From: Lentisphaeria bacterium
Lineage (GTDB): Bacteria; Verrucomicrobiota; Lentisphaeria; Victivallales; UBA1829
Assembly: GCA_017541665.1 (NCBI GenBank)
Contig: JAFXYP010000065.1
Location: 39,167 to 103,166 of the forward strand
Direction of reading: 5' to 3'
DNA length: 64,000 nt
In this document: positions 1 to 64,000 of the stretch, one piece after another
Position numbering within the stretch: position 1 is the stretch's first letter
Layout: the number at the start of each line of letters is the position of its first letter
The notes under the pieces: generated by a model
Told to the model about the DNA's origin: nothing
The model's database searches: none
Seen by the model: only the letters and a program-made list of their open reading frames with translations
Translations under genes and position numbers: made by a program

Positions 1-819
1 TTCGGGTTCGTACTGCACGACCATCTCCGTCGATTCCGAGGTCGGGAACTCGAAACGGGTTTCCGGCAAGTCGATGACCAGGGGAGTTTTCGCCGTGACG
101 GACACGGTGATGCTTTCGCCGCCCCGGGAGGATGCGATCTTGATCCGGCCGCCGCATTCCAGAAGCCGCTGCGGATCGTTCAGCCTGCATTTCACGCCGC
201 AAACCAGTTTCGGACGCGTCAGGATGCCGTCCTCGAACGTCGCATTCAGTTCGGGAAACGAGATCAGGCTCTGCACGGCGCCGGACTTCCAGCCGACTTC
301 CGCGTCACGCAACGACAGGTCCGCCACCCGCACAAGCGGCTTCGATGCCTTGTCCCAGAGGAAATGGGAAAATCTGCGGAAGTCCTCGCCCGGAGCAGAC
401 TCTTCGGCCTGTTGTTGTTCCGCCCGGACATCCGAAAGCCGGGTGAAATCCGGCGTGGCGCGCAGCCCTTCGGCATGGACCTGCGATACCTGCACCGACT
501 TGATGCCGAAACCGCTCAGCTCCACGTCATCCACCCGGAATCCGCAGGATTTCGCCTCGATTACACCGGCGGGGCACTTCACCTTCAATTCTGTCAGGAT
601 GATTTCGTGATTCGCAATGGAAACCGCCACGCCGGGATTCCCAACGACCTCCACGTCCACACACCAGGCGCCGAGCGGGACGATCCATTGGTCCACGGTG
701 AGGAGCGCCGCAATCCCCGCAAACGCGAGCAGGAACACAAGGATGCCCGCCGTCCAGCAGACAGCCTTCAAGATTCTGCGCAGAGGGGAGCGCGCCCCGG
801 AGTGTTTCTTTTCAGTCAT
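1..819 (-). CDS. hypothetical membrane-anchored protein (3' end outside window)
   Basis: Absent from the ORF track because it runs off the window edge. The reverse-strand ATG at 819-817 gives MTEKKHSGARSPLRRILKAVCWTAGILVFLLAFAGIAALL..., with one N-terminal TM helix. The frame stays open to position 1 with ordinary composition (...VIDLPETRFEFPTSESTEMVVQYEPE). The listed + ORFs 74-610 and 364-957 are Arg/Ser-rich shadows. Confidence 0.55.
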   Translation of the reverse strand, partial: MTEKKHSGARSPLRRILKAVCWTAGILVFLLAFAGIAALLTVDQWIVPLGAWCVDVEVVGNPGVAVSIANHEIILTELKVKCPAGVIEAKSCGFRVDDVELSGFGIKSVQVSQVHAEGLRATPDFTRLSDVRAEQQQAEESAPGEDFRRFSHFLWDKASKPLVRVADLSLRDAEVGWKSGAVQSLISFPELNATFEDGILTRPKLVCGVKCRLNDPQRLLECGGRIKIASSRGGESITVSVTAKTPLVIDLPETRFEFPTSESTEMVVQYEPE

Positions 820-1158
820 TTGTTTTTGTCGGACGGCGACGCGGGAGCGGAAAAACGGAACAAGCTTTTCATCCGCCCCGCACAGCCGTCGTTTTTTACA
901 GGATTAGTTCGGAATAATTTACATCATACGGCGTTTTTTTTCAAACGCATAGTTTAAAGAACAACTCTTTTTCGCCATATTTCTGTCCGTTTTTTTCCGA
1001 ACCAGGAGTCTTCAGGCGAAATTCCGCCTCAAAATCGGTTCAAAAAAAAGACCTTGCAATCCCGGGGGAAAAACAAAATCGCAAAACAGAGCTTTCAAAA
1101 ACCCTATATTTTTATAAAAAAAGTTTATAAAAAAAACTGATCCATCCGGCATAACAGC

Positions 1159-1187
1159 TTGATTTTTCATGGATCATGGTGTATATT
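1159..1187 (+). promoter_or_regulatory. candidate sigma70-type promoter (TTGATT-N17-TATATT) for the 1255 gene
   Basis: TTGATT at 1159-1164, a 17-nt spacer, then TATATT at 1182-1187. It sits in an AT-rich intergenic region about 68 nt upstream of ATG 1255, and GAGG lies just before that ATG. Confidence 0.35.
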
Positions 1188-1254
1188 ATTCATTCAATTT
1201 TTGAAAAACATCCTTCACATAACACGCAAAACCTAAACTTTGTGAGGTATTATC

Positions 1255-1608
1255 ATGGCAACGAACAAAACTGCAAAAAAAGAAACCGCTCCCGCTAAAA
1301 AGACTGCCGCCAAGCCTGCAGCCGTGAAGGCCGCCCCGAAAAAAGCTGCCAAGGCCGCCGCTCCGAAGGCCGCCCCGAAAGCCGTCAAGGCCGCTCCCGT
1401 GAAGACAAACGACCCGGAAGAGAATATCAAGCGCTTCGCGAAGACTCCGCTCGCGATGAACTTCGTGAAGGCCCACAACGGAAGCTGGAACCACACCGAC
1501 TGGCTGAACTTCCTCCGCGACCTCGAAGAACGCGGCTATTTCCCGATCGACACCGACCGCGTCGGCCTCATCCTCGAAGACAGGAAAAAAGCTTTCTTCG
1601 CGAAGTAA
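1255..1608 (+). CDS. small protein with a histone H1-like Lys/Ala/Pro-rich N-terminal tail
   Basis: 117-aa ORF. Residues ~5-50 are AKKETAPAKKTAAKPAAVKAAPKKAAKAAAPKAAPKAVKAAPVK, followed by a globular-looking C-terminal domain (NIKRFAKTPLAMNFVKAHNGSWNHTDWLNFLRDLEERGYFPIDTD). It has an SD-like GAGG and its own AT-rich upstream region. Confidence 0.7.
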   Translation: MATNKTAKKETAPAKKTAAKPAAVKAAPKKAAKAAAPKAAPKAVKAAPVKTNDPEENIKRFAKTPLAMNFVKAHNGSWNHTDWLNFLRDLEERGYFPIDTDRVGLILEDRKKAFFAK

Positions 1609-1632
1609 TCGCTCCGCGTCTTCCGCATCCAC

Positions 1633-2595
1633 ATGAGACTCCCCCGAATTGCCCTGACCATGGGCGATCCGGCGGGCATCGGCCCTGAAATCGCCGTCCG
1701 GCTCGCGCGTGCGGTCTCCGCCGGGAAGGTATCCCCCGCGGAAATCGCGATCTACGGCGCTCCGGACATCATCGACGAGGCAGTGCGCCGTTTTGCCCCC
1801 GGATCCGCTCCTCAGGTCGTCCCCTGCTCCGAACTCAAATTCCGGCAGATTCATCCAGGCCGTCTGGATGCGCGCTGCGGCCTGGCCGCGCTCGAATGCT
1901 TCCGCACGGCCACGCTCGACGCCATCGCCGGGAAGGTTGACGCCATCGTGACCTGCCCGATCAACAAGGCGGCGGTCAATCTGGCCGGGATCCCGTTCAC
2001 CGGGCACACTGAACTGCTGGCGTCCCTTTGCGGCGTCCGGGATTTCGTGATGATGCAGTCCGCCGGCGAGCTCCGCGTCGTCTTCGTCACCACGCACATC
2101 CCGCTCGCGCAGGTGCCGTCCGCCGTCACGTTCGACCGCATCGTGACAGTCACGCATTTGCTCCGCGACGCCATCGTCGCGGAGGGCATCGTTCATCCGA
2201 AGCTCGCGGTCGCCGCTCTCAACCCGCACGCGGGCGAAAACGGCAACATGGGCACGGAGGACGAGAACACGGTGAAGCCGGCCGTGCGTGCGCTCGCGGA
2301 CGAAGGAATCAGCATCCAGGGGCCCTTCCCCCCGGACACGCTCTTCATCGAGAGCATCCGCTCCCAGTTCGACGGCATCGTCTCCATGTACCACGACCAG
2401 GGGCATATCCCGTTCAAAATGCTGGCGTTCGACCGCGGCGTGAACTCCACGCTCGGGCTTCCGGTCATCCGCACCAGCGTCGACCACGGCACCGCCTTCG
2501 AGATCGCATGGAAAGGCTCCGCATCCGTCGGCAGTCTGGTCGCCGCATACGAACTCGCGCGGAAGCGCACCGTCTCCCGCATCGCAAACGACTGA
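1633..2595 (+). CDS. pdxA: 4-hydroxythreonine-4-phosphate dehydrogenase PdxA
   Basis: 320 aa. Contains ALTMGDPAGIGPEI near the N-terminus, GHTELLA, YHDQGHIPFK and RTSVDHGTAFEIAWKG, as expected for the PdxA family. Confidence 0.9.
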   Translation: MRLPRIALTMGDPAGIGPEIAVRLARAVSAGKVSPAEIAIYGAPDIIDEAVRRFAPGSAPQVVPCSELKFRQIHPGRLDARCGLAALECFRTATLDAIAGKVDAIVTCPINKAAVNLAGIPFTGHTELLASLCGVRDFVMMQSAGELRVVFVTTHIPLAQVPSAVTFDRIVTVTHLLRDAIVAEGIVHPKLAVAALNPHAGENGNMGTEDENTVKPAVRALADEGISIQGPFPPDTLFIESIRSQFDGIVSMYHDQGHIPFKMLAFDRGVNSTLGLPVIRTSVDHGTAFEIAWKGSASVGSLVAAYELARKRTVSRIAND

Positions 2596-2618
2596 ACCAC
2601 ACCATCCGTACGCAGCTT

Positions 2619-2996
2619 ATGTTCGAACTCGACATCACACGCGATTTCTCCGCCGCGCACAGGCTCGTCGGCTACAACGGCCTCTGTTCCGCGCTCCACG
2701 GGCACAACTGGACCGTGCAGGTCTTCATCCGCGCGAAACAGCTTGATGGAATCGGCATCGCCGCCGATTTCACCGTCATCAAGCGCGAACTGACCGCCAT
2801 CCTGTCCGCCTACGATCACAAGTACCTCAACGAGCTTCCCGATTTCAGCGGCATCAACCCGACCAGCGAAAACATCGCCCGCATCCTCTTCGAAAAGCTC
2901 GACGCCGCCGTCAAGATCCCCGGCGTCACGCTCGACCGCGTCCGCGTCTGCGAGTCCCCGACCTCCGGCGCCACATACATCCCCGACCGCGACTGA
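2619..2996 (+). CDS. queD: 6-carboxy-5,6,7,8-tetrahydropterin synthase (QueD / PTPS family)
   Basis: Uses internal ATG 2619 of ORF 2028-2996; the upstream part of that ORF is an Arg/His-rich frame overlapping pdxA. The 125-aa product reads MFELDITRDFSAAHRLVGYNGLCSALHGHNWTVQVF...SAYDHKYLNE, matching the PTPS/QueD motif pattern. Confidence 0.9.
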   Translation: MFELDITRDFSAAHRLVGYNGLCSALHGHNWTVQVFIRAKQLDGIGIAADFTVIKRELTAILSAYDHKYLNELPDFSGINPTSENIARILFEKLDAAVKIPGVTLDRVRVCESPTSGATYIPDRD

Positions 2997-3027
2997 GCGT
3001 ACGGACGATCCGTCCAAAGACAATCGT

Positions 3028-3064
3028 GCCGGCCCCTTCATGACGAAGGGACCGGCTTTTTTTG
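3028..3064. terminator. rho-independent terminator between convergent queD and the 3097-3561 gene
   Basis: GCCGGCCCCTT-(loop)-AAGGGACCGGC hairpin followed by a T run at 3057-3063. Confidence 0.6.
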
Positions 3065-3096
3065 CTGACATTCCGGGCTGTCAACCCGGATCCGAG

Positions 3097-3561
3097 TCAG
3101 TCGGCCTCGATCGAGATCACGCTCATCACGGCCTCGTCTGTCTGAGACGTGTCCGCAGGATGCCCGGCGGCATGTTTCACGGCCTCGGCCTTGTTGGTCA
3201 TGATATGCTGTTTCTGCATCGTGCCGGTCGTACCGGAAGCCGTGCCGGCCGGTTCTGGGCAGGCAGGCTTTTTGTTCCCGAGGCAGCACTTCAGCACATG
3301 CGTGGTCCCGCAGTTCGCCTGGCAAACCGGACAGGTATGGCAGACCGGGCACGGCATCAGCAGGATGTAGCCTTCGGTGCATTCCTCCGTTTCGAGTGCG
3401 GGCGCCTGCATGATCTGTTGCGCGGGCGTCAGCGCCTGCGACGACGAGCCGGACATCCCCGCCTGAGGCGCGGACGCGTTCATGCCGTCGGCTCCCGTCA
3501 GATACGCCGCGGCCAGCACAGCTGCGACCGCCGCCAGAGTTGCGATCATAGTTCGTTTCAT
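3097..3561 (-). CDS. secreted Cys-rich hypothetical protein
   Basis: 154 aa with a signal-peptide-like N-terminus (MKRTMIATLAAVAAVLAAAYLTGA) and a Cys cluster (MPCPVCHTCPVCQANCGTTHVLKCCLGNKKPACPEP). Confidence 0.6.
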   Translation of the reverse strand: MKRTMIATLAAVAAVLAAAYLTGADGMNASAPQAGMSGSSSQALTPAQQIMQAPALETEECTEGYILLMPCPVCHTCPVCQANCGTTHVLKCCLGNKKPACPEPAGTASGTTGTMQKQHIMTNKAEAVKHAAGHPADTSQTDEAVMSVISIEAD

Positions 3562-3788
3562 AGATTCCCCCTTTGTTTGAAATTTCCGGCCCGCAGCCTT
3601 TCTCCCCTGAAAGGCATGCCGCCGGGTGATTTCAATATAGCATCGCGGCAGGAAAAATCAAATTCAAAGACAGCTCGTCCACAGGCCGGCGGCATACCTC
3701 CGGGCTTATTCACGGCATCATGCATCCGCACAAAAAAGAAGGAATCAGCCACCACGAACTGCCGCCACGGAAGCCGGCGCCGGGAGGT

Positions 3789-4847
3789 TCACTCCTCGAT
3801 GTCGGGATAGCGGTACGGTACGCCGCGGAAATTCCGGAACGTATACGTGCGCCCCTCGACCCGTTCCAGATAATCCGGGACCAGCGGAACTTTCCCGCCG
3901 CCGCACGGCAGATCGATCGCGAAATGCGGCACGGCCATCCCGGATGTCCAGCCGCGCAGTTTCTTCATGATGTCAAGCCCGGTCGAAAGCGGCGTGCGAA
4001 AATGCTCCGTGCCGTAGATCAGGTCGGACTGGAACAGATAGTACGGTTTCACCCGCACGGCGAGGAGTTTTCGCATCAGGAGCCGGATGACCTCGGGTTC
4101 GTCGTTCACGCCGCGGAGCAGGACCGTCTGGCTGCCGAGGGGAATCCCCGCGTCGGCGAGGCGCGCCAGGGCTGCCGCCGAACGCGGCGTGATCTCGTCC
4201 GGGTGGTTGAAATGCACATTGATGTACAGCGGATGGTACTGTTTCAGCATGAAAACGAGGCGCCGGTTGATGCGTTCGGGCAGGACGCACGGGACGCGCG
4301 TGCCGATGCGGATGATGTCGACGTGTTCGATCGCCCGGAGTCGGCTCAGGATGGACTCCAGGCGGTCCGTCTCCAGCAGGAACGGGTCGCCGCCGGACAC
4401 CAGCACGTCGCGGATGGCCGGATTGGAGGCGATGTATTCGATGCCGCGCGCCACCTCGGATTCGTCCACACACATCGGCGTGCGGAATTTGCGTTTCCGG
4501 GTGCAAAAACGGCAGTAGCAGGCACAGCAGTTCGACACGAGGAGCAGGCAGTGGTCGGGGTAACGGTGCACCACGCAGGGCGCGGGCGTCAGCCCCTCCT
4601 CCCCGAGCGGGTCGTCCATCAGGTCGCCGCTTTCCCGCAACTCCAGTTCGTCCGGCACGCACTGCCGGTAGATCGGGTCGCCTTTCGCCCGGATCAGGGA
4701 AAGGTAATACCGCGTGATGCGAAACGGGAACACTGCGGAGACGCGGCGGACGGTCTCCTCCGGGAGGTCAAACCGCTTCGCCAGTTCGGAGGTGTCGGTC
4801 AAGGCATTTTCCAGGCTTTTCTGCCACTGTTCCATACGATTCGTCAT
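3789..4847 (-). CDS. KamA-family radical SAM enzyme (lysine 2,3-aminomutase / EpmB-like)
   Basis: 352 aa. Carries the radical-SAM cluster CRFCTRKR within CCACYCRFC. FPFRITRYYLSLI near the N-terminus and VLVSGGDPF are typical of the KamA family. Confidence 0.88.
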   Translation of the reverse strand: MTNRMEQWQKSLENALTDTSELAKRFDLPEETVRRVSAVFPFRITRYYLSLIRAKGDPIYRQCVPDELELRESGDLMDDPLGEEGLTPAPCVVHRYPDHCLLLVSNCCACYCRFCTRKRKFRTPMCVDESEVARGIEYIASNPAIRDVLVSGGDPFLLETDRLESILSRLRAIEHVDIIRIGTRVPCVLPERINRRLVFMLKQYHPLYINVHFNHPDEITPRSAAALARLADAGIPLGSQTVLLRGVNDEPEVIRLLMRKLLAVRVKPYYLFQSDLIYGTEHFRTPLSTGLDIMKKLRGWTSGMAVPHFAIDLPCGGGKVPLVPDYLERVEGRTYTFRNFRGVPYRYPDIEE

Positions 4848-5238
4848 GCCCGGTCCGGCTCATGCCGGACGGGAGGTTTGCAGTTCAGGTTCGGGATCGG
4901 ATTCGAAGAGCGGAATCGGTTCGCAGGAGCTTGAGCCGGCCCGCCGGAATCGTTTCCGTCGTCTTTTGTTTTTTTTGACCTTATAATGTAGCATTTTTTG
5001 TTCAAAAATCAATCGTTCCTCGCGTTTTTCCCCAATTTCGGGGCTGCGTGCAGCGCCTCCCCTGCGGGCGACCGTTCCCGGCGCGTTGTCCGAAGCCGGC
5101 TTTCCCCGGATGTTTTTTCCTCTTTTTTCGATTCGCGGGGTTGAAAAAAACCGTATGTGATGCTAAAGTAGAGGGAATTTTAACTCAATCAGAACCTGAA
5201 GGCGGCTTTTCCGGGCCGTTGGAAACGAGGCGGGGGCC

Positions 5239-6726
5239 ATGCAGGCTTCGCCTCCGGTGGGATTTGTCATGGACGAAAAAAAGACTGCAGCATCAGCTCC
5301 GAAAAACAAGATATCCTATACCGTCGTGAACCCGGTCATCCCGCGTCCGACCGCAAAACGGAATTCGCCGCCCCCGATCGGCCCCGAGATCGGCCCCGAT
5401 CCGCGCAGTTCCATCGGCTCCCGCGTCTCCATGTGCGAACAGCCTCTCTTCAAAAGCGAAAGCGGCATCCTGTACGACTTCCAGTTCGGGTACCGCGTCA
5501 AGTTCCCGGGGGGAAACAGGACATACAAACTGCGCGTGTACGACCAGGACAGCGGCATGCTGCTGGAGGAACACAGCCACAAGGGCGGCGAATTCTATGT
5601 CGGGGAGAAAAAGTATTTCGTGCGCTACCGCCTCGAGGCGTTTCTGGACAACAGGCTCGTCTTCGAACACAATTACGACTGCACGGGCCGCGAAGTCTGC
5701 ATCATCATCCCGGACGGCGGGCTCGGCGACAACCTCGCCTGGCTGCCTTATCTGGAAAAGTTCAGGGTGGTCCACAAGGCGAAAGTGACCGCAGTCATGG
5801 GCGAATGGATGATTCGTCTCTGCCAGTCGCAGTATCCCGCCCTCAAGTTCATCCCGCTTGCGACGAAGCCGAAACTCGATTTCCCCTACGCGATCTATTT
5901 CTGCGGCATTTTCGAGGAAAACCGCAAGCCCTGGCGTCCCGTCGAGCATCAGCATCTGGGCATGCAGAAGACCGTGGCGCAGATCCTCGGCCTCCCGCTC
6001 GAAAACCTCCACTGCCGTCTCCCGCTCGGTTCGCCGCGGCCCGTCAAGGAACCCTACGTCTGCATCTCCACGATGGCGACGAACCCGACGAAATACTGGA
6101 ATTTCCGGTCCCACCCGGCGAATCCGGAACCCGACGGATGGAACATCCTCATCCGCTGGCTCAAGTCGTTCGGCTACCGCGTTTTCGTCCTCGACCGCGA
6201 CAAGGAGCTCGGCTTCACGGACAAGCACGTCTACCATATCCCGACCGAGGCGGAGGACCTCACCGGGCGGATCCCGATCGCCGAACGCATCCACTATCTG
6301 GAGCATGCCGAATTCTTCGTCGGCCTCCCAAGCGGCCTCAGCTGGCTCGCCTGGAACTGCAACATCCCCGTCGTCATGATTTCCGGCTTCACCATGGACG
6401 GCAGCGAGTTCCCGACCCCATACCGCGTCACGAACTTCCTCTTCTGCCACGGCTGCTGGAACGACTCGCACCTTTTCTTCGACTCCAAGGTCCCCGTCTG
6501 GTGCCCGCGCCATGTGGGCACGCCGCGCGAGATCGAATGCACGAAGACGATCACGCCGAAAATGGTGCAGGAGACCATCATGCGAATCCCGGTGTTCCAG
6601 AAGCATGTGGCGGAGCTGCACGAACAGGAATGGCTGGAGGAATTCCGGTCTCGGTCGTCCGTCCCCGGCGCCGTCAGCACGCTGATCGCGTTCCCGCCCA
6701 GAAATGAAAAAAAAAAGAACAGGTGA
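5239..6726 (+). CDS. autotransporter strand-loop-strand O-heptosyltransferase (BAHT family, TibC/Aah-like; GT9-type fold)
   Basis: 495 aa. Blocks I recall as family-specific for TibC/Aah include GILYDFQFGYRV, KKYFVRYR, GGLGDNLAWLPYLEKF, EPYVCISTMATNPTKYWN and GLPSGLSWLAWNCNIPVVMISGF. A four-Cys iron-finger-like motif is present: CHGCWND...WCPRH...EIEC. An alternative start is ATG 5269 (MDEKK). Confidence 0.8.
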   Translation: MQASPPVGFVMDEKKTAASAPKNKISYTVVNPVIPRPTAKRNSPPPIGPEIGPDPRSSIGSRVSMCEQPLFKSESGILYDFQFGYRVKFPGGNRTYKLRVYDQDSGMLLEEHSHKGGEFYVGEKKYFVRYRLEAFLDNRLVFEHNYDCTGREVCIIIPDGGLGDNLAWLPYLEKFRVVHKAKVTAVMGEWMIRLCQSQYPALKFIPLATKPKLDFPYAIYFCGIFEENRKPWRPVEHQHLGMQKTVAQILGLPLENLHCRLPLGSPRPVKEPYVCISTMATNPTKYWNFRSHPANPEPDGWNILIRWLKSFGYRVFVLDRDKELGFTDKHVYHIPTEAEDLTGRIPIAERIHYLEHAEFFVGLPSGLSWLAWNCNIPVVMISGFTMDGSEFPTPYRVTNFLFCHGCWNDSHLFFDSKVPVWCPRHVGTPREIECTKTITPKMVQETIMRIPVFQKHVAELHEQEWLEEFRSRSSVPGAVSTLIAFPPRNEKKKNR

Positions 6727-7895
6727 GCCGGACCCGTCGGCGTGACGCCACGATCCTGCTCCCCGTCTACCGCGCAAACCCGGACTATCTCAGGCTCACG
6801 CTTGACTCCGTAATCCGCGTCGCGGAGACGCAGGGCAACACCGAAGTCATCCTGTTCAACGACTGTTCGCCGGACGACTCTCAGAGCATCATCGACGAAT
6901 ACGCGGACCGCTATCCGCGCATCATACGCAAGATGAAGTCCGAGCACAACCTCGGCGTCGGAAACGCGCGGACGGAAATGTGCAAGGTCGCGCACGGACG
7001 CTACATCCTCTCGTTCGACCAGGACGACATCATGCTCCCCTTCGACCTCGGGGGCGTGATCGGCATGATGGACCGGAATCCGCAGTACGGCGCGAGCTAT
7101 TCCCCGAAATTCCTGTTCGACGAGAACGGCCTTACCGGAGAGGTCCACGGCGGAGCCCCGTCCGAATTCAACGCCTTCTTCACGCCGAAGGTCAACATCA
7201 ATGCCATGGTCATCCGCGCCGAAGTCCTCGCCGAGCACGAATGGTTCAAGCCCGTCCCGGACTGCGCGATCAATGACGACGTCTTCCTCATGATCCGCCT
7301 CGCCGCGGACACGGAGTTCCATTTCGACGAGGCAAATCCGCGCGTTCTCTACCGCATCCACAAGAAGCAGAACTCGCTCCTCTTCCATCATGAAGACCAG
7401 TTGCCGTTCCGCTGGATGGCGGAATACATGACGAAACAGCAGCCCGAACTCTACCGGCGCATTCTGGCAAACAAACCGCCGAGGCTCACCCCGGAAAACC
7501 GCCGCTGGGTCCTCGGCATGATGGGAGCGGCCGTCTTCCTCAACCAGGACAAACCCGATCTCGTCCTCCCGATCGTCGTCAAGGCATGCGAACTCAACCC
7601 GGACGACTACGGGGCCTGGGAGCACAGGCTCCTGGTCCTCGGCATCGTGGACAGGCACGATGATTTCATGAATCTGTTCAAGTTTGCCGTCGAAAAGTTC
7701 AAAGGACAGTCCCCGACGAAGGAGATGCAGCTCATCTGCGCGCTGGGAACATATTACAGGGTCACCAACAGGAAGATTCCGGACTCCATCTGGGACCGTT
7801 ATGAAAAGCTTCAAAAAGAATACGGCAGGCCGCCGAAGATCGTGCTGGACAATCTGCCGGAAAAAAGGAAGCGGATCGAGGCGCGGACGAAGTAA
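6723..7895 (+). CDS. family 2 glycosyltransferase with a helical C-terminal domain
   Basis: 390 aa. GTG start overlaps the upstream stop (GTGA). GT-A motifs are ILLPVYRANPDYLRLTLDSV, ILFNDCSPDDS and SFDQDDIM (DxD). Confidence 0.8.
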   Translation: MSRTRRRDATILLPVYRANPDYLRLTLDSVIRVAETQGNTEVILFNDCSPDDSQSIIDEYADRYPRIIRKMKSEHNLGVGNARTEMCKVAHGRYILSFDQDDIMLPFDLGGVIGMMDRNPQYGASYSPKFLFDENGLTGEVHGGAPSEFNAFFTPKVNINAMVIRAEVLAEHEWFKPVPDCAINDDVFLMIRLAADTEFHFDEANPRVLYRIHKKQNSLLFHHEDQLPFRWMAEYMTKQQPELYRRILANKPPRLTPENRRWVLGMMGAAVFLNQDKPDLVLPIVVKACELNPDDYGAWEHRLLVLGIVDRHDDFMNLFKFAVEKFKGQSPTKEMQLICALGTYYRVTNRKIPDSIWDRYEKLQKEYGRPPKIVLDNLPEKRKRIEARTK

Positions 7896-7938
7896 AAAAA
7901 GCCGGGCGATGAAGCGGTTTCACCGTCCGGCTCTTTTC
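7896..7938. terminator. bidirectional terminator-like hairpin between convergent GT2 and nadC
   Basis: A run, then GCCGGGCG, a 15-nt loop and CGTCCGGC (8 bp including one G-U pair), followed by TCTTTTCC. Confidence 0.5.
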
Positions 7939-8008
7939 CGGGGAACGCAGAATGGAACGGACCGCGCAGGGTCCCGCTCCCGTTCCGCAATCCTCTCTCA
8001 GCCCGTTA

Positions 8009-8869
8009 TCAGACCTTGATGTCCATCGAGATATCGCAGGCTTTCACGGAATGCGTGAGCGCGCCGGAGGAGATGTAGTCCACTCCGGTCTCGGACAGGG
8101 TGGGGATGCGGCCGAGCGTGACATTCCCGCTGGCCTCCAGACGGGCTTTGTTCCGGGCGATCCCGACAGCCTTCACGACCTGCTCGTTATCCATGTTGTC
8201 GAGCAGGATATACTCCGCGCCGGACAGCAGGGCCTCGTCGAGCTCGTCCAGAGAATCGACCTCGACCTCGACCTCCAGTTGCGGATACATTTCGCGAGCG
8301 CGGCGCACGGACCGCAGGATGCCGCCCTTCCCCTCCATCCCGGCGAGTTCGCGGTGGTTGTCCTTGATCATGATGCGGTCGTACAGGCCGATGCGGTGGT
8401 TGAACGCGCCGCCGACGGCCACGGCGTATTTTTCGAGGTTGCGCCAGCCTGGCGTAGTCTTGCGCGTATCGAGAATCTTCGCACGGTTTCCGGCGAGCTC
8501 CTGATATTTGTGCGACGCCGTCGCGACGCCGCAAAGCCGCTGCAGGAAATTCAACGCCGTGCGCTCCCCGGTCAGGAGCACGCGGGCAAGGCCGGAGATC
8601 TCCGCCATGACCGTCCCGCGGGGGCACTCTTCGCCCTCCTGCACCATCGCCGTGAACACGATATCCGGGTCAAGCGTATGGAAAAGGCGTTCCGCAACAG
8701 GGAGGCCGGCGCAGATCAGGTCCTCCTTGGCGATCAGCACCGCCGTTGCCTTCAGATCGGCGGGGATGACCGAGTTCGTGGTAGTGTCTCCGAGGTCGCC
8801 GAGGTCCTCCTCCAGGGCCAGCTGAATCAGGATGTCGGCGCGTTTCCAGTCGATTTCGGGTTTCCGCAT
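8009..8869 (-). CDS. nadC: nicotinate-nucleotide diphosphorylase (quinolinate phosphoribosyltransferase)
   Basis: Uses internal ATG 8869 (MRKPEIDW), preceded by AGGAGA. The 39 codons upstream in the ORF overlap the end of the neighbouring gene. Motifs: LTGERTALNFLQRLCGVAT, ILDTRKTTPGWR, KYAVAVGGAFNHRIGLYD, IKDNH. Confidence 0.9.
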   Translation of the reverse strand: MRKPEIDWKRADILIQLALEEDLGDLGDTTTNSVIPADLKATAVLIAKEDLICAGLPVAERLFHTLDPDIVFTAMVQEGEECPRGTVMAEISGLARVLLTGERTALNFLQRLCGVATASHKYQELAGNRAKILDTRKTTPGWRNLEKYAVAVGGAFNHRIGLYDRIMIKDNHRELAGMEGKGGILRSVRRAREMYPQLEVEVEVDSLDELDEALLSGAEYILLDNMDNEQVVKAVGIARNKARLEASGNVTLGRIPTLSETGVDYISSGALTHSVKACDISMDIKV

Positions 8870-8963
8870 CGGGTTATCTCCTATCTCTTTCCAATATCGG
8901 TTGATTATGTTCGAAAAAGTTCCGGCCTCACGGCCTCGGCACCGCTTGTGGTGTGCGCTCGCG

Positions 8964-9797
8964 TCAGCAGCGCACTGCCTCAACACCGCTTGCGGTGTCG
9001 TACATCACGGAAATCGGTTTGATCTCCAGCGCCCTGCCGGTCTGCATGTCGTACCGGACCACGGCGGCGTCCAGGCGGATCCCGGTCTCCACCACGGGGA
9101 ACTTGTGCGGCATCCCCGTTCGGAATTTCGCGATCACGTCCGGCACGGCGCGTCCGAGGATCGAATCCGCGGCTCCGACCATGCCGACGTCGGACAGGAA
9201 CGCCGTTCCCCCGGGCAGGATGCGTGCATCGGCGGTCTGCACGTGCGTGTGGGTGCCGAGCACGGCCGTGACGCGACCGTCCAGGAACCACGCGAGGGCG
9301 GCCTTCTCGCTCGTCGCCTCGGCGTGGATGTCGACGATGACGCACTTGCAGGTGATCGGGATCTGGGTCAGGATCTGTTCGGCGGTCTCGAACGGGCAGT
9401 ACGCGCTGTCCTTCATGAACACCTTGCCCATCAGGGAGATGACGGCCACTTCGCCGCCCGCCGGATTGCGCGTATGCAGCCAGCCGCGTCCGGGCTGGAG
9501 TTTGCTCATATTCGCCGGGCGCACCACGTTCTTCAGTCCGCGGATCTCATCCTCGAATTCCTTCCGGTCCCATGTGTGGTCGCCGGAGGTGAAGACGTCC
9601 ACGGCATCCTCCATCTCGCCCAGGCAGGACCGGTTCATCCCGGCGCCCGCGGCGCAGTTCTCGCCGTTCGCGATCACGAACGTGCACATGTACTGTTGTT
9701 TGAGGCGGGGCACAAGCGCCTGGACCGCCTTGCGTCCGCCCTTTCCGACGATGTCACCGATAAACAGCAAATTGAGCGCGGGTCCGTTCAAGTCCAT
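8964..9797 (-). CDS. YmdB-like metallophosphoesterase (2',3'-cyclic-nucleotide phosphodiesterase family)
   Basis: 277 aa. Motifs: LLFIGDIVGKGGR, VIANGENCAAGAG, TSGDHTWD, DIHAEATSEK, GTHTHVQTAD. Confidence 0.85.
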   Translation of the reverse strand: MDLNGPALNLLFIGDIVGKGGRKAVQALVPRLKQQYMCTFVIANGENCAAGAGMNRSCLGEMEDAVDVFTSGDHTWDRKEFEDEIRGLKNVVRPANMSKLQPGRGWLHTRNPAGGEVAVISLMGKVFMKDSAYCPFETAEQILTQIPITCKCVIVDIHAEATSEKAALAWFLDGRVTAVLGTHTHVQTADARILPGGTAFLSDVGMVGAADSILGRAVPDVIAKFRTGMPHKFPVVETGIRLDAAVVRYDMQTGRALEIKPISVMYDTASGVEAVRC

Positions 9798-9928
9798 ACT
9801 CCTTAAATCTCGACTGTTTTCCCGTTTCGATTTGAAAAATCCGCGGAATGCAGTATATTTTCAGACCGTTTTATTAAGAAAAAATATAGTCCCGGAATCG
9901 GAAAACTGCAACCCCGGAACCAGAAAAA

Positions 9929-11065
9929 ATGGCGAAAAACATGAAGAAAGACACCAAGCCCGCACCGCAGAACGCCCCTGCGTGCGCCTGCCCCGGTCCC
10001 GCGCCGGACGATTGCGCCCCCGGCAAGGCAGTCGCCTTTCTGAAATACGCGGTCAAGATCCTGGTCACCGCCAGCATCGTCGCCATCCTCGTCTATTCCT
10101 CGAAGAAGCATGGCTCGTTCGACGGCGTCGACCTCTCCGGGCTGAACTGGGCCTGGCTCGCCGCGGCATTCCTGCTGTATCTCGTCCATCTCTTCGTGAA
10201 CGCCTGGCGCTGGCGCCTATTGCTGGCATACCGCGAGATCCCGTGCTCGCTCCTCTCCGCCTTCTCCCTCACCACGCAATCGTTTTTCTTCTCGCTGGTA
10301 ATGCCCGGCGGGGCGATCGGCGGCGATGTGATCCGCGCGGGCTTCCTGGCGTACCGGGTGCCGAAGGGGCAGAAATTCGACGGCGTGTTCACCATCCTGA
10401 TGGACCGGTTCACCGGCATGATCGGGATCTTCCTGACCGTATTCCTCGCCATGCCATTCGCCTGGCGCTACCTGGACGGGACCGACCCGCGGGCGAGGAT
10501 TCTGACTTTCGCGCTGCTCGGCGCGTCCGCCGCGGGCCTGCTCGCCGCCGCCGTCATCTTCCTGCACGGACAGCTTGAAAAGCTCGCGTTCTTCCGTTGG
10601 GGCGAGGATCTCGGCGCGAGGCTCACGCGCGGGTTTTCGACCCGGCTCCTGAACGCGCTGGACTCGTACAACGGCGCGACGAAGGAGATCGTGTGGTGCG
10701 TGCTTGCCAGCATCCTCGGCGTGAATTTCGTGCTCGGCCTTTGCTTCTACTGCGTCTGCCTCGCGTTCTCCGCCTCGCTGGCGCCGCTCTTCGCGCCCAT
10801 CGTGGCGGCGATCACGGTCGGAAACATCGCCGGGCTCATCCCGCTTACCATGTCCGGCATCGGACTGCGCGATTATTTCGTGGCGGCAATCCTCGGTGCC
10901 GCGCTCGCGGAACTCCCGGACTGCCCCGTCGACGCGCTCGCCCCGACGCTCGTCATGACCGGCGTCATCATCGCAGGCGGTCTCTTCGGCGGGTTCTTCT
11001 TCCTCTTCGACAACGCATACCGGAAAAAGGTCCCGGCGTCCACGCCGCCCGCAACGGGAAACTGA
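9929..11065 (+). CDS. UPF0104 / lysylphosphatidylglycerol-synthase-TM-like (flippase-like) membrane protein
   Basis: 378 aa, multi-pass. LLYLVHLFVNAWRWRLLL and GGAIGGDVIRAGF are typical of this family. Confidence 0.75.
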   Translation: MAKNMKKDTKPAPQNAPACACPGPAPDDCAPGKAVAFLKYAVKILVTASIVAILVYSSKKHGSFDGVDLSGLNWAWLAAAFLLYLVHLFVNAWRWRLLLAYREIPCSLLSAFSLTTQSFFFSLVMPGGAIGGDVIRAGFLAYRVPKGQKFDGVFTILMDRFTGMIGIFLTVFLAMPFAWRYLDGTDPRARILTFALLGASAAGLLAAAVIFLHGQLEKLAFFRWGEDLGARLTRGFSTRLLNALDSYNGATKEIVWCVLASILGVNFVLGLCFYCVCLAFSASLAPLFAPIVAAITVGNIAGLIPLTMSGIGLRDYFVAAILGAALAELPDCPVDALAPTLVMTGVIIAGGLFGGFFFLFDNAYRKKVPASTPPATGN

Positions 11066-11071
11066 CCCGCC

Positions 11072-12916
11072 ATGCCGCACGAAAACCAGAACCGCAAACT
11101 CGACCTCGTGTTCCGCTGCGCGCTCTTCGCGGCCTACGCCGCGGTCACGCTCGCGCTGGTGCTCCGACATGAACCCAAGGCGGACGAGCTTCAGGCATGG
11201 CTGATCGCGCGGGACTGCACCATCCCGGAAATCTTTCACGCCATGCGCTGGGAAGGACACTTCGTGCCGTGGTACCTCATGCTGCACGCCTTCGCGGCGA
11301 ACGGCTGCCCGGTCCTCTGCATGAACCTCCTTTCATGGGCGTTCATGGCCGCCGCCGGAGCGTTCTTCCTCTTCCGGGCACCGTTCACCTTCCCCATGAA
11401 ACTCCTGGTGCTGTGTTCCTCCGCGATGCTCTTCTGGTATCCGGTGGTCGCCCGCTGCTATGCACTGATCCCGATCCTCCTCTTCGCGCTCGCTGCAGCC
11501 TGGCCCGCCCGCTTGAAACGCCCCCTGCTCTTCGGTTTCCTGATCGCATGCCTGACGAATACCCACGCCTATTTCGAAGGCTTCTGCGGCATCGTGTTCG
11601 TCCTCTGGGCGTTCGATGCATGGAAACTCCGCGCGGAACTCCCCCGCCGCGAACTCCGCCGCATCGCTGCCGGGCTCTGCATCGCCGCCGCAGGCGCGCT
11701 GTTCGGGTTTCTCCAGGTCGCACCGGGTATGCTGGATGCGCGGTCGGTCGGAAACCAACGGTTCTGGCCGATGAAAATGAGCTTCTATGAACGCCTCGCC
11801 ACGTCGTTCGTCGACTTCGCGGGCTCTTCCAAGGAGGTCGCGAACGTGAAGATCCCCGTGCTGGAATACCTCTGGGCGGCCCTGCTCCTGCTTCTGATCG
11901 TCTGGATTGTCCGGCGTTGGAGGAGCGGACTGCTTTATCTCGCGTTCGCCACTTTCTTCTTCGGCGCTTTCTGGTTCGTCCTGCCCCAACAGGAACGGCC
12001 AAGCGCGTTCGCCAGCGGGTTCCAGCTTGTACTCAACTTCATCTTCCTGCCGTTTTTCGCGGTCGCGATGCTGTCGTTGTTCCGTGCATCCCGCCGCATG
12101 GGTGCGGTCTGCCTGGCATCGTTCCTGTGGATGATCCTCTTCGCGATGTTCCTGTTCTATTTCCTGCCGCAGAGGGCGCTCCTCGTCTTCCTGACGTTCC
12201 TCTTCTGCCACTGGGTCCTGCTGGAAAACCCGGAGGAAAGGAACGATGCCGCGCCGGGCGCGTTCTTCCGTTTTCTGGACGGCCCGAAGCCGCTGTACCT
12301 CAAACACCTCGCGGAGGCCCTGGCCATCTACATCTGCTTCTCCATACCCGCCAGCGTATCTCTCGTCATGATGGATTTCCGCCATCCCTTCTCCGGCGCG
12401 AAGGACATGGGCGAGTACCTCACGAAAAACCTGCCGCCCGGATCGACCGTCGTCATCCCCTTCTACGGCATCACCGACGCCGTGATCTCGGCCTATGCGC
12501 CCGGCCTCAAGTTCTACTGCGTGGAAGCCGGCAAAAACATCACGTTCTGCCCGCTTGACTGGTCGCAGAAAAAGCTGAATCAGAAACATGCCCTGATCAT
12601 GCCGAACTGGATGCAGGATGTGCAGGACGGACAGCTCGTCTGCCTCGACTCGAACGGCTTCATGTTCTCGCCGCAATGGGCCCCTGTCGTCGATGCGCCC
12701 GGTCCGCATTATTTCGTGTGCGACATGTGGTTCCTGGGAGGGTTGCCTGTAGGCTCCATGAAATTGCAGAGCAAGGACCGCAAACACCTCTACACCGAGG
12801 TTTACCGCTCTCCCTTCATCCCGTTCACCGACTGCGCCGGCGAACAATACTGGCTCTTCACCGACGAAGCCGCGCCGGTTCAGGAAGATAAAAACAATCC
12901 GCCAGGCACAAACTGA
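11072..12916 (+). CDS. large polytopic membrane protein, GT-C-like glycosyltransferase candidate
   Basis: 614 aa. About 11 hydrophobic helices lie in the first ~400 aa, with an acidic DE in the first loop (HEPKADELQAW) and a soluble C-terminal domain. It starts 6 nt after the UPF0104 gene. Confidence 0.55.
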   Translation: MPHENQNRKLDLVFRCALFAAYAAVTLALVLRHEPKADELQAWLIARDCTIPEIFHAMRWEGHFVPWYLMLHAFAANGCPVLCMNLLSWAFMAAAGAFFLFRAPFTFPMKLLVLCSSAMLFWYPVVARCYALIPILLFALAAAWPARLKRPLLFGFLIACLTNTHAYFEGFCGIVFVLWAFDAWKLRAELPRRELRRIAAGLCIAAAGALFGFLQVAPGMLDARSVGNQRFWPMKMSFYERLATSFVDFAGSSKEVANVKIPVLEYLWAALLLLLIVWIVRRWRSGLLYLAFATFFFGAFWFVLPQQERPSAFASGFQLVLNFIFLPFFAVAMLSLFRASRRMGAVCLASFLWMILFAMFLFYFLPQRALLVFLTFLFCHWVLLENPEERNDAAPGAFFRFLDGPKPLYLKHLAEALAIYICFSIPASVSLVMMDFRHPFSGAKDMGEYLTKNLPPGSTVVIPFYGITDAVISAYAPGLKFYCVEAGKNITFCPLDWSQKKLNQKHALIMPNWMQDVQDGQLVCLDSNGFMFSPQWAPVVDAPGPHYFVCDMWFLGGLPVGSMKLQSKDRKHLYTEVYRSPFIPFTDCAGEQYWLFTDEAAPVQEDKNNPPGTN

Positions 12917-13010
12917 AGGTAAATGCGGGCAGAAAAGGCGATCAGGACGAATCGCTCCTATCGGTCCTATTCAGGAAACAACCGGGAGATGATACAATCC
13001 GAAGGCCGGC

Positions 13011-13475
13011 TTACTCCGGCGCATTGCCCGCGGATCCGGAGACCATGGCGGCGCGGCAATCCGTCTTCGGGCAGAAGCCGCGGCAGGAGAGCTGGATCTC
13101 CTTCACGGCGAACCCCTCCGGCAGGCCGGGCACCGACGGCACCAGCGGCTCGTTTTCGGCGGGAAAGAGGTCATAGACTTCGCCGCAGTGCAGGCACTTG
13201 AAATGGCCGTGTTCGCACATATTGGCGTCGTAGCGCAGTTCGCCGCCCTCGATCGTGATCTCCCACACGGCATGCTTTTCCGCGAGGAGCTTCAGCGTGT
13301 TGTACACGGTCGTCAGCGACAGTGTGGGCTGTTCCGCCCGCACGGCCGCATAAATCGTCTCGGCGGTCGGGTGGATCGCATGCGTCCGCAGAAAATGGTA
13401 GATCGCGGTGCGCTGCGGCGACGGCGTGATGCCGATCTTCCGCAGGATCGCGATGCTGGACTCACGTGTCATCAT
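13011..13475 (-). CDS. Fur-family transcriptional regulator (PerR-like by context)
   Basis: 154 aa. Winged-helix N-terminal domain (GITPSPQRTAIYHFL...TLSLTTVYNTLKLL) and metal sites HGHFKCLHCG...CxGFC. It lies directly downstream of rubrerythrin on the same strand. Confidence 0.85.
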   Translation of the reverse strand: MMTRESSIAILRKIGITPSPQRTAIYHFLRTHAIHPTAETIYAAVRAEQPTLSLTTVYNTLKLLAEKHAVWEITIEGGELRYDANMCEHGHFKCLHCGEVYDLFPAENEPLVPSVPGLPEGFAVKEIQLSCRGFCPKTDCRAAMVSGSAGNAPE

Positions 13476-13575
13476 GGGCGGCAGTCAGAAAAAGAAAGGG
13501 GAAAGGAACCCGCATCCCTGGACCGGAGCGTTCCGGATGCGGGCTCAGGCAAAAAAACTCGGACCTACTTCAAGA

Positions 13576-14127
13576 TCAGTCCTTGAAATAGCGTTTCAGG
13601 AGGCCGGCGAACGCGGCGCCGTGGCGCGCTTCGTCCTTGGCCATTTCATGCACGGTATCGTGGATGGCGTCGAACCCGAGCTGTTTCGCCTTCTTGGCGA
13701 TCTCGAACTTGCCGGCGCATGCGCCCTGTTCGGCTTCCACGCGCTTGGTCAGGTTGGTCTTCGTGCAGGGGGCAACGACTTCGCCGAGGAGTTCCGCGAA
13801 CTTGGCGGCGTGTTCGGCCTCTTCGAACGCGATGCGCTTGTAGGCTTCGGCGATTTCGGGATAGCCTTCGCGGTCGGCCACGCGGCTCATGGCGAGGTAC
13901 ATGCCGACTTCGGTGCATTCGCCCGTGAAGTTGGCGTGGAGACCGTCCATGATCTCCTTGTCGTCGACCTTGCCGTCGCCGATGCTGTGGACGGTGGCGA
14001 AAGTCATGGGGCCGGCATCCTCGGCCTTAGCGACGAACTTGGAGGCGGGAGCCTTGCACTGGGGGCAGAATTCGGGGGGATTGTCGCCTTCGTAGACATA
14101 GCCGCAGACTTGGCAAACGTACTTCAT
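13576..14127 (-). CDS. rbr: reverse rubrerythrin (N-terminal rubredoxin domain + ferritin-like diiron domain)
   Basis: Uses internal ATG 14127 ([31 protein letters not shown]), giving 183 aa. Diiron motifs are [18 protein letters not shown] and EMAKDEARH. Confidence 0.9.
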
Positions 14128-14215
14128 GATGGGGTCCTTTCTTTCACGCGCCGGGCGGCGCATGAGGTGGTTGGGGTTTGGTTGGAAACGTGTCCCGGCG
14201 GGGAGAATGCCGGTT

Positions 14216-14238
14216 TTGTAATCACTACAAGATTACAA
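14216..14238. promoter_or_regulatory. candidate operator: inverted repeat TTGTAATC-N7-GATTACAA upstream of rubrerythrin
   Basis: Perfect 8-bp arms at 14216-14223 and 14231-14238, about 90 nt upstream of the rbr start. The AT-rich Fur/PerR-box-like composition stands out in GC-rich DNA. Confidence 0.4.
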
Positions 14239-14307
14239 TAAATCCAAAAGATGAAAAAGTCAAACGAAAAACACGCCTTTTTTTGTTTTTTTTCGCAACG
14301 CTCTGCT

Positions 14308-15099
14308 TCAGAGCGTCTTCTTCATCATCTCCGGCGCGAACTTCCCTCGATTCGCCGGATCGAGCAGACGCCACTTCGCCAGTCCTGCGTGCGCCATACA
14401 GAACCGCAGCGCGACCGCGAGGCAGCCAAAGCCGTATTTCACGCTCCGCCGGAACGAGATGCTGGATGCCTCCTCGAAATACCTGGTCGGGCAGGATACC
14501 TCGGCGATGACCGCCCCGGTCCACGCGATCTGGGCGAGCATCTCGTTGTCGAAGATGAAATCGTCGGAGTTTTTGCTCAGGTCGAGCGATTCGAGCAGTT
14601 CGCGGGAGAACCCGCGGTAGCCGGTATGGTATTCGGAAAGTTTCTGCCCCATCAGCACGTTTTCAATGAATGTGAGGATGCGGTTCGAAACGTATTTGTA
14701 CAGGGGCATGCCGCCACGCAGGGCGCGCCCGCCGAGGATGCGCGAACCGAGCGTGCAGTGGTAGAGCCCGTTTCCGATCATCGCCGCCATCGCGGGGATC
14801 AGCAGAGGCGTATACTGGTAGTCGGGATGTACCATGATCACGATGTCGGCGCCGTGTTCGAGCGCGAGTTTGTAGCACTGTTTCTGGTTGCCGCCGTATC
14901 CGGTGTTGCGCGGCAGGCGGCAGGTCACGGCCCCCTCGATGCGGGAAGCGGCCTCCCACGTGTCGTCGCTGCTGGCGTCATCCACGATCACGACCTGATC
15001 GACGAACGGCTGGGCGGCGACTTCGCGGAACGTCTTTTCGAGGGTCTTTTCCGCATTGTAGGCGGGCATGACCACGACGACTTTTTTCCCGTTGAACAT
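14308..15099 (-). CDS. family 2 glycosyltransferase (polyprenol-phosphate sugar transferase / DPM1-like)
   Basis: Uses internal ATG 15099 (MFNGKKVVVVMPAYNAEKTL). Motifs: IVDDASSDDT, NTGYGGNQK, VMVHPDYQY. Confidence 0.85.
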   Translation of the reverse strand: MFNGKKVVVVMPAYNAEKTLEKTFREVAAQPFVDQVVIVDDASSDDTWEAASRIEGAVTCRLPRNTGYGGNQKQCYKLALEHGADIVIMVHPDYQYTPLLIPAMAAMIGNGLYHCTLGSRILGGRALRGGMPLYKYVSNRILTFIENVLMGQKLSEYHTGYRGFSRELLESLDLSKNSDDFIFDNEMLAQIAWTGAVIAEVSCPTRYFEEASSISFRRSVKYGFGCLAVALRFCMAHAGLAKWRLLDPANRGKFAPEMMKKTL

Positions 15100-15359
15100 C
15101 CTGGCTCCGGTTGAGGTTTTCTGAGGGTGAGCGGCATCCGGCATTTTTCAGCCGGATTTCCCGAATTCGATTCATGCTAAAATATACATCCGGCGGGGCA
15201 TTTTTCAAGCGTTTTTCAGGAGCATGGCGTAGTTTCGCCGGAATATGCCACATCCCAGCCTCGAAAAAATAGTTCATTTTCTTGATTATCGGCTTGAAAA
15301 AACGCGCGCGCGAAGTATATTTAAGCTATTTCCGCATTATCACATCTTTTCGCCTCGAA

Positions 15360-16859
15360 ATGAACTGCGACGTCACAGAAAGGACGATCTTGGACCAGGC
15401 CCGCACAACATCCTCCGTTCCGGCGATCCCCGGCGGCGCGCTGAACGCGCCCGTCAACGCCTTTTACAACGGGATCCGCAATCGCGTATTCCTGCGGGAA
15501 GCGGCGGCGTTCTGCGCCGTGGTGCTCTTCCTGGCGGGTGGGATCGTGCTCGTCTGGCGGATGGCATACCCGGAATGGCCCTGCCGCGCGGTGGTCATTT
15601 CGGCCGTGGGGCTCGCGGCCGCCGCACTGGCGGGCGCGCTGTACCGGGCGATCCGCCTGACACCTCCGAAACGCAAGCTCATGGTCTGGCTCGACGCCCA
15701 TTCGGAATGCGGCGGTTTCCTGGCCGCATCGCTGAGCACGGACTGTTCGGCCTGGGCATCGCGGATACGGACGCCGCGGACGCCGGAACTGAGCATGCAG
15801 TTCCCCGCCGCGCGCGTGGCGGCGCTCCTCATTTCGGCAGTCTTCTTCGCCGCGGCATTTTACGTCGATCCGGAACAGGCACGGCGAAACGGCCCTGGCT
15901 CGCTCGACGTGCACGAGGAACAGCAGGAGCTGGAATCGAAGCTGGAGATCCTGGAGCAGGAGCCTCTGGTCCCGCAGGAGGAGATCGCCGCCGCGAAGGA
16001 GGCGCTCGACGAACTCGTGCAGAACAGCAGCGGCACGACCCCTGCCAAGGCGTTCGAGGGAATCGAGGTGCTCCGCGACCTGACCGACGCGCTCGCCGCC
16101 AATGCCGCGCGTGCGCTGGAGCACTCCGCCGAAAACTTCCAGCGGCTTTCACAGGCGGCATCCGCGCTGGCTTCCCTTCCGCCGGACGTCCCCGGCCGCA
16201 CAAAAGCGCTGGAACAGCTCAAGCAGCTCGCCGAACAGCTCGCCGCGGACGATGCCGCGCTGGCGGAATTTCTGAAACAGAGCGGAGATAACCTCGCCGC
16301 CTCCATGACGCCGGAACAGCTTCAGTCGCTCGCCGACGCGATGGCAGGGAACGCGCAGGACCTGCGCGAACGCCTCGAAAAGCTCGCCCAGGCGCGCCGC
16401 GACCAGATGCAGGGCGGACAGGGCCAGGATGGCGGCGACACCGGCCTCGTGAACGATTCCGATTACGAAAACAGCGCCGAGGCGCTTCAGCAGTGGCTCG
16501 AGGAAAACGCCCCGGGCGCATCCGAACTCTCCGACGCCGCCGGCCAGGGACAGGGCAACGGCACCCCCGGCTCCGGGGGCATCTCCCGCGGACGCGGCGA
16601 CGCCCTCCTCAATTTCACCGGCGAAACGCAGGACGTCGGCGACAAGCGCCGCGAACTCATGCTTGACAACAACACCCCCGGCCAGAGCGTCTCCATCCTG
16701 GAGTTCGCCACCTCGCCCGGCGAGGAGACCGCCGAACGCGCCAAAGCAGGAAAGCTCTCCGGCGATGGACAGGCGGTGGAGCACGCCGAGACGCGCATCC
16801 TCCCCTCGCACCGCGAGTCCGTCCGCCGGTATTTCAACAATTCCCCCGGTCAACCGTAA
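15360..16859 (+). CDS. membrane-anchored coiled-coil hypothetical protein (first gene of the MoxR operon)
   Basis: ATG 15360 is preferred over the TTG at 15282. It has two to three TM helices (AAFCAVVLFLAGGIVLVW, AVVISAVGLAAAALAGALY, VAALLISAVFFAAAFY), then a long Ala/Glu/Leu/Gln-rich helical region and a Gly-rich tail. Confidence 0.6.
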   Translation: MNCDVTERTILDQARTTSSVPAIPGGALNAPVNAFYNGIRNRVFLREAAAFCAVVLFLAGGIVLVWRMAYPEWPCRAVVISAVGLAAAALAGALYRAIRLTPPKRKLMVWLDAHSECGGFLAASLSTDCSAWASRIRTPRTPELSMQFPAARVAALLISAVFFAAAFYVDPEQARRNGPGSLDVHEEQQELESKLEILEQEPLVPQEEIAAAKEALDELVQNSSGTTPAKAFEGIEVLRDLTDALAANAARALEHSAENFQRLSQAASALASLPPDVPGRTKALEQLKQLAEQLAADDAALAEFLKQSGDNLAASMTPEQLQSLADAMAGNAQDLRERLEKLAQARRDQMQGGQGQDGGDTGLVNDSDYENSAEALQQWLEENAPGASELSDAAGQGQGNGTPGSGGISRGRGDALLNFTGETQDVGDKRRELMLDNNTPGQSVSILEFATSPGEETAERAKAGKLSGDGQAVEHAETRILPSHRESVRRYFNNSPGQP

Positions 16860-16892
16860 CTTTTCATATCCTCACATGGAGCACTCCCCGCG

Positions 16893-17936
16893 ATGAACAC
16901 CGAAACCACCTCCCTGATGCCTCCCGAAGAGCTCAATCATATCAGCAGCCTGGCGGCGCGCCTCCTCGACGAACTCGACAAGATCCTGCTCGGCCAGCAC
17001 GAAGTCCACAGGCTCCTCCTCATCGGCATTTTCAGCCGCGGCCACGTGCTGCTCGAAGGGCTCCCCGGCGTCGGCAAGACCGCACTCGTGAAGGCACTCG
17101 GCAAGCTCATGCGCCTGGAGTTCAAGCGCATCCAGTTCACGCCCGACCTGCTCCCCAGCGACATCCTCGGCGGCAGCATCCTCCAGGTCATGCCCGACGG
17201 CTCCCGCAAGATGGAGTTCCAGCCCGGCGCGATCTTCTCCAACATCCTCCTCGCCGACGAGATCAACCGCGCGTCGCCGAAGACCCAGTCCGCCATGCTC
17301 GAAGCCATGCAGGAACACGCCGTAACGCTCCTCGGCGAAACGCGCCCCCTGCCCGACCCGTTCTTCGTGCTCGCCTCGCAGAACCCGATCGAACTCGAGG
17401 GAACCTATCCGATCCCGGAAGCCCAGCTCGACCGCTTCCTCTTCAAGATCAATGTCTCGAGCGTCGACGCCGACGTCCTCACGCAGATCATCGCGAACCG
17501 CCGCCGCGGCGAACCGCCGGAGCCGGAATGGACGCTCTCCGCCGAGGAGCTGAAGGAAATCTTCGACGCCATGGACCGCATCTACCTCAGCGAATCCGTC
17601 GCGAACTACATCGCGCGCATCGTGGCAGCCGGACACCCGGAGAACCCCGCCGCGATCCCGGACGTGACGCGCTTCGTCACCTACGGTCCCTCCCCCCGCG
17701 CAGCCATCGCCCTCGCCGAATCCTCGCGCGCCGCCGCGCTCCTCGCGGGACGTCCCGCGGTCGGGTTCGAGGACGTCCGCAGCGTGGCGCCCGCTGTCCT
17801 GAACCACCGCCTCATCCTGAACTACCAGGCGAAACTCGACAAGATCACGCCCGCGCTCCTCTCCGAACGCCTCCTCGAAAAGGTCGACCCCGCCGGCATC
17901 GACTGGCCGCAGGGCGTCAACGCGGGAAAGGCATGA
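16893..17936 (+). CDS. moxR: MoxR-family AAA+ ATPase
   Basis: 347 aa. Walker A is LLEGLPGVGKT, Walker B is ILLADEINRASPKTQSAMLEAMQE, followed by TYPIPEAQLDRF. Confidence 0.95.
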   Translation: MNTETTSLMPPEELNHISSLAARLLDELDKILLGQHEVHRLLLIGIFSRGHVLLEGLPGVGKTALVKALGKLMRLEFKRIQFTPDLLPSDILGGSILQVMPDGSRKMEFQPGAIFSNILLADEINRASPKTQSAMLEAMQEHAVTLLGETRPLPDPFFVLASQNPIELEGTYPIPEAQLDRFLFKINVSSVDADVLTQIIANRRRGEPPEPEWTLSAEELKEIFDAMDRIYLSESVANYIARIVAAGHPENPAAIPDVTRFVTYGPSPRAAIALAESSRAAALLAGRPAVGFEDVRSVAPAVLNHRLILNYQAKLDKITPALLSERLLEKVDPAGIDWPQGVNAGKA

Positions 17937-20140
17937 CCATGAGCCTCGTTTCAAGCATCTTCCGGCGCGCCCTCCTGCCCGCGCTTCTCCTCCTGCTGCC
18001 CCTCGCGGCATCCGCGTTCGCGACAAGCCAGGCCCCGACCACAGTCCCGACCACGGTCCCGGTCACTGTCCCGGGCACGGATCCGGGCTCGGCTCCCCAG
18101 CTCATCCGGGCAGACGACGAGGGTTCGGACGAACGGTCGAAGACGCTGACTCCGGCGGCAGGTTCCGGCCCGGTCAAGATCTCCGTCGTGCCCGCGCCAT
18201 TCACATCCGTCAACCCCGGCGACCAGTTCGTCCGCGAGTTCGTCGTGCAGAACGATTCGCCGAAGGCTGTCGATGTCTCCATCGTCCTGCGCTACAGGTT
18301 CGGCTGGAGATCCAGCTCCAGCATGCGGTCCGTCTCGGCCTCCCGGAAGATCCCCGCCCACTCCCGGCAGACCGTCACCCTCTTCGTCCCCGCGATCACC
18401 AGCAGGGACCCGGAAGGCATCGAGTGCATCGACCCGAAGATCTTCGTCGACGGCAGGCCGTTCAGGCCCCTGCCGTCCGGCATCTTCGACGCGGGAGAGG
18501 TCGCCTCGGAGCTCTATCTGTCCTCCTCGTTCTCCACGTCCGAACCGCTCGTCAAGGCCATCTCCGTCGAACTGACGCCGCGCGTGCCGCTCGTCCGGTT
18601 CTATTCCCGGGGAAAGGACTGCGATTTCTCCACCACCGACACCATCCAGTGGCCCTCGGTCCCGCAGTTTTACCAGGCGAAGGGCCTGCTCTTCCGCAAA
18701 ACCGCCGACAGATTCTCGTCCGACGCCGAACGCGCCATCCACGACGCCGTCATGCTCGGCGCCACGGAGGTCCTCTTCGTCTCGCCCGGCACCCAGTGGC
18801 CCGAATGGGCTCCGAGGCCCGCCTTCCCCGGACGTCCGGTCGTCGTACCGCGCGGACTCGGGCAGACCATCGTGCTGGACGAAAGCCTCCTGGTCAACCC
18901 CTCGGAGTCGGACATCCGCGTGGCATCCGGCAGGCGCTTCCCGGCCCAGGGGCCGGGCGGCTTCCAAAAGGATCCGGAAGAGGAAGATATAGAGGAAGAA
19001 ATGGCAGAGGAGGAAACCTACGATTACATGCCGCGGGGCAACACGCCCGAACTCCGCGCCGCCCGCGCCGGCAATCCTCAGCTCATGGCGGGCCTGAGGG
19101 ACGCCAGAGTCGTCCGGCTCGATCCGGCCATCCTTTTCCAGATGCTCCCCTGCGTCGACATCCCGAACCTGTCGTTCGCCGTGGTCATCCTCGCGCTGCT
19201 GGCGTACATCATCATCGTGGGCCCGGTCAACTATTTCTACCTCAAAAAGCGCGGAAAAAGCGTGCTGATGCTCCTGCTGACCGTCCCGGCGATCTCCCTG
19301 GTCTTCGTCGCGGTCGTCATCCTCTTCGTCACCATCTTCGAAGGCTGGTTTGCCCGCGCCTCCGCGGTCGGCGTGACCTACCTCGACCAGCAGGCGGGCA
19401 TGGCGTACACGCGCGCCGCCGTGAACCTCTACGCGCCGGTCCCCGTGCGCTCCCTGGTCTTCGACCCGTCGGACACCGTGTCGTTCGCCCGCGCGAAGGA
19501 CGTCGCCGTCCACCTCGGACGCGACCAGGTCGTGAGGGGCGCGAACAAGGCACGCATCCCCCTGACCTACGGCATCTCCCGGGCGGAAAAACAACTCGAA
19601 CAGCTCAAGGTCTCCCGCAACGCCGGCGCCACGATCTCCGTCGTCAACGGCCTCGGCGTCCCCGTGAAGGTCCTCGCCATGAGGACTCCGGACGGCGAAT
19701 ACTGGCTTCCCCCGGACGGCGTCGTCCGGCCCGGCGCATCCGCCGAGCTCAGGCATTTCGCCGGAAAACAGCCCGCCGGAAAACCGGCAGGCAATGCGAA
19801 AAACGGGCTTCTGTACGACATTTCGGCGTGCCTGCTGGAGACCGGCGTCCCCTCGGCCGCGAGCTCCTACGTCCCGAACGGCGGCAACACCGTCCGGGTG
19901 TACGCGGACAGAGAGTTCCTGAAAAATCTGCGCGGCAGGAAACAGCAGATCGAATCCGAAGACAAGCCCCAGGACCGGCCGTATCCCTCCCTGCTCGCCT
20001 CGATCCTTTCGCCCGGCATGTACATCGCGGAGGCCGCCACCCCGCTTTTCTACACGCCCGGCTGCACACCCGTTTCCTTCCGTGCCCGCCACCTCGTCGT
20101 CGGCACGTTCACCCTTCAGGAGTCCGCACATGAAAACTGA
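17933..20140 (+). CDS. secreted/membrane hypothetical protein of the MoxR operon
   Basis: ATG 17933 overlaps the moxR stop (ATGA); the ORF-track start at 17528 lies inside moxR. The 735-aa product has a signal peptide (MTMSLVSSIFRRALLPALLLLLPLAASAFA) and two TM helices mid-protein (FAVVILALLAYIIIVGPV, LMLLLTVPAISLVFVAVVILFV). Confidence 0.7.
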   Translation: MTMSLVSSIFRRALLPALLLLLPLAASAFATSQAPTTVPTTVPVTVPGTDPGSAPQLIRADDEGSDERSKTLTPAAGSGPVKISVVPAPFTSVNPGDQFVREFVVQNDSPKAVDVSIVLRYRFGWRSSSSMRSVSASRKIPAHSRQTVTLFVPAITSRDPEGIECIDPKIFVDGRPFRPLPSGIFDAGEVASELYLSSSFSTSEPLVKAISVELTPRVPLVRFYSRGKDCDFSTTDTIQWPSVPQFYQAKGLLFRKTADRFSSDAERAIHDAVMLGATEVLFVSPGTQWPEWAPRPAFPGRPVVVPRGLGQTIVLDESLLVNPSESDIRVASGRRFPAQGPGGFQKDPEEEDIEEEMAEEETYDYMPRGNTPELRAARAGNPQLMAGLRDARVVRLDPAILFQMLPCVDIPNLSFAVVILALLAYIIIVGPVNYFYLKKRGKSVLMLLLTVPAISLVFVAVVILFVTIFEGWFARASAVGVTYLDQQAGMAYTRAAVNLYAPVPVRSLVFDPSDTVSFARAKDVAVHLGRDQVVRGANKARIPLTYGISRAEKQLEQLKVSRNAGATISVVNGLGVPVKVLAMRTPDGEYWLPPDGVVRPGASAELRHFAGKQPAGKPAGNAKNGLLYDISACLLETGVPSAASSYVPNGGNTVRVYADREFLKNLRGRKQQIESEDKPQDRPYPSLLASILSPGMYIAEAATPLFYTPGCTPVSFRARHLVVGTFTLQESAHEN

Positions 20141-21176
20141 AGTCCGCAACCTCTCGCGCATTTTCGGCAAGACCGTCGCCGTCGACAATATCTCGTTCTC
20201 GTTCGAAGACGGCAACATCTTCGGCTTCATCGGACCGAACGGCGCGGGCAAGACCACCACCATCCGCATCATGGCGACGCTCGACCTCGCCACGTCCGGC
20301 GACGTCTTCTACGACGGCGTCTCCGCCACGCTTTACCCGGAGGCTGTCCGCCGCGTGGTCGGATACATGCCCGACTCCCTGCCCGGATACAAGGACATCC
20401 AGGTCTGGGAATACCTCGATTTCTTCGCGCGCAGTTTCGGGCTGAGGGGCGCGGAGCGCACCCGCGCGCTGAACGACATCGTGGATTTCACCAACCTCGG
20501 CGAACTCCGCAACAAGTTCCTCTTCGCGCTCTCCAAGGGCATGAAGCAGCGGGTCAGCCTCGCACGCGCCCTCATCCACAACCCGAAGGTGCTCATCATG
20601 GACGAGCCCGCGGCCGGCCTCGACCCCCGTGCGCGCCACGAGCTCCGCACCCTGCTGAAAATCCTCGCCGAGCAGAAAAAGGCGATTTTCCTGAGCAGCC
20701 ACATCCTGTCCGAGCTTCAGGATATCTGCGACGGCGCGGTCATCATCGAACAGGGCAAGCTCCTGTCCGCCGGCACGCTTAACGACCTTCTTTCGCAGGT
20801 CACAGGCGGAACGCCGCCCCCGGCCGCCGCCGAATCCGCCGTGCCTCAGGCGCAGGCCGACGGGACCTCCGGCCTTTCCGGCGCACCCGCCGCACCCCGG
20901 ACGCAGGCCGCGCCTCAGGGCGTCAGCATCATCCTGAAGACCCCGCGCGGGGAAGCCGAGCCGGTCCGGCTGAAACTCCTCGAACACCCGCTCACGCGTT
21001 CCGTGGACCTCTTCGATGACGATGAAGTCCACGCGGTCATCGCGGGCAGCGACGCCGAGGTCTCCCGCGTGGTCGGCACCGTCTTCGCCGCCGGGCTCAC
21101 GGTCCTGTCGTTCAACCGGAACCAGATGGGCCTGGAGGAGCTTTTCATGAAGATCACGCAGGGCAAGGTGCAGTAA
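20130..21176 (+). CDS. ABC transporter ATP-binding protein
   Basis: ATG 20130 (MKTEVRNLSRIFG) overlaps the upstream gene by 11 nt. Walker A is GPNGAGKTT, the signature is LSKGMKQRV and Walker B is LIMDEPAAGLD. Confidence 0.9.
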   Translation: MKTEVRNLSRIFGKTVAVDNISFSFEDGNIFGFIGPNGAGKTTTIRIMATLDLATSGDVFYDGVSATLYPEAVRRVVGYMPDSLPGYKDIQVWEYLDFFARSFGLRGAERTRALNDIVDFTNLGELRNKFLFALSKGMKQRVSLARALIHNPKVLIMDEPAAGLDPRARHELRTLLKILAEQKKAIFLSSHILSELQDICDGAVIIEQGKLLSAGTLNDLLSQVTGGTPPPAAAESAVPQAQADGTSGLSGAPAAPRTQAAPQGVSIILKTPRGEAEPVRLKLLEHPLTRSVDLFDDDEVHAVIAGSDAEVSRVVGTVFAAGLTVLSFNRNQMGLEELFMKITQGKVQ

Positions 21177-21188
21177 GGAGGCCCGGAC

Positions 21189-22679
21189 ATGATCGGAAAA
21201 GCATTCATCGGGAACATCGCCGAGTCCCTCAACCCGGTTTTCGTCAAGGAAATGCGCCAGTATTTCCAGAACCGCCGCATGGTCGTCTTCATGGGGCTGC
21301 TCCTCGTCGCGCAGTTCATCTGCACGCTCTTCTTCTCCTCCGCCATGACGTTCGACGCGGACGGGGAGGAAGGCGTCGCATTCTTCCTGCTCATCATCTT
21401 CGCGGGGGCCATCCTCTCCGTCCTCATCTGCGCGGTCGGCGCGGAACAGCGGTTCGCGGAGGAACGCTCCGACAAGGAGCTGAACTACGCCATGCTGACC
21501 ACGCTGAAGCCGTCCTCGATCATCATGGGCAAGCTTGAGGGCGCCATGGTCATGATCCTGTGCATCTTCTCCATGCTGCTGCCGTTCCTGACCGCGGCGT
21601 ACTTCATGCGCGGGCTGTCGGCGGCGTCATTGCTCCTCACGCTGTACCTCTTCCCCGTCCTCGTCCTGCACACGCTCGCGGGCGTCTTCGCCGGGTCGTT
21701 CGGGCAGAAATGGATCACGATCCTGTATTTCATCGGGCTGGTGAACAGCGCCTTCGGGTTTGTCCCGCTCGCGTTCACCCTCGCCGAGGAGCTTATGGAC
21801 AGCGCCGTGCTGGACCCCGTCTTCTGGGGCATGCTCCTCATCGAATATGAGGTCGCGTTCCTGATCGGCGTCATGCTCTTCCTGCTCTCCCTCGCAGTCA
21901 TCTCGCCGCCGATGTCGAACCGCATGCTGCCCGCGAAAGTCTACCTTTTCGCCCTGCCCTTCCTCACGCTGGTCCTGATGGCGCCGTACTACATCCTCTT
22001 CGCCGGGCCGGACTACCCCCATGAGATGTTCTACTTCATCGAATTCCTCTTCTGCGCCTTCTCCATCGCCGTGCTGCCGTTCATCGCGCTCTTCGAGACC
22101 CCGACGAACAGCATCCGCGTATACATGAAATGCCCGCGCAACTTCTTCGGACGCGCCCTGCATTTCCTGTTCTCCTCCGGGTTCTCCGGCTCGGTGATCC
22201 TGCCGGTTCTGATCCTGCCGCTCCCCGTGCTGCTGATCCCGCTCGGGCGCTTTTCCCCGACCGACCCTGCCCCTTACGTCGTCTGCGGGTTCCTGTGCAT
22301 CCTCGTGACCTTCCTCGGCGAAGTGGCCCTGTCGCTCATCCTGAGCTGGCGGACGCGCCTGCCCCTGCCGGCCTGGCTTTGGACGATCCTGTTCGTGGTG
22401 ATCGGCAACATCCTCCCCTGGATCCCCGTCGCGATCAACGAGGACACGCTCCCGCAGCATTCGCTCCGCATCATAAGCATGCTGTTTTCCCAGACATACT
22501 GCATCCTGGAGTGCTTCGACGAACCTAAGGAAGTCTGTTTCCAGGGGCTCTGCGCGTCCCTCGTTGTCACGGGCGTCCTCCTTCTGCTCCTGCTGCCCGC
22601 GATCCTCAAGGCGTTCCGCCTCCACCGCTTCCCTGAAAACGAAGTCAAGCCGCCCACGAAGGAAATGACCGGAAAATGA
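21189..22679 (+). CDS. ABC-2-type permease-like polytopic membrane protein
   Basis: 496 aa with more than 10 hydrophobic helices. The N-terminus (NPVFVKEMRQYFQNRRM) is typical of ABC-2-like permeases that follow such ATPases. Confidence 0.7.
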   Translation: MIGKAFIGNIAESLNPVFVKEMRQYFQNRRMVVFMGLLLVAQFICTLFFSSAMTFDADGEEGVAFFLLIIFAGAILSVLICAVGAEQRFAEERSDKELNYAMLTTLKPSSIIMGKLEGAMVMILCIFSMLLPFLTAAYFMRGLSAASLLLTLYLFPVLVLHTLAGVFAGSFGQKWITILYFIGLVNSAFGFVPLAFTLAEELMDSAVLDPVFWGMLLIEYEVAFLIGVMLFLLSLAVISPPMSNRMLPAKVYLFALPFLTLVLMAPYYILFAGPDYPHEMFYFIEFLFCAFSIAVLPFIALFETPTNSIRVYMKCPRNFFGRALHFLFSSGFSGSVILPVLILPLPVLLIPLGRFSPTDPAPYVVCGFLCILVTFLGEVALSLILSWRTRLPLPAWLWTILFVVIGNILPWIPVAINEDTLPQHSLRIISMLFSQTYCILECFDEPKEVCFQGLCASLVVTGVLLLLLLPAILKAFRLHRFPENEVKPPTKEMTGK

Positions 22680-24424
22680 ACCCGGAAAACCAGACCGCAG
22701 CCGTGAACCAGCCGCCGGAGACGCCTCCGCCTCCCGGACGGTCCGCCGAACCGGAAGAAGCCCGCGTGAAAAAGCCGGGCATCTTCCGCGCGTGGCTCGG
22801 CCTGTGGCGCGACCGCGACCTGGACCTGGAGGGGCGCGACACGTCCGACTGGAACATCTACTACTACTATTTCCGGCAGGTCTACCAGCATACTGCCCCG
22901 GTCAAGCTCAAATACATGAGGTGGATCGCGCTCCTCTTCCAGATTTACTTCTTCGGGATGATCCTGCTGGCGCAGCTGAGATCCCTGCTCGTTTTCAGCA
23001 AAGAGTCCGTAAGGCTCGGCAAACGTCTGGAGCTGTCCGACGCCCTCTTCGACACGATTTCCATGCTCGGGGTCTCCGCCAACATCTACATCATGCCGGT
23101 CCTCCTGTTCATCCCGGTGTTCATGGTCGGGTTCAAGCTCCGCGCGAAAGCGCAGGGCTTCATCACGTCCCGCGCCAAGGAACCGCCCCTGCTGGCGCAT
23201 CTGGTGCAGTACACCTCGAACAAGGGTCTTGTGCAGGGCGCGTTGCAGAGCCTGCTGTTCACCTGGGGCCGGTTCATCCTTCTGCTGCTCCCCGCCATCA
23301 TCGTCGCGGTCCTGCTGCTGACGGGCTACGCCGCGGTCGAACAGTCGGACAAGGCGTTCAAGCTGGCGTTCGGCATGCCGGTCGGCACGATCATGGCAGT
23401 CCTGACGCTTTCGCTGTTCTTCATGATGCAGCCGTTCTGCTACCGTCTGGATACCCTGATGCTCATCATCGGGATCGGGATCGAAACGATCGTGTTCACG
23501 GCGCTCGGATTCGACGACAAAGCCACCATGGAATTCTGGACAGGCCTCTGGTGCTGCTATGTCCCGTCGACCCTCTTCGCCTGCGCCTATTTCCCGCTCG
23601 CCGCAGCCGACACGGGCGAATACGGGCTCGGGAAGCGCACCTCGAAATGGATCCGCATCCTGCTCTATTCCGTTGCGGGCGCCTTCCTCGTGACGCTCCT
23701 CGCGACGAACGCCATCCCCGCGTGCCACGACGGTTCCCCGACTTTCAGGGAATTTTATGGAGGCAACATTTCTTTGGCGGAATACGACAAGAGCATTCTG
23801 TTCCGGCACAGGGAGTTTGTCGAAGTCCTCTTCATCTTTTTCAAATGGGGGCTTTTCCTGAGCGTCAGCGGCCTGCTGGTCACCTCGGTCTCCGTCATCT
23901 CGTACCGGGCGGCCGCGCTCCGCCTGCGCCGCGAGGACGGCCCCCTCCTGCGGAAACTGTTCGATCCGGCGTCGCCGGTCTCGCTGGTCCCGGTCGTCAT
24001 CCTCGAGATAATCGTCCTCATGACCGTCTCGATATGGACCGAGCCGTTCAGCCGTTACATGCACTTCCGGGAGACCTTCATGCGGCTGAACTCGCCTCAG
24101 ACAGCCCGGGTCGTCTGGACCGCCATCCATTTCGGCATCGTCATCGCATACATCCGCCAGTTGAGGCGACCGGAGATGAAGGAGCCGTGGAACTCCCATG
24201 TCCGGTTCAATATGGTCAGCCTCATCGGCATCGTCGCCGTCGAGCTGGTCCTGGTGCTGAGCGGAGACGCTCACGACGCGAAGCCGGTCTCCTTCGGCCT
24301 TTATGTCGTTTCCATCGTCGTCATGTTCGCCGTTTTCGGAATCACGAATTTCCGTTCCATGATGAAAAAGCCCGCTCCGCCTGAGGCCGCCCCCTCCGCG
24401 GAACAGAATGAGGAGGCGTCATGA
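22676..24424 (+). CDS. polytopic membrane hypothetical protein
   Basis: 582 aa with ATGA overlap at both ends and many TM helices. No motif recognised. Confidence 0.6.
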   Translation: MNPENQTAAVNQPPETPPPPGRSAEPEEARVKKPGIFRAWLGLWRDRDLDLEGRDTSDWNIYYYYFRQVYQHTAPVKLKYMRWIALLFQIYFFGMILLAQLRSLLVFSKESVRLGKRLELSDALFDTISMLGVSANIYIMPVLLFIPVFMVGFKLRAKAQGFITSRAKEPPLLAHLVQYTSNKGLVQGALQSLLFTWGRFILLLLPAIIVAVLLLTGYAAVEQSDKAFKLAFGMPVGTIMAVLTLSLFFMMQPFCYRLDTLMLIIGIGIETIVFTALGFDDKATMEFWTGLWCCYVPSTLFACAYFPLAAADTGEYGLGKRTSKWIRILLYSVAGAFLVTLLATNAIPACHDGSPTFREFYGGNISLAEYDKSILFRHREFVEVLFIFFKWGLFLSVSGLLVTSVSVISYRAAALRLRREDGPLLRKLFDPASPVSLVPVVILEIIVLMTVSIWTEPFSRYMHFRETFMRLNSPQTARVVWTAIHFGIVIAYIRQLRRPEMKEPWNSHVRFNMVSLIGIVAVELVLVLSGDAHDAKPVSFGLYVVSIVVMFAVFGITNFRSMMKKPAPPEAAPSAEQNEEAS

Positions 24425-25299
24425 CCGCACCCGCCGCAACTGCCATCCCGTATTTCAGGAGTGCGGTCGAACGCGCCCTGGCGGCCGCCGGCGGCGTGGA
24501 GCTCACCGCGCCCGCCCAGGTATCCGGCATCGACGGACGCCGCACCGGACGCAGGACGGGCAACGCGCTGGAATTCTCCGAGTACCGCGAGTACCGTCCC
24601 GGCGACGACCTGCGGCGCATCGACTGGCGCGTGTACGCCCGGAGCGAACAGCTCATGATCAAGCAGTATTCGGAGGAGATCGACCCGCGGTGCGACGTGA
24701 TCCTGGACCATTCGGCGTCCATGGCGGTGACCGAACGCAAGGCGTCCGCCGCGATCTCGCTGGCGGCGATCTTCGCGACCGCGGCGGCGAACTCCGGCTT
24801 CTCCCTCAACCTCTGGCATGCCGCGGGCACGTTCCGCAAGGACCCTTCGCCCGCCTCGCCGCTCCTCTGGGACTTCCCGCCCTTCGAAACGCCGTTCAGC
24901 CCCTCGGCAAACCCGGCGTCCTTCTCCGGCCAGTTCTTCCGGCGCGGCATCCGAATCCTCGTCACCGACCTCATGGGCCCGGACGACCCCGCGCCCGTGC
25001 TGTCCCGCCTCGCCGACGGGGCGAAGCGCGCCGTGGCCGTCATGGTGCTGGACCCGCTGGAGCTCGAGCCCGAGCTGGACCCGAACGTGATGCTGATCGA
25101 CGCCGAGACCGGCGAGGAACGCGAGCTCGTGCTGGATGAAGGCGCGCTGGCACGCTACCACGAACGCCTTGAGCACCACCGCGCCATGTGGGCCACCGCC
25201 GCCGCGTCACGGGGCGTCCTGCTCCTGCCGCTTTCCGCCGCGGATTTCTACCCGGAGATCCGTCCCGACGAACTCTTCCACGCGGGGCTGCTCAAATGA
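24421..25299 (+). CDS. DUF58 domain protein (vWA-like, MoxR partner)
   Basis: 292 aa. Hallmark EFSEYREYRPGDDLRRIDWRVYARSEQLMIKQY, then DHSASM. GAGGAGG lies upstream. Confidence 0.9.
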   Translation: MTAPAATAIPYFRSAVERALAAAGGVELTAPAQVSGIDGRRTGRRTGNALEFSEYREYRPGDDLRRIDWRVYARSEQLMIKQYSEEIDPRCDVILDHSASMAVTERKASAAISLAAIFATAAANSGFSLNLWHAAGTFRKDPSPASPLLWDFPPFETPFSPSANPASFSGQFFRRGIRILVTDLMGPDDPAPVLSRLADGAKRAVAVMVLDPLELEPELDPNVMLIDAETGEERELVLDEGALARYHERLEHHRAMWATAAASRGVLLLPLSAADFYPEIRPDELFHAGLLK

Positions 25300-27140
25300 A
25301 CGATTTCTTCTTCGGGTTCGAACACTCCCCGCTCCTCTGGTGCGCCCTGCCGGTCTTCCTGGTGCTGCTCCTGCTCTATCTCCTGCACCGCCGTTCGAAA
25401 GTCCGCATCGTGTCCGCCATCTTCCTGTGGGACCGTCCTCAGGCGTCCCCGAACAGCGGCACGCGCATCCGGCTCCGGTTCCCGCCCGCGATCTTCTATC
25501 TGGAGCTCGCCGCGCTGCTGCTCCTGACCGCCGCGCTCGCCGCGCCGTTCGTCTCCACCCCGGAGACCTTCCCGCCGCTCGCTGTGATCCTCGACGACTC
25601 CATGTCCATGCAGGCGAAGGTCCCCGGCGGAAGGTCCCCGCTCGAATCCGGCGCGGACTTCATCAGGCGCGAACTGCGCGCCCTGCCCGACCGCCGCGTC
25701 CTGTGGATCGTCGCGGGCGAAACGCCCACGCTCACCTCGGACAGCAACGCCCGGACGGACTTCACGCCGTTCTGGACTGGACAGGCCGCCTCGTCCGACC
25801 TCGCCGCGGCGGCGTCCCTCGCCCGGCGCATGGCGCGCGGCTGCCACCTCCTGATCGTGACCGACCGCAAGCCCGCGATCGAGCTCGCGCCGGACACCAC
25901 GTGTTTCTCCGCGGGCGCGCCGCTGGGCAATTCCGCCATCGTGAACGCCCGCCGCACCTCGGGTCGCATCCTGATCGAGGCGGCGAACTTCTCCACGCTC
26001 CCCGCGGACGCCGCGCTCGTGCTGGAGCCCGGTTCGCTTCGGACGCAGATCCGGCTTGAGCCGAAGGAGACGCGCCGCATCGTGCTGGCAGTCCCGGCGG
26101 CCGCCGCACGCGAAGCGATCACCGTCCGCCTCGAAAACGCCGACGCATCCGCGAACGCCCTGCTCTGCGACGATGAAGTCGTGCTGGAGGCCGAAGACGA
26201 TTCCCCGGTCTCGTACCGCATCGCCGGGACGTTCCACGCCGACGCACGGTCCGCGCTCGACCGCGTGCTGAACAGCAATCCGTCGTTCCGGCCTGCCCTG
26301 ACAGGCGAGACACCCGACCTCGACATCCTTCCCGCCGAGACCGAAAGCCCCGCGCCCGTGCATCTTTTCTGGCTTTCCGCCCCGATGAAAAAGCCCGCTG
26401 CGAATCCCGCTTCGAATCCGCCGCAGACGGATCAGGCTGGGAACAGCGAAGCAAATCCGCCTCAATCTGAAGATCCCGCGCCATCCGCGGCCGGCCCGCT
26501 CTCCATCGAGAATGCATCCATCCTTTCGCGCGGGCTCCCGCTCGATTCGCTTCAATGGGCGGTCAGCGCGAACGAACTGCCCGGACAGACGATCCTGCGG
26601 AGCGGCGACGTGCCGGCGATCTCCACCCGCCAGAACCTGAACCGCGACCGCGAAATCTTCCTCAACCTCGATCCGACGCGCTCCAACATCACGCACCATC
26701 CGTTCTGGCCGGTCTTCTTCCAGAACCTCGCGCAGACCGTCCGAACCGAACGCTTCGGTCCGGCGCGCGCGAACCTGCGGGCAGGCGAACTGCTCCACGT
26801 CCGCCTCCCGCGCGGGGCGCAGTCGCTGACCGCGGTCCGTCCCGACGGCAAATCCATGGAAATCCAGGCCATGCGCGGGCAGACCGATTTCCGTCCGGCG
26901 CTCCACGGCGTCTGGCGCCTTGAATCCGGCGACGGGAAATGGTCCGTCGGCGTGATGGGGCTCCGCGCGGAGGAATCCGACCTCTCCGGCGCCGGGCCGT
27001 TCCGGCAGGACGCCGACAAGCTCGCGGTCATGCCGTTCTGGATGCTCCGCCCGCTCGCGTGGGCGTTCCTGCTGCTCGCCGCCCTGCTCCTCGCGGCGCA
27101 CCACGTCCTGCTCGCAGGGAAAGGAGGCCGCCAATGCTGA
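25296..27140 (+). CDS. BatA-N-terminal-domain (aerotolerance-regulator-like) membrane protein
   Basis: ATG 25296 (MNDFFFGFEHSPLLWCALPVFLVLLLLYLLHRRSKVRIVSAIFLWD) overlaps the DUF58 stop (ATGA). The 614-aa product has a C-terminal TM helix. Confidence 0.8.
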   Translation: MNDFFFGFEHSPLLWCALPVFLVLLLLYLLHRRSKVRIVSAIFLWDRPQASPNSGTRIRLRFPPAIFYLELAALLLLTAALAAPFVSTPETFPPLAVILDDSMSMQAKVPGGRSPLESGADFIRRELRALPDRRVLWIVAGETPTLTSDSNARTDFTPFWTGQAASSDLAAAASLARRMARGCHLLIVTDRKPAIELAPDTTCFSAGAPLGNSAIVNARRTSGRILIEAANFSTLPADAALVLEPGSLRTQIRLEPKETRRIVLAVPAAAAREAITVRLENADASANALLCDDEVVLEAEDDSPVSYRIAGTFHADARSALDRVLNSNPSFRPALTGETPDLDILPAETESPAPVHLFWLSAPMKKPAANPASNPPQTDQAGNSEANPPQSEDPAPSAAGPLSIENASILSRGLPLDSLQWAVSANELPGQTILRSGDVPAISTRQNLNRDREIFLNLDPTRSNITHHPFWPVFFQNLAQTVRTERFGPARANLRAGELLHVRLPRGAQSLTAVRPDGKSMEIQAMRGQTDFRPALHGVWRLESGDGKWSVGVMGLRAEESDLSGAGPFRQDADKLAVMPFWMLRPLAWAFLLLAALLLAAHHVLLAGKGGRQC

Positions 27141-29974
27141 ACCATCTGATCGTCTGGCAGCCCGCGGCGTTCCTGCTCCTGCTGCCGCTGCTCGCGCTTT
27201 TCACGTTCCGCAGGCTCCCGACCCGCATTCTGAACTTCCTCCGCGTCCTGCTTTACCTCGCGGTCGTGGCGGCGGTCGCCGGCATTTCGATCCGTCTGCC
27301 CGAACGCGCCGGGACGCTCGTCGTGCTGGCCGACCGGAGCCGGTCCATGCCGGAAGGCTCGCGCCAGGAGATGGATTCGCTGATCCGCCGCCTGGAACGC
27401 TCCGCGCCCGCCGGATCGAAGCTGAGCGTCATTTCGTTCGCCGGGTCGTCCCTCGTGGAAAAATTGCCGGATTCCCCGGCGTTCAACGGCCTCCAGACCG
27501 ATCCAGCCGACCCGCACGCCACGGACATCGCCGGGGCGATCGACGCCGCGCTGGAGCTCATCCCGTCCGATGCCTCCGGGCGCATCCTGCTGCTTTCGGA
27601 CGGCCTGCACACCACGGGCGATCCCGTCTCCGCGTCCGCCGCCATGGCCGCCGCACGGGGCGTCGCGGTCGATTTCCGCCTCCTTTCCCGCAGCGCGGCC
27701 GACGACGCCGCGGTCCTTTCCGTCGACGCCCCCCTCCGCGCCGCGCCCGGCGTCATCTACACCGTCTCCGCCCGCCTGTACGCGCAGTCGCCCGGCCCCG
27801 CCGTCTGCCGCATTCGCAAGAACGGCGGCGAGTGGCTCGCGCGGGAAGTCCATCTCCGACGCGGCATCACGACCGTCTCCTGGCGCGACAGGACCGATTC
27901 GCCCGGCACGGCAAACTACGAGGTCGAACTCGTGCTCCCGTCCGAGGCGCCCGCCGACCCGGTCCCGGAGAACAACCTCGTCCGGCGGATCGTCTCCATC
28001 GAGGGGCGCAAGCCGGTCCTGCTGGTCACATCGTCCCCCACGAAGAACCTCGCGCGCATCCTCCGCGAGTCCGGGCTGGACGTCCTCGTGACGGAGCCCT
28101 CCCCCGCCGCGCTCGCGCCCGAGGTGCTGGGCGGCGTCTCCGGCGTCATCTTCGAAAACGTGAAGGCGTCGTCGTTCTCCATGGAGTCGCTCGCCCGCCT
28201 GAAGGGGCTCGTTTCCGCGGGCTCGCTCGGCTTCATGATGACCGGCGGCAAGTCCTCCTTCGCACTCGGCGGCTACTACCGCAGCGAAATCGAGGATGCG
28301 CTTCCGGTCACGCTCGAACAGCGCAACGAGGTCCGCAAGGGCACGAACGCCGTCGTCGTGGTGCTGGACCGTTCCGGCAGCATGAGCATGACCAATTCGC
28401 GCGGCATCACCAAGATGTCGCTGGCGAACACCGCTACGGTCGAGGTCCTGAACCTGCTGTCCGACTTCGACCAGATCGGCGTGATCGCGGTCGACAGCTC
28501 GCCGCATACGGTCATCGGCCTCGCCCCGGTCTCCGACGTCCGCGGCCGCGCCGCCAGGATCCGCTCCATCGAATCCATGGGCGGCGGCATCTTCACCTAC
28601 ACCGGACTGAAGGCGGCGTTCGAAATGCTCACGAAATCGAACATCCCGTCCCGCCACATCATCCTGTTCGCCGACGCATCCGACGCCGAGGAGCAGGGGG
28701 AATACAGGACCCTGCTCGGCACCGCCGAATCCGAAGGAATCACAGTCAGCGTCGTCGGGCTCGGCACCAAGTCGGACTGCGACGCGGCATTCCTCATGGA
28801 CGTGGCAAAGCGCGGCAAGGGCCTGGCATACTTCACCGACAAGGCCGAGGAGCTCCCGCGCATCTTCGCCGAGGACACATTCGTCATGGTCCGGAGCACG
28901 TTCCTGACCGACCCGGTGAAGGCGATCCTCCAGCCCGCCGCGACCGCCCTGCCCGGCTCGAACAAGTTCTCCCGCACGTTCGACTTCAACGGCTGCAACC
29001 TCTGCTTCCTGCGCCCCGGATGCGATGCCGTCCTCATCACCGACGACGAGGACCATGCGCCGCTCGCCGCCACCGGACTCTACGGGCTCGGACGCACCGT
29101 GGCACTTTGCGTCGAGGCCGACGGACGCTACACCGGCCCCTTCGCGCAGGATCCCGGCGCCGCGCCGTTCCTGACTTCGCTCGTCACATGGATGACCGCG
29201 TCCGACGACGAGGGCGCGGACTACATGATCACGCAGGAGATCCGCAACGGCAGCCATTACGCCGCGCTGGAGCTCGACCCCGCGCGCACCGCCGACCCGT
29301 TCCGCGGCACGCCCGTCCTCACCGCCGTCTTCTGCGACGATTCCGGCAGGACCGAGACGCGCAAGTATCCGCTCGCATGGGACGGACCCGACCGCCTCGC
29401 CGCCGAAGTCCCGCTCCCCGGCGGCAACATCGTCCTCGGCTCAATCCAGTGGGACGGCGCGCGCCCGCATCCGCTCGTCCCCGTCGAACTGCCCTACTCC
29501 CCCGAGTTCAACCCGAACCAGGCATTCGGCCGCGAACTCACCGAACTTCTCCGGGCCGGAGGCGGACGCGAACGCATCGCCGTCGAGGAGACATGGAACG
29601 ACATCCCGAAACGCCTCCGCGCATTCCCGCTTACACCGTTCTTCTGCCTCGCAGCCATCCTGCTGTTCCTCTTCGAGATCGCCGAACGCCGTTTCCTGCT
29701 CATCGGACGTTTCTTCGTCGCGAAACCGAAGAAGGAAGACAATGGAAATGACGAAGGTGAAAACGCCTCCGATTCCACAGCAAAATCCGGCATCAGGATC
29801 CCGCGCAAACGCCGGAAAGCGCCGCGCGCATCCGCCACGGGTTCGCCCGCCGGATCACCGACGAACAGCGCACAGGCCGCTGCGTCCTCGCAGGACACTT
29901 CGACGGAAACGCCCGCCGAGCCGCCGCCGTCCGACTCCATCTCCGCCGCACTGAAGCGGGCCCGCCGACGGTAA
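27134..29974 (+). CDS. large vWA-domain membrane protein (two vWA/MIDAS regions)
   Basis: ATG 27134 is preceded by AAGGAGG and overlaps the upstream gene by 7 nt, giving 946 aa. MIDAS-like VVLADRSRSM and VVVVLDRSGSMS are present. A C-terminal TM helix is followed by a Lys/Arg/Ser/Pro-rich tail. Confidence 0.85.
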   Translation: MLNHLIVWQPAAFLLLLPLLALFTFRRLPTRILNFLRVLLYLAVVAAVAGISIRLPERAGTLVVLADRSRSMPEGSRQEMDSLIRRLERSAPAGSKLSVISFAGSSLVEKLPDSPAFNGLQTDPADPHATDIAGAIDAALELIPSDASGRILLLSDGLHTTGDPVSASAAMAAARGVAVDFRLLSRSAADDAAVLSVDAPLRAAPGVIYTVSARLYAQSPGPAVCRIRKNGGEWLAREVHLRRGITTVSWRDRTDSPGTANYEVELVLPSEAPADPVPENNLVRRIVSIEGRKPVLLVTSSPTKNLARILRESGLDVLVTEPSPAALAPEVLGGVSGVIFENVKASSFSMESLARLKGLVSAGSLGFMMTGGKSSFALGGYYRSEIEDALPVTLEQRNEVRKGTNAVVVVLDRSGSMSMTNSRGITKMSLANTATVEVLNLLSDFDQIGVIAVDSSPHTVIGLAPVSDVRGRAARIRSIESMGGGIFTYTGLKAAFEMLTKSNIPSRHIILFADASDAEEQGEYRTLLGTAESEGITVSVVGLGTKSDCDAAFLMDVAKRGKGLAYFTDKAEELPRIFAEDTFVMVRSTFLTDPVKAILQPAATALPGSNKFSRTFDFNGCNLCFLRPGCDAVLITDDEDHAPLAATGLYGLGRTVALCVEADGRYTGPFAQDPGAAPFLTSLVTWMTASDDEGADYMITQEIRNGSHYAALELDPARTADPFRGTPVLTAVFCDDSGRTETRKYPLAWDGPDRLAAEVPLPGGNIVLGSIQWDGARPHPLVPVELPYSPEFNPNQAFGRELTELLRAGGGRERIAVEETWNDIPKRLRAFPLTPFFCLAAILLFLFEIAERRFLLIGRFFVAKPKKEDNGNDEGENASDSTAKSGIRIPRKRRKAPRASATGSPAGSPTNSAQAAASSQDTSTETPAEPPPSDSISAALKRARRR

Positions 29975-30079
29975 AGCCGGCTCCCCGCGCCGAAGAGAGT
30001 TGCGGGGTTCCTATCGCGGAGGATCTTCGCGCAATCCGGGCAGTCCTCCCCTCCCAATCCGTGACGGGAAAACGAAAAA

Positions 30080-30121
30080 CCAAAAGGGTTTCATCCTCGA
30101 GCCCCTTTGGCTTTTTATTTT
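30080..30121 (+). terminator. rho-independent terminator of the MoxR-vWA operon
   Basis: CCAAAAGGG, a 13-nt loop and CCCCTTTGG, followed by CTTTTTATTTTT. Confidence 0.6.
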
Positions 30122-30131
30122 TGAAAAAAGT

Positions 30132-30160
30132 TTGCTTTTGGCACATTTTGACATTATATT
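30132..30160 (+). promoter_or_regulatory. candidate sigma70-type promoter (TTGCTT-N17-TATATT)
   Basis: Hexamers at 30132-30137 and 30155-30160, upstream of the 30334 gene. Confidence 0.35.
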
Positions 30161-30333
30161 AGAGCATGTTTTCCGACGAACCGTCTGGTTCCATGGAGAG
30201 CGATTTCCTTTTGCATTTATGATCTTTCATAAAAACCTGTCCGAACGAACGGAAAAGTATCCGTCCCGGTTCTCCGGGACGAACATGCCGAATCCGTCAA
30301 ACAGGACAAAAACTCTCTTGGAAAGGAGAAGAA

Positions 30334-31470
30334 ATGTTCAATTTCGCGTACCAGCTCGAACTGCTGCTGACGGCAGCAAAACCGCCGCTCTATCTTTCGG
30401 AGATGACCGTCAACCGGCAGGGCCCCCGCTACATCTGCCTGGAAGGCAAACCGGGCGGCTGGCTGTTCCGCTTCCTGCTGTCTCTCATCGGTCTGGCTCC
30501 GGCTCCCCGGAAAGTGGAGGTTTATAATGACAGGATCGAATACAGCGTAATAGCAAAATGGTTTCAATCCAAGGAAAAGATCACGTTTTCCACGATCTGC
30601 TCGACCGGCCATCAATTTTTCCGGTTTCCCCACTTCCTGTTCCTCGCCTGGCTCTGCTTCATTTACGGGGTGTTTTTACTGATTCCGCTTTTTCAGTCCG
30701 ATTCCGACGATGTTTCGGCTATGCTCATCATCATATGCATTGGGTGTTTTGTCGTCGGGTTCATCATGCTGTGGCTTTATTTCAAGGTGCAGCGTTATAT
30801 CATATACGCCTACACGAACTGCGGGAAAGGGATGCTGTTCGCGTTCCAGCCGAGAAAGAGTTTCATACTTCCGCCGCCCGGTTCGATCGACATCACCCTC
30901 GAAGACGTGAATTCCTTCATGAACCTTCTCGGAGACCTGATCGAAGCCAACAAATCATCCCGGGAGACGGCATTCCTTTCTTCGGCCCCATATCCTGCAC
31001 AAAGCATCGTTTCTCCGGCACAGAGCATTTCCCAGGGGATGAATGCAAACGCTTCTCCGGAACAAACAGCCGGAGCGCAGAATACGGAACAGAACGTTGC
31101 TCATCAGACTGCCGCCCGGTCTTCTTTCATTCCGGGCCAGATGCTGAACTCCGCGACAATCCAACCCCCGCCGCCCGTCGTCGATGAACAGAAAAGCAAT
31201 GAGTTTCTGAACAAATGCCTGAACCAATACGGCTTCTCGGATATCAACGAGCTTGTAAAATGCAAAACGCCGTTGTCGGAATCCTTAAACTTCCAGAAAG
31301 CGCTCAATTTCGCTCCCCCCACCAGAAAACAGAAGCTCATGGACATTCAGAAAGAACAAAAAATTCTTCTCGACAAGGCGAAAACAAGATCCGCCATATA
31401 CATTGCCATCGCTGTTCTTGCCGTGCTTGGGCTCATTGGTATTATTATTGCTTCGATCATGTCAGTTTGA
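30334..31470 (+). CDS. orphan membrane protein in a lower-GC islet
   Basis: 378 aa with a strong SD (GGAAAGGAGAAGAAATG). It has three internal TM helices, a Gln/Ser/Pro-rich linker and a C-terminal TM anchor (AIYIAIAVLAVLGLIGIIIASIM). Codon usage is visibly more AT-rich than in neighbouring genes. Confidence 0.6.
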   Translation: MFNFAYQLELLLTAAKPPLYLSEMTVNRQGPRYICLEGKPGGWLFRFLLSLIGLAPAPRKVEVYNDRIEYSVIAKWFQSKEKITFSTICSTGHQFFRFPHFLFLAWLCFIYGVFLLIPLFQSDSDDVSAMLIIICIGCFVVGFIMLWLYFKVQRYIIYAYTNCGKGMLFAFQPRKSFILPPPGSIDITLEDVNSFMNLLGDLIEANKSSRETAFLSSAPYPAQSIVSPAQSISQGMNANASPEQTAGAQNTEQNVAHQTAARSSFIPGQMLNSATIQPPPPVVDEQKSNEFLNKCLNQYGFSDINELVKCKTPLSESLNFQKALNFAPPTRKQKLMDIQKEQKILLDKAKTRSAIYIAIAVLAVLGLIGIIIASIMSV

Positions 31471-31488
31471 AGACTTGATGTTCCGTTG

Positions 31489-31526
31489 CAGACACCGGTT
31501 TTAGCAGGCCGGTGTCTGTTTTTTTG
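31489..31526 (+). terminator. rho-independent terminator
   Basis: CAGACACCGG, a 10-nt loop and CCGGTGTCTG, followed by T7. Confidence 0.75.
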
Positions 31527-31556
31527 TCTTCAACCGAACAGATAAAGCGACGCCGG

Positions 31557-32076
31557 AGAGGACAAGTCCTCTACCGATACAATGCGCGGCTACGCTCGCG
31601 CACACCCCAAAGGGGTGATGATGCAGTGCGCGGCTACGCTCGCGCACACCCCAAAGGGGGGCCGTACAGTCCGCTCAGCTTCGCTTGCAGACATTTTTTA
31701 AGGCAAAAGCGAGGCCGGGAAGGACTTGTCCCCGTGTCCGAGCGCAGCCGGACACTACTTCAGTGGAGGACTTGTCCTCCCCGTGTCCGAGCGCAGCCGG
31801 ACACTACTTCAGTGGAGGACTTGTCCCCGTGTCCGAGCGCAGCCGGACACTGCTTCAGTGGAGGACTTGTCCTCCCCGGCCTCTCCCTACACACTTCCCT
31901 TCCTTTTTTTTCCCTTCCCTTTTTTAAACTGGATTCATTTCACTTACAGGTCTTATATCCCTATGGGGCATTGGTCCTGTAGACTCAGGATAACAGCGTT
32001 TTTGTCGGTCAGAGCATCGTCGTGCCGAGGAGGACAAGTCCTCCACTGATAGGGTGCCGGGCTTGCGCTCCGGCAC
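31557..32076. repeat. BIME-like cluster of REP-type palindromic elements (at least 6 copies, both orientations)
   Basis: The module is a hairpin GTGYSSG-N8/9-CSSRCAC, a ~9-nt spacer and the 16-bp palindrome GGAGGAC-WW-GTCCTCC. There are three direct tandem copies (hairpins 31734-31755, 31783-31804, 31829-31850; palindromes 31765-31780, 31814-31826, 31860-31875). Inverted-orientation copies lie at 31557-31603 and 32029-32076. The sub-unit GCGCGGCTACGCTCGCGCACACCCCAAAGGGG is duplicated at 31584-31615 and 31627-31658. Confidence 0.75.
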
Positions 32077-32089
32077 GTCTTTCAAACAA

Positions 32090-34429
32090 TTACGATCCCA
32101 AGAGTTTCGTGCCGATGTGGAGCAGCGAGCCGACCTGGTACACGATCATGGTCACGATGTACGCCAGCGCGAGCAGGCCGCCGGCCTCGATGAACGGCAT
32201 CGCCCAGGAGTTGAGCTCGCGGCGGATGATGGCGAGCGTGGCGAGGCACGGGATCGACAGCAGGCAGAAGAGCATGATGCAGAACCCCTGCAGCGGCGTG
32301 TAGTTCGCGCGGAGCTGTTCGCGCAGCGGCACGGACTCCTCGTCGGCCTCGCCCTCGGAATACAGGATGCCGAGCTGGGCCACGAAGACTTCCTTCGCGG
32401 CGAGCGCGCCGATGGAGGCGGTCGTCAGCTTCCAGTCGAATCCGATGGGCCGGAACAACGGCTCGAGGGCGTGTCCGACACGGCCGGATATGGTGTATTC
32501 CATGGCCTCGGCCATCTGCTCGTTTTCGAGCGCGGCGATGGCGTCGGCGCGTTCCTGCGCGGCATCGATGACAGCCTGCACGTCTTCCGCAAGTTCCAGG
32601 TCCTCCTCCTCGCCGAGCGCTTCAAGCGCTTCGTCCGGGATGACCTTGCTCTCTTTGATCTCCTTCATGACGTCCTCTCCGAAGATCTCCGCGAGCGCTT
32701 CGGTCTGCGCGGCGGCTTCGAGCACGGCGACCTGAGCGTCGGTCAGGAGCCGCGTCTCCTCGATCTGCGCGATCTCGCCCTCGTAGTCCTTCGAGAACTC
32801 CTCCTTCTCGGGGTACGTGTTGCAGATGTACAGGATCACGCTGGTGGCGAGGATGATGGTACCGGCCTTCTGGAGGTACATGCGGCCGCGGTCCCACATG
32901 TGGAGCAGCAGGCTGCGGAGGGTCGGCACGCGGTACGGCGGGAGCTCCATGAGGTAGACTTCGCCGTCGCCCTTGAAGAGCGTGGACTTCATGATGCGGG
33001 CGGCGATGAGCGCGATGACGACGCCGATGAAATACATGAGCCACATCACGAACGCCTGATATTTCTGCACGAAGAACGCCGGGATGATGAGGGCGTAGAT
33101 CGGCAGGCGCGCGCCGCAGCTCATCAGCGGCAGCACCATGATCGTGGTCTTGCGGTCGCGTTCGGATTCGATCGTGCGCGTCGCCATGATGGCGGGCACG
33201 GAGCAGCCGAACCCGAGCACCAGCGGAACGAACGAGCGTCCCTGCAGGCCGAACTTGCGCATGATGCCGTCCATGACGAACGCCGCGCGCGCCATGTAGC
33301 CGGAGTCCTCCAGGATCGCAATGGCGAAGAAGAGGAAGAGGATGTTCGGCAGGAAGACGAGCACGCCGCCGACGCCGCTGATGACGCCGTCCGTGAGGAG
33401 CGAACGCAGGAAGGGCAGCGTCTCGGGGTTCCAGGCGGCCTTCACCGCGTCGTTCAGGTTGCCGAAGATGTCGTCCTCGATGATGCCCATGAGCGGATCC
33501 GCAAGCGTGAACGTGAACCAGAACGTGAGGTAGATGATGAGGAAGAAAAGCGGGAGGCCGAGGTATTTGTTCGTCATCACGGCGTCGATCTTGTCGGAGA
33601 TCTCGCGGCGGCGTTCGTGCGTCATGGAGATGGCGTCGCGGCAGGCGCCCGCGAGCATGGCATAACGGCGGTCCGCCATGAAGGTGTCGGCCTCGATGGC
33701 GTGCTTCTCCCAGAGGTGCGCGATCTGCTTCTCCACCTCGTCCATCGCGGGCTTGAACTCCTCGATGCGCATGGCGGCAGTGTCGTGCTCCAGCAGCTTG
33801 ATGGCGAAGAACCGCGCGGGGATATGGGCGTATTTTTCGACTTTGAGGGAGTCGATCTTTTCGGCGACGGCATTGATCGCATCATCGATGTCCTCGCCGT
33901 AGGTCAGCATCGGTACGCCGTGGTCTTCCAGCTCAGCCAGTGTCTTTGCGAGCTGGTCGAGCAGGGGCTTCACGCCGCCGATCCTGCTGCCGACCGTCTG
34001 CGCAATCGGGGATCCGAAATACTTCTCCAGCTTCGGAATATCGAATTTGAACCCCTTGCGGCGGGCGTCGTCGCTCATATTGAACGCCAGGATCATGGGG
34101 ATGTGGAGTTCGGCGAGCTGGGTGGTAAGGTAGAGGCTGCGGCGCGGGATGGACGAGTCAACGACGTCGATGATCAGGTCGATCCCGGACTTGGTGAGTT
34201 CCTGGAACACGACGTCCTCTTCGGGCGAGGACGAGGAAAGCGAATACACGCCGGGCAGGTCGATGAGCTCGATCTCCATGCCGTTCAGCGTGAACTTGCC
34301 GGACTTGCTCTCGACGGTCACGCCGGGGTAGTTTCCGACGTGCTGGCGGGCGCCGGTCAGGGCGTTGAAAATGCAGGTCTTGCCGCAGTTCGGGTTGCCC
34401 GCGAGCGCGACTCTGAAATGCTGTTTCAT
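32090..34429 (-). CDS. feoB: ferrous iron transporter FeoB
   Basis: 779 aa. N-terminal G-domain (ALAGNPNCGKTCIFNALTG, DLPGVYSL) followed by a polytopic membrane domain. Confidence 0.95.
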   Translation of the reverse strand: MKQHFRVALAGNPNCGKTCIFNALTGARQHVGNYPGVTVESKSGKFTLNGMEIELIDLPGVYSLSSSSPEEDVVFQELTKSGIDLIIDVVDSSIPRRSLYLTTQLAELHIPMILAFNMSDDARRKGFKFDIPKLEKYFGSPIAQTVGSRIGGVKPLLDQLAKTLAELEDHGVPMLTYGEDIDDAINAVAEKIDSLKVEKYAHIPARFFAIKLLEHDTAAMRIEEFKPAMDEVEKQIAHLWEKHAIEADTFMADRRYAMLAGACRDAISMTHERRREISDKIDAVMTNKYLGLPLFFLIIYLTFWFTFTLADPLMGIIEDDIFGNLNDAVKAAWNPETLPFLRSLLTDGVISGVGGVLVFLPNILFLFFAIAILEDSGYMARAAFVMDGIMRKFGLQGRSFVPLVLGFGCSVPAIMATRTIESERDRKTTIMVLPLMSCGARLPIYALIIPAFFVQKYQAFVMWLMYFIGVVIALIAARIMKSTLFKGDGEVYLMELPPYRVPTLRSLLLHMWDRGRMYLQKAGTIILATSVILYICNTYPEKEEFSKDYEGEIAQIEETRLLTDAQVAVLEAAAQTEALAEIFGEDVMKEIKESKVIPDEALEALGEEEDLELAEDVQAVIDAAQERADAIAALENEQMAEAMEYTISGRVGHALEPLFRPIGFDWKLTTASIGALAAKEVFVAQLGILYSEGEADEESVPLREQLRANYTPLQGFCIMLFCLLSIPCLATLAIIRRELNSWAMPFIEAGGLLALAYIVTMIVYQVGSLLHIGTKLLGS

Positions 34430-34433
34430 CGGG

Positions 34434-34745
34434 TCACGCCTCCTTTTTCAGCACGATATTCGCGGCGTCGCTGCTGTGCAGCGCCATGCTCGTTTCCATG
34501 ATCTTCACGCGGATCAGGCCGCCGAACGGCGCATGCGCCTCCATGAGCAGCTCGGTGCCGGGGACCAGCCCGACATCGGCGAATTTCTTGCGGCCGCGCG
34601 CTTTCGGCATGACTTTCACGATGGTCGCGGTCATCCCGACCGGGAGATCGGCGAGCGTCATTTCCTCCCCTGCGACCGGAACACGGTATTCCGGGGTCTT
34701 CGAGGCGTCGCTCCCGCATCCGCAGGAACACTTTTTCTCAGACAT
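34434..34745 (-). CDS. feoA: FeoA-domain protein with an N-terminal Cys motif
   Basis: 103 aa. SH3-like FeoA core (LADLPVGMTATIVKV...LVPGTELLMEAHAPFGGLIRVKI), with N-terminal KKCSCGCGS. It ends 4 nt before feoB. Confidence 0.9.
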   Translation of the reverse strand: MSEKKCSCGCGSDASKTPEYRVPVAGEEMTLADLPVGMTATIVKVMPKARGRKKFADVGLVPGTELLMEAHAPFGGLIRVKIMETSMALHSSDAANIVLKKEA

Positions 34746-34832
34746 TGTAAATCCCTTTCTTTTGAAGCCCGGGACGGTGCGGTGAACACCGCCCCGGGAG
34801 TACCCTGTTTTTTTATACGAGACGTTTATTTC

Positions 34833-36629
34833 TCAGCGGTCGGAATCGAGGAGGAACTGGTGGTAGCCCCAGGTGTTCCATCCGCCCGCGCCTTCGAGGT
34901 CGGACGAGATCTTTTCCGCGGACTTGGCGGCCTCTTCGGGCATGGCGTCCTCGGGACGGACCGGGATGACCTCGGCGACCACGAGGAGCTGCGAATGCTT
35001 GGTGGATTCGCTTTCGGTGGAGAAGACCCAGCCGAGGATCGGGAGGTCCTTCAGGATCGGGATGCCGCCGGACACGCTGACCACGTCGCGCTTCTCGATC
35101 CCGCCGATGACGAGCTTGGTGCCGTCGTTGGAGATCATGAAGTCGGACGAGACTTCCGCGCCCTGCTGGATGCGGGGATTGCCGTCGGAAGTGTAGCCGA
35201 TGAGCGAGCTGTTGGAAACGTTCACGCTGAGCATGGTGGCCTTTTCGGAGACCGAGGGAGTCAGGCTCAGCCTGAAGCCGAACTCGTCGGAGCCGTCGGT
35301 CGTCACGATATTGCCCTTGTATGCCGGGATGTTGTTGCTCTCGAATTCGATCTCGTCGCCGTTTTCATCGGTGACTTCGCAGAAGCGCGCGCCGATCTTG
35401 CGTCCGTACGACCGCCCGCCGGCAACGAACGTGCCGCCCTTCAGGCGCATGGAGTAGCGCTCGGCGGACGTGGCGGTCGCGCTGGAGAGATGCACGATGT
35501 CGAGCGTGACGGCGCCGGAGGCGGAGATTTCGATGGCCTTATTCTGCTTGGTGAAGGCGGCGAGGTTGAAATCGACGCCCGGGGTCACGTCTTCGAGGTG
35601 GATGTACTCTTCGATGTATTCCGGGTTTTCGATCTCGTCCTGATGCGCGAGGAAGACCTGGCTGGTGCGTTCGATCTCGGCGGTCGTATCGCTGCGGACC
35701 GCGAGCTCGCAGGTGTGCAGGACTTTCGCCTTGCCCTTGCTGGTGAGGAAGTCGATGTACTTGGTGTTCCACTTCGGATTGAAGTTGAAGTACTGCGTAT
35801 CGGACCAGCCTGCCCTGCGGATAAGCGAGGAACCGTCGGAGGCGAAGTTCTTCATGAAACGCCCGCCGGTGCTGAAGAGGTCGATGCCGTCGTTGTTCTT
35901 CCACGCCTGGAAGTCGAGGCCGAGCTTGGCGTCGTTTTCGGCGTAGAGTTCGTAGACGGTGATCTTCGCGCGGACTTCGGGATACGGACGGTCGTACTCC
36001 TTCAGCACGGACTCGATGTTCTTGCGGGAGAACTGGGTCGTGTCGAAGACGAGCAGGTTCAAAGCGTCATCGCAACGGATGAGGTCGGTGCCGCCGATGT
36101 TCTCGGTCTCGTCGTCGGCCACGTCGGCGCCCGCCGCCTCGATCATATCACGGAGCTCCTCAGCGGAACGGTACTTGGGCTGGTAGACGTAGACGGCGCC
36201 GCCGGTCGCAGAGATGACGCCGGGCTTGTCGAGCAGTTCGATGATGCTGTCGATGCCCTGCCCGTTCTCGGAATCCTCGAAGCGGTAGTCTTCGGCGGAG
36301 ACCATGACGATGCCGGTGCCGTCGTTGTACTTGATCGCCTGAATGCCGGTGTTGCTCTCGTCGATTCTGCGTGTCTGCACGATCTCGCGAAGGTAGCTGC
36401 GGATCTCGTAGGGATCGGCATGTTTCAGCACATAGGTCTTCGTGACCACGTCCGGATCGGCGTTATCCCTGATGAAATGGACCACATCGGTGTCCTCCTT
36501 GACCGTCACGTTCAGTTTCGCCTGGACGCGCGTATCGGCGTAATCCGCGGTGGGGTCGGCCGCATGGATGAGATTGATGGCGGAAACGGCACAGACAGCC
36601 GCCGCAGTGAATTTGGTAATCGTTTTCAT
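34833..36629 (-). CDS. secretin-family outer-membrane channel protein (paralogue 1)
   Basis: 598 aa with a signal peptide (MKTITKFTAAAVCAVSAINLIHA). It has N-domain-like repeats and a C-terminal secretin signature (VSGGIPILKDLPILGWVFSTESESTKHSQLLVVAEVIPV). Confidence 0.8.
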   Translation of the reverse strand: MKTITKFTAAAVCAVSAINLIHAADPTADYADTRVQAKLNVTVKEDTDVVHFIRDNADPDVVTKTYVLKHADPYEIRSYLREIVQTRRIDESNTGIQAIKYNDGTGIVMVSAEDYRFEDSENGQGIDSIIELLDKPGVISATGGAVYVYQPKYRSAEELRDMIEAAGADVADDETENIGGTDLIRCDDALNLLVFDTTQFSRKNIESVLKEYDRPYPEVRAKITVYELYAENDAKLGLDFQAWKNNDGIDLFSTGGRFMKNFASDGSSLIRRAGWSDTQYFNFNPKWNTKYIDFLTSKGKAKVLHTCELAVRSDTTAEIERTSQVFLAHQDEIENPEYIEEYIHLEDVTPGVDFNLAAFTKQNKAIEISASGAVTLDIVHLSSATATSAERYSMRLKGGTFVAGGRSYGRKIGARFCEVTDENGDEIEFESNNIPAYKGNIVTTDGSDEFGFRLSLTPSVSEKATMLSVNVSNSSLIGYTSDGNPRIQQGAEVSSDFMISNDGTKLVIGGIEKRDVVSVSGGIPILKDLPILGWVFSTESESTKHSQLLVVAEVIPVRPEDAMPEEAAKSAEKISSDLEGAGGWNTWGYHQFLLDSDR

Positions 36630-36658
36630 GGTATCAGAATATCCTTATCGGCTGGTTG

Positions 36659-38068
36659 TCATTTCTTCGCGAGTTCATCGAATTCGGACATCACGCCGGG
36701 CTCGACGAATTCATTGATCTTGACCGGCACGGCACGCGCGGTCACGAAATAATGCACGGTCTCGGCGTTCGAGGTGGTCGTGCCGAAGATGTACTTCAGA
36801 ACCGGCAGTTCGCAGAGGAACGGGATGCCGATGGTCTGTTCCACGTCGGTCTTGCGGTCCCAGCAGGCGAGGAGTTTTTCCTGGCCGAACGGGAGCGCGA
36901 TGGATCCGGTGACGGTCGTGCCTTCGGAGATCTCCGCGCCCATGTTGTTGCGCTCGACCACATTCGAGCCGGCGAGCTCGTAATCGAACGTCACGCCGCC
37001 ATTCTCGCTCGTGCCCGCGATAGTGGCCTCGGAGATGTTCATCTCAAGCGTGGCGTCGCCTCCGATGTCCACGCTGGAGCGGTGGTCTTCATCCTTCAGG
37101 ATGTTCTGGTATTCGGGCGAGAAGCTGGCCTTGAACTCGGCATCCGGGTTGTTGGAGACCGTGACGCCGGCGGTGCTGTTGATGGTCGCGCGGCCGTTCT
37201 GCTGAAGCAGGCGGATGAAGCTGAAATCGAACGCGGGGGCAGTGTAGAATCCGCCGAATCCGTAGGTGAACGTGCCGAAGAGGTCTGCGCCGGTCTGGGT
37301 AAGGCCGGTGACGATCGTCTCGGCGGCCTTCATGCTCAGCACGTCGTAGGCGGCATTGAAGAGGTTGAGGCCGGGGCCGTTCTTCCACGCCAGGTAGTCC
37401 ACGCCGACGTCGATCAGGTCGCTGTCGCGCACTTCATAGATCTTCAGTTCGATGCTGGTCTGCGGGATCTCCTTGTCCAGCCATTCGAGCTTCGCCTTAA
37501 TATCCGCCACGCGTGCCGGAGTGTCTTTGAAATAGAACATGCCGGTCTTCGGGTCCAGCCTCACGGTGGAGTCCAGCGGACCGCTGGAGATGCCGGTCTC
37601 CTCGATCACTTCGACCATGCTTTCGGCGGAACGGAACTGCGGCTTGTAGGTGCCATAGGCAATGCCGGTGCCGGAGATGATCGTGTCATAGTCGTTCATC
37701 TTGCCGGGCCGGTCAAGCGCTTCGACCATTTCATCGATGTAGGGCATCATGGGGACCGTGGTCGTCACGATCATGATCTGCCGGTTGTTCGCCTTGTCCT
37801 CCATGCAGGACACGCTGGAGTTCTCGTCGAACCGGATCGCGGCGCTCTTTACGAACGGAGCCAGATCGACGGCCTTCGTGTGTTCCAGCACATACGTCTT
37901 GCTGACCATGAGCTTCTGCGCATCGTCCTGCACGAACGTAATGGTCTGCACTTTTTCGTCGGCTTCGATTTCCGCGGTGGTTTCTTCCTCGGGATTCTCC
38001 GCGAATGCGGGGAACAGGACGCCTGCCGCGAGCAGCGCGATCAGGCCGTTTTTTACCTTGGGATTCAT
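36659..38068 (-). CDS. secretin-family outer-membrane channel protein (paralogue 2)
   Basis: Uses internal ATG 38068 (MNPKVKNGLIALLAAGVLFPAFA, a signal peptide), preceded by AAGGAGA, giving 469 aa. It is collinear with paralogue 1 (YKPQFRSAESMVEVIEETG vs YQPKYRSAEELRDMIEAAG; DYLAWKNGPGLNLF vs DFQAWKNNDGIDLF). The C-terminus reads IGIPFLCELPVLKYIFGTTTSNAETVHYFVTARAVPV. The 188 upstream codons of the track ORF look non-coding. Confidence 0.75.
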   Translation of the reverse strand: MNPKVKNGLIALLAAGVLFPAFAENPEEETTAEIEADEKVQTITFVQDDAQKLMVSKTYVLEHTKAVDLAPFVKSAAIRFDENSSVSCMEDKANNRQIMIVTTTVPMMPYIDEMVEALDRPGKMNDYDTIISGTGIAYGTYKPQFRSAESMVEVIEETGISSGPLDSTVRLDPKTGMFYFKDTPARVADIKAKLEWLDKEIPQTSIELKIYEVRDSDLIDVGVDYLAWKNGPGLNLFNAAYDVLSMKAAETIVTGLTQTGADLFGTFTYGFGGFYTAPAFDFSFIRLLQQNGRATINSTAGVTVSNNPDAEFKASFSPEYQNILKDEDHRSSVDIGGDATLEMNISEATIAGTSENGGVTFDYELAGSNVVERNNMGAEISEGTTVTGSIALPFGQEKLLACWDRKTDVEQTIGIPFLCELPVLKYIFGTTTSNAETVHYFVTARAVPVKINEFVEPGVMSEFDELAKK

Positions 38069-38735
38069 TTTGGGGGGATCTCCTTTGGTTTTGGTTGTTT
38101 TTTGCGGGTTGGAATCAGGTTGTTGTTTGTTCGGTTGGTATGTTATTAGGTTAAGACAAGTCATTTCGTCGGTCGGCGCGGCAGGCAGAAAAACGGACGG
38201 AGGCGGAACCGGAGTTCCGGCCCGACACGCGCACGGCGAAACGCCGCCGCCCGCCTTGAGCAAATCCCATGCCAACTGCCATCCGAGGTTCCCGGCACAA
38301 GGTGCGCGTCCGAAAAGCGTAAAGCATGCGGAAGTTTTTTTCACACAGTGAAAACGCGAACGGATACAGTCCACGCCGGCACATCCCTTTTGTCTCCCCG
38401 GCGCAGCTCCCTGCCGCGTCCCGTTTTTTTCCAAACATATATCATTATTTCTCCCGCGCGACTTCATGCCGCGCCCGTCCGTTTTTCCCGTTGCGTTCCG
38501 GGATACCCCGTACAGCTTCATGCCGTAACGCGAAATTTCCGGGTAGTTAGGTTTACCTAACTTTAATGATTTCTGCCGCCCTCCATCCGATTCTGTTTCT
38601 TCGAAGGACGGATGGCGGTTTTTATCCGGCAATTATACTATAGCACACTTTTTCGCCTTGTCAATAAGCCTTGACTAAGTTTTTTGAGAAAAAACAAAAA
38701 ACAGCCCGATTTTTTAGGAATCTGTCACACCCCGC

Positions 38736-38764
38736 TTGACATCCGCCGCAGTCCGTGGTAGATT
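38736..38764 (+). promoter_or_regulatory. candidate sigma70-type promoter (TTGACA-N17-TAGATT) for the ABC exporter
   Basis: Perfect -35 TTGACA at 38736-38741, a 17-nt spacer and TAGATT at 38759-38764, about 77 nt upstream of ATG 38841. Confidence 0.4.
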
Positions 38765-38840
38765 ATGTTCGTCCGTGCCGGATTCGCCGGTTTTGACCGA
38801 CGTTTCCCACTGTACGCAATCACCTCAAAACCGCCACGCC

Positions 38841-40556
38841 ATGAATTCGTCCGCATCCGACCAAAGCAGCCCGTCGCCGGGGACCGTCCCGCGAGAATCG
38901 TCCGTTCCGGCATTCGGAGCGTTCGTACGCTTTTTCCTGCGCGCGATCCGACCGTGGCGCTGGGCATACGCGGGCATTTTGGCCGGGGTCCTGTTCGTGA
39001 CCGCCGCCGGGTATGTGCTTCCGATCCTTCAGAAGCGCCTCATCAACGCCATTACGACGCGTGAAGCGGACGGCATCTGGTTTCTCTTCTGCGCCACGGG
39101 CGTGCTGATGCTGCTCGTGCGTGCCGAGGCAATCCTGCGGCAGCGCGTCGTGAACTCCACCGTGCACAAGGTCATGTTCCGCCTGAAGACGCGCATCGCG
39201 AACCGCCTGCTCGACATGCCGCCGGGGCTGCTCGCCCGGCTCGGCGGCGGCTACCTCTCCGACCGCCTCAACAACGATGTCTCCCAGCTCCAGATCTTCT
39301 TTTCCAACACGCTGTTCAACATCCTCGCGAACGTGCTGAAAGTGGCTGGCGGTCTCGTCTTTCTCCTCGTGCTCAGCCCGCGGACCGGGCTCGCCGTGCT
39401 CGTGGTGTTCCCCTGCTATGCGCTATTGCTGTACCGGTTTCGCGGCCGCCACTACGCCGTCTCCCGCGAAATCAGCGAACTCCATGCGCGCAACCGCCGG
39501 ATGCTCGCCTCCTCGCTCGGCAGCATCGACCTGGTGAAGTCGAACGCTGCGGAGGAACGCGTCGGCGGGACCATCCGCACCGGTTTCGCCCGCGAAACGC
39601 TCTTCCGGCTTCAGGCGGTCAGGCTGTCCAACTCTTTCCTCTTCCTCACCGGGCTCATCCCGCTCTTCTGCCAGGGCGTCCTGGCGGCAATCGGCATCCA
39701 CCTCGTGCTGAAGAGACAATGGACGCCCGGCGCACTCTGGGCGCTGAACTGCTACCTCATGAACGTCTTCCGGCCCGCGGGCCAGCTCTGCAGCACATTC
39801 CCGCCCGCCCAGTCCGCGCTCGCCTCGGCCGCCCGCCTCCTCGAGCTCAGGAACCTTACACGCGAACCCCGCCTGGACTCCGGGCTGGACGGCTTCGAAC
39901 TCCATGGCGCGGTCGAACTCCGCGAAATCACGTTCGCCTACCATCCCGGACACATCGTGCTGGACTGCGTCAGCCTCTCGCTCGAACCCGGCGCAAAGCT
40001 CCTGGTCACCGGTCCCTCCGGCTCCGGCAAAAGCACCCTCTTCGCCCTCCTCCTCGGCTTCTACAAGCCCGTTTCCGGCACGATCCTCTTCGACGGACAT
40101 CCCGTCGACGACTACAATATCCGCGCGCTCCGCCGCCAGATCGGTTACCTCGGCCCCTTCCCCGACTTCATCCCCTCCCAGCTCCGCACCAACCTCACGC
40201 TCGGATGCGCCGGCACGCCGTCCGACGACGCCATCTACGACGCGCTCGCAGCCGCCGGAGCAGACGACGTCGTCCGGGCGCTCCCGCATCGCCTCGACAC
40301 CGTGCTTACCGAATCCGTCCGCAATTTCTCCGCCGGCGAACGGCTCCGCTTCGCCCTTGCGCGCGAAATCCTCCGCGACACCCGGATCCTCCTCGTCGAC
40401 GAAGCCACAGCACACCTCGACGCGGACAACGAGACGCGGTTCCTGGAGACCGTCCTCCGCGTCTTCCAAACACGCACCGTGCTCATGATCCGCCACACGC
40501 CGCACCCGCTCACGGACGGCTCCCCCGTGCTCAGGATCGACGCAGCCCGCTCCTGA
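38841..40556 (+). CDS. ABC exporter, fused TMD-NBD half-transporter (MsbA/McjD-size class)
   Basis: ATG 38841 is preferred because the TTG at 38736 coincides with the -35 box, giving 571 aa. The N-terminal half has six hydrophobic helices. Walker A is GPSGSGKST, Walker B is ILLVDEATAHLD and the H-loop is MIRHT. The signature motif is atypical: FSAGERLRFALAR instead of LSGGQ. There is no C39 peptidase domain. Confidence 0.9.
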   Translation: MNSSASDQSSPSPGTVPRESSVPAFGAFVRFFLRAIRPWRWAYAGILAGVLFVTAAGYVLPILQKRLINAITTREADGIWFLFCATGVLMLLVRAEAILRQRVVNSTVHKVMFRLKTRIANRLLDMPPGLLARLGGGYLSDRLNNDVSQLQIFFSNTLFNILANVLKVAGGLVFLLVLSPRTGLAVLVVFPCYALLLYRFRGRHYAVSREISELHARNRRMLASSLGSIDLVKSNAAEERVGGTIRTGFARETLFRLQAVRLSNSFLFLTGLIPLFCQGVLAAIGIHLVLKRQWTPGALWALNCYLMNVFRPAGQLCSTFPPAQSALASAARLLELRNLTREPRLDSGLDGFELHGAVELREITFAYHPGHIVLDCVSLSLEPGAKLLVTGPSGSGKSTLFALLLGFYKPVSGTILFDGHPVDDYNIRALRRQIGYLGPFPDFIPSQLRTNLTLGCAGTPSDDAIYDALAAAGADDVVRALPHRLDTVLTESVRNFSAGERLRFALAREILRDTRILLVDEATAHLDADNETRFLETVLRVFQTRTVLMIRHTPHPLTDGSPVLRIDAARS

Positions 40557-41203
40557 TAAGCACGTATTTCGCATCCGTCTCCTGCCGGAGATCGGCAAGG
40601 CCCGCAGCGTCATGCCCCTGAGAACCGGCCCGCAAGAAAAAAAGCCGGTACGGGATGGTACGCATCAATCCCAAACAGGAAAGGATGGGTTCTTAAACGC
40701 TCCTGTTTTTATATCATAGATTGCTTTATTTCGTCGTATTTATGATGGATTATGCAAAAAAAAAGAGACTATCCCTTCATAAGACACCGACGCGAAAAAA
40801 ACGGAAAAGAGCCATCGTCCTTATCCATTTCCCTTGTTCGTTTCAGATGAAGCAGATACAATGATTCTGCGAGTCTCGAACTGATGCATGTCATGACCGA
40901 CAAAAAACAGGACGATTCGTAAAACGGACAGTTTTGAAAGATCGGCTCGATGACAGGATGCCGTCTCGACTTATCTCCGGTTACGAAAGGGTATCCCGGC
41001 TCGTTTTTTTACCAAGTTTGATTTCTTTTCTTGTCTGTTTCGTGCTTCCGTTTGCGTTATGTTTTTCTTCTTTTGTGCAAAACGGATCGAAAAAGCCGCT
41101 TCCGCTTTTGTAATAATCTATTTTGCATGCGCTTACATTCATTGCTCGGTTTTCTGCCTTGTTTAATAAGCAAAAAAGTCCGATTTTTTTTGCGCTATTT
41201 AAC

Positions 41204-41232
41204 TTGTATTTCGTAAAGACCGGCAGTATATT
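41204..41232 (+). promoter_or_regulatory. candidate sigma70-type promoter (TTGTAT-N17-TATATT) for the giant gene
   Basis: Hexamers at 41204-41209 and 41227-41232 within the 750-bp AT-rich intergenic region. AAGGAGA lies about 10 nt before ATG 41310. Confidence 0.4.
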
Positions 41233-41309
41233 CTTGATATTATTGAATAAAATTAATTTGGCGTATGGTATGCTTTTCTGCGTCGCCCTAACAAGGAGAA
41301 AAAGCGAAA

Positions 41310-44300
41310 ATGCCCAGCGAACCCGCAAAAATCATTTTTGTGAACGCGAACTGGAACAAGAACGATCCGGCGAAGATAAACGAGTACTCGTTAAACGACC
41401 CCACCACGATAACCTGGGGCGGAGTAACGTACAATGTCACCCGCATCGATACTGCCAACAGCGGGGCAAAACCGGCCTACTTCACCGACGACTTGCAGGC
41501 CGCGATCAATTTCGCGAATCCGGAGGGCGGCGACACGATCGTTTTTTACAACGTAAACAGCTTCGCATCCGCCAATAACGGCACAACGATCTCCGACTTC
41601 AAGTTCTACCCACAGGGTGTCATTACGGTCGACAGAAGCGTGACTTTCTGCACCGGGTCCAAAACGAAGTCGAGCGATTCGTATTACGTGGAGAAAACGG
41701 TCAAGCTGGACGGTCTGGTCATTCGTCCCGGCGTCGAAGCCGAATTCCGGCATGGCATCTATTCGCTGGAGGACCAGCTGGACAACAGCGGCATCGTGGA
41801 TATCGGAGACAATACCCGTTTCAACGCGGACATGATCGACAACGAGAACGGCACCTTCCAGATCGACACGAGCTCCCGCCTCGTTGGCGCCGACATCGAA
41901 TCCGGGACGATTGAGCTCAAAACGCCGGGCGAAGGCATTTCGCTCGACACGGCCACGGGAGCGGTGCAGCACGACGAGGCCGTGACGCAGAACCTGAAAC
42001 TTGTCAACCAGATCCTGGAATCGCGGATCTCCGAGAACGTGGCTGTCAAGTTCAGGCATCCCGACGCCGACGGCTTGACGGAAGTCGTCGAGGATGTTCT
42101 GTTCAAGAACGGCGAATTCGAGGATGTCCATGTGGCGGTCAAAAAAGCTGAGGCCGGCGCTGCGCTTCCCCAATACCTCTACTGGGTCGGGACAGCCACT
42201 CCTCCCGACACCTATAACACCACGGATTATGACCTCAGGACTTATCATCTCAGCAGGGAATTCGGCTCCTTCTTCCTGGTCGACGACCAGTTCGACCTGA
42301 AGGAGACCTCGCCTTCCTCCGGCATCTATACGACCAGGACCGTCTACGTGGACCAGCGGTGGGTCGCGGGCAGCGCCACCGGCCCGACGGTCGATCTTGC
42401 CGTGCATTCCAACGAACTGAAGACCGGCATCGAGGATGTTACGGCGAGACTTTCCTATTCCACTTCCAACACCGGGGAGACACAGGTCTACAACTCGTTC
42501 CGGACCGCGTTCAACAGCGACTATGTAACCGCTCATGTCATCGACAGCCAGGACCAGGGCATGGTCATCCGGATCAAAGGCAATTCGGCCGATTCTGCCG
42601 AAGCGATGGTCTACTACGAAAACAGTTCGACTTTGAACGCCTCGGCAACCCTGTACAAGCAGGACATCCTGGTGGAACCGGACAAATACTGGGGCATCGA
42701 CGAGGAGACTGGCGAGGAGACATGGATCTACGACAAGGTCAGTTTGAACTTGGGTGGATACTCCGTCGCTTCGACTCCGAACCTGCTCACGTTCGCCCAT
42801 CTGGAAAGCATGACGATCAAGACCTGGATCATAGGCGGCGCCTCGGGCGAGAACGGCGTCGTGAACTTCGTCGACATCGACGACATGAAGATCATAGATC
42901 CTGCGGCGACTTCCGGCAATGCGGCGAGATTGAAGATCCAGGGCGGCGCCACAGGGCGCATCGTCAATACAAACCTCACCGTCGGCGGAAGCCAGGACTT
43001 TTACGGGCATCTCTCCATCACCGGCGGCACGCTCATCCTCGAAAACTCCACCGTGACCTTTGACACCAAGGGCTCCGACAACGGCGTGCTTTCCACGGAG
43101 AACAACGCCCTGGGATCCGGCTCGGTGATCGTCCGCAATTCCAAATTCATCGTCAAGAACAGCGACGTCGGCATCAGGGCCACCTCGGTCAACCTGAAGA
43201 TCAACTCCGAATTCATCATTTCCGGCGAATGCACGGTGAACGGCGTTTTTCACGAACCTGGCGGACGACAGCGCCACACGGATCACGTTCCAGGATGCCG
43301 TCCTCGGCGCCGACACGCTCATTCAGAAGAGCACCGCTACCAACCGCGGCGCACGGCTTCATTTCGAGGGAAACAACACCCTGAACGGTTCGACCGTGGA
43401 ACAGGGCGGCACGCGCGGCCTGCTCGTGGAAGCGGACGCCACGCTGGACCTGAACGGAGCCTCCGTGTCCGTGTCCGGCGGCACCGCCGTCAACAACGGC
43501 ATCGTCACCCTGACAGACTCCTCCGTTTCCGCAAAGGAATTCCAGAACGCGGCCCACTCCTCGCTCACCGTGGATGCCGGGTCCACGATCCAAACGAACA
43601 AACTGGTCAACTCCGATGACGCCACGATCACGCTGGAACTCGATTCCCTCGGCCACGTCCCGGTGACGAGGCTTTCCGGATCGGGGGCCGTCGACGTCGT
43701 TAACAACGGCACGATCGTCCTGGACGCCAGCTCCATGGACTACTCCCCCACCCCGGTCGTCGTCATGAACCTCTCCGGGAACGGCGATGTCATCCTCAAG
43801 TCGAATGTCGGCGGCAACAGCGTTGATGTTGCCAACGGAACCGTTTCCATTTCCATGGGCGAACCGGACCGCACCGTGCTGTATGTCGACGGCGACTGGA
43901 GCGATTCCACGCTCTATCCGAAATGCAAGAACGTCGGGCCGTTCACCTACATCGGATACAATGCGTTCTACAACAATCCCGACGGCGAAGACATCAGGAC
44001 TCTGTCTTTCAGTGCGAAATCCCCGACTTCGGAGATCGTTTTTTACGCCAACGGGGACGGGCGCTATGAATCTCTGGACCTCGGGTCTTTGGACAATGCC
44101 CCGTTAGGCGGACTCACGATCACGACGCGCGGCAAGATCAACAAGACTTCGCCGCAGGTCTCCATGAAGGCGCTGACCGTCGGGAACGACACGGCCGGGT
44201 CCGAACGCCCCCAGGGAGTTACGCTTTCCGGCGCGGCGATGGACTTTCAGGACGACGGCGGCACGAAATCCATCACGGTTTCGGCGCACGGCACGCTGAT

Positions 44301-47300
44301 GGTCGAGACCGGCGAAAGCGCGAAACTGGTCCTGCCTGTGGCGCAGACCTCGCTCGACCGCGTGGTCCAGGTCAAGATCTTCAATCCGTCCAATCCCGAC
44401 GAAGCCGAGTATTATTCCGCCCGCGTGAAGGCCGGCGACCTGTTCGTCGAGCTTCCGTCCAGCGCGTTTTCCGTGGGATCGCAGTACAACGTGCAGATCA
44501 CGGACCAGTGCATTTACCAGGCACTCTATCAGAACACCACCAGTACCGAGCTTGCCGTTTCCGTGGCTCTGGCGCTGGTCCAGAGGGAATCCAGGCAGGT
44601 CGACGTCTCCATCGCCGCCCTGGAGCAGAAAAATGACGAAAACGTCGTTTATCTGTTCAGGAACCAGCCGGTCACGCCGACCCAGACTCAGCTCAAACTG
44701 AAAGGCGTGGATCTGGCGGACGGGTTCACCACATCCGTGGACCTGACGCTGGACGACGGGACCGGTGCGGGCACCGCGACCGTCACGTACAGCGCTGCGA
44801 CCGGCCAGCTGACTTTGAGCGGGATCGCCGACGCCAACGACAAGAAAAAAGTGACAGCGACGATCGACCTGGACAGCACCCACTCCATTCTCTATACGTT
44901 CAAGTATTCCAAGACCGCAACGACCCCCTACAGTGTCTTCCCGCAGTTCGTCGAAAACGCCTTCTACTCCGTGAAGGTAACGGAAAAGCCGACTCTGGGA
45001 ACCGCCGTGGTCGACGGCGTGGCAGACTCCTCGATCACCGCCCAGGGCATTGCGAACTCCGGTAAGCTGAGAGTCGCCTCCGAACACGAGACGAGGTCCC
45101 TGACGGTCTCCGGCTTGACATCGGATCCTCTCTACGACCGCACCGCCACCGTGCATGTCACGCACAAAACGGGCGATGCAACCGACTTCGACCGGACGTA
45201 CCTCGTGAACCTCCCGAAGGGAAGCGACAGCATGACGTTCTCCTCCAACGACCTCACGGACGATACGACGTATACCGTGGACGTGTCGTTCGCCTCGGAG
45301 AAGACGGATGTGAACAGTTTTTCCCTCAATAGCATCACCGGGATTCTGACGCTTTCCGACCTTGGCTCGTCCTCGTCCCTCCGTCCTGCCACGGTCTATG
45401 TCACGCACAACAGTACGGTTGAAGCCTTCTACGTCGAAATTCCGGCTGACGCAACCGGCGTGGATGTCCCGGGCACGTTCTCGAACGTCGAGGCGGTTTC
45501 CATCGCCTACAGCACCAGAAGCAGCGGCTCGGTGAACACCATGATCCGCAAGGCCGCCAAGCTGGACCTGACGGTCGAGGCAAAGGATTTCGACCGCGAC
45601 ATCACGGCAGTCATCGACTGCGACGGCCTTGCGCCGGACAACAGCCAGTCGAAGAGCGGCGAAGCGGATGCAGGCGCCGCGCTGTGGCTGGACTTCAATT
45701 CCGAGGGCACGAGCTCGACCGACCACACTTATACGGTCGAAGTCCGGGATTTCTCCGGTATGCTGGTCTATACGAAGGACATGGTCCTGAATTCCGGCAC
45801 CCCCAAATACAAGATCGCCTCCAGCATGTTCAAGGCAGGCACGGACTATACCGTGTACGTGAAAGACGGCGATGACCGGATCAGCGACCAGGTCAGAAGG
45901 ACGGAGATGTCCGAATCCATGGAAACGACGAAGCTGACCTTCGACGTGGCGCCCGGCGCATCCCGCATTCTGAACGTGACGGTGGCCGGATCTTTCGCAG
46001 GCGATGCCGCCGCCTCCACCCGGACCTATCAGGTGGAGGTCGAATCCGGCGCGGAAACGGCGTCCATCATTTCCGATGAACTGACGGCGTCGGCATACGA
46101 CGTTTCGATCCGAAAGGCCGTTTACTCCGTCTTCGTCGCACAGGGGACCACAACGGGGACCATCTCCTCCAACGCGTTCGCGGTCGGGGCGCATTATGAC
46201 GTGTCCATCACGGACGGCGAGACGGAGATCCCCAAACAGGAATACATCGCGAAGACGCTCTCCACGCTGACCGCCACCGATGTCGTGAACAGCAACGACA
46301 TCGAGGTCGACAACGCCGACTTCATCGCCGATTCGGTCGTGAACGACGGGACGTTCACCGTCTCCGGCTACAGCAGGCTGGATATCGATGCGCTCAGCGG
46401 GACCGCAGCCGTTTCCGTTGCGGATAACGGCACCCTGCATGACTCCACCGTCACCGGCGGCGCCATCGCCGCGGCGGGCAATATGGGGTTTGCCGGGGAC
46501 AACGCCATGACCGGCGTCGCGATCACGGTCTCCGCCGGCGCCCTGTCGAACACCGGAACGCTCGCGCTCAATACGGACTCGACGCTCACCGTGAGGGACG
46601 ACGTCACGAATACCGGGACGATCTCCTACAAGTTCGTGAACGGCACGCCTTCCGACCAGGTCTTCCAGGTCACCGGCTCAGGCATGGGTGTCATCAATGA
46701 AGGCGGCACGATCCTGATCGACGCCTCCGCGTATACCGGATCCGAAGATAAGCAGGTCACGGACTTCTCCGTCACCGGCGGCAATGTCCGGGCAGTCAAT
46801 CTACCCACCATTCCCGGGAGAACGGTCGTCGCGGTCCGCAAGACGGCCAGTGAAGTCGCCGATACGGTCTGGCTCATCGCGCTGGAAGCCGAAACGGCCA
46901 CGCTGTACGTGGACAACATGCAGTCCTGGGAAACCGCTCCCGAAGGCACTGCGATTCCCGGGACTTCCGAGCCGATTCTGTACTACAAGGTCAACGCCTT
47001 TGTCAATTCCTCCGACACGGTGAACGGGATCGTGTCCGACACCTCGGCCATTTCCCTGGCAGGCGGAAACACGACAGGCTACGGTGCGCTCGACCTGTCC
47101 GGCGCGGACAAGCTGACCGGAACCCGGGAAACGGTCACGATCGAGGTCACCGGCACGAATGCGGCCGACATCGGTTCCCTGACGACCGGCGAAAGCAAGG
47201 TCGAGGTCGTGACTTCCGGGGACCTGAATGTGAACGGCGCGGTCACGAACAACGGCACGCTCACGCAGAGCACGGGCGCGATGGACGTCACTTCGGCGTT

Positions 47301-50300
47301 CACGAACTCCGGCAGCTTCACGCAGGCCGCGGGCTCCATGAACGCGGCCTCCCTTGCGAACAATGCCGGTTCCACCATGACGCTCAACGGCACGATGACC
47401 GTGGCCGGAGAGGTCACGAACTCCGGCAGCTTCACGCAGGCTGCCGGCTCCATGAGCGCCGCTTCGCTCACAAACAACGCCGGCGGCACGATCACGGTCG
47501 GCTCGGGCGAGCTGTCGACTGCCGGCGCGATCACCGTGTCCGGCGCGGTCACGAACAGCGGCTCGATCACGCTCGGCTCCGGTTCGTCGTTCAAGATCGG
47601 GACCGAGACTCCCGATCCGTCGTATTCCTTTACCGGGAGCCCGCTCACGAACAATGCCGGCGGCACGATCACGATTGACGCGTCTTCCTCGCTGCGGGCA
47701 GGAGCTGTCCGGAACAAGGGCGACATCGCCTATTCGTATGCCGCGCTCACGGACGATCCGACGACCGCGTACGGCCAGAGATTCTCGGCTTCTTCCGTCA
47801 ACAACTCCGGCGGCACGATCACGATCGACATTTCCGGCGCGGTTTTCACAAATGACATCAAGGAACTGCAGGTCACGAATTTCGGCGTCACCGGCGGCGA
47901 AATCGAACTGACCGGGACCCCGACTCTCGTTGGTTTCTCCGGTTCCATCCTGGCCGTCCGCAGAACGACCGACAATGTCGCCAACACGATCTGGCTCGTC
48001 GCGTCTCCCGCCAACACGAATGTGCTGTACGTAGACAACTCGGAGTCCTGGGAGAACACGCCGGAGGGCGGCTATATCGCAGGCTCTTCCAGCCCGGATA
48101 AGTATTACAAGGTCAACGCCTTTATCAATGCCCCGGACGCGACGGACGGAATCCTTTCCAACACCTCGACGATCTCCATGGCGGGAGTCAACGGCTCTGG
48201 AGTGAGTTACGGCGCGCTTGACCTGTCCGGCGTAAGCAAGGTGACGGGCACGCGGGAAACGTTCACCCTCAAGATCACCAATTCCACGGCCAAGGTCGAT
48301 TCCCTGACGACCGGCGGCGAAGGCAAGGTGGCCGTGATCATCTCGGGGAGCCTGAACGCGCTCGGAGAGGTCAAAAACGGCAACAACGGCACACTTACGC
48401 AAAGCACCGGAACCATGACCGCCGCCGTGCTGACGAACAATACCGGCGGAACGATGACGCTCAACAAAAATGTGACCGTGACCAATGCCATCACGAACTC
48501 CGGCACATTTGAACATACAAGCGGCTATATCCGAGCAGTCGGCGCCGCGATCACGAACTTCGGCGAGTTCCGGCATTCGGGAACGGGTGCGAACTATGTC
48601 TCCGCCACGATGCTGACGAACGCCGCGGTCGCAGGCACCATGACGCTCGACTGCGCAGTCGTCAGAGTGGCTAACGAGATCACGAATTCCGGCACTTTGT
48701 TCGAGCATGCCACGACGGTCGCCGGCAACTCCGCGACGGTTTTCTCCGCCGCGACGCTGATGAACGCGGCCGGGACCATGAAACTCCATGCCGCCACGGT
48801 CACGGTCGGCGGAAACCTCACGAACGACGCGCCCGACAGCGCACCCGAAAGCGCTTCGTTCATCTGGGACCCCAACCCCAGCGTAGGGGATACCACCAGC
48901 AGTGTTTCTCCACGGCTTTCCGCCAAGAATCTCCTGAACACGAATCCGGGCGGGACCATGCAGCTCAACGGCGCAGTCACCGTGACCGAAACGCTCACGA
49001 ACTCCGGCACGATCCATCATGCCTCGGATGTGATGTCCGCCAAGAACATTACGAATGAAGCCGGCTCCATTACGTTTGGCGGCACGGCCGTTCGCACCAC
49101 CGGCACCATCACAAACCGCGCCACCATGACGCAGATCAACGGCGGTTCGCTCCACGCCGCCGTTCTCAGAAACGACAAGACCGGCGCCGTTTTCACGAAG
49201 AACGGCGGCTATCTGAACGTCAACACGCTTACGGCCGGGTCCTCCGCCACGATGACGCTCTACCTCGACGACGACACGGCGGATCATACGGGAGAAACCG
49301 CGGGTGCCCACAGCGTCGTCTCCTCCGCCTTTACCAATGGAAACAGCAACCAGTTCGATCTGAAATCCGGCACGCTCGTCGTTCTGCCCGCGAACGGCAT
49401 AATCAATTCCGGCACGATCCATGTGGGCGGGGACGGCGACGAAGCCGTGCTCATCGCCAAAAAGCTCGACATGTCCGAGTCCGGAACAACCCGGGGCTCT
49501 CTGTACGTGGAGGACGGAGGCGTGCTTCAGATCACCGACGGCAACCACACCGGTCTTCTGGGCATCAACGACGGCAGCAGCTCCCGCAAAATCGTGGTCA
49601 GCGGCGGAACGATCCTCGCGGACGTGATCAAAACGAAAGGGACCAGCGATTCGAACGATGCCGGGAAGCTTTTCATCCAGGGCGAGTCGACGGTCGCGGC
49701 GGACTCCTACACCGGGAACGGCTGGATCGTGCTCGACGCCGCCACGCTGAACAAGGACACGAAGATCGTATTCGACGTATCCAATAAAAAGCTTGTGGTC
49801 AGGAATGCAAATACCGTGGTCGGGTCGAACATCTCGGTCAATGCGATGGACGTGAAGTCCGGCGGCTCTCTGACGATCTCCAACGATGTCGTCAATGAAA
49901 CCCCGGTCGGCGACTTTACCGTTAAAAACATCACGAACAACGGCACGATCCGAGTCGGCAACGTAGTCGGCGGCGGCGGAAATGCGAAACGCGGAACCGT
50001 GAACCTCGGCGTGAACGACGGGACCGGCGAGGTCACAAACAACGGCACGATCTCGGTCGAAGTCGGGTCCACGGTGCTCACGGACAAGATCTCCGGCGGC
50101 ACGATCGACATCCGGACAACGGGGCTTTCCCTGACGGAGGACCTTTATGTCCTGGTCAAGGGCGCGCTTGACGGCGAAAACACCCCGACGCTGACCGTCA
50201 ATGGCGGCAGCACTCCTCCGGAAGGCTATTCGGTCCAGACATTCGGCAACAAGGGCGTGTTCCTGGCCAGGACGAATCCGACGGTGCTGTATGTGAACAA

Positions 50301-53300
50301 CGCCTATGCGGGCGCCGTCGGGGACGAGACCGACGACGGCCATCTGATCGGTTACAACGCGTTCACGGACAATCCCGACAGCGAGGTCGACACGACTCTT
50401 GCATTCGCCGCGGACGCGTCGAATACGACGGTGAGCTATGCAGCATCCGCGACAACGTATTCGGCTGTGAATTTCGGGACGACAGCCAACGCCCCGGCGA
50501 ACCTCACGGTCACGACGTCCGGCTCCGGTCCGGTCGCCATGAATCCGCTGACCGTCGGAAACGGCAGCTCGGGTCAGGCCGTCACGCTCTCCGGCGCAGA
50601 CCTAACCCTGGCCGACGCAGTCGAGCCCGCGACCGCCTCCCTCACGGTGTCGGGCGACAGCACGCTGTACATCGGCGGCGCATCCGCATCCGCGGTCACG
50701 GCGGAAACTGTGGCCAACAACGGCTCGATCGTGATCGCATCCGGGTCCGAGCTTGAAGCCGGCGCCGTGACGAACACGGATGGCGGGATCGCGGTCAACG
50801 GAACGCTGGCCGCGGCCGGCATCACGGGCGGTGCGGTTTCGGTCTCGAACAAGCTGACTGTCACCAGCAGCATTTCCAATGTTGCGCTCACGGTGAGTGC
50901 ACCCGGCGCAACGGATCCCGGCGATGTCGCGGTAACGGCGGAAAACATCATCAGCAGCACCATAGCGCTGTCGATTACCGCGGAATCTCTTAGCGGGAAC
51001 GCGGATTCGTACCAGTATATCGCAGCCGGCCTCAGCAATGTTTCGTTCACGGTCAACGGCGGCTCCGATTCTGTGGGAGAGCTTGATGAAGTAATGCCGG
51101 GCTATCTCTTCACGACGAAGGGGGACACGGGCGCATGGCTGGTGAAAGCCCAGTCCCGCGAAACGCTTTATGTAGACAGTTCGTATACTGCGAACGGCGC
51201 CAACGACGGTCTCATCTACGGCTGGAACGCGTTCAGCGACCTGGCGGATGCGCTTTCGGCCGCGACCTCCGAGACCACCACGATCACAATCGAATCCGAC
51301 TCGGAAGCAACCGACGTCAAGAATGTATACAAGGCTTTCGAGAATGCTTCGGTCACGATCGAAACGATCAACGGCGCACAGACAGCCACACTCATTTTTG
51401 CGATAGGGAAAGACCTCGCCCTGACGCCGAAAGACGGCGGCAGCCTCACGATTGCCGAAGACACCACGATTTCGACAGTCGGCGACAAGAGCAGCGCCTA
51501 CATCGTCCTGAACTACGGCCGCACCAGCGGCACGGTCACGGTCAACGGCACGCTTGAATCCTCCACGGAAATCGCGCTCTGGGGCATGACCACGGTCGGG
51601 ACGACCGGCTCGCTCATCGCGGACGACGACGGCATCATCCTCTTCCGTTCCGGCTATGCCGCGGCGGCAAACGACGCCTACACAACCGGTTACGCCGTAA
51701 CGATCGGCAAACTTGGAGAAGAAGAGAAGCCGGAGATCAAAGCCACATGGTTCGACCTTGCTTCCGGCGTTGTAAATGTCAACAATGCCACAGTCACAGC
51801 AGAGAAGTTCCTTTACAGCCAGAATATGGGCGGAAACGGCGCATATGATCCTTCCGTGGAGGAATTTGCCGTAACAGACACGATTCACAAGGCGATCCTG
51901 AATTCCCAAGGCTCCACTTGGAAGATCGGAGATTTCGAGGCCGACGGCACCGGCGACAGGACTGACGGCACGAAGAACTACATCACGCAGAACGGCGAGT
52001 TCAACTTCGCCGGAAGCCGGATCGACGTATCCTCGAACGCCAGCTTCGGCAACAAGATCGAGCTGAACCTGTCCAACTCCGTTATGGACATCGACGGCGA
52101 TCTGGAGAACGCCGGCGCCATCAACCTGACCGACTCCGCGATGCAGATCGATGGCAGCCTTGAGAACGCCGGAACGATCCGGATCGAAAAGAATACGGCG
52201 ACCGACGGGTCCGTGTTCAGCGTCGCCGGAAATGCCCTGAACCGTGAAGGCGCGCTCATTTCCATCAATGGTTCGCAGTTCAATGCGAACGGAACAGAAG
52301 AAAGCACTCTCACGAACAACGGCACGATCGAAGTCTCCGGCAGAAGCCTTCTGGTCATCGACACGCTCACCGGCAACGCCATCGAGCTGCTGGACGGCGC
52401 GATCATCAACGCCACCATCCAAAGCGGCGGCAAGCTGAACGTGGGAACACACCTTGTCGAGGAAACCCCTGTCGGAAACAGCGTCATCTTCTCCGGGACG
52501 AACGACATGGCGTCCACCGACATCGACAATGCCGGGACCATCACGGTCTACAATACGCTGTCCGGCGGTGCGATCGACAACGACGGCACCATCACCGTGA
52601 ACGGCACGCTGTCCGCAACGGGCGCGATCGACAACGCCGGCGGCACGATCACCGTGAACGGCACGCTGTCCGCAACGGGCGCGATCGACAACGACGGCGG
52701 CACGATCCTCGTCAACAGCATTGGGGCAACGCCCGCCATCACGGCGACGGGCATTGACAACACTTCCGGTACGATCACGATCGACGCAACCGGATTCAGC
52801 ACCGGCACGCTGAAGGTCATCGACGTCGCCGGCAAGACCGGCCTCAACGTTGCGGACATCATTCTGACGCACGCCGAAGATGGCGTCCGCCTGGTGCAGG
52901 CGTCGGACGGCGATATCCTCATCACGAACCAGGATCAGGCGGTCCTGTATGTGAAGAGCACCTATTCCCCGACCGGCGAGAACGACGGCCACATCTACGG
53001 CTACAACGCGTTCAGCAGTTTCCAGGCCGCAATGGACGCCGCGGCCCCGCGCACGGAGGCAACGACGATCACGGTCCTGAACGCCGTCACGGAAGAATAC
53101 GACAACGACCTGATGGAAGGATTCGGCGGCAATGTGACCGTCAACGGATCGGGCTCCGTCACGCTCGCAAACACCGCCGCCGGCAGAATGGATCTCTGCA
53201 TCTCGCCCGCATCGGGAACGACGTTCACGATCACGGCCCCGATCACGATGGCCGGCGCGACATACTATGTGGAAACGGAACCCGCCACGCGGCCTGCCGG

Positions 53301-56103
53301 CATCTGGCTCAATTACACGGGCCCCGGCTCGACCGTCGTTTCGAGCGCGATCGATTCCGAGACGTTCATCGGCATCAACGGCACGGTCGGCGTCGACAAG
53401 GACGGATCGCTCGAGACGGACGGCGACATCCAGGTCGGGCGCGCCCGCGATGCCATGGCGACCGCTCTGACGATCGCCGGCACGGGCAGAGCCAATCCCG
53501 CCGCCAATCAGGTGTCCGCAAAGGGCCTTCAGCTTTCGGAAGGCACGATGACGACGACGAACACGAAGATCAAGGCGGATTATCTGTCGTATACGGATAC
53601 GGAGAACTTCGATACACGCTCGGAGGATTTCTCCGCTCCGTTCGTACTGAACTCCACCGGCACCGAGTGGACGCTCAAGGGAATGAAAGTGGCGTTCTAC
53701 TCGACGCCCGGCACAAAGATCAGGAGCACCGCAACCGCCACGCTCAACTTCACGAACAGCGTGGTGTATGTCGACGGGAACGTGATCAACGCGGCGTACA
53801 GGACGACGGACGGACAGAATGCCGTTTCGTATCTTGCGGACGCCCCGGCGATGACGATCAACCTGACCGGCTCCGCGATGCATATCACCGGCGGCATGGA
53901 GAACGCCGGTGCGATCACGCTGGCAAAAGACTCATCGGACCATGTCTCCGTGCTCACGGTCGCCGGCGCCATCACGAACGAAGCCGGCGGCGCCATCAAC
54001 ATTACCGGCAGCACCCTGACCGCGAATGCTGCCATCACGAACGAAGCCGGCGCGGCCATCGCCCTGACCGGCTCCACGCTGACCGCCGCGACATCCAAAG
54101 TAACAAACAACGGTACGTTCAGCGTCTCCGGCGAAAGCACGCTCGACATCGGCGAACTCGACGGCACGATCACGGTCGAGGCCGGAGCCACGCTGGCGGG
54201 GTCCAATATCGCAGGCGCCGCGCCGACCGTATCCGTCTCCGCGGATCCCGAACCCGCCGAATCTCCCCTCACGGTGGTCATCGAGACCAAAGGCATCATC
54301 CATGCCGAGGGCGACCTGAACTTCACCGGCAACAATGCGCTGACGGACATCACGCTCGATGCCGTGGGAGAGATCACGACCGACGGCACGCTCACGATCA
54401 ACGCCTATTCGATGATTACGGCCGACAGCATCAGCTTCTCCGGCGACGGCGAGGTCTTCGTGGATGCGACGGGCTTCGATCTCGCCGACGTCGGCGGAAT
54501 GAAGAAGGTCATTCAGCTAAATGCCGATTCGGAGCCGATCCCGACGTCGAAATATTCGACGACTGCAGGATTCGACCTGATCTACAACGCCGGGGAATCC
54601 GCCTACTATCTGGTCGACGCGCCAAACAACATCATCTATGTTGAGAAAGACTGGACCGCGAGCGATTACGGAACCGAAGTCGACCCCCAGAAGTATTATG
54701 GATACAATGCGGCCAACAATGTCAACGCCGCTGTCGACATCGCCGTTCAGGTCAGGAGCGAGACGCCTTCGGCCACGCCTGAAATCGTCGTGTATGAGGG
54801 CGCGTACTCCGGAGTCATCCAGCTGAAGGGCATATCCACCACGATCCTGAAAAACCAGGATGAACAGGCGCCCCATGGCACGTCCTTCTCCAGCGCCATT
54901 TACGGTGGAGAAAAGACCAGCACGGGCACGACCGGCGCCGGGATCACGGCAGGCAACAGCATTACCGTCGAAACCGGGAATTTCAGCAAATTCGTCGTCG
55001 GCGGCAGCAACATCGACATGGTAAACACGGAAGACGCGTCCAAGAACAAAGACGTGCAGTATGTCATCAACGGGACGCTGGACACCGAAACGAACCGCAC
55101 CGTCGCCCACACGTTCACGATCACCGGCGGCGTATTCAATACCGGAATCGTCGCAGGCGGCGACAGATTCGTGACCGGCGATTTCTCGTTGAACGGCGAC
55201 ATCAACATGTTCATCGATGGCGGCAGTTTCAATTACGCCGTCGCGGGCGGCCTGCTGAATTCGACCGGATCGACGGGAAAAGGAAAGGCTGTCGTCAACG
55301 GCAATGTCAATCTGACCATCACGGGCGGTTCCTTCGGAGACAACTGCTGGATCTACGGCGGCTGCATTTCCACCCAAAAGGACCAGGACATCAACGCTCA
55401 GACCGAAATCCACGGGGATGTGACGATCACGGTCGACAGTTCCTCCGGGAACACGATCAATCTCAGCAAGATGGTCGTCGGCTCCCACGGCTGGGGAAAG
55501 ATCGTCCGTGAGAACGAGGACGACCCGCTGGGCAACACGAAACTGGTCTTCACCGGCGACGGAAGCAAGATCACATTCAATTCCAATGCCCATATCTGGG
55601 GCGGCTGCAGCGGGGACGACTTCGACTCCGAGACATTTGCGGTGGACGCCACCTCTGTCGACAGTCGCAGGATCCTGTCGTTCACGGACTTCAGCGGCCC
55701 GCTCAACTGCAAAATGATCCGGGGCTTCAGCGACATCCAGTGCATCCGCAGCGTCGTGACGCTGAAGGAAGACGGCGTCTACAACTTCTCCGACATCGGC
55801 AACTGGGAATTCGTCTATGCCGAAAAAGCCGACGAATCCCTGGCGGATTTCACGGGCAGCTTCCTCAACGATTTCTCCGGCGACACCCTCCGGCTTGACC
55901 TGGGTGACTGGGACGGTTCGAGCGCATGGACGATCCTTGAAAACACCGCCGAAAGCGGCGCGTTCACCGGGTTCGGCGACATGGATGTCCGGATCGGAGA
56001 TAACACCCTGAATTGGGATTCGGGCAACGGCTTCTATTCCGGCGGCGGCTATACGCTCGCGCTGGACGACACGGAAACGAAGATGGTCCTTACCCTGGCA
56101 TGA
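41310..56103 (+). CDS. giant modular beta-helix-like repeat protein (~4,930 aa if the frameshift at 43246-43251 is bridged); annotated in two ORFs here
   Basis: ORF 41310-43619 reads as plausible protein only up to ...SGECTVNGVF (43250) and is then Arg-rich nonsense. The frame of ORF 43396-56103 is open from 43240 and reads TNLADDSATRITFQDAVLGADTLIQ... well before its first ATG. Eight super-modules each begin with an x(L/I)(Y/F)V cap followed by a YG(Y/W)NAF-type motif, at 41310, 43873, 46897, 48019, 50281, 51160, 52939 and 54628. The interior is Thr/Gly/Asn/Ser/Val-rich with 19-residue periodicity. There is no N-terminal signal peptide, RTX repeat or beta-barrel. Confidence 0.85.
43240..43251 (+). 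other. frameshift site at a T5 homopolymer inside the giant gene
   Basis: Frame-0 codons are GGC GTT TTT CAC and frame+1 codons are GCG TTT TTC ACG. Removing one T from T5 (43246-43250) yields the continuous ...ECTVNGVFTNLADDSATRITF.... The frame+1 stop TGA at 43237-43239 sets the lower bound of the switch window. Confidence 0.8.
52591..52693 (+). repeat. perfect 46-nt direct repeat at 57-nt (19-codon) period inside the giant gene
   Basis: ATCACCGTGAACGGCACGCTGTCCGCAACGGGCGCGATCGACAACG occurs at 52591-52636 and again at 52648-52693. It encodes (G)GTITVNGTLSATGAIDN(A/D) twice. Confidence 0.9.
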
Positions 56104-56264
56104 GCGAAATGAACAACAGCCCGAAAAAGGTTTTATGCTATATGAAAGAGACGGAAACGAAACGGAAAGAACCCTACGAAACTCCTGCCGTCCTTGATAT
56201 CAAACCCGTAACGGTTTGCTGCGGCGGTTTGTCGGACGGAGGATACGACGATGATGAGGGATGA
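56100..56264 (+). CDS. candidate small precursor peptide (54 aa; alternative 40-aa form from ATG 56142)
   Basis: ATG 56100 overlaps the giant gene stop (ATGA). The sequence is MSEMNNSPKKVLCYMKETETKRKEPYETPAVLDIKPVTVCCGGLSDGGYDDDEG, with a Lys/Glu-rich leader-like part and a C-terminal CCGG plus acidic tail. It sits directly upstream of kinase, PqqD and peptidase genes. There is no clear SD, so it rests on context. Confidence 0.4.
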   Translation: MSEMNNSPKKVLCYMKETETKRKEPYETPAVLDIKPVTVCCGGLSDGGYDDDEG

Positions 56265-56291
56265 TGTCCCGGCACCTTTTTGAATGAATCG

Positions 56292-64000: not shown

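Follow-up and report, generated by a model that had tools for sequence, protein, structure and literature searches.

The window, a stretch of 64 kb of DNA from an uncultured rumen Victivallales bacterium (Lentisphaerota), contains near one end two overlapping glycosyltransferase reading frames and the following associated features.

5141-5169, plus strand: promoter-like sequence ahead of BAHT, TTGAAA-17-TAAAGT with TG (weak, from a consensus scan only)
5239-6726, plus strand: BAHT-family protein O-heptosyltransferase, 495 aa (TIGR04414, TibC_1st, GT9 and TibC matches)
5377-5406, plus strand: clade motif IGPEIGPDPR, BAHT residues 47-56, on the N-terminal side of the TibC-type beta-barrel domain
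6707-6717, plus strand: ten A residues followed by G (A10G), candidate slippage or -1 frameshift site conserved in 21 junctions
6708-7895, plus strand: GT2 reading frame in the -1 frame with respect to BAHT, open from within the A-run; GTG 6723 is the nominal start
6724-6726, plus strand: zero-frame BAHT stop TGA, two codons plus one base past the run

By family membership the 495-residue protein is a TibC/Aah-type iron-finger heptosyltransferase. It scored 390.3 bits against the NCBIfam equivalog TIGR04414 (hepto_Aah_TibC, cut-off 200), 39 bits against Pfam TibC_1st (cut-off 27) and 29.9 bits against Pfam Glyco_transf_9 (cut-off 22), and residues 71-449 matched the TibC chains 4rap/4rb4 with E=1.5e-86. 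The sequence blocks on which the initial annotation had based the assignment (GILYDFQFGYRV, KKYFVRYR, LGDNLAWLPYLEKF, EPYVCISTMATNPTKYWN and LPSGLSWLAWNCNIPVVMISGF) were all found in the reading frame, as was the four-cysteine motif CHGCW...WCPRH...EC. An alternative start at ATG 5269 (M11) fits the MNEKK/MDEKK starts of homologs. The promoter consensus scan returned 2 sites compared with 0.7 expected in shuffled sequence.

Residues of TibC proven functionally include D110, T226, K230, R286, W305, C339, C342, C358 and C370 (PMC4358343). Alignment with TibC, proposed earlier as a check, showed that the catalytic aspartate (D110, BAHT D164), the four ADP-heptose contacts (T226, K230, R286 and W305; BAHT T281, K285, R350 and W369) and the four iron-finger cysteines (C339, C342, C358 and C370; BAHT C403, C406, C422 and C434) are all retained. 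TibC P300 corresponds to P364, a position occupied by proline in 58 of 60 clade members and by serine in 54 of 59 distant homologs. The thumb tip residues F265 and V266 of TibC are not retained, so a dodecamer is not assured for the window enzyme. The IGPEIGPDPR motif, in some cases with substitutions, was found in most Victivallales-clade homologs (P0001-P0059), is missing from P0060-P0070, the distant homologs listed, and falls outside the TibC alignment, which begins at residue 71.

The catalytic core of the BAHT is GT9 and the nearest solved folds of the GT2 decorate teichoic acids or polysaccharides, features shared with a generic LPS core heptosyltransferase acting beside an envelope-polysaccharide GT2 with no protein glycosylation. 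The family scores effectively refute this reading and uphold the original distinction from WaaC/WaaF-type enzymes, the match to the LPS heptosyltransferase I model being only 15.5 bits (cut-off 185) compared with 390 bits for TIGR04414. Moreover, the BAHT has both the N-terminal barrel and the iron finger of TibC, neither the BAHT nor the GT2 matches a membrane-domain family (both appear soluble by eye), and fusion of the two is recurrent. The view of the family as usually enterobacterial was too narrow, since homologs number more than 3000 and named sources include members of Victivallaceae, Rhodoblastus and Stellaceae. No ADP-heptose synthesis genes are located within the 64-kb window; an LPS heptosyltransferase II gene adjoins BAHT in one relative (L028), which lends indirect support to a pathway for the donor.

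In the GT2, residues 7-220 form a GT-A domain and residues 227-376 a helical repeat domain; the protein scored 80 bits against Pfam Glycos_transf_2 (PF00535). The AF2 model (pLDDT 90, pTM 0.88) matched RmlT, TarP, TarS, SpsA and WrtF in Foldseek. The motif F98-D99-x-D101-D102 is invariant, Q100 nearly so, and mean column identity is 55%. The subfamily is tiny, with 34 proteins at E<=1e-30 among 1.84 billion representatives.

The zero frame across the A-run reads GAA AAA AAA AAG and holds the slippery heptamer A AAA AAG. Runs of at least nine A are established sites of transcriptional slippage, and A AAA AAG is the heptamer of dnaX (PMC1088944; PMC5009743). The run was compared in 21 distinct junction sequences of the run-bearing clade, drawn from the window, 9 GTDB species genomes and 17 metagenome contigs, the latter found with an anchor that excluded the A-run. 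Its length, phase and following G are identical in 21 of 21, the zero-frame stop lies 1-3 codons after the run and the -1 frame is open into GT2; the codons on either side of the run differ between junctions, and so does the stop codon. All other homopolymers in the window are shorter than A10, and no other A-run of ten or more was found there or across 580 kb of related loci. RNAalifold detected no conserved stimulatory structure in the RNA downstream of the run, so slippage is more likely than a -1 frameshift of the classical dnaX type; no Shine-Dalgarno element was apparent upstream by eye.

In the window GTG 6723-6725, which opens a 390-aa GT2 reading frame, overlaps the BAHT stop as originally described, permitting independent GT2 initiation here and in L010, where the junction is likewise GTGA. 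Ordinary translational coupling would have separate BAHT and GT2 proteins made by termination and reinitiation at GTGA, with the A-run encoding merely a lysine-rich tail. It is an unlikely explanation, notwithstanding the CTGA junctions of L008 and L009 and the separate GT2 of L017 that starts at its own ATG. The junction GTG is confined to the window and to L010, one of the nine related species whose junction is intact, and 17 of 21 junctions have no ATG, GTG or TTG ahead of the essential first beta-strand of GT2; lacking upstream starts, the GT2 is shortened by gene callers to ~351-358 aa with loss of beta1 and alpha1. Coupling also leaves unexplained the invariance of A10G amid variable flanking sequence, the use of AAA AAA AAG where AAG accounts for 66% of lysine codons in the window genes (AAA, 34%), and the L047 junction, whose PASIPAP-repeat (Pro/Ala/Ser) linker is readable only in the -1 frame and would fall in an untranslated spacer. 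The functional tie between BAHT and GT2 that was first proposed holds, whereas the start-stop overlap is not the conserved device; A10G is invariant instead.

BAHT and GT2 lie next to each other or are fused in 16 of the 28 GTDB species loci, in at least three different genomic contexts, a count in which several loci without the pair end at a contig edge. True in-frame fusions, fixed in several lineages, were found in P0030, P0050, P0057 and L022; in L026, L030 and P0331 the order is BAHT, degenerate GT2, GT2, and in P0322 BAHT, GT2, GT2. These fusions, together with the invariant A10G, the junctions lacking a start codon and the linker encoded in the -1 frame, argue for recoding that yields both BAHT and a BAHT-GT2 fusion. 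The GT2 therefore appears, on this comparative evidence, to be made mainly through slippage or -1 frameshifting at A10G. Slipped-strand mispairing at the DNA level, toggling subpopulations between separate BAHT (A10) and fusion (A11 or A8), is very improbable as the origin of the fusion. Long homopolymers are hypermutable (PMC1088944) and one genome (L011) has A11, in that case with a deletion that breaks the junction pattern. However, all 21 distinct junctions, from independent assemblies and samples, have exactly A10, and no A9 or A11 variant was found in the unbiased metagenome search. A switch that is always off would leave GT2 unexpressed in most lineages, yet the protein is well conserved.

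The candidate substrate and the genes flanking it are located in a second region of the window.

38736-40556, plus strand: ABC exporter with TMD and NBD, 606 aa (Pfam ABC_membrane and ABC_tran)
41310-56103, plus strand: giant S/T-rich modular protein of secreted type, split between two frames; weak substrate candidate
56280-57170, plus strand: ScmC-like/HprK-related P-loop protein, Walker A GESGMGKST (TIGR04249)
57167-57427, plus strand: PqqD-family peptide chaperone (ScmD-like), start overlapping the stop of the ScmC-like gene
57434-58045, plus strand: S24/S26-like peptidase with GNSM and HRVVG motifs read from the sequence (TIGR02228)
58145-61102, plus strand: 985-aa AIDA-repeat and RTX protein, candidate BAHT substrate (TIGR04415, Pfam AIDA repeat and RTX matches)

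BAHTs recognise AIDA-type rungs. The 985-aa protein scored 139 bits against TIGR04415, the heptosylation-target repeat (cut-off 30), over 8 stretches, and also matched the Pfam AIDA repeat and the AIDA-I model (E=2.7e-34). Self-similarity at lag 19 (z=5.3) is confined to residues 1-520, as are all 11 SGG motifs, bearing out the 19-residue AIDA-type repeats reported initially; five RTX nonapeptides follow at residues 831-881. The heptosylated Ser313 of TibA sits in an N-S-G-G turn (PMC4358343). The best 120 homologs are all AIDA plus RTX. The protein is the window's member of a large Lentisphaeria family that combines an AIDA-type beta-helix with RTX repeats and a conserved tail at the C-terminus, without a signal peptide or T5SS barrel. 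No autotransporter beta-domain was matched in any large reading frame of the window, the 985-aa protein included, in agreement with the earlier statements that no autotransporter adjoins BAHT and that neither repeat protein has a T5SS beta-barrel. Heptosylation-target and RTX repeats without a beta-barrel make the 985-aa protein a credible candidate substrate as judged from its repeats. Its gene lies ~51 kb from BAHT and its paralogs are mostly scattered through the genome; in L030 the C-terminus of an AIDA/RTX ortholog is directly upstream of the BAHT-GT2 fusion, and L010 has an AIDA-repeat gene ~5 kb past the stop codon of GT2.

The giant protein, described initially as one reading frame with 19-residue periodicity, consists of ORFs 41310-43619 and 43396-56103 in different frames, with a +1 shift at a T5 run (around 43228-43232) connecting the two; the periodicity is present, weak and local (z=3.8 overall). 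It has no Pfam or NCBIfam match, including AIDA and TIGR04415, and, failing this target-repeat test, is only a weak substrate candidate; of the two candidates first put forward, the 985-aa protein is the credible one.

The ScmC-like, PqqD-like and ABC exporter genes, which the initial annotation had missed, join the two regions. The ABC exporter has a homolog directly adjoining BAHT-GT2 in L016/L033 (51% identical, phmmer E=6e-190), and we infer that the two are orthologous; another is directly upstream of BAHT in L035. The window protein falls below every cut-off of the T1SS ABC models, and none of the window's genes was found to be of HlyD or TolC type. The ScmC-like protein best matched TIGR04249 ScmC (E=4e-10, below cut-off), with homologs directly upstream of BAHT-GT2 in L017, L018 and L022 and of an AIDA/RTX paralog in L040. 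The PqqD-like protein (Pfam PqqD, 65 bits; best NCBIfam match TIGR04248 ScmD) has homologs adjoining BAHT in L016/L033, L018, L022 and L034. Since homologs of genes flanking the substrate gene adjoin BAHT-GT2 in relatives, the two window loci are linked; gene neighborhoods thus show an association of ScmC-like, PqqD-like and sometimes radical-SAM/SPASM genes with BAHT-GT2 in a putative shared cassette. The S24/S26-like peptidase, found in the window only among the loci compared, has a weak match to the archaeal-type signal peptidase I model TIGR02228 (E=1.4e-6, below cut-off) and no N-terminal membrane anchor.

The same neighborhoods raise the prospect that BAHT-GT2 tailors another substrate of an SCM-like cassette, either a leader-bearing peptide or protein recognised by the PqqD-like chaperone, much as in RiPP pathways, or a beta-helical protein of the giant type, with the AIDA/RTX proteins as bystanders. 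Radical-SAM/SPASM, PqqD-like and ScmC-like genes flank BAHT among L016, L017, L018, L022 and L034, and L034 has neither GT2 nor a nearby AIDA gene. In L018 the BAHT-GT2 fusion is followed by a protein of at least 770 aa, running to the contig end, with non-AIDA beta-helix repeats and the YV(D/N)..W...NAF module common to the window giant protein. Against these points, AIDA-type rungs are known BAHT targets, the 985-aa protein exceeds the target-repeat cut-off by a wide margin whereas neither the giant protein nor the L018 protein scores at all, AIDA/RTX genes adjoin BAHT-GT2 (L030) or ScmC (L040), and an unsystematic look noticed no small precursor reading frame. This alternative is considered distinctly unlikely.

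Overall, the locus on balance probably encodes a two-enzyme cytoplasmic protein O-glycosylation module of BAHT and recoded BAHT-GT2 with AIDA/RTX substrates, a reading drawn from sequence comparison. RNA polymerase would add one A at A10G, or the ribosome slip -1 on A AAA AAG, such that a fraction of products shifts to the -1 frame to give the 495-aa BAHT plus a BAHT-linker-GT2 fusion of ~880 aa. TibC acts as a dodecameric ring, by which precedent mixed rings with sub-stoichiometric GT2 domains may form. In proteins of the Lentisphaeria AIDA/RTX family, the N-terminal strand-loop-strand rungs of 19 residues, which have (N/S)SGG turns, would serve as acceptors, and GT2 may use an NDP-sugar to add a second sugar to the Ser-linked heptose, or may glycosylate neighboring sites. 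The glycosylated proteins would then be exported via a C-terminal-signal (T1SS-like) route, possibly with the ABC exporter.

The reference systems for the BAHT family are TibC/TibA and Aah/AIDA-I (Lu et al. 2014; Yao et al. 2014, PMC4358343). The window enzyme shares with TibC the N-terminal flattened barrel, the GT-B/GT9 core, the 4-Cys iron finger in the same order, the catalytic aspartate, the ADP-heptose contacts and proline at the stereoselectivity position, and the predicted acceptor is, as in both systems, a 19-residue beta-helix rung with serine in (N/S)SGG turns. It differs from TibC in being ~40% identical, with a ~70-aa clade-specific N-terminal extension (IGPEIGPDPR) and a ~45-aa C-terminal linker, and in both reference systems the enzyme gene is beside that of its substrate, which is not the case in the window. 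Where TibA and AIDA-I have a T5SS beta-barrel, the predicted substrates have C-terminal RTX repeats and a conserved tail, and they lack a Sec signal. A second glycosyltransferase apparently attached through recoding or fusion, and a PVC-group gut commensal rather than a proteobacterial pathogen as host, further distinguish the system from TibC/Aah.

Two-step adhesin glycosylation is known for HMW1C/NGT with an alpha-1,6-glucosyltransferase and for Gram-positive SRRP GtfA/B with further glycosyltransferases including the bifunctional dGT1. There also a cytoplasmic glycosyltransferase primes a repetitive secreted adhesin and a second enzyme, sometimes fused, elongates the glycan; the enzymes are GT41 or GT4/GT8 rather than GT9 plus GT2, and linkages and secretion routes differ. 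The neighboring genes best match ScmC, ScmD and ScmE and resemble the SynChlorMet (SCM) and HPr-rel-A/lasso-type PqqD-kinase cassettes (TIGR04248-04251, TIGR04352/3) as a set of PqqD-type chaperone, HprK-like P-loop protein and radical-SAM/SPASM enzyme, although all scores are below the equivalog cut-offs. To our knowledge SCM cassettes are themselves uncharacterised, and no report was found in the literature of one with BAHT, GT2 or large beta-helical proteins. Likewise, no account of a protein-glycosylation enzyme made through recoding came up in a limited literature search. The recoding site is most comparable to that of E. coli dnaX (tau/gamma), with A AAA AAG in the same phase and two products, here predicted, and to those of Thermus thermophilus dnaX (A9 slippage), IS elements and Shigella T3SS genes, with a homopolymer of at least nine A; as in these dnaX, IS-element and Shigella sites, the run is conserved in nucleotides and the zero-frame stop is close. 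It differs from dnaX in having neither an apparent upstream Shine-Dalgarno element (by eye) nor a conserved downstream stem-loop (RNAalifold), and in that the shifted frame would add a whole enzyme domain rather than truncate the product.

The 495-aa open reading frame at 5239-6726 (+) contains every motif quoted for it in the initial annotation, and its designation there as a TibC/Aah-type protein O-heptosyltransferase (BAHT) was borne out by family models. TIGR04414 ("autotransporter strand-loop-strand O-heptosyltransferase", a curated equivalog) matched with 390.3 bits (cut-off 200) over model positions 4-374 of 374. Pfam matches to TibC_1st (PF21129, 39 bits, cut-off 27) and Glyco_transf_9 (PF01075, 29.9 bits, cut-off 22) revealed an N-terminal TibC beta-barrel followed by a GT9 core of the GT-B type. 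The LPS heptosyltransferase I model reached only 15.5 bits against a cut-off of 185 and, therefore, the objection that the protein is a generic WaaC-type LPS heptosyltransferase fails. The family scores also speak against a role of BAHT and the adjacent GT2 glycosyltransferase in envelope polysaccharide.

The solved TibC chains (4rap/4rb4) align over TibC residues 18-385 with residues 71-449 of the window BAHT (E=1.5e-86). In TibC, experiments identified D110 as the catalytic base, T226, K230, R286 and W305 as sugar contacts, C339, C342, C358 and C370 as an iron finger, and P300 as responsible for D,D-heptose selectivity (PMC4358343). The alignment with the TibC structure, proposed as a check in the initial annotation, located the catalytic, donor-contact and iron-finger residues as well as the selectivity proline.

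Equivalent residues of TibC and the window BAHT, from the alignment
Catalytic base: TibC D110; window BAHT D164; conserved
ADP-heptose contacts: TibC T226, K230, R286, W305; window T281, K285, R350, W369; conserved
Iron finger cysteines: TibC C339, C342, C358, C370; window C403, C406, C422, C434; conserved
D,D-heptose selectivity: TibC P300; window P364; conserved

The four predicted iron-finger cysteines (C403, C406, C422 and C434) are invariant in 119 of 119 aligned homologs, and the position equivalent to P300 is proline in 58/60 clade members and serine in 54/59 more distant homologs. The TibC dodecamer is held by a thumb with two hydrophobic residues at the tip, whereas in the alignment the thumb region of the window BAHT has a one-residue insertion and the tip (GFTDKHV versus GQGF-VW in TibC) is not conserved. 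Genes for ADP-heptose synthesis were not found within the 64-kb window. A gene encoding LPS heptosyltransferase II (TIGR02195, 168 bits, cut-off 134.6) adjoins the BAHT gene of a Lentisphaeria MAG (L028, 11811-12941 (-)), indirect evidence that the order makes ADP-heptose. The conserved donor-binding residues and this neighbor are indirect evidence for the predicted ADP-heptose-dependent O-heptosylation of serine by the enzyme.

A genome scan returned 28 BAHT loci, every one from a rumen or horse-faeces MAG of Victivallales/Lentisphaeria, and a protein identical to the window BAHT is encoded on several ENA rumen metagenome contigs. Ten species keep the housekeeping order of the window (lysine-aminomutase-like radical SAM gene, BAHT, GT2, nadC-type QRPTase, YmdB), indicating that the BAHT locus is chromosomal and vertically inherited and is not an island. 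No autotransporter is adjacent, as had been observed initially; the flanking genes are housekeeping genes and the family-model scan detected no autotransporter beta-domain in the window ORFs. The enterobacterial setting given there as the usual one is too narrow. The family comprises more than 3000 homologs at E<=1e-20, some of them already annotated as such by NCBI or JGI in Victivallaceae, Rhodoblastus and Stellaceae, and BAHTs beyond the Enterobacteria were thus known at the annotation level. Literature searches for BAHT with Lentisphaerae, Victivallales, RTX or T1SS returned nothing relevant and, within incomplete literature coverage, no report was found that describes a BAHT acting on RTX-type substrates, occurring in Lentisphaerota or involving recoding. 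Locus L036 and the contexts lacking GT2 (the L020-L028 group) were uninformative, the gene downstream being YbaK-like by eye, and the pseudopilin-like genes upstream of the L037 BAHT were judged unrelated. Greedy ORF maps with spurious antisense ORFs were set aside for some loci.

The 390-aa ORF downstream of BAHT, nominally 6723-7895, encodes a GT-A domain (PF00535, 80.4 bits) in which F98-D99-x-D101-D102 of the DxD region is invariant among aligned homologs and Q100 nearly so. The AlphaFold (AF2) model (pLDDT 90, pTM 0.88) places the GT-A domain at residues 7-220 and, after it, a domain of helical repeats at 227-376. The nearest solved folds found with Foldseek are the polymer-decorating GT2 enzymes RmlT, TarP, TarS, SpsA and WrtF, with a probability of 1.0 to RmlT, TarP and SpsA. 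The subfamily is very small, with 34 members at E<=1e-30 among 1.84 billion representatives; a word-indexed search found 77 full-length relatives, of which the few with a source name are from Lentisphaeria, Victivallales or Victivallaceae. GT2 adjoins or is fused to BAHT in 16 of the 28 species loci, across several unrelated genomic contexts, and the fusions are in frame.

Fusions of BAHT and GT2 found in sequence
P0030, P0050, P0057 and L022: in-frame BAHT-GT2 fusions
L026/L030/P0331: fusion of BAHT, a degenerate GT2, then GT2
P0322: fusion of BAHT and two copies of the GT2 module

The recurrent adjacency and the true in-frame fusions are Rosetta-stone evidence that strongly suggests the two enzymes work together. 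Two further features of the pair were observed. A stretch of ~35 nt at the GT2 N-terminus (window 6751-6785 and orthologous sites in alignment A2), encoding RDATILLPVYRA, is nearly invariant at the nucleotide level including third positions, although the proteins are only ~75% identical between species. Many clade BAHTs (P0001-P0059) carry an N-terminal segment, xYSFxxP, preceding IGPEIGPDPR, with the window reading ISYTVVNPVIP (within 5239-5400), and a similar tail, P(A/T)YSFxx after PPxIVLDNLP, ends some distant GT2 partners (P0186-P0197); this short motif common to BAHT N-termini and GT2 tails might be a docking peptide.

The BAHT frame of the window ends in ...GAA AAA AAA AAG AAC AGG TGA, with ten A's at 6707-6716 followed by G (A10G) and the heptamer A AAA AAG in phase. 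GT2 is read in the -1 frame relative to BAHT, and this frame is open from 6708. The same arrangement was found in nine further GTDB species and on 17 of 17 metagenome contigs, the latter retrieved by a nucleotide anchor inside GT2 that did not include the run, for a total of 21 distinct junction sequences with that of the window. All 21 have exactly A10 then G in the same phase, a GAA or CAA codon before the run, a zero-frame stop 1-3 codons past it and a -1 frame open into GT2. Since the run is constant while the flanking codons, stop codon and linker vary, the comparison indicates that it is under selection. The A10 run is the longest homopolymer of the 64-kb window, runs of at least 10 occur in 580 kb of related loci only at these junctions, and AAA is the minority lysine codon (34%).

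Only four junctions (the window, L010, L046 and L049) offer a canonical start codon ahead of the first GT2 beta-strand and after the run, and 17/21 have none; consequently the public gene calls for most GT2 homologs begin at approximately residue 35 and lack beta1 and alpha1. The conserved junction thereby explains the systematic truncation of GT2 by gene callers in dozens of rumen metagenomes and provides the annotation fix. In locus L047, the stretch from the run to GT2 is expanded to KKKALTAPASIPAPPSIPAPASIPAPASKAGETKR, which lies after the zero-frame stop, is readable only in the -1 frame and is typical of interdomain linkers. The conserved A10G run combined with the missing start codons speaks against plain translational coupling of BAHT and GT2 and against phase variation at the DNA level in the A10 run. 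The features of a recoding site are present: an in-phase slippery heptamer and homopolymer of at least nine, a near zero-frame stop, an open shifted frame, retention of the site at the nucleotide level across diverged species and, in 17/21 junctions, a downstream ORF without its own start. Transcriptional slippage is established at runs of at least nine A's and reaches ~50% in the case of Thermus dnaX; the frameshift heptamer of E. coli dnaX is A AAA AAG (PMC1088944; PMC5009743). From the comparison of these sequences we infer that part of the expression moves into the -1 frame, by an extra A in the mRNA or a ribosomal slip, and would produce a BAHT-linker-GT2 protein of ~880 aa alongside the 495-aa BAHT. 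RNAalifold with 10 species found no conserved stimulatory RNA structure downstream of the run (-1.9 kcal/mol, 4 pairs, no covariation); transcriptional slippage needs none.

The junction of L016/L033 is related, with GT2 in the -1 frame without a start and an A6 run abutting the stop, and in L017 GT2 is a separate gene that starts from an ATG of its own. The sole species locus breaking the junction rule is L011 (11456-11500). It has A11 rather than A10, and ~30 nt including the linker and the DATILL strand are deleted, so that what is left of GT2 follows the stop in the zero frame; this junction reflects either an artefact of assembly or a copy in decay.

The initial annotation named two proteins encoded in the same window as plausible substrates, and the proposal was sustained for the 985-aa protein (58145-61102 (+)), which has no T5SS barrel. 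The BAHT target-repeat model TIGR04415 matched with 139.4 bits (cut-off 30) in 8 stretches, the AIDA-I model matched with E=2.7e-34 and the Pfam AIDA repeat model also matched. Self-similarity gave a lag-19 z of 5.3 with lag-19, lag-38 and lag-57 periodicity in residues 1-520, which contain 11 SGG motifs; the mapped heptosylation site of TibA, Ser313, sits in N-S-G-G (PMC4358343). The sequence carries the hallmarks of a type I secretion (RTX) substrate: RTX repeats (PF00353, 46.7 bits) with five GGxGxD-type nonapeptides at 831-881 near the C-terminus, an N-terminus (MDEIITDTVEV) that does not resemble a signal peptide, and a candidate C-terminal signal. The family-model search found no beta-barrel. 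The AIDA plus RTX architecture was found in 120/120 of the best homologs (P0202-P0321) and an autotransporter domain in 0/120; several of the 120 have extra protease or carbohydrate-binding domains. The C-terminal tail of the family is strongly conserved (...GAFxxFTSxRIFEESGKGILASL), the window having ...GAFDAFSSQKVFEESASVPGALA (60960-61099). T1SS signals are not usually conserved to this degree, which suggests that the tail is a dedicated signal for sorting or export. Directly upstream of the BAHT-GT2 fusion of L030 lies the C-terminal end of an AIDA/RTX protein, and downstream of GT2 in L010, ~5 kb from its stop, is an AIDA-repeat gene. A reverse-transcriptase gene (RVT_1) in L039 (19538-20656 (-)) adjoins two AIDA-repeat genes, with a type I restriction methylase and an integrase close by, a setting that may be a retron, a group II intron or a diversity-generating element.

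The second protein, the giant product of 41310-56103 (+), did not hold up as an AIDA-type substrate: there was no TIGR04415 or AIDA match, and the lag-19 signal that had drawn attention to it is weak and local. No Pfam or NCBIfam model matched the giant protein, and BLASTP against the protein downstream of BAHT::GT2 in L018 gave nothing at E<=1e-3. The gene is in two frames, 41310-43619 and 43396-56103, because the T5 run within ggcgtttttcacg (43228-43240) shifts the frame by +1; T4 in place of T5 would yield one continuous ORF of ~4930 aa. Possible explanations for the break are an indel, a pseudogene and an assembly error. A module, hYVDxxY/W...G(Y/W/I)NAFxxhxDA, recurs at residues ~160-200, 1170, 1553, 2297, 2590, 3183 and 3746; it is also N-terminal in some AIDA/RTX paralogs (P0253, P0260, P0265, P0266 and P0271) and present in the L018 protein. 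This distribution suggests a common pool of secreted, mosaic proteins.

Four genes accompany the giant and 985-aa genes in the window.

Cassette and export genes of the window
38736-40556: ABC exporter gene, ahead of the giant gene
56280-57170: ScmC-like/HprK-related P-loop gene, between the giant and 985-aa genes, tightly packed
57167-57427: PqqD-family chaperone gene, between the giant and 985-aa genes, tightly packed
57434-58045: S26-like peptidase gene, between the giant and 985-aa genes, tightly packed

In relatives, homologs of the cassette genes lie directly beside BAHT-GT2, and the cassette ties the BAHT-GT2 locus to the giant/985-aa locus of the window.

Gene orders in related loci
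L018: ScmC-like, PqqD, BAHT::GT2, beta-helical protein
L022: radical-SAM/SPASM, ScmC-like, PqqD, BAHT::GT2
L017: ScmC-like, then BAHT, GT2
L016/L033: PqqD, BAHT, GT2, ABC exporter (51% identical to that of the window, E=6e-190)
L035: ABC exporter, BAHT
L034: radical-SAM/SPASM, BAHT, PqqD, NTP_transf_5

L040 has ScmC followed by AIDA/RTX, as in the window. A less likely alternative is that BAHT-GT2 acts on a different, cassette-encoded substrate. The best NCBIfam matches of the cassette genes are the SynChlorMet proteins ScmC (39.5, cut-off 125), ScmD (42.8, cut-off 100) and ScmE (162 and 126, cut-off 400), all below cut-off; the genes are similar to that cassette but not members of it. The SynChlorMet proteins are themselves uncharacterised and a literature search on the cassette found nothing relevant. 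The ABC exporter was below the cut-off of every T1SS model, and no HlyD-type (MFP) or TolC-type gene was found among the window ORFs scanned. The S24/S26-type peptidase (203 aa), wedged between the PqqD-like and AIDA/RTX genes, has the ER/archaeal-type motifs GNSM and HRVVG and no membrane anchor; no homolog was found in the other loci examined.

Elsewhere in the window, a tandem pair of secretin genes (GspD/PilQ-like, neither reaching the model cut-offs) follows FeoB and FeoA at 32090-38632 (-) and stands head-to-head with the ABC exporter gene at 38736. The region 16893-29974 encodes MoxR ATPase, DUF58, BatA-like and VWA proteins (an aerotolerance "Bat"-type operon), accompanied by an ABC ATPase and large unannotated membrane-type ORFs. 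The stretch 30001-32000 has a G+C content of 51% versus ~60-69% around it and includes an ORF (30334-31470, 378 aa) without Pfam or NCBIfam match; it may be a foreign insertion.

In the proposed pathway, the best supported of the models considered, serines in AIDA-type rungs would be heptosylated in the cytoplasm, GT2 tethered to BAHT through recoding would elongate the glycan or act in co-modification, the cassette proteins would assist, and export would follow by a route dependent on the C-terminal signal. A speculative and, on balance, unlikely extension is that A10G recoding sets the ratio of BAHT to BAHT-GT2, that mixed rings act processively to assemble an O-glycan of two sugars on exoproteins with a beta-helix and an RTX tail, and that the module belongs to an undescribed non-T5SS maturation and export pathway of PVC-group bacteria. 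The other members of this pathway would be a PqqD-type chaperone, an HprK-like kinase, an S26-like peptidase and a dedicated ABC exporter, at times joined by a radical-SAM/SPASM enzyme. In that case, leader recognition in the style of RiPPs would apply to very large proteins. The large AIDA/RTX family, with protease domains in some members, suggests that the abundant but uncultured Lentisphaerota of the rumen have glycosylated proteins that are secreted or at the surface. The BAHT-GT2 module is simple to reconstitute in E. coli and could give a heptose-based disaccharide tool for cytoplasmic glycoengineering. To our knowledge, the only role known for BAHTs is to add a single sugar to autotransporter adhesins of proteobacteria. 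The proposed pathway would carry the family to another phylum, to another secretion logic with RTX-tailed substrates that have no barrel, and to a multi-enzyme glycan. The A10G junction, conserved as it is, would add a clean new case in which recoding attaches an entire catalytic domain.

Follow-up and report, generated by a model that had tools for sequence, protein, structure and literature searches.

A frameshifted giant gene in a Lentisphaeria bacterium: a predicted chain of capped beta-helix units with a conserved C-terminal module

Results

The giant gene and its surroundings

We report on a giant gene and its neighbours in the window, i.e. the whole stretch of 64,000 nucleotides analysed (Lentisphaeria bacterium, assembly GCA_017541665.1, contig JAFXYP010000065.1). 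The gene is present as two open reading frames (ORFs) in different frames, 41310-43619 (769 aa) and 43396-56103 (4,235 aa), the latter annotated at NCBI as a hypothetical protein of 4,235 aa (MBR4254846.1). The features are as follows (positions in the window, strand, description):

38841..40556, +, half-size ABC exporter (571 aa) sharing 77% identity with its counterpart at the orthologous locus L001
41310..43249, +, opening frame of the giant gene (aa 1-647); in P0046 the protein continues without a break
43246..43250, +, T5 homopolymer at which the frame shifts (T4 in the intact allele, GGCGTTTTCACG)
43251..56103, +, giant gene after the T5 run, +1 frame (aa 648-4930 and stop)
43876..46899, +, module 2 (aa 856-1863): cap, beta-sandwich-like repeats, beta-helix tail, closing element
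46900..48021, +, module 3 (aa 1864-2237), sharing 49% identity with the beginning of module 4
48022..50283, +, module 4 (aa 2238-2991)
50284..51162, +, module 5 (aa 2992-3284), smallest of the units, with 37% identity between its cap and the module 2 cap
51163..52941, +, module 6 (aa 3285-3877), AF2-predicted cap and three-stranded beta-helix
52942..54630, +, module 7 (aa 3878-4440), paralogue of module 6 (~30% identity)
54631..56100, +, module 8, the family-wide C-terminal module: cap, GG-rich beta-helix, all-beta end domain
56100..56264, +, small peptide gene, 54 aa, its ATG overlapping the stop codon of the giant gene (ATGA)
56298..57170, +, ScmC/HprK-like P-loop protein, 290 aa
57167..57427, +, PqqD-family peptide chaperone (RiPP recognition element)
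57434..58045, +, S26-like (signal peptidase I-like) protein, 203 aa (TIGR02228, E 1.4e-6, below the curated cut-off)
58145..61102, +, 985-aa protein with AIDA-type strand-loop-strand repeats and C-terminal RTX nonapeptide repeats

A single-nucleotide insertion divides the gene

An earlier note on this DNA described a giant protein of about 4,930 aa; in the window the two ORFs are separated by the T5 run, and bridging them requires that one T is dropped from 43246-43250. Upstream of the run (aa 1-647) lie most of module 1 and two cap-like elements, one at the N-terminus (aa 8, nt 41331) and a degenerate one at aa 344 (nt 42339). Because the T5 lesion recurs in at least five independent assemblies, in addition to the NCBI metagenome-assembled genome (MAG), it is genuine and not a read error; the split product is present on at least six contigs. 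The insertion is specific to one lineage, and a sister strain with T4 carries an intact ORF of exactly 4,930 aa. The T4 and T5 alleles show 26 synonymous and 20 non-synonymous codon differences and no other lesions, numbers that are consistent with purifying selection, i.e. recent or continuing constraint. From the T5 allele the full-length giant protein may not be made.

Caps and modules

In the bridged translation the paired cap motif reads [LIVT][LIV]YV[DNKE] followed, 15-30 residues on, by Y[GK][YWV]NA[FA]. Seven strong copies are located at aa 856, 1864, 2238, 2992, 3285, 3878 and 4441 (nt 43873-54628 in the earlier note), and the strict paired form has five matches compared to none in 2,000 shuffles. 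[quoted passage not shown] Moreover, an HMM built on the junctions detects the same element in independent relatives (E 1e-9 to 1e-15). The recurrence that had been noticed earlier thus holds, as do the closing motif, (W/Y/F)L(V/I), which sits 5-8 residues ahead of the cap strand, the unequal module sizes (293-1,008 aa) and a composition rich in Thr, Gly, Ala, Ser, Val and Asn. The protein is acidic (pI 4.3), approximately 510 kDa and poor in Cys (12 in 4,930 aa).

The interiors of the modules differ. Module 2 includes about seven beta-sandwich-like repeats ending in Y-x-V-x-(V/I) (~aa 1010-1650, nt 44338-46260), while the identity between module 3 and the start of module 4 indicates an internal duplication. 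In module 6 a 57-bp tandem repeat, corresponding to a 19-aa coil (52522-52707), differs in copy number between alleles. In aligned units of the module-6 type the invariant columns hold G, N, F, L, I, W, S, A or V, and none of Asp, Glu, Lys, Arg and His is conserved; this lack of conserved charged residues argues for a structural rather than a catalytic role. Module 8 combines a GG-rich beta-helix (ITGGxF...AGG, WIYGGC, VVGSHGWG) with an all-beta end domain of ~150 aa, which begins at ~nt 55648 and terminates in ...KMVLTLA.

Predicted fold

AlphaFold (AF2) models were generated for two modules from shallow alignments (8 and 12 rows). For aa 3200-3699 (module 6; pLDDT 77.9, pTM 0.79) a strand (LYVD), a loop, a helix (SDLADAL) and a strand are predicted, followed by three-stranded coils of ~20 residues; the C-terminal module (pTM 0.80) is mostly at pLDDT 80-95 over residues 150-551, and confidence is low for the closing element and for the module 8 cap. 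Foldseek ranked right-handed beta-helices almost exclusively at the top (Ag43, UpaB, Hap, Hbp, pertactin, tailspikes and pectin enzymes), with scores short of significance (best E 0.012, TM 0.13-0.34), and searches of Pfam, NCBIfam, PHROGs and PDB sequences with the giant protein gave no match. The profile searches recommended beforehand were negative in Pfam and NCBIfam, while the structure search gave weak beta-helix matches, and the assignment of the fold therefore rests on the AF2 models. The models, together with relatives that begin with the motif, suggest that each motif opens a separate capped beta-helix unit, as had been proposed.

Relatives and the C-terminal module

Among 1.84 billion representative proteins, searched exhaustively, 27 relatives were identified, and all those named are from Lentisphaeria. 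Many comprise 2,500-4,300 aa with two to seven caps. Where complete, they start with a cap at residue 3-8, MA-x-(I/L)-Y-V-N..W, without an h-region (maximum 12-residue hydropathy 0.4), and neither a signal peptide nor a TM segment was found at the N-termini examined. The number of modules varies from two to at least seven across the relatives, and at the orthologous locus (L001) a 931-aa protein has two modules vs eight to nine in the window.

The last module was previously counted as merely one more unit. It is the conserved, portable C-terminal module of the family, in which G, F, W, S and D occupy invariant positions and the tail is hydrophobic, and in L007 it is fused to a passenger consisting of PPC and Peptidase_C11 domains. 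Since this family-wide module is also attached to a C11 protease, we consider it a candidate export or anchor domain that was overlooked before.

Conserved neighbours and secretion signals

No recognisable secretion signal (signal peptide, RTX repeat, barrel or known sorting tag) is present in the giant protein or its relatives, in agreement with the earlier note, and RTX or HemolysinCabind repeats were not detected in the giant protein. Directly after the gene for the C-terminal module, a gene for a 40-56-aa peptide with a conserved leader was present in 19 of the 19 loci examined; in the window this is the 54-aa peptide (leader KEPYETPAVLDIKPVT, acidic G/D-rich tail). The HprK-like, PqqD and S26-like genes and the AIDA/RTX protein often come next, the S26-like gene being conserved in L001, L025 and L027. 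The 985-aa AIDA/RTX protein lacks a signal peptide and is a conserved downstream partner of the C-module gene.

The ABC exporter flanks the peptide cassette in three lineages (window, L001/L037 and L027) and is absent from L024 and L025 and upstream of P0009 and P0022. TAP, MsbA, bacteriocin and T1SS models match it equally well, with all scores far under the respective cut-offs, including every T1SS cut-off of NCBIfam. No membrane-fusion (HlyD-like) gene was found beside it in any locus read, nor does a TolC-like gene lie near it. Among the export candidates named previously, the secretins are found again on contigs from the species of the window but not beside relatives. The ABC exporter and the S26 peptidase are indeed neighbours, but gene context places the latter in the conserved small-peptide/HprK-like/PqqD cassette, and the former appears to fit a peptide exporter better than an exporter of the giant protein.

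Discussion

As a whole, our data are best explained by a giant extracellular protein, fibre- or adhesin-like and belonging to a rare, undescribed family, that is built as a chain of capped beta-helices, is exported or retained through the C-terminal module and is frameshifted in this genome; we put the probability of this reading at roughly 0.55. The giant protein would consist of self-contained right-handed beta-helix units joined head to tail. Each opens with a cap, in which a predicted beta-strand, (L/I)YV(D/N), and a loop lead via Y-G-x-N-A-F into an alpha-helix and a further beta-strand, and continues into a predicted beta-helix body of highly variable length, whose uniform 19-21-residue coils grow or shrink by tandem duplication. 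It ends with a closing element of 60-80 residues (GTITIDATGF...K-V-I-D...(W/Y)-L-V), a linker of only 5-8 residues leading to the next cap. Such units behave as evolutionary cassettes that are duplicated and shuffled, with two to nine per protein. The last, distinct unit, able to bear other cargo such as the C11 protease, would direct Sec-independent export or surface retention, the likeliest known route being a type-I-like ABC pathway common to the giant and the adjacent RTX protein. The small leader-bearing peptide, presumably co-translated, would be a required partner.

Whether the units are separate can be questioned, since the linkers are so short and since closing element and next cap are conserved jointly as one junction profile; the "caps" would then be internal connectors for the coaxial stacking of successive helices in one continuous rod. 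We consider this less likely than separate units, as the same motif is the free N-terminus in the complete relatives read, module number and order vary freely, and the AF2 helix is predicted to cover the first coil as it does in beta-helix domains that stand alone, with the junction not confidently modelled. It is far less probable that the modules are enzymes, i.e. that each capped beta-helix is a lyase or hydrolase of the pectin-lyase fold in a multi-catalytic polysaccharide depolymerase. Beta-helices capped in this way are characteristic of pectate lyases, GH28 enzymes and alginate lyases, all among the Foldseek matches, the host lineage is rumen saccharolytic, and the C-module of one relative matches the Cthe_2159 carbohydrate-binding beta-helix family (E 3e-5); however, no module has a CAZyme-type Pfam or NCBIfam match, the module-6-type alignment is devoid of conserved charged residues, and many modules consist of near-pure uniform coils.

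That the insertion abolishes the full-length product, leaving an inactivated pseudogene in this genome, is a tentative alternative to which we give somewhat less than an even chance. In a clonal lineage (the assemblies and the MAG above) T5 has become fixed, and it is limited to one near-identical clade, T4 alleles differ by 0.35%, and classical phase variation needs a longer tract than T4/T5. Yet the 12.5-kb downstream frame is free of further stops or frameshifts, the codon differences fit recent or continuing constraint, and the downstream ORF, which still includes the C-terminal module, has internal starts at 43396 and 43570, at either of which translation could begin; a proposed +1 slippage, in which tRNA-Phe moves from UUU to UUC at GUU-UUU-C, would also recover exactly the wild-type NGVFTNL. 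With respect to export, a classical type I substrate of the adjacent ABC protein, with membrane-fusion and outer-membrane partners encoded elsewhere, would account for the missing signal peptide, the acidic pI, the scarcity of Cys, the conserved extreme C-terminus and the ABC gene directly upstream in the three lineages, and the RTX protein often nearby implies that a T1SS should exist in the organism. We nevertheless regard it as unlikely: the giant lacks RTX-type repeats, no HlyD-like gene adjoins the ABC gene, the gene is missing at two loci, its model matches do not discriminate, and it adjoins a peptide/HprK-like/PqqD/NTP-transferase cassette of a kind that has its own peptide exporter (PMC8498205).

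Compared with known systems, the giant protein resembles the autotransporter passengers (AIDA-I, Ag43, pertactin, Hap, Hbp and chlamydial Pmps), which likewise form long, adhesin-like right-handed three-stranded beta-helices rich in Gly, Asn and Thr and provide the top Foldseek matches. It differs in having neither a Sec signal peptide nor a C-terminal 12-stranded barrel (Pfam AIDA, Pertactin, Chlam_PMP and Autotransporter gave no match), and many capped helices in series instead of one. Chlamydial Pmps come from the same PVC superphylum, and we take the GG-x-F type repeats of the C-module to be reminiscent of their GGA(I/L/V) and FxxN motifs. With the giant type I adhesins (LapA, SiiE and MpIBP) it shares a size of ~0.5 MDa, acidity, few Cys, the absence of an N-terminal signal, a conserved C-terminal region and a repetitive modular stalk with strain-variable repeat number, whereas the stalk is a predicted beta-helix vs Ig-like or BIg domains, without RTX repeats or an adjacent ABC-MFP-OMP operon. 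TpsA/filamentous haemagglutinin and CdiA also form very long beta-helical fibres; unlike these, the giant has no TPS domain or signal peptide, no TpsB gene was recognised among the annotated neighbours, and its most conserved part is the C-terminus rather than a variable toxin. The cap and the ~20-residue coils recall capped pectin-lyase-fold domains (Pfam Beta_helix/Pec_lyase clan), whose common cap, IYV..G..PF-x-TIQ-x-A-helix..GDTI-x-V, has the same supersecondary start, and one relative matches Cthe_2159. However, no profile match to the window protein or conserved catalytic residues are seen, and the giant strings together eight to nine such domains that each have a closing element of their own.

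Finally, the neighbouring genes, and only these, resemble lasso-peptide tailoring cassettes (HPr-kinase homologue, nucleotidyltransferase, PqqD RRE and ABC exporter): they encode a leader-bearing peptide (Y-x-x-P-x-hydrophobic motif), a PqqD-family chaperone and an HprK-like P-loop protein, in several loci with NTP_transf_5 and an ABC exporter (PMC8498205). Unlike those, they include an S26-like peptidase instead of a lasso cyclase or B2 protease, the peptide cores have no terminal Ser, and the cassette is invariably tied to the gene for the giant protein.

The giant gene and its neighbours

The giant gene and the genes next to it in the window are as follows:
38841-40556, half-size ABC exporter gene, upstream of the giant gene
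41310-56103, plus strand, giant gene
52522-52707, 57-bp tandem repeat within the giant gene, one unit of which encodes one 19-aa beta-helix coil; the copy number varies between alleles
56100-56264, gene for a 54-aa peptide lacking Pfam and NCBIfam matches; its ATG overlaps the stop codon of the giant gene
56298-57170, HprK-like/ScmC gene
57167-57427, gene for a PqqD-family chaperone
57434-58045, gene for an S26-like protein
58145-61102, gene for a 985-aa protein with AIDA-type and RTX repeats and no signal peptide

Reading frame of the giant gene

Within 41310-56103 the window DNA carries two long plus-strand open reading frames (ORFs) that do not share a frame: one of 769 aa at 41310-43619 and one of 4,235 aa at 43396-56103. 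Frame 1 is protein-like as far as ...SGECTVNGVF and gives Arg-rich out-of-frame text thereafter, frame 2 turns readable from ...FTNLADDSATRITFQDAVLGADTL, and the switch was located to a run of five T residues (T5) at 43246-43250. Deleting one T from this run results in a single uninterrupted protein of 4,930 aa (510 kDa, pI 4.3, 12 Cys), which is used for residue numbering below. The giant protein of about 4,930 aa described from the sequence alone in an earlier note thus stands as a bridged reading, but the window itself encodes two ORFs split at T5.

A sequencing error as the source of T5 is excluded by its identical presence in five independent assemblies (ERZ27256870, ERZ27256878, ERZ28653687, ERZ28653672 and Logan SRR31077517), which all have GGCGTTTTTCACG and match the window at 99.96-100% identity across 14 kb. 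Moreover, the exact 769-aa split product is recorded on at least six contigs, and the second ORF is present at NCBI as MBR4254846.1 ('hypothetical protein IKQ16_07130 [Lentisphaeria bacterium]', 4,235 aa). The sister strain ERZ28653451 (locus L023; 99.65% identity) has four T residues (GGCGTTTTCACG; T4) and an intact 4,930-aa ORF, the junction of which, ..NGVFTNLADD.., is exactly that of the bridged window translation. A second intact allele encodes 4,911 aa, i.e. one 19-aa coil fewer, and two more distantly related proteins, P0009 and P0011, read uninterrupted across the frameshift point. Between the T4 and T5 alleles 46 codons differ, 26 of them synonymously and 20 non-synonymously, with no further stop codon or frameshift. 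Because the sister strain and the relatives read through, and because these codon changes come with no other lesion, T5 is a recent, lineage-specific mutation within an otherwise constrained gene. Rapid phase variation is unlikely; since T5 is restricted to a single near-clonal background, we read it as a fixed lesion. The downstream frame (4,177-4,235 aa) could be translated if ribosomes initiated internally, or if they slipped by +1 on GUU-UUU-C, a shift that would regain the wild-type sequence. The deposited 4,235-aa hypothetical protein is accordingly better read as part of a frameshifted 4,930-aa gene.

Cap motifs, modules and predicted fold

Searching the bridged translation for a paired motif, (L/I/V/T)(L/I)YV(D/N/K/E) followed after 15-30 residues by Y(G/K)(Y/W/V)NA(F/A), identified copies at aa 856, 1864, 2238, 2992, 3285, 3878 and 4441, and a strict form of the motif matched five times in the giant and never in 2,000 shuffles. 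The N-terminal copy at aa 8 is a weaker version, while a ninth copy at aa 344 is degenerate and carries an insertion, and is kept in P0009 and P0011. An alignment of the junctions shows a conserved closing element, G-GTITIDATGF...K-V-I-D...G-Y/F..L...(W/Y)-L-V, separated from the next cap strand by only 5-8 residues. Self-comparison indicates that the modules are paralogous, with 49% identity between modules 3 and 4 and about 30% between modules 6 and 7; for modules 2 and 5, identity between the caps is 37%. The recurrent module boundaries and the closing motif before the caps proposed in the earlier note were therefore borne out, and its eight caps correspond to seven strong copies and the weaker one at aa 8, although the degenerate ninth must be added.

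Module 2 also contains about seven beta-sandwich-like repeats, each terminating in Y-x-V-x-(V/I). The number of 19-aa coils varies in T4 and T5 backgrounds alike (4,930 versus 4,911 aa and 4,177 versus 4,158 aa, respectively). An alignment of module-6-type units showed zero invariant charged residues, which argues against catalysis by these units.

Module 6 and its preceding junction (aa 3200-3699) were modelled with AF2 using a shallow alignment of 12 rows, giving a pLDDT of 77.9 and a pTM of 0.79. The modelled cap (pLDDT 60-87) consists of a strand at 86-89 (LYVD), a helix at 112-118 (SDLADAL) and a strand at 125-128, and in the body short-strand triplets at 363/371/378, 384/392/399 and 404/411/418 onward recur about every 20 residues (pLDDT about 90). 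The C-terminal module (C-module; module 8, aa 4441-4930), modelled from a shallow 8-row alignment (pTM 0.80), has an all-beta body (residues 150-551, mostly pLDDT 80-95) with an all-beta end domain of ~150 residues and a cap at low confidence. Both models show the stacked three-strand coils of about 20-25 residues per turn typical of right-handed parallel beta-helices, and in that of module 6 an N-terminal amphipathic helix covers the first coil. No Foldseek match in the PDB was significant (best E 0.012, TM 0.13-0.34), and the top-ranked ones were nearly all right-handed beta-helices, i.e. Ag43, UpaB, Hap, Hbp, pertactin, tailspikes and pectin and alginate enzymes. When the giant and its modules were compared by sequence and by profile with Pfam, NCBIfam, PHROGs and the PDB, no credible match emerged, only chance-level profile matches (Tail_tube, E 0.008; CutC, E 0.02), and the beta-helix-type families named in the earlier note as worth searching matched no part of the giant credibly. 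The interpretation as capped beta-helix units is thus supported by the models and the sequence pattern, but not by significant fold or profile matches.

A small family with a conserved C-terminal module

The family was counted by searching 1.84 billion representative proteins exhaustively with HMMER, using modules 6-7 as query. In word-index searches, for which the frameshift region and a C-module profile served as queries, low-complexity words dominated and the yield was nil or only 6 hits. Only 27 relatives were found, many of 2,500-4,300 aa; those with names belong to Lentisphaeria or Victivallaceae MAGs, and the record titles and sample names of several indicate the ruminant gut. The number of caps detected by a junction HMM ranges between two and seven per protein, and together with the two modules at the orthologous locus L001 (see below) this shows that module number varies, a point that the earlier note had proposed to check among orthologues. 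In the complete relatives that were read, the cap begins at residue 3-8 without a signal peptide (MAKLYVNSEW, MATIYVNSVW, MSTLYVNSAW, MATIFVNPGW and MAATTYLYARADW). The family is unseen by every profile library tried, and our literature searches found no description of it.

Most relatives terminate in a C-module in which certain G, F, W, S and D residues are invariant and the tail is hydrophobic, e.g. MVLTLA, MILTLA or MTLTLA. Module 8 is thus not the ordinary eighth unit it was first taken for. At locus L007 the C-module is fused to a PPC domain and a Peptidase_C11 passenger, and it is therefore portable; of all parts of the protein it is the strongest candidate for a domain that directs export or anchoring. 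No similarity was found between the C-module and the RTX neighbour. Two relatives (P0019 and P0025) have FG-GAP repeats in place of the usual C-module and end in ...IC, so that the family has two types of C-terminus.

The peptide gene and the surrounding locus

The peptide gene comes directly after the C-module gene in 19/19 distinct loci with downstream sequence (the window, 56100-56264; L001, 12824-12949; L025, 20600-20770; and 16 more), one of which has the C11 protease as cargo. The N-terminal part of the peptide is conserved, MK..TK.KE.YE(A/T)P.V(L)DI.PVT(V/I), and its acidic tail is variable. In the window the HprK-like/ScmC, PqqD, S26-like and RTX genes follow in this order. Among the lineages of the 19 loci an HprK-like gene is located downstream in nine, and in a tenth (L027) upstream of the C-module gene; PqqD, S26-like, NTP_transf_5 and GT2 genes are present in several relatives' loci, and an AIDA/RTX gene also lies 3' of the C-module gene in most.

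The genes at 56298-58045 resemble a RiPP cassette that has neither a cyclase nor a radical-SAM enzyme, and the cassette of relatives also includes NTP_transf_5 and GT2 genes (L001, L006, L025 and L027). Leader-bearing lasso precursors can be tailored by HPr-kinase homologues and nucleotidyltransferases (PMC8498205). A leader-like peptide and PqqD would fit a lasso-type RiPP cluster, but the Asn-synthetase-like lasso cyclase and the B2 protease are absent from every locus read.

Comparing the region starting with the ABC exporter gene at 38841-40556 with L001 (5021-6727 for the exporter gene), the flanking genes share 64-88% identity (77% for the ABC exporter, 88% for PqqD). The beta-helix protein of L001 has 931 aa and two modules, versus 4,930 aa and 8-9 modules in the window, and these conserved flanks around genes of such different size suggest that the giant gene occupies a hypervariable cassette site. 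The gap upstream of the giant gene (40557-41309; 750 bp) is part of a 2-kb stretch of lower GC content (0.54); a scan of it revealed no sigma-70-like promoter, terminator or Rfam match, and Rfam gave nothing in the entire window. Further upstream, the stretch 30001-32000 (GC 0.51 versus about 0.62 around it), which includes a 378-aa ORF (30334-31470) without a family match, may be foreign DNA. MoxR-type AAA ATPase, DUF58, BatA-like and VWA-domain genes at 16893-29974 constitute a Bat/aerotolerance-type operon interspersed with several large ORFs without a Pfam match.

The 985-aa neighbour has eight strand-loop-strand repeats in addition to its RTX repeats. In AIDA-I and TibA, strand-loop-strand repeats of this kind are O-heptosylated. 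A TibC-like heptosyltransferase gene (TibC_1st and GT9) is present at 5239-6726, 50 kb upstream, and together with the AIDA-type and RTX repeats it suggests that the neighbour is a glycosylated, type-I-secreted adhesin.

Export and comparison with known systems

As noted earlier, the giant carries no recognisable secretion signal: no segment reaches the hydrophobicity of a signal peptide or membrane helix, and HemolysinCabind, Autotransporter, Por_Secre_tail and Haemagg_act gave no match. Autotransporters have a Sec signal peptide and a C-terminal beta-barrel translocator; the giant has neither an h-region nor an Autotransporter match, and ends in an all-beta domain of about 150 aa. Type IX cargo carries a signal peptide and a Por_Secre_tail domain, which matched neither the giant nor 17 C-modules. 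In TpsA, CdiA and polymorphic toxins an N-terminal TPS domain is combined with a variable C-terminal toxin; here the C-terminus is the family's most conserved region. These three types were rejected. The two tandem secretin genes (34833-38632, minus strand, and 32090-34429), situated beside feoAB and divergent from the ABC exporter gene, had been put forward as candidates; their recurrence is limited to contigs of the window's own species, no neighbourhood of another relative has them, and export through them is not supported.

The giant resembles type I substrates in lacking an N-terminal signal peptide and in being acidic and Cys-poor. RTX repeats (GGxGxDxUx) occur only in the neighbour at 58145-61102, and the ABC exporter gene stands alone: HlyD and OEP families were not detected among the scanned window ORFs or relatives' loci, with no membrane-fusion gene adjacent anywhere. 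The ABC exporter, also proposed earlier together with the S26 peptidase, flanks the cassette in three lineages (the window, L001/L037 and L027) and is absent upstream of P0009 and P0022, and both genes fit the peptide cassette better than export of the giant protein. A type-I-like ABC pathway would nevertheless be the likeliest among known routes, because the adjacent RTX protein needs one.

Taken together, the giant is, as observed and modelled here, a chain of capped, closed beta-helix cassettes that has a portable conserved C-module, lacks a Sec signal and is obligatorily accompanied by the neighbouring peptide gene. We propose that it forms a fibre outside the cell or on its surface, where it would serve for adhesion or structure; if beta-helical throughout, the fibre would measure on the order of 100 nm. 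Export would follow a Sec-independent route in which the C-module is recognised. We consider it possible, with a probability of roughly one in five, that the C-module, the leader-bearing acidic peptide, the HprK-like, PqqD, S26-like and NTP-transferase genes and the ABC exporter form an undescribed Sec-independent system in Lentisphaeria that exports, matures or surface-attaches very large cargo (beta-helix fibres, proteases); the peptide, putatively translationally coupled to the giant gene in the window, would then be an obligatory cargo partner and not an independent natural product. The partnership between the two genes may reflect a system for export or maturation that has yet to be described. 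Protein secretion is poorly understood in the PVC superphylum, and with no recognisable export signal and a portable C-module tied to the peptide gene in all 19 loci, this family offers a concrete candidate for a route of export or attachment that is uncharacterised there. While beta-helical surface proteins of giant size are well known, it is unusual that between two and nine individually capped and closed beta-helix cassettes are arranged in series, duplicating and shuffling, which makes the chain a natural system for how beta-solenoids end and concatenate.
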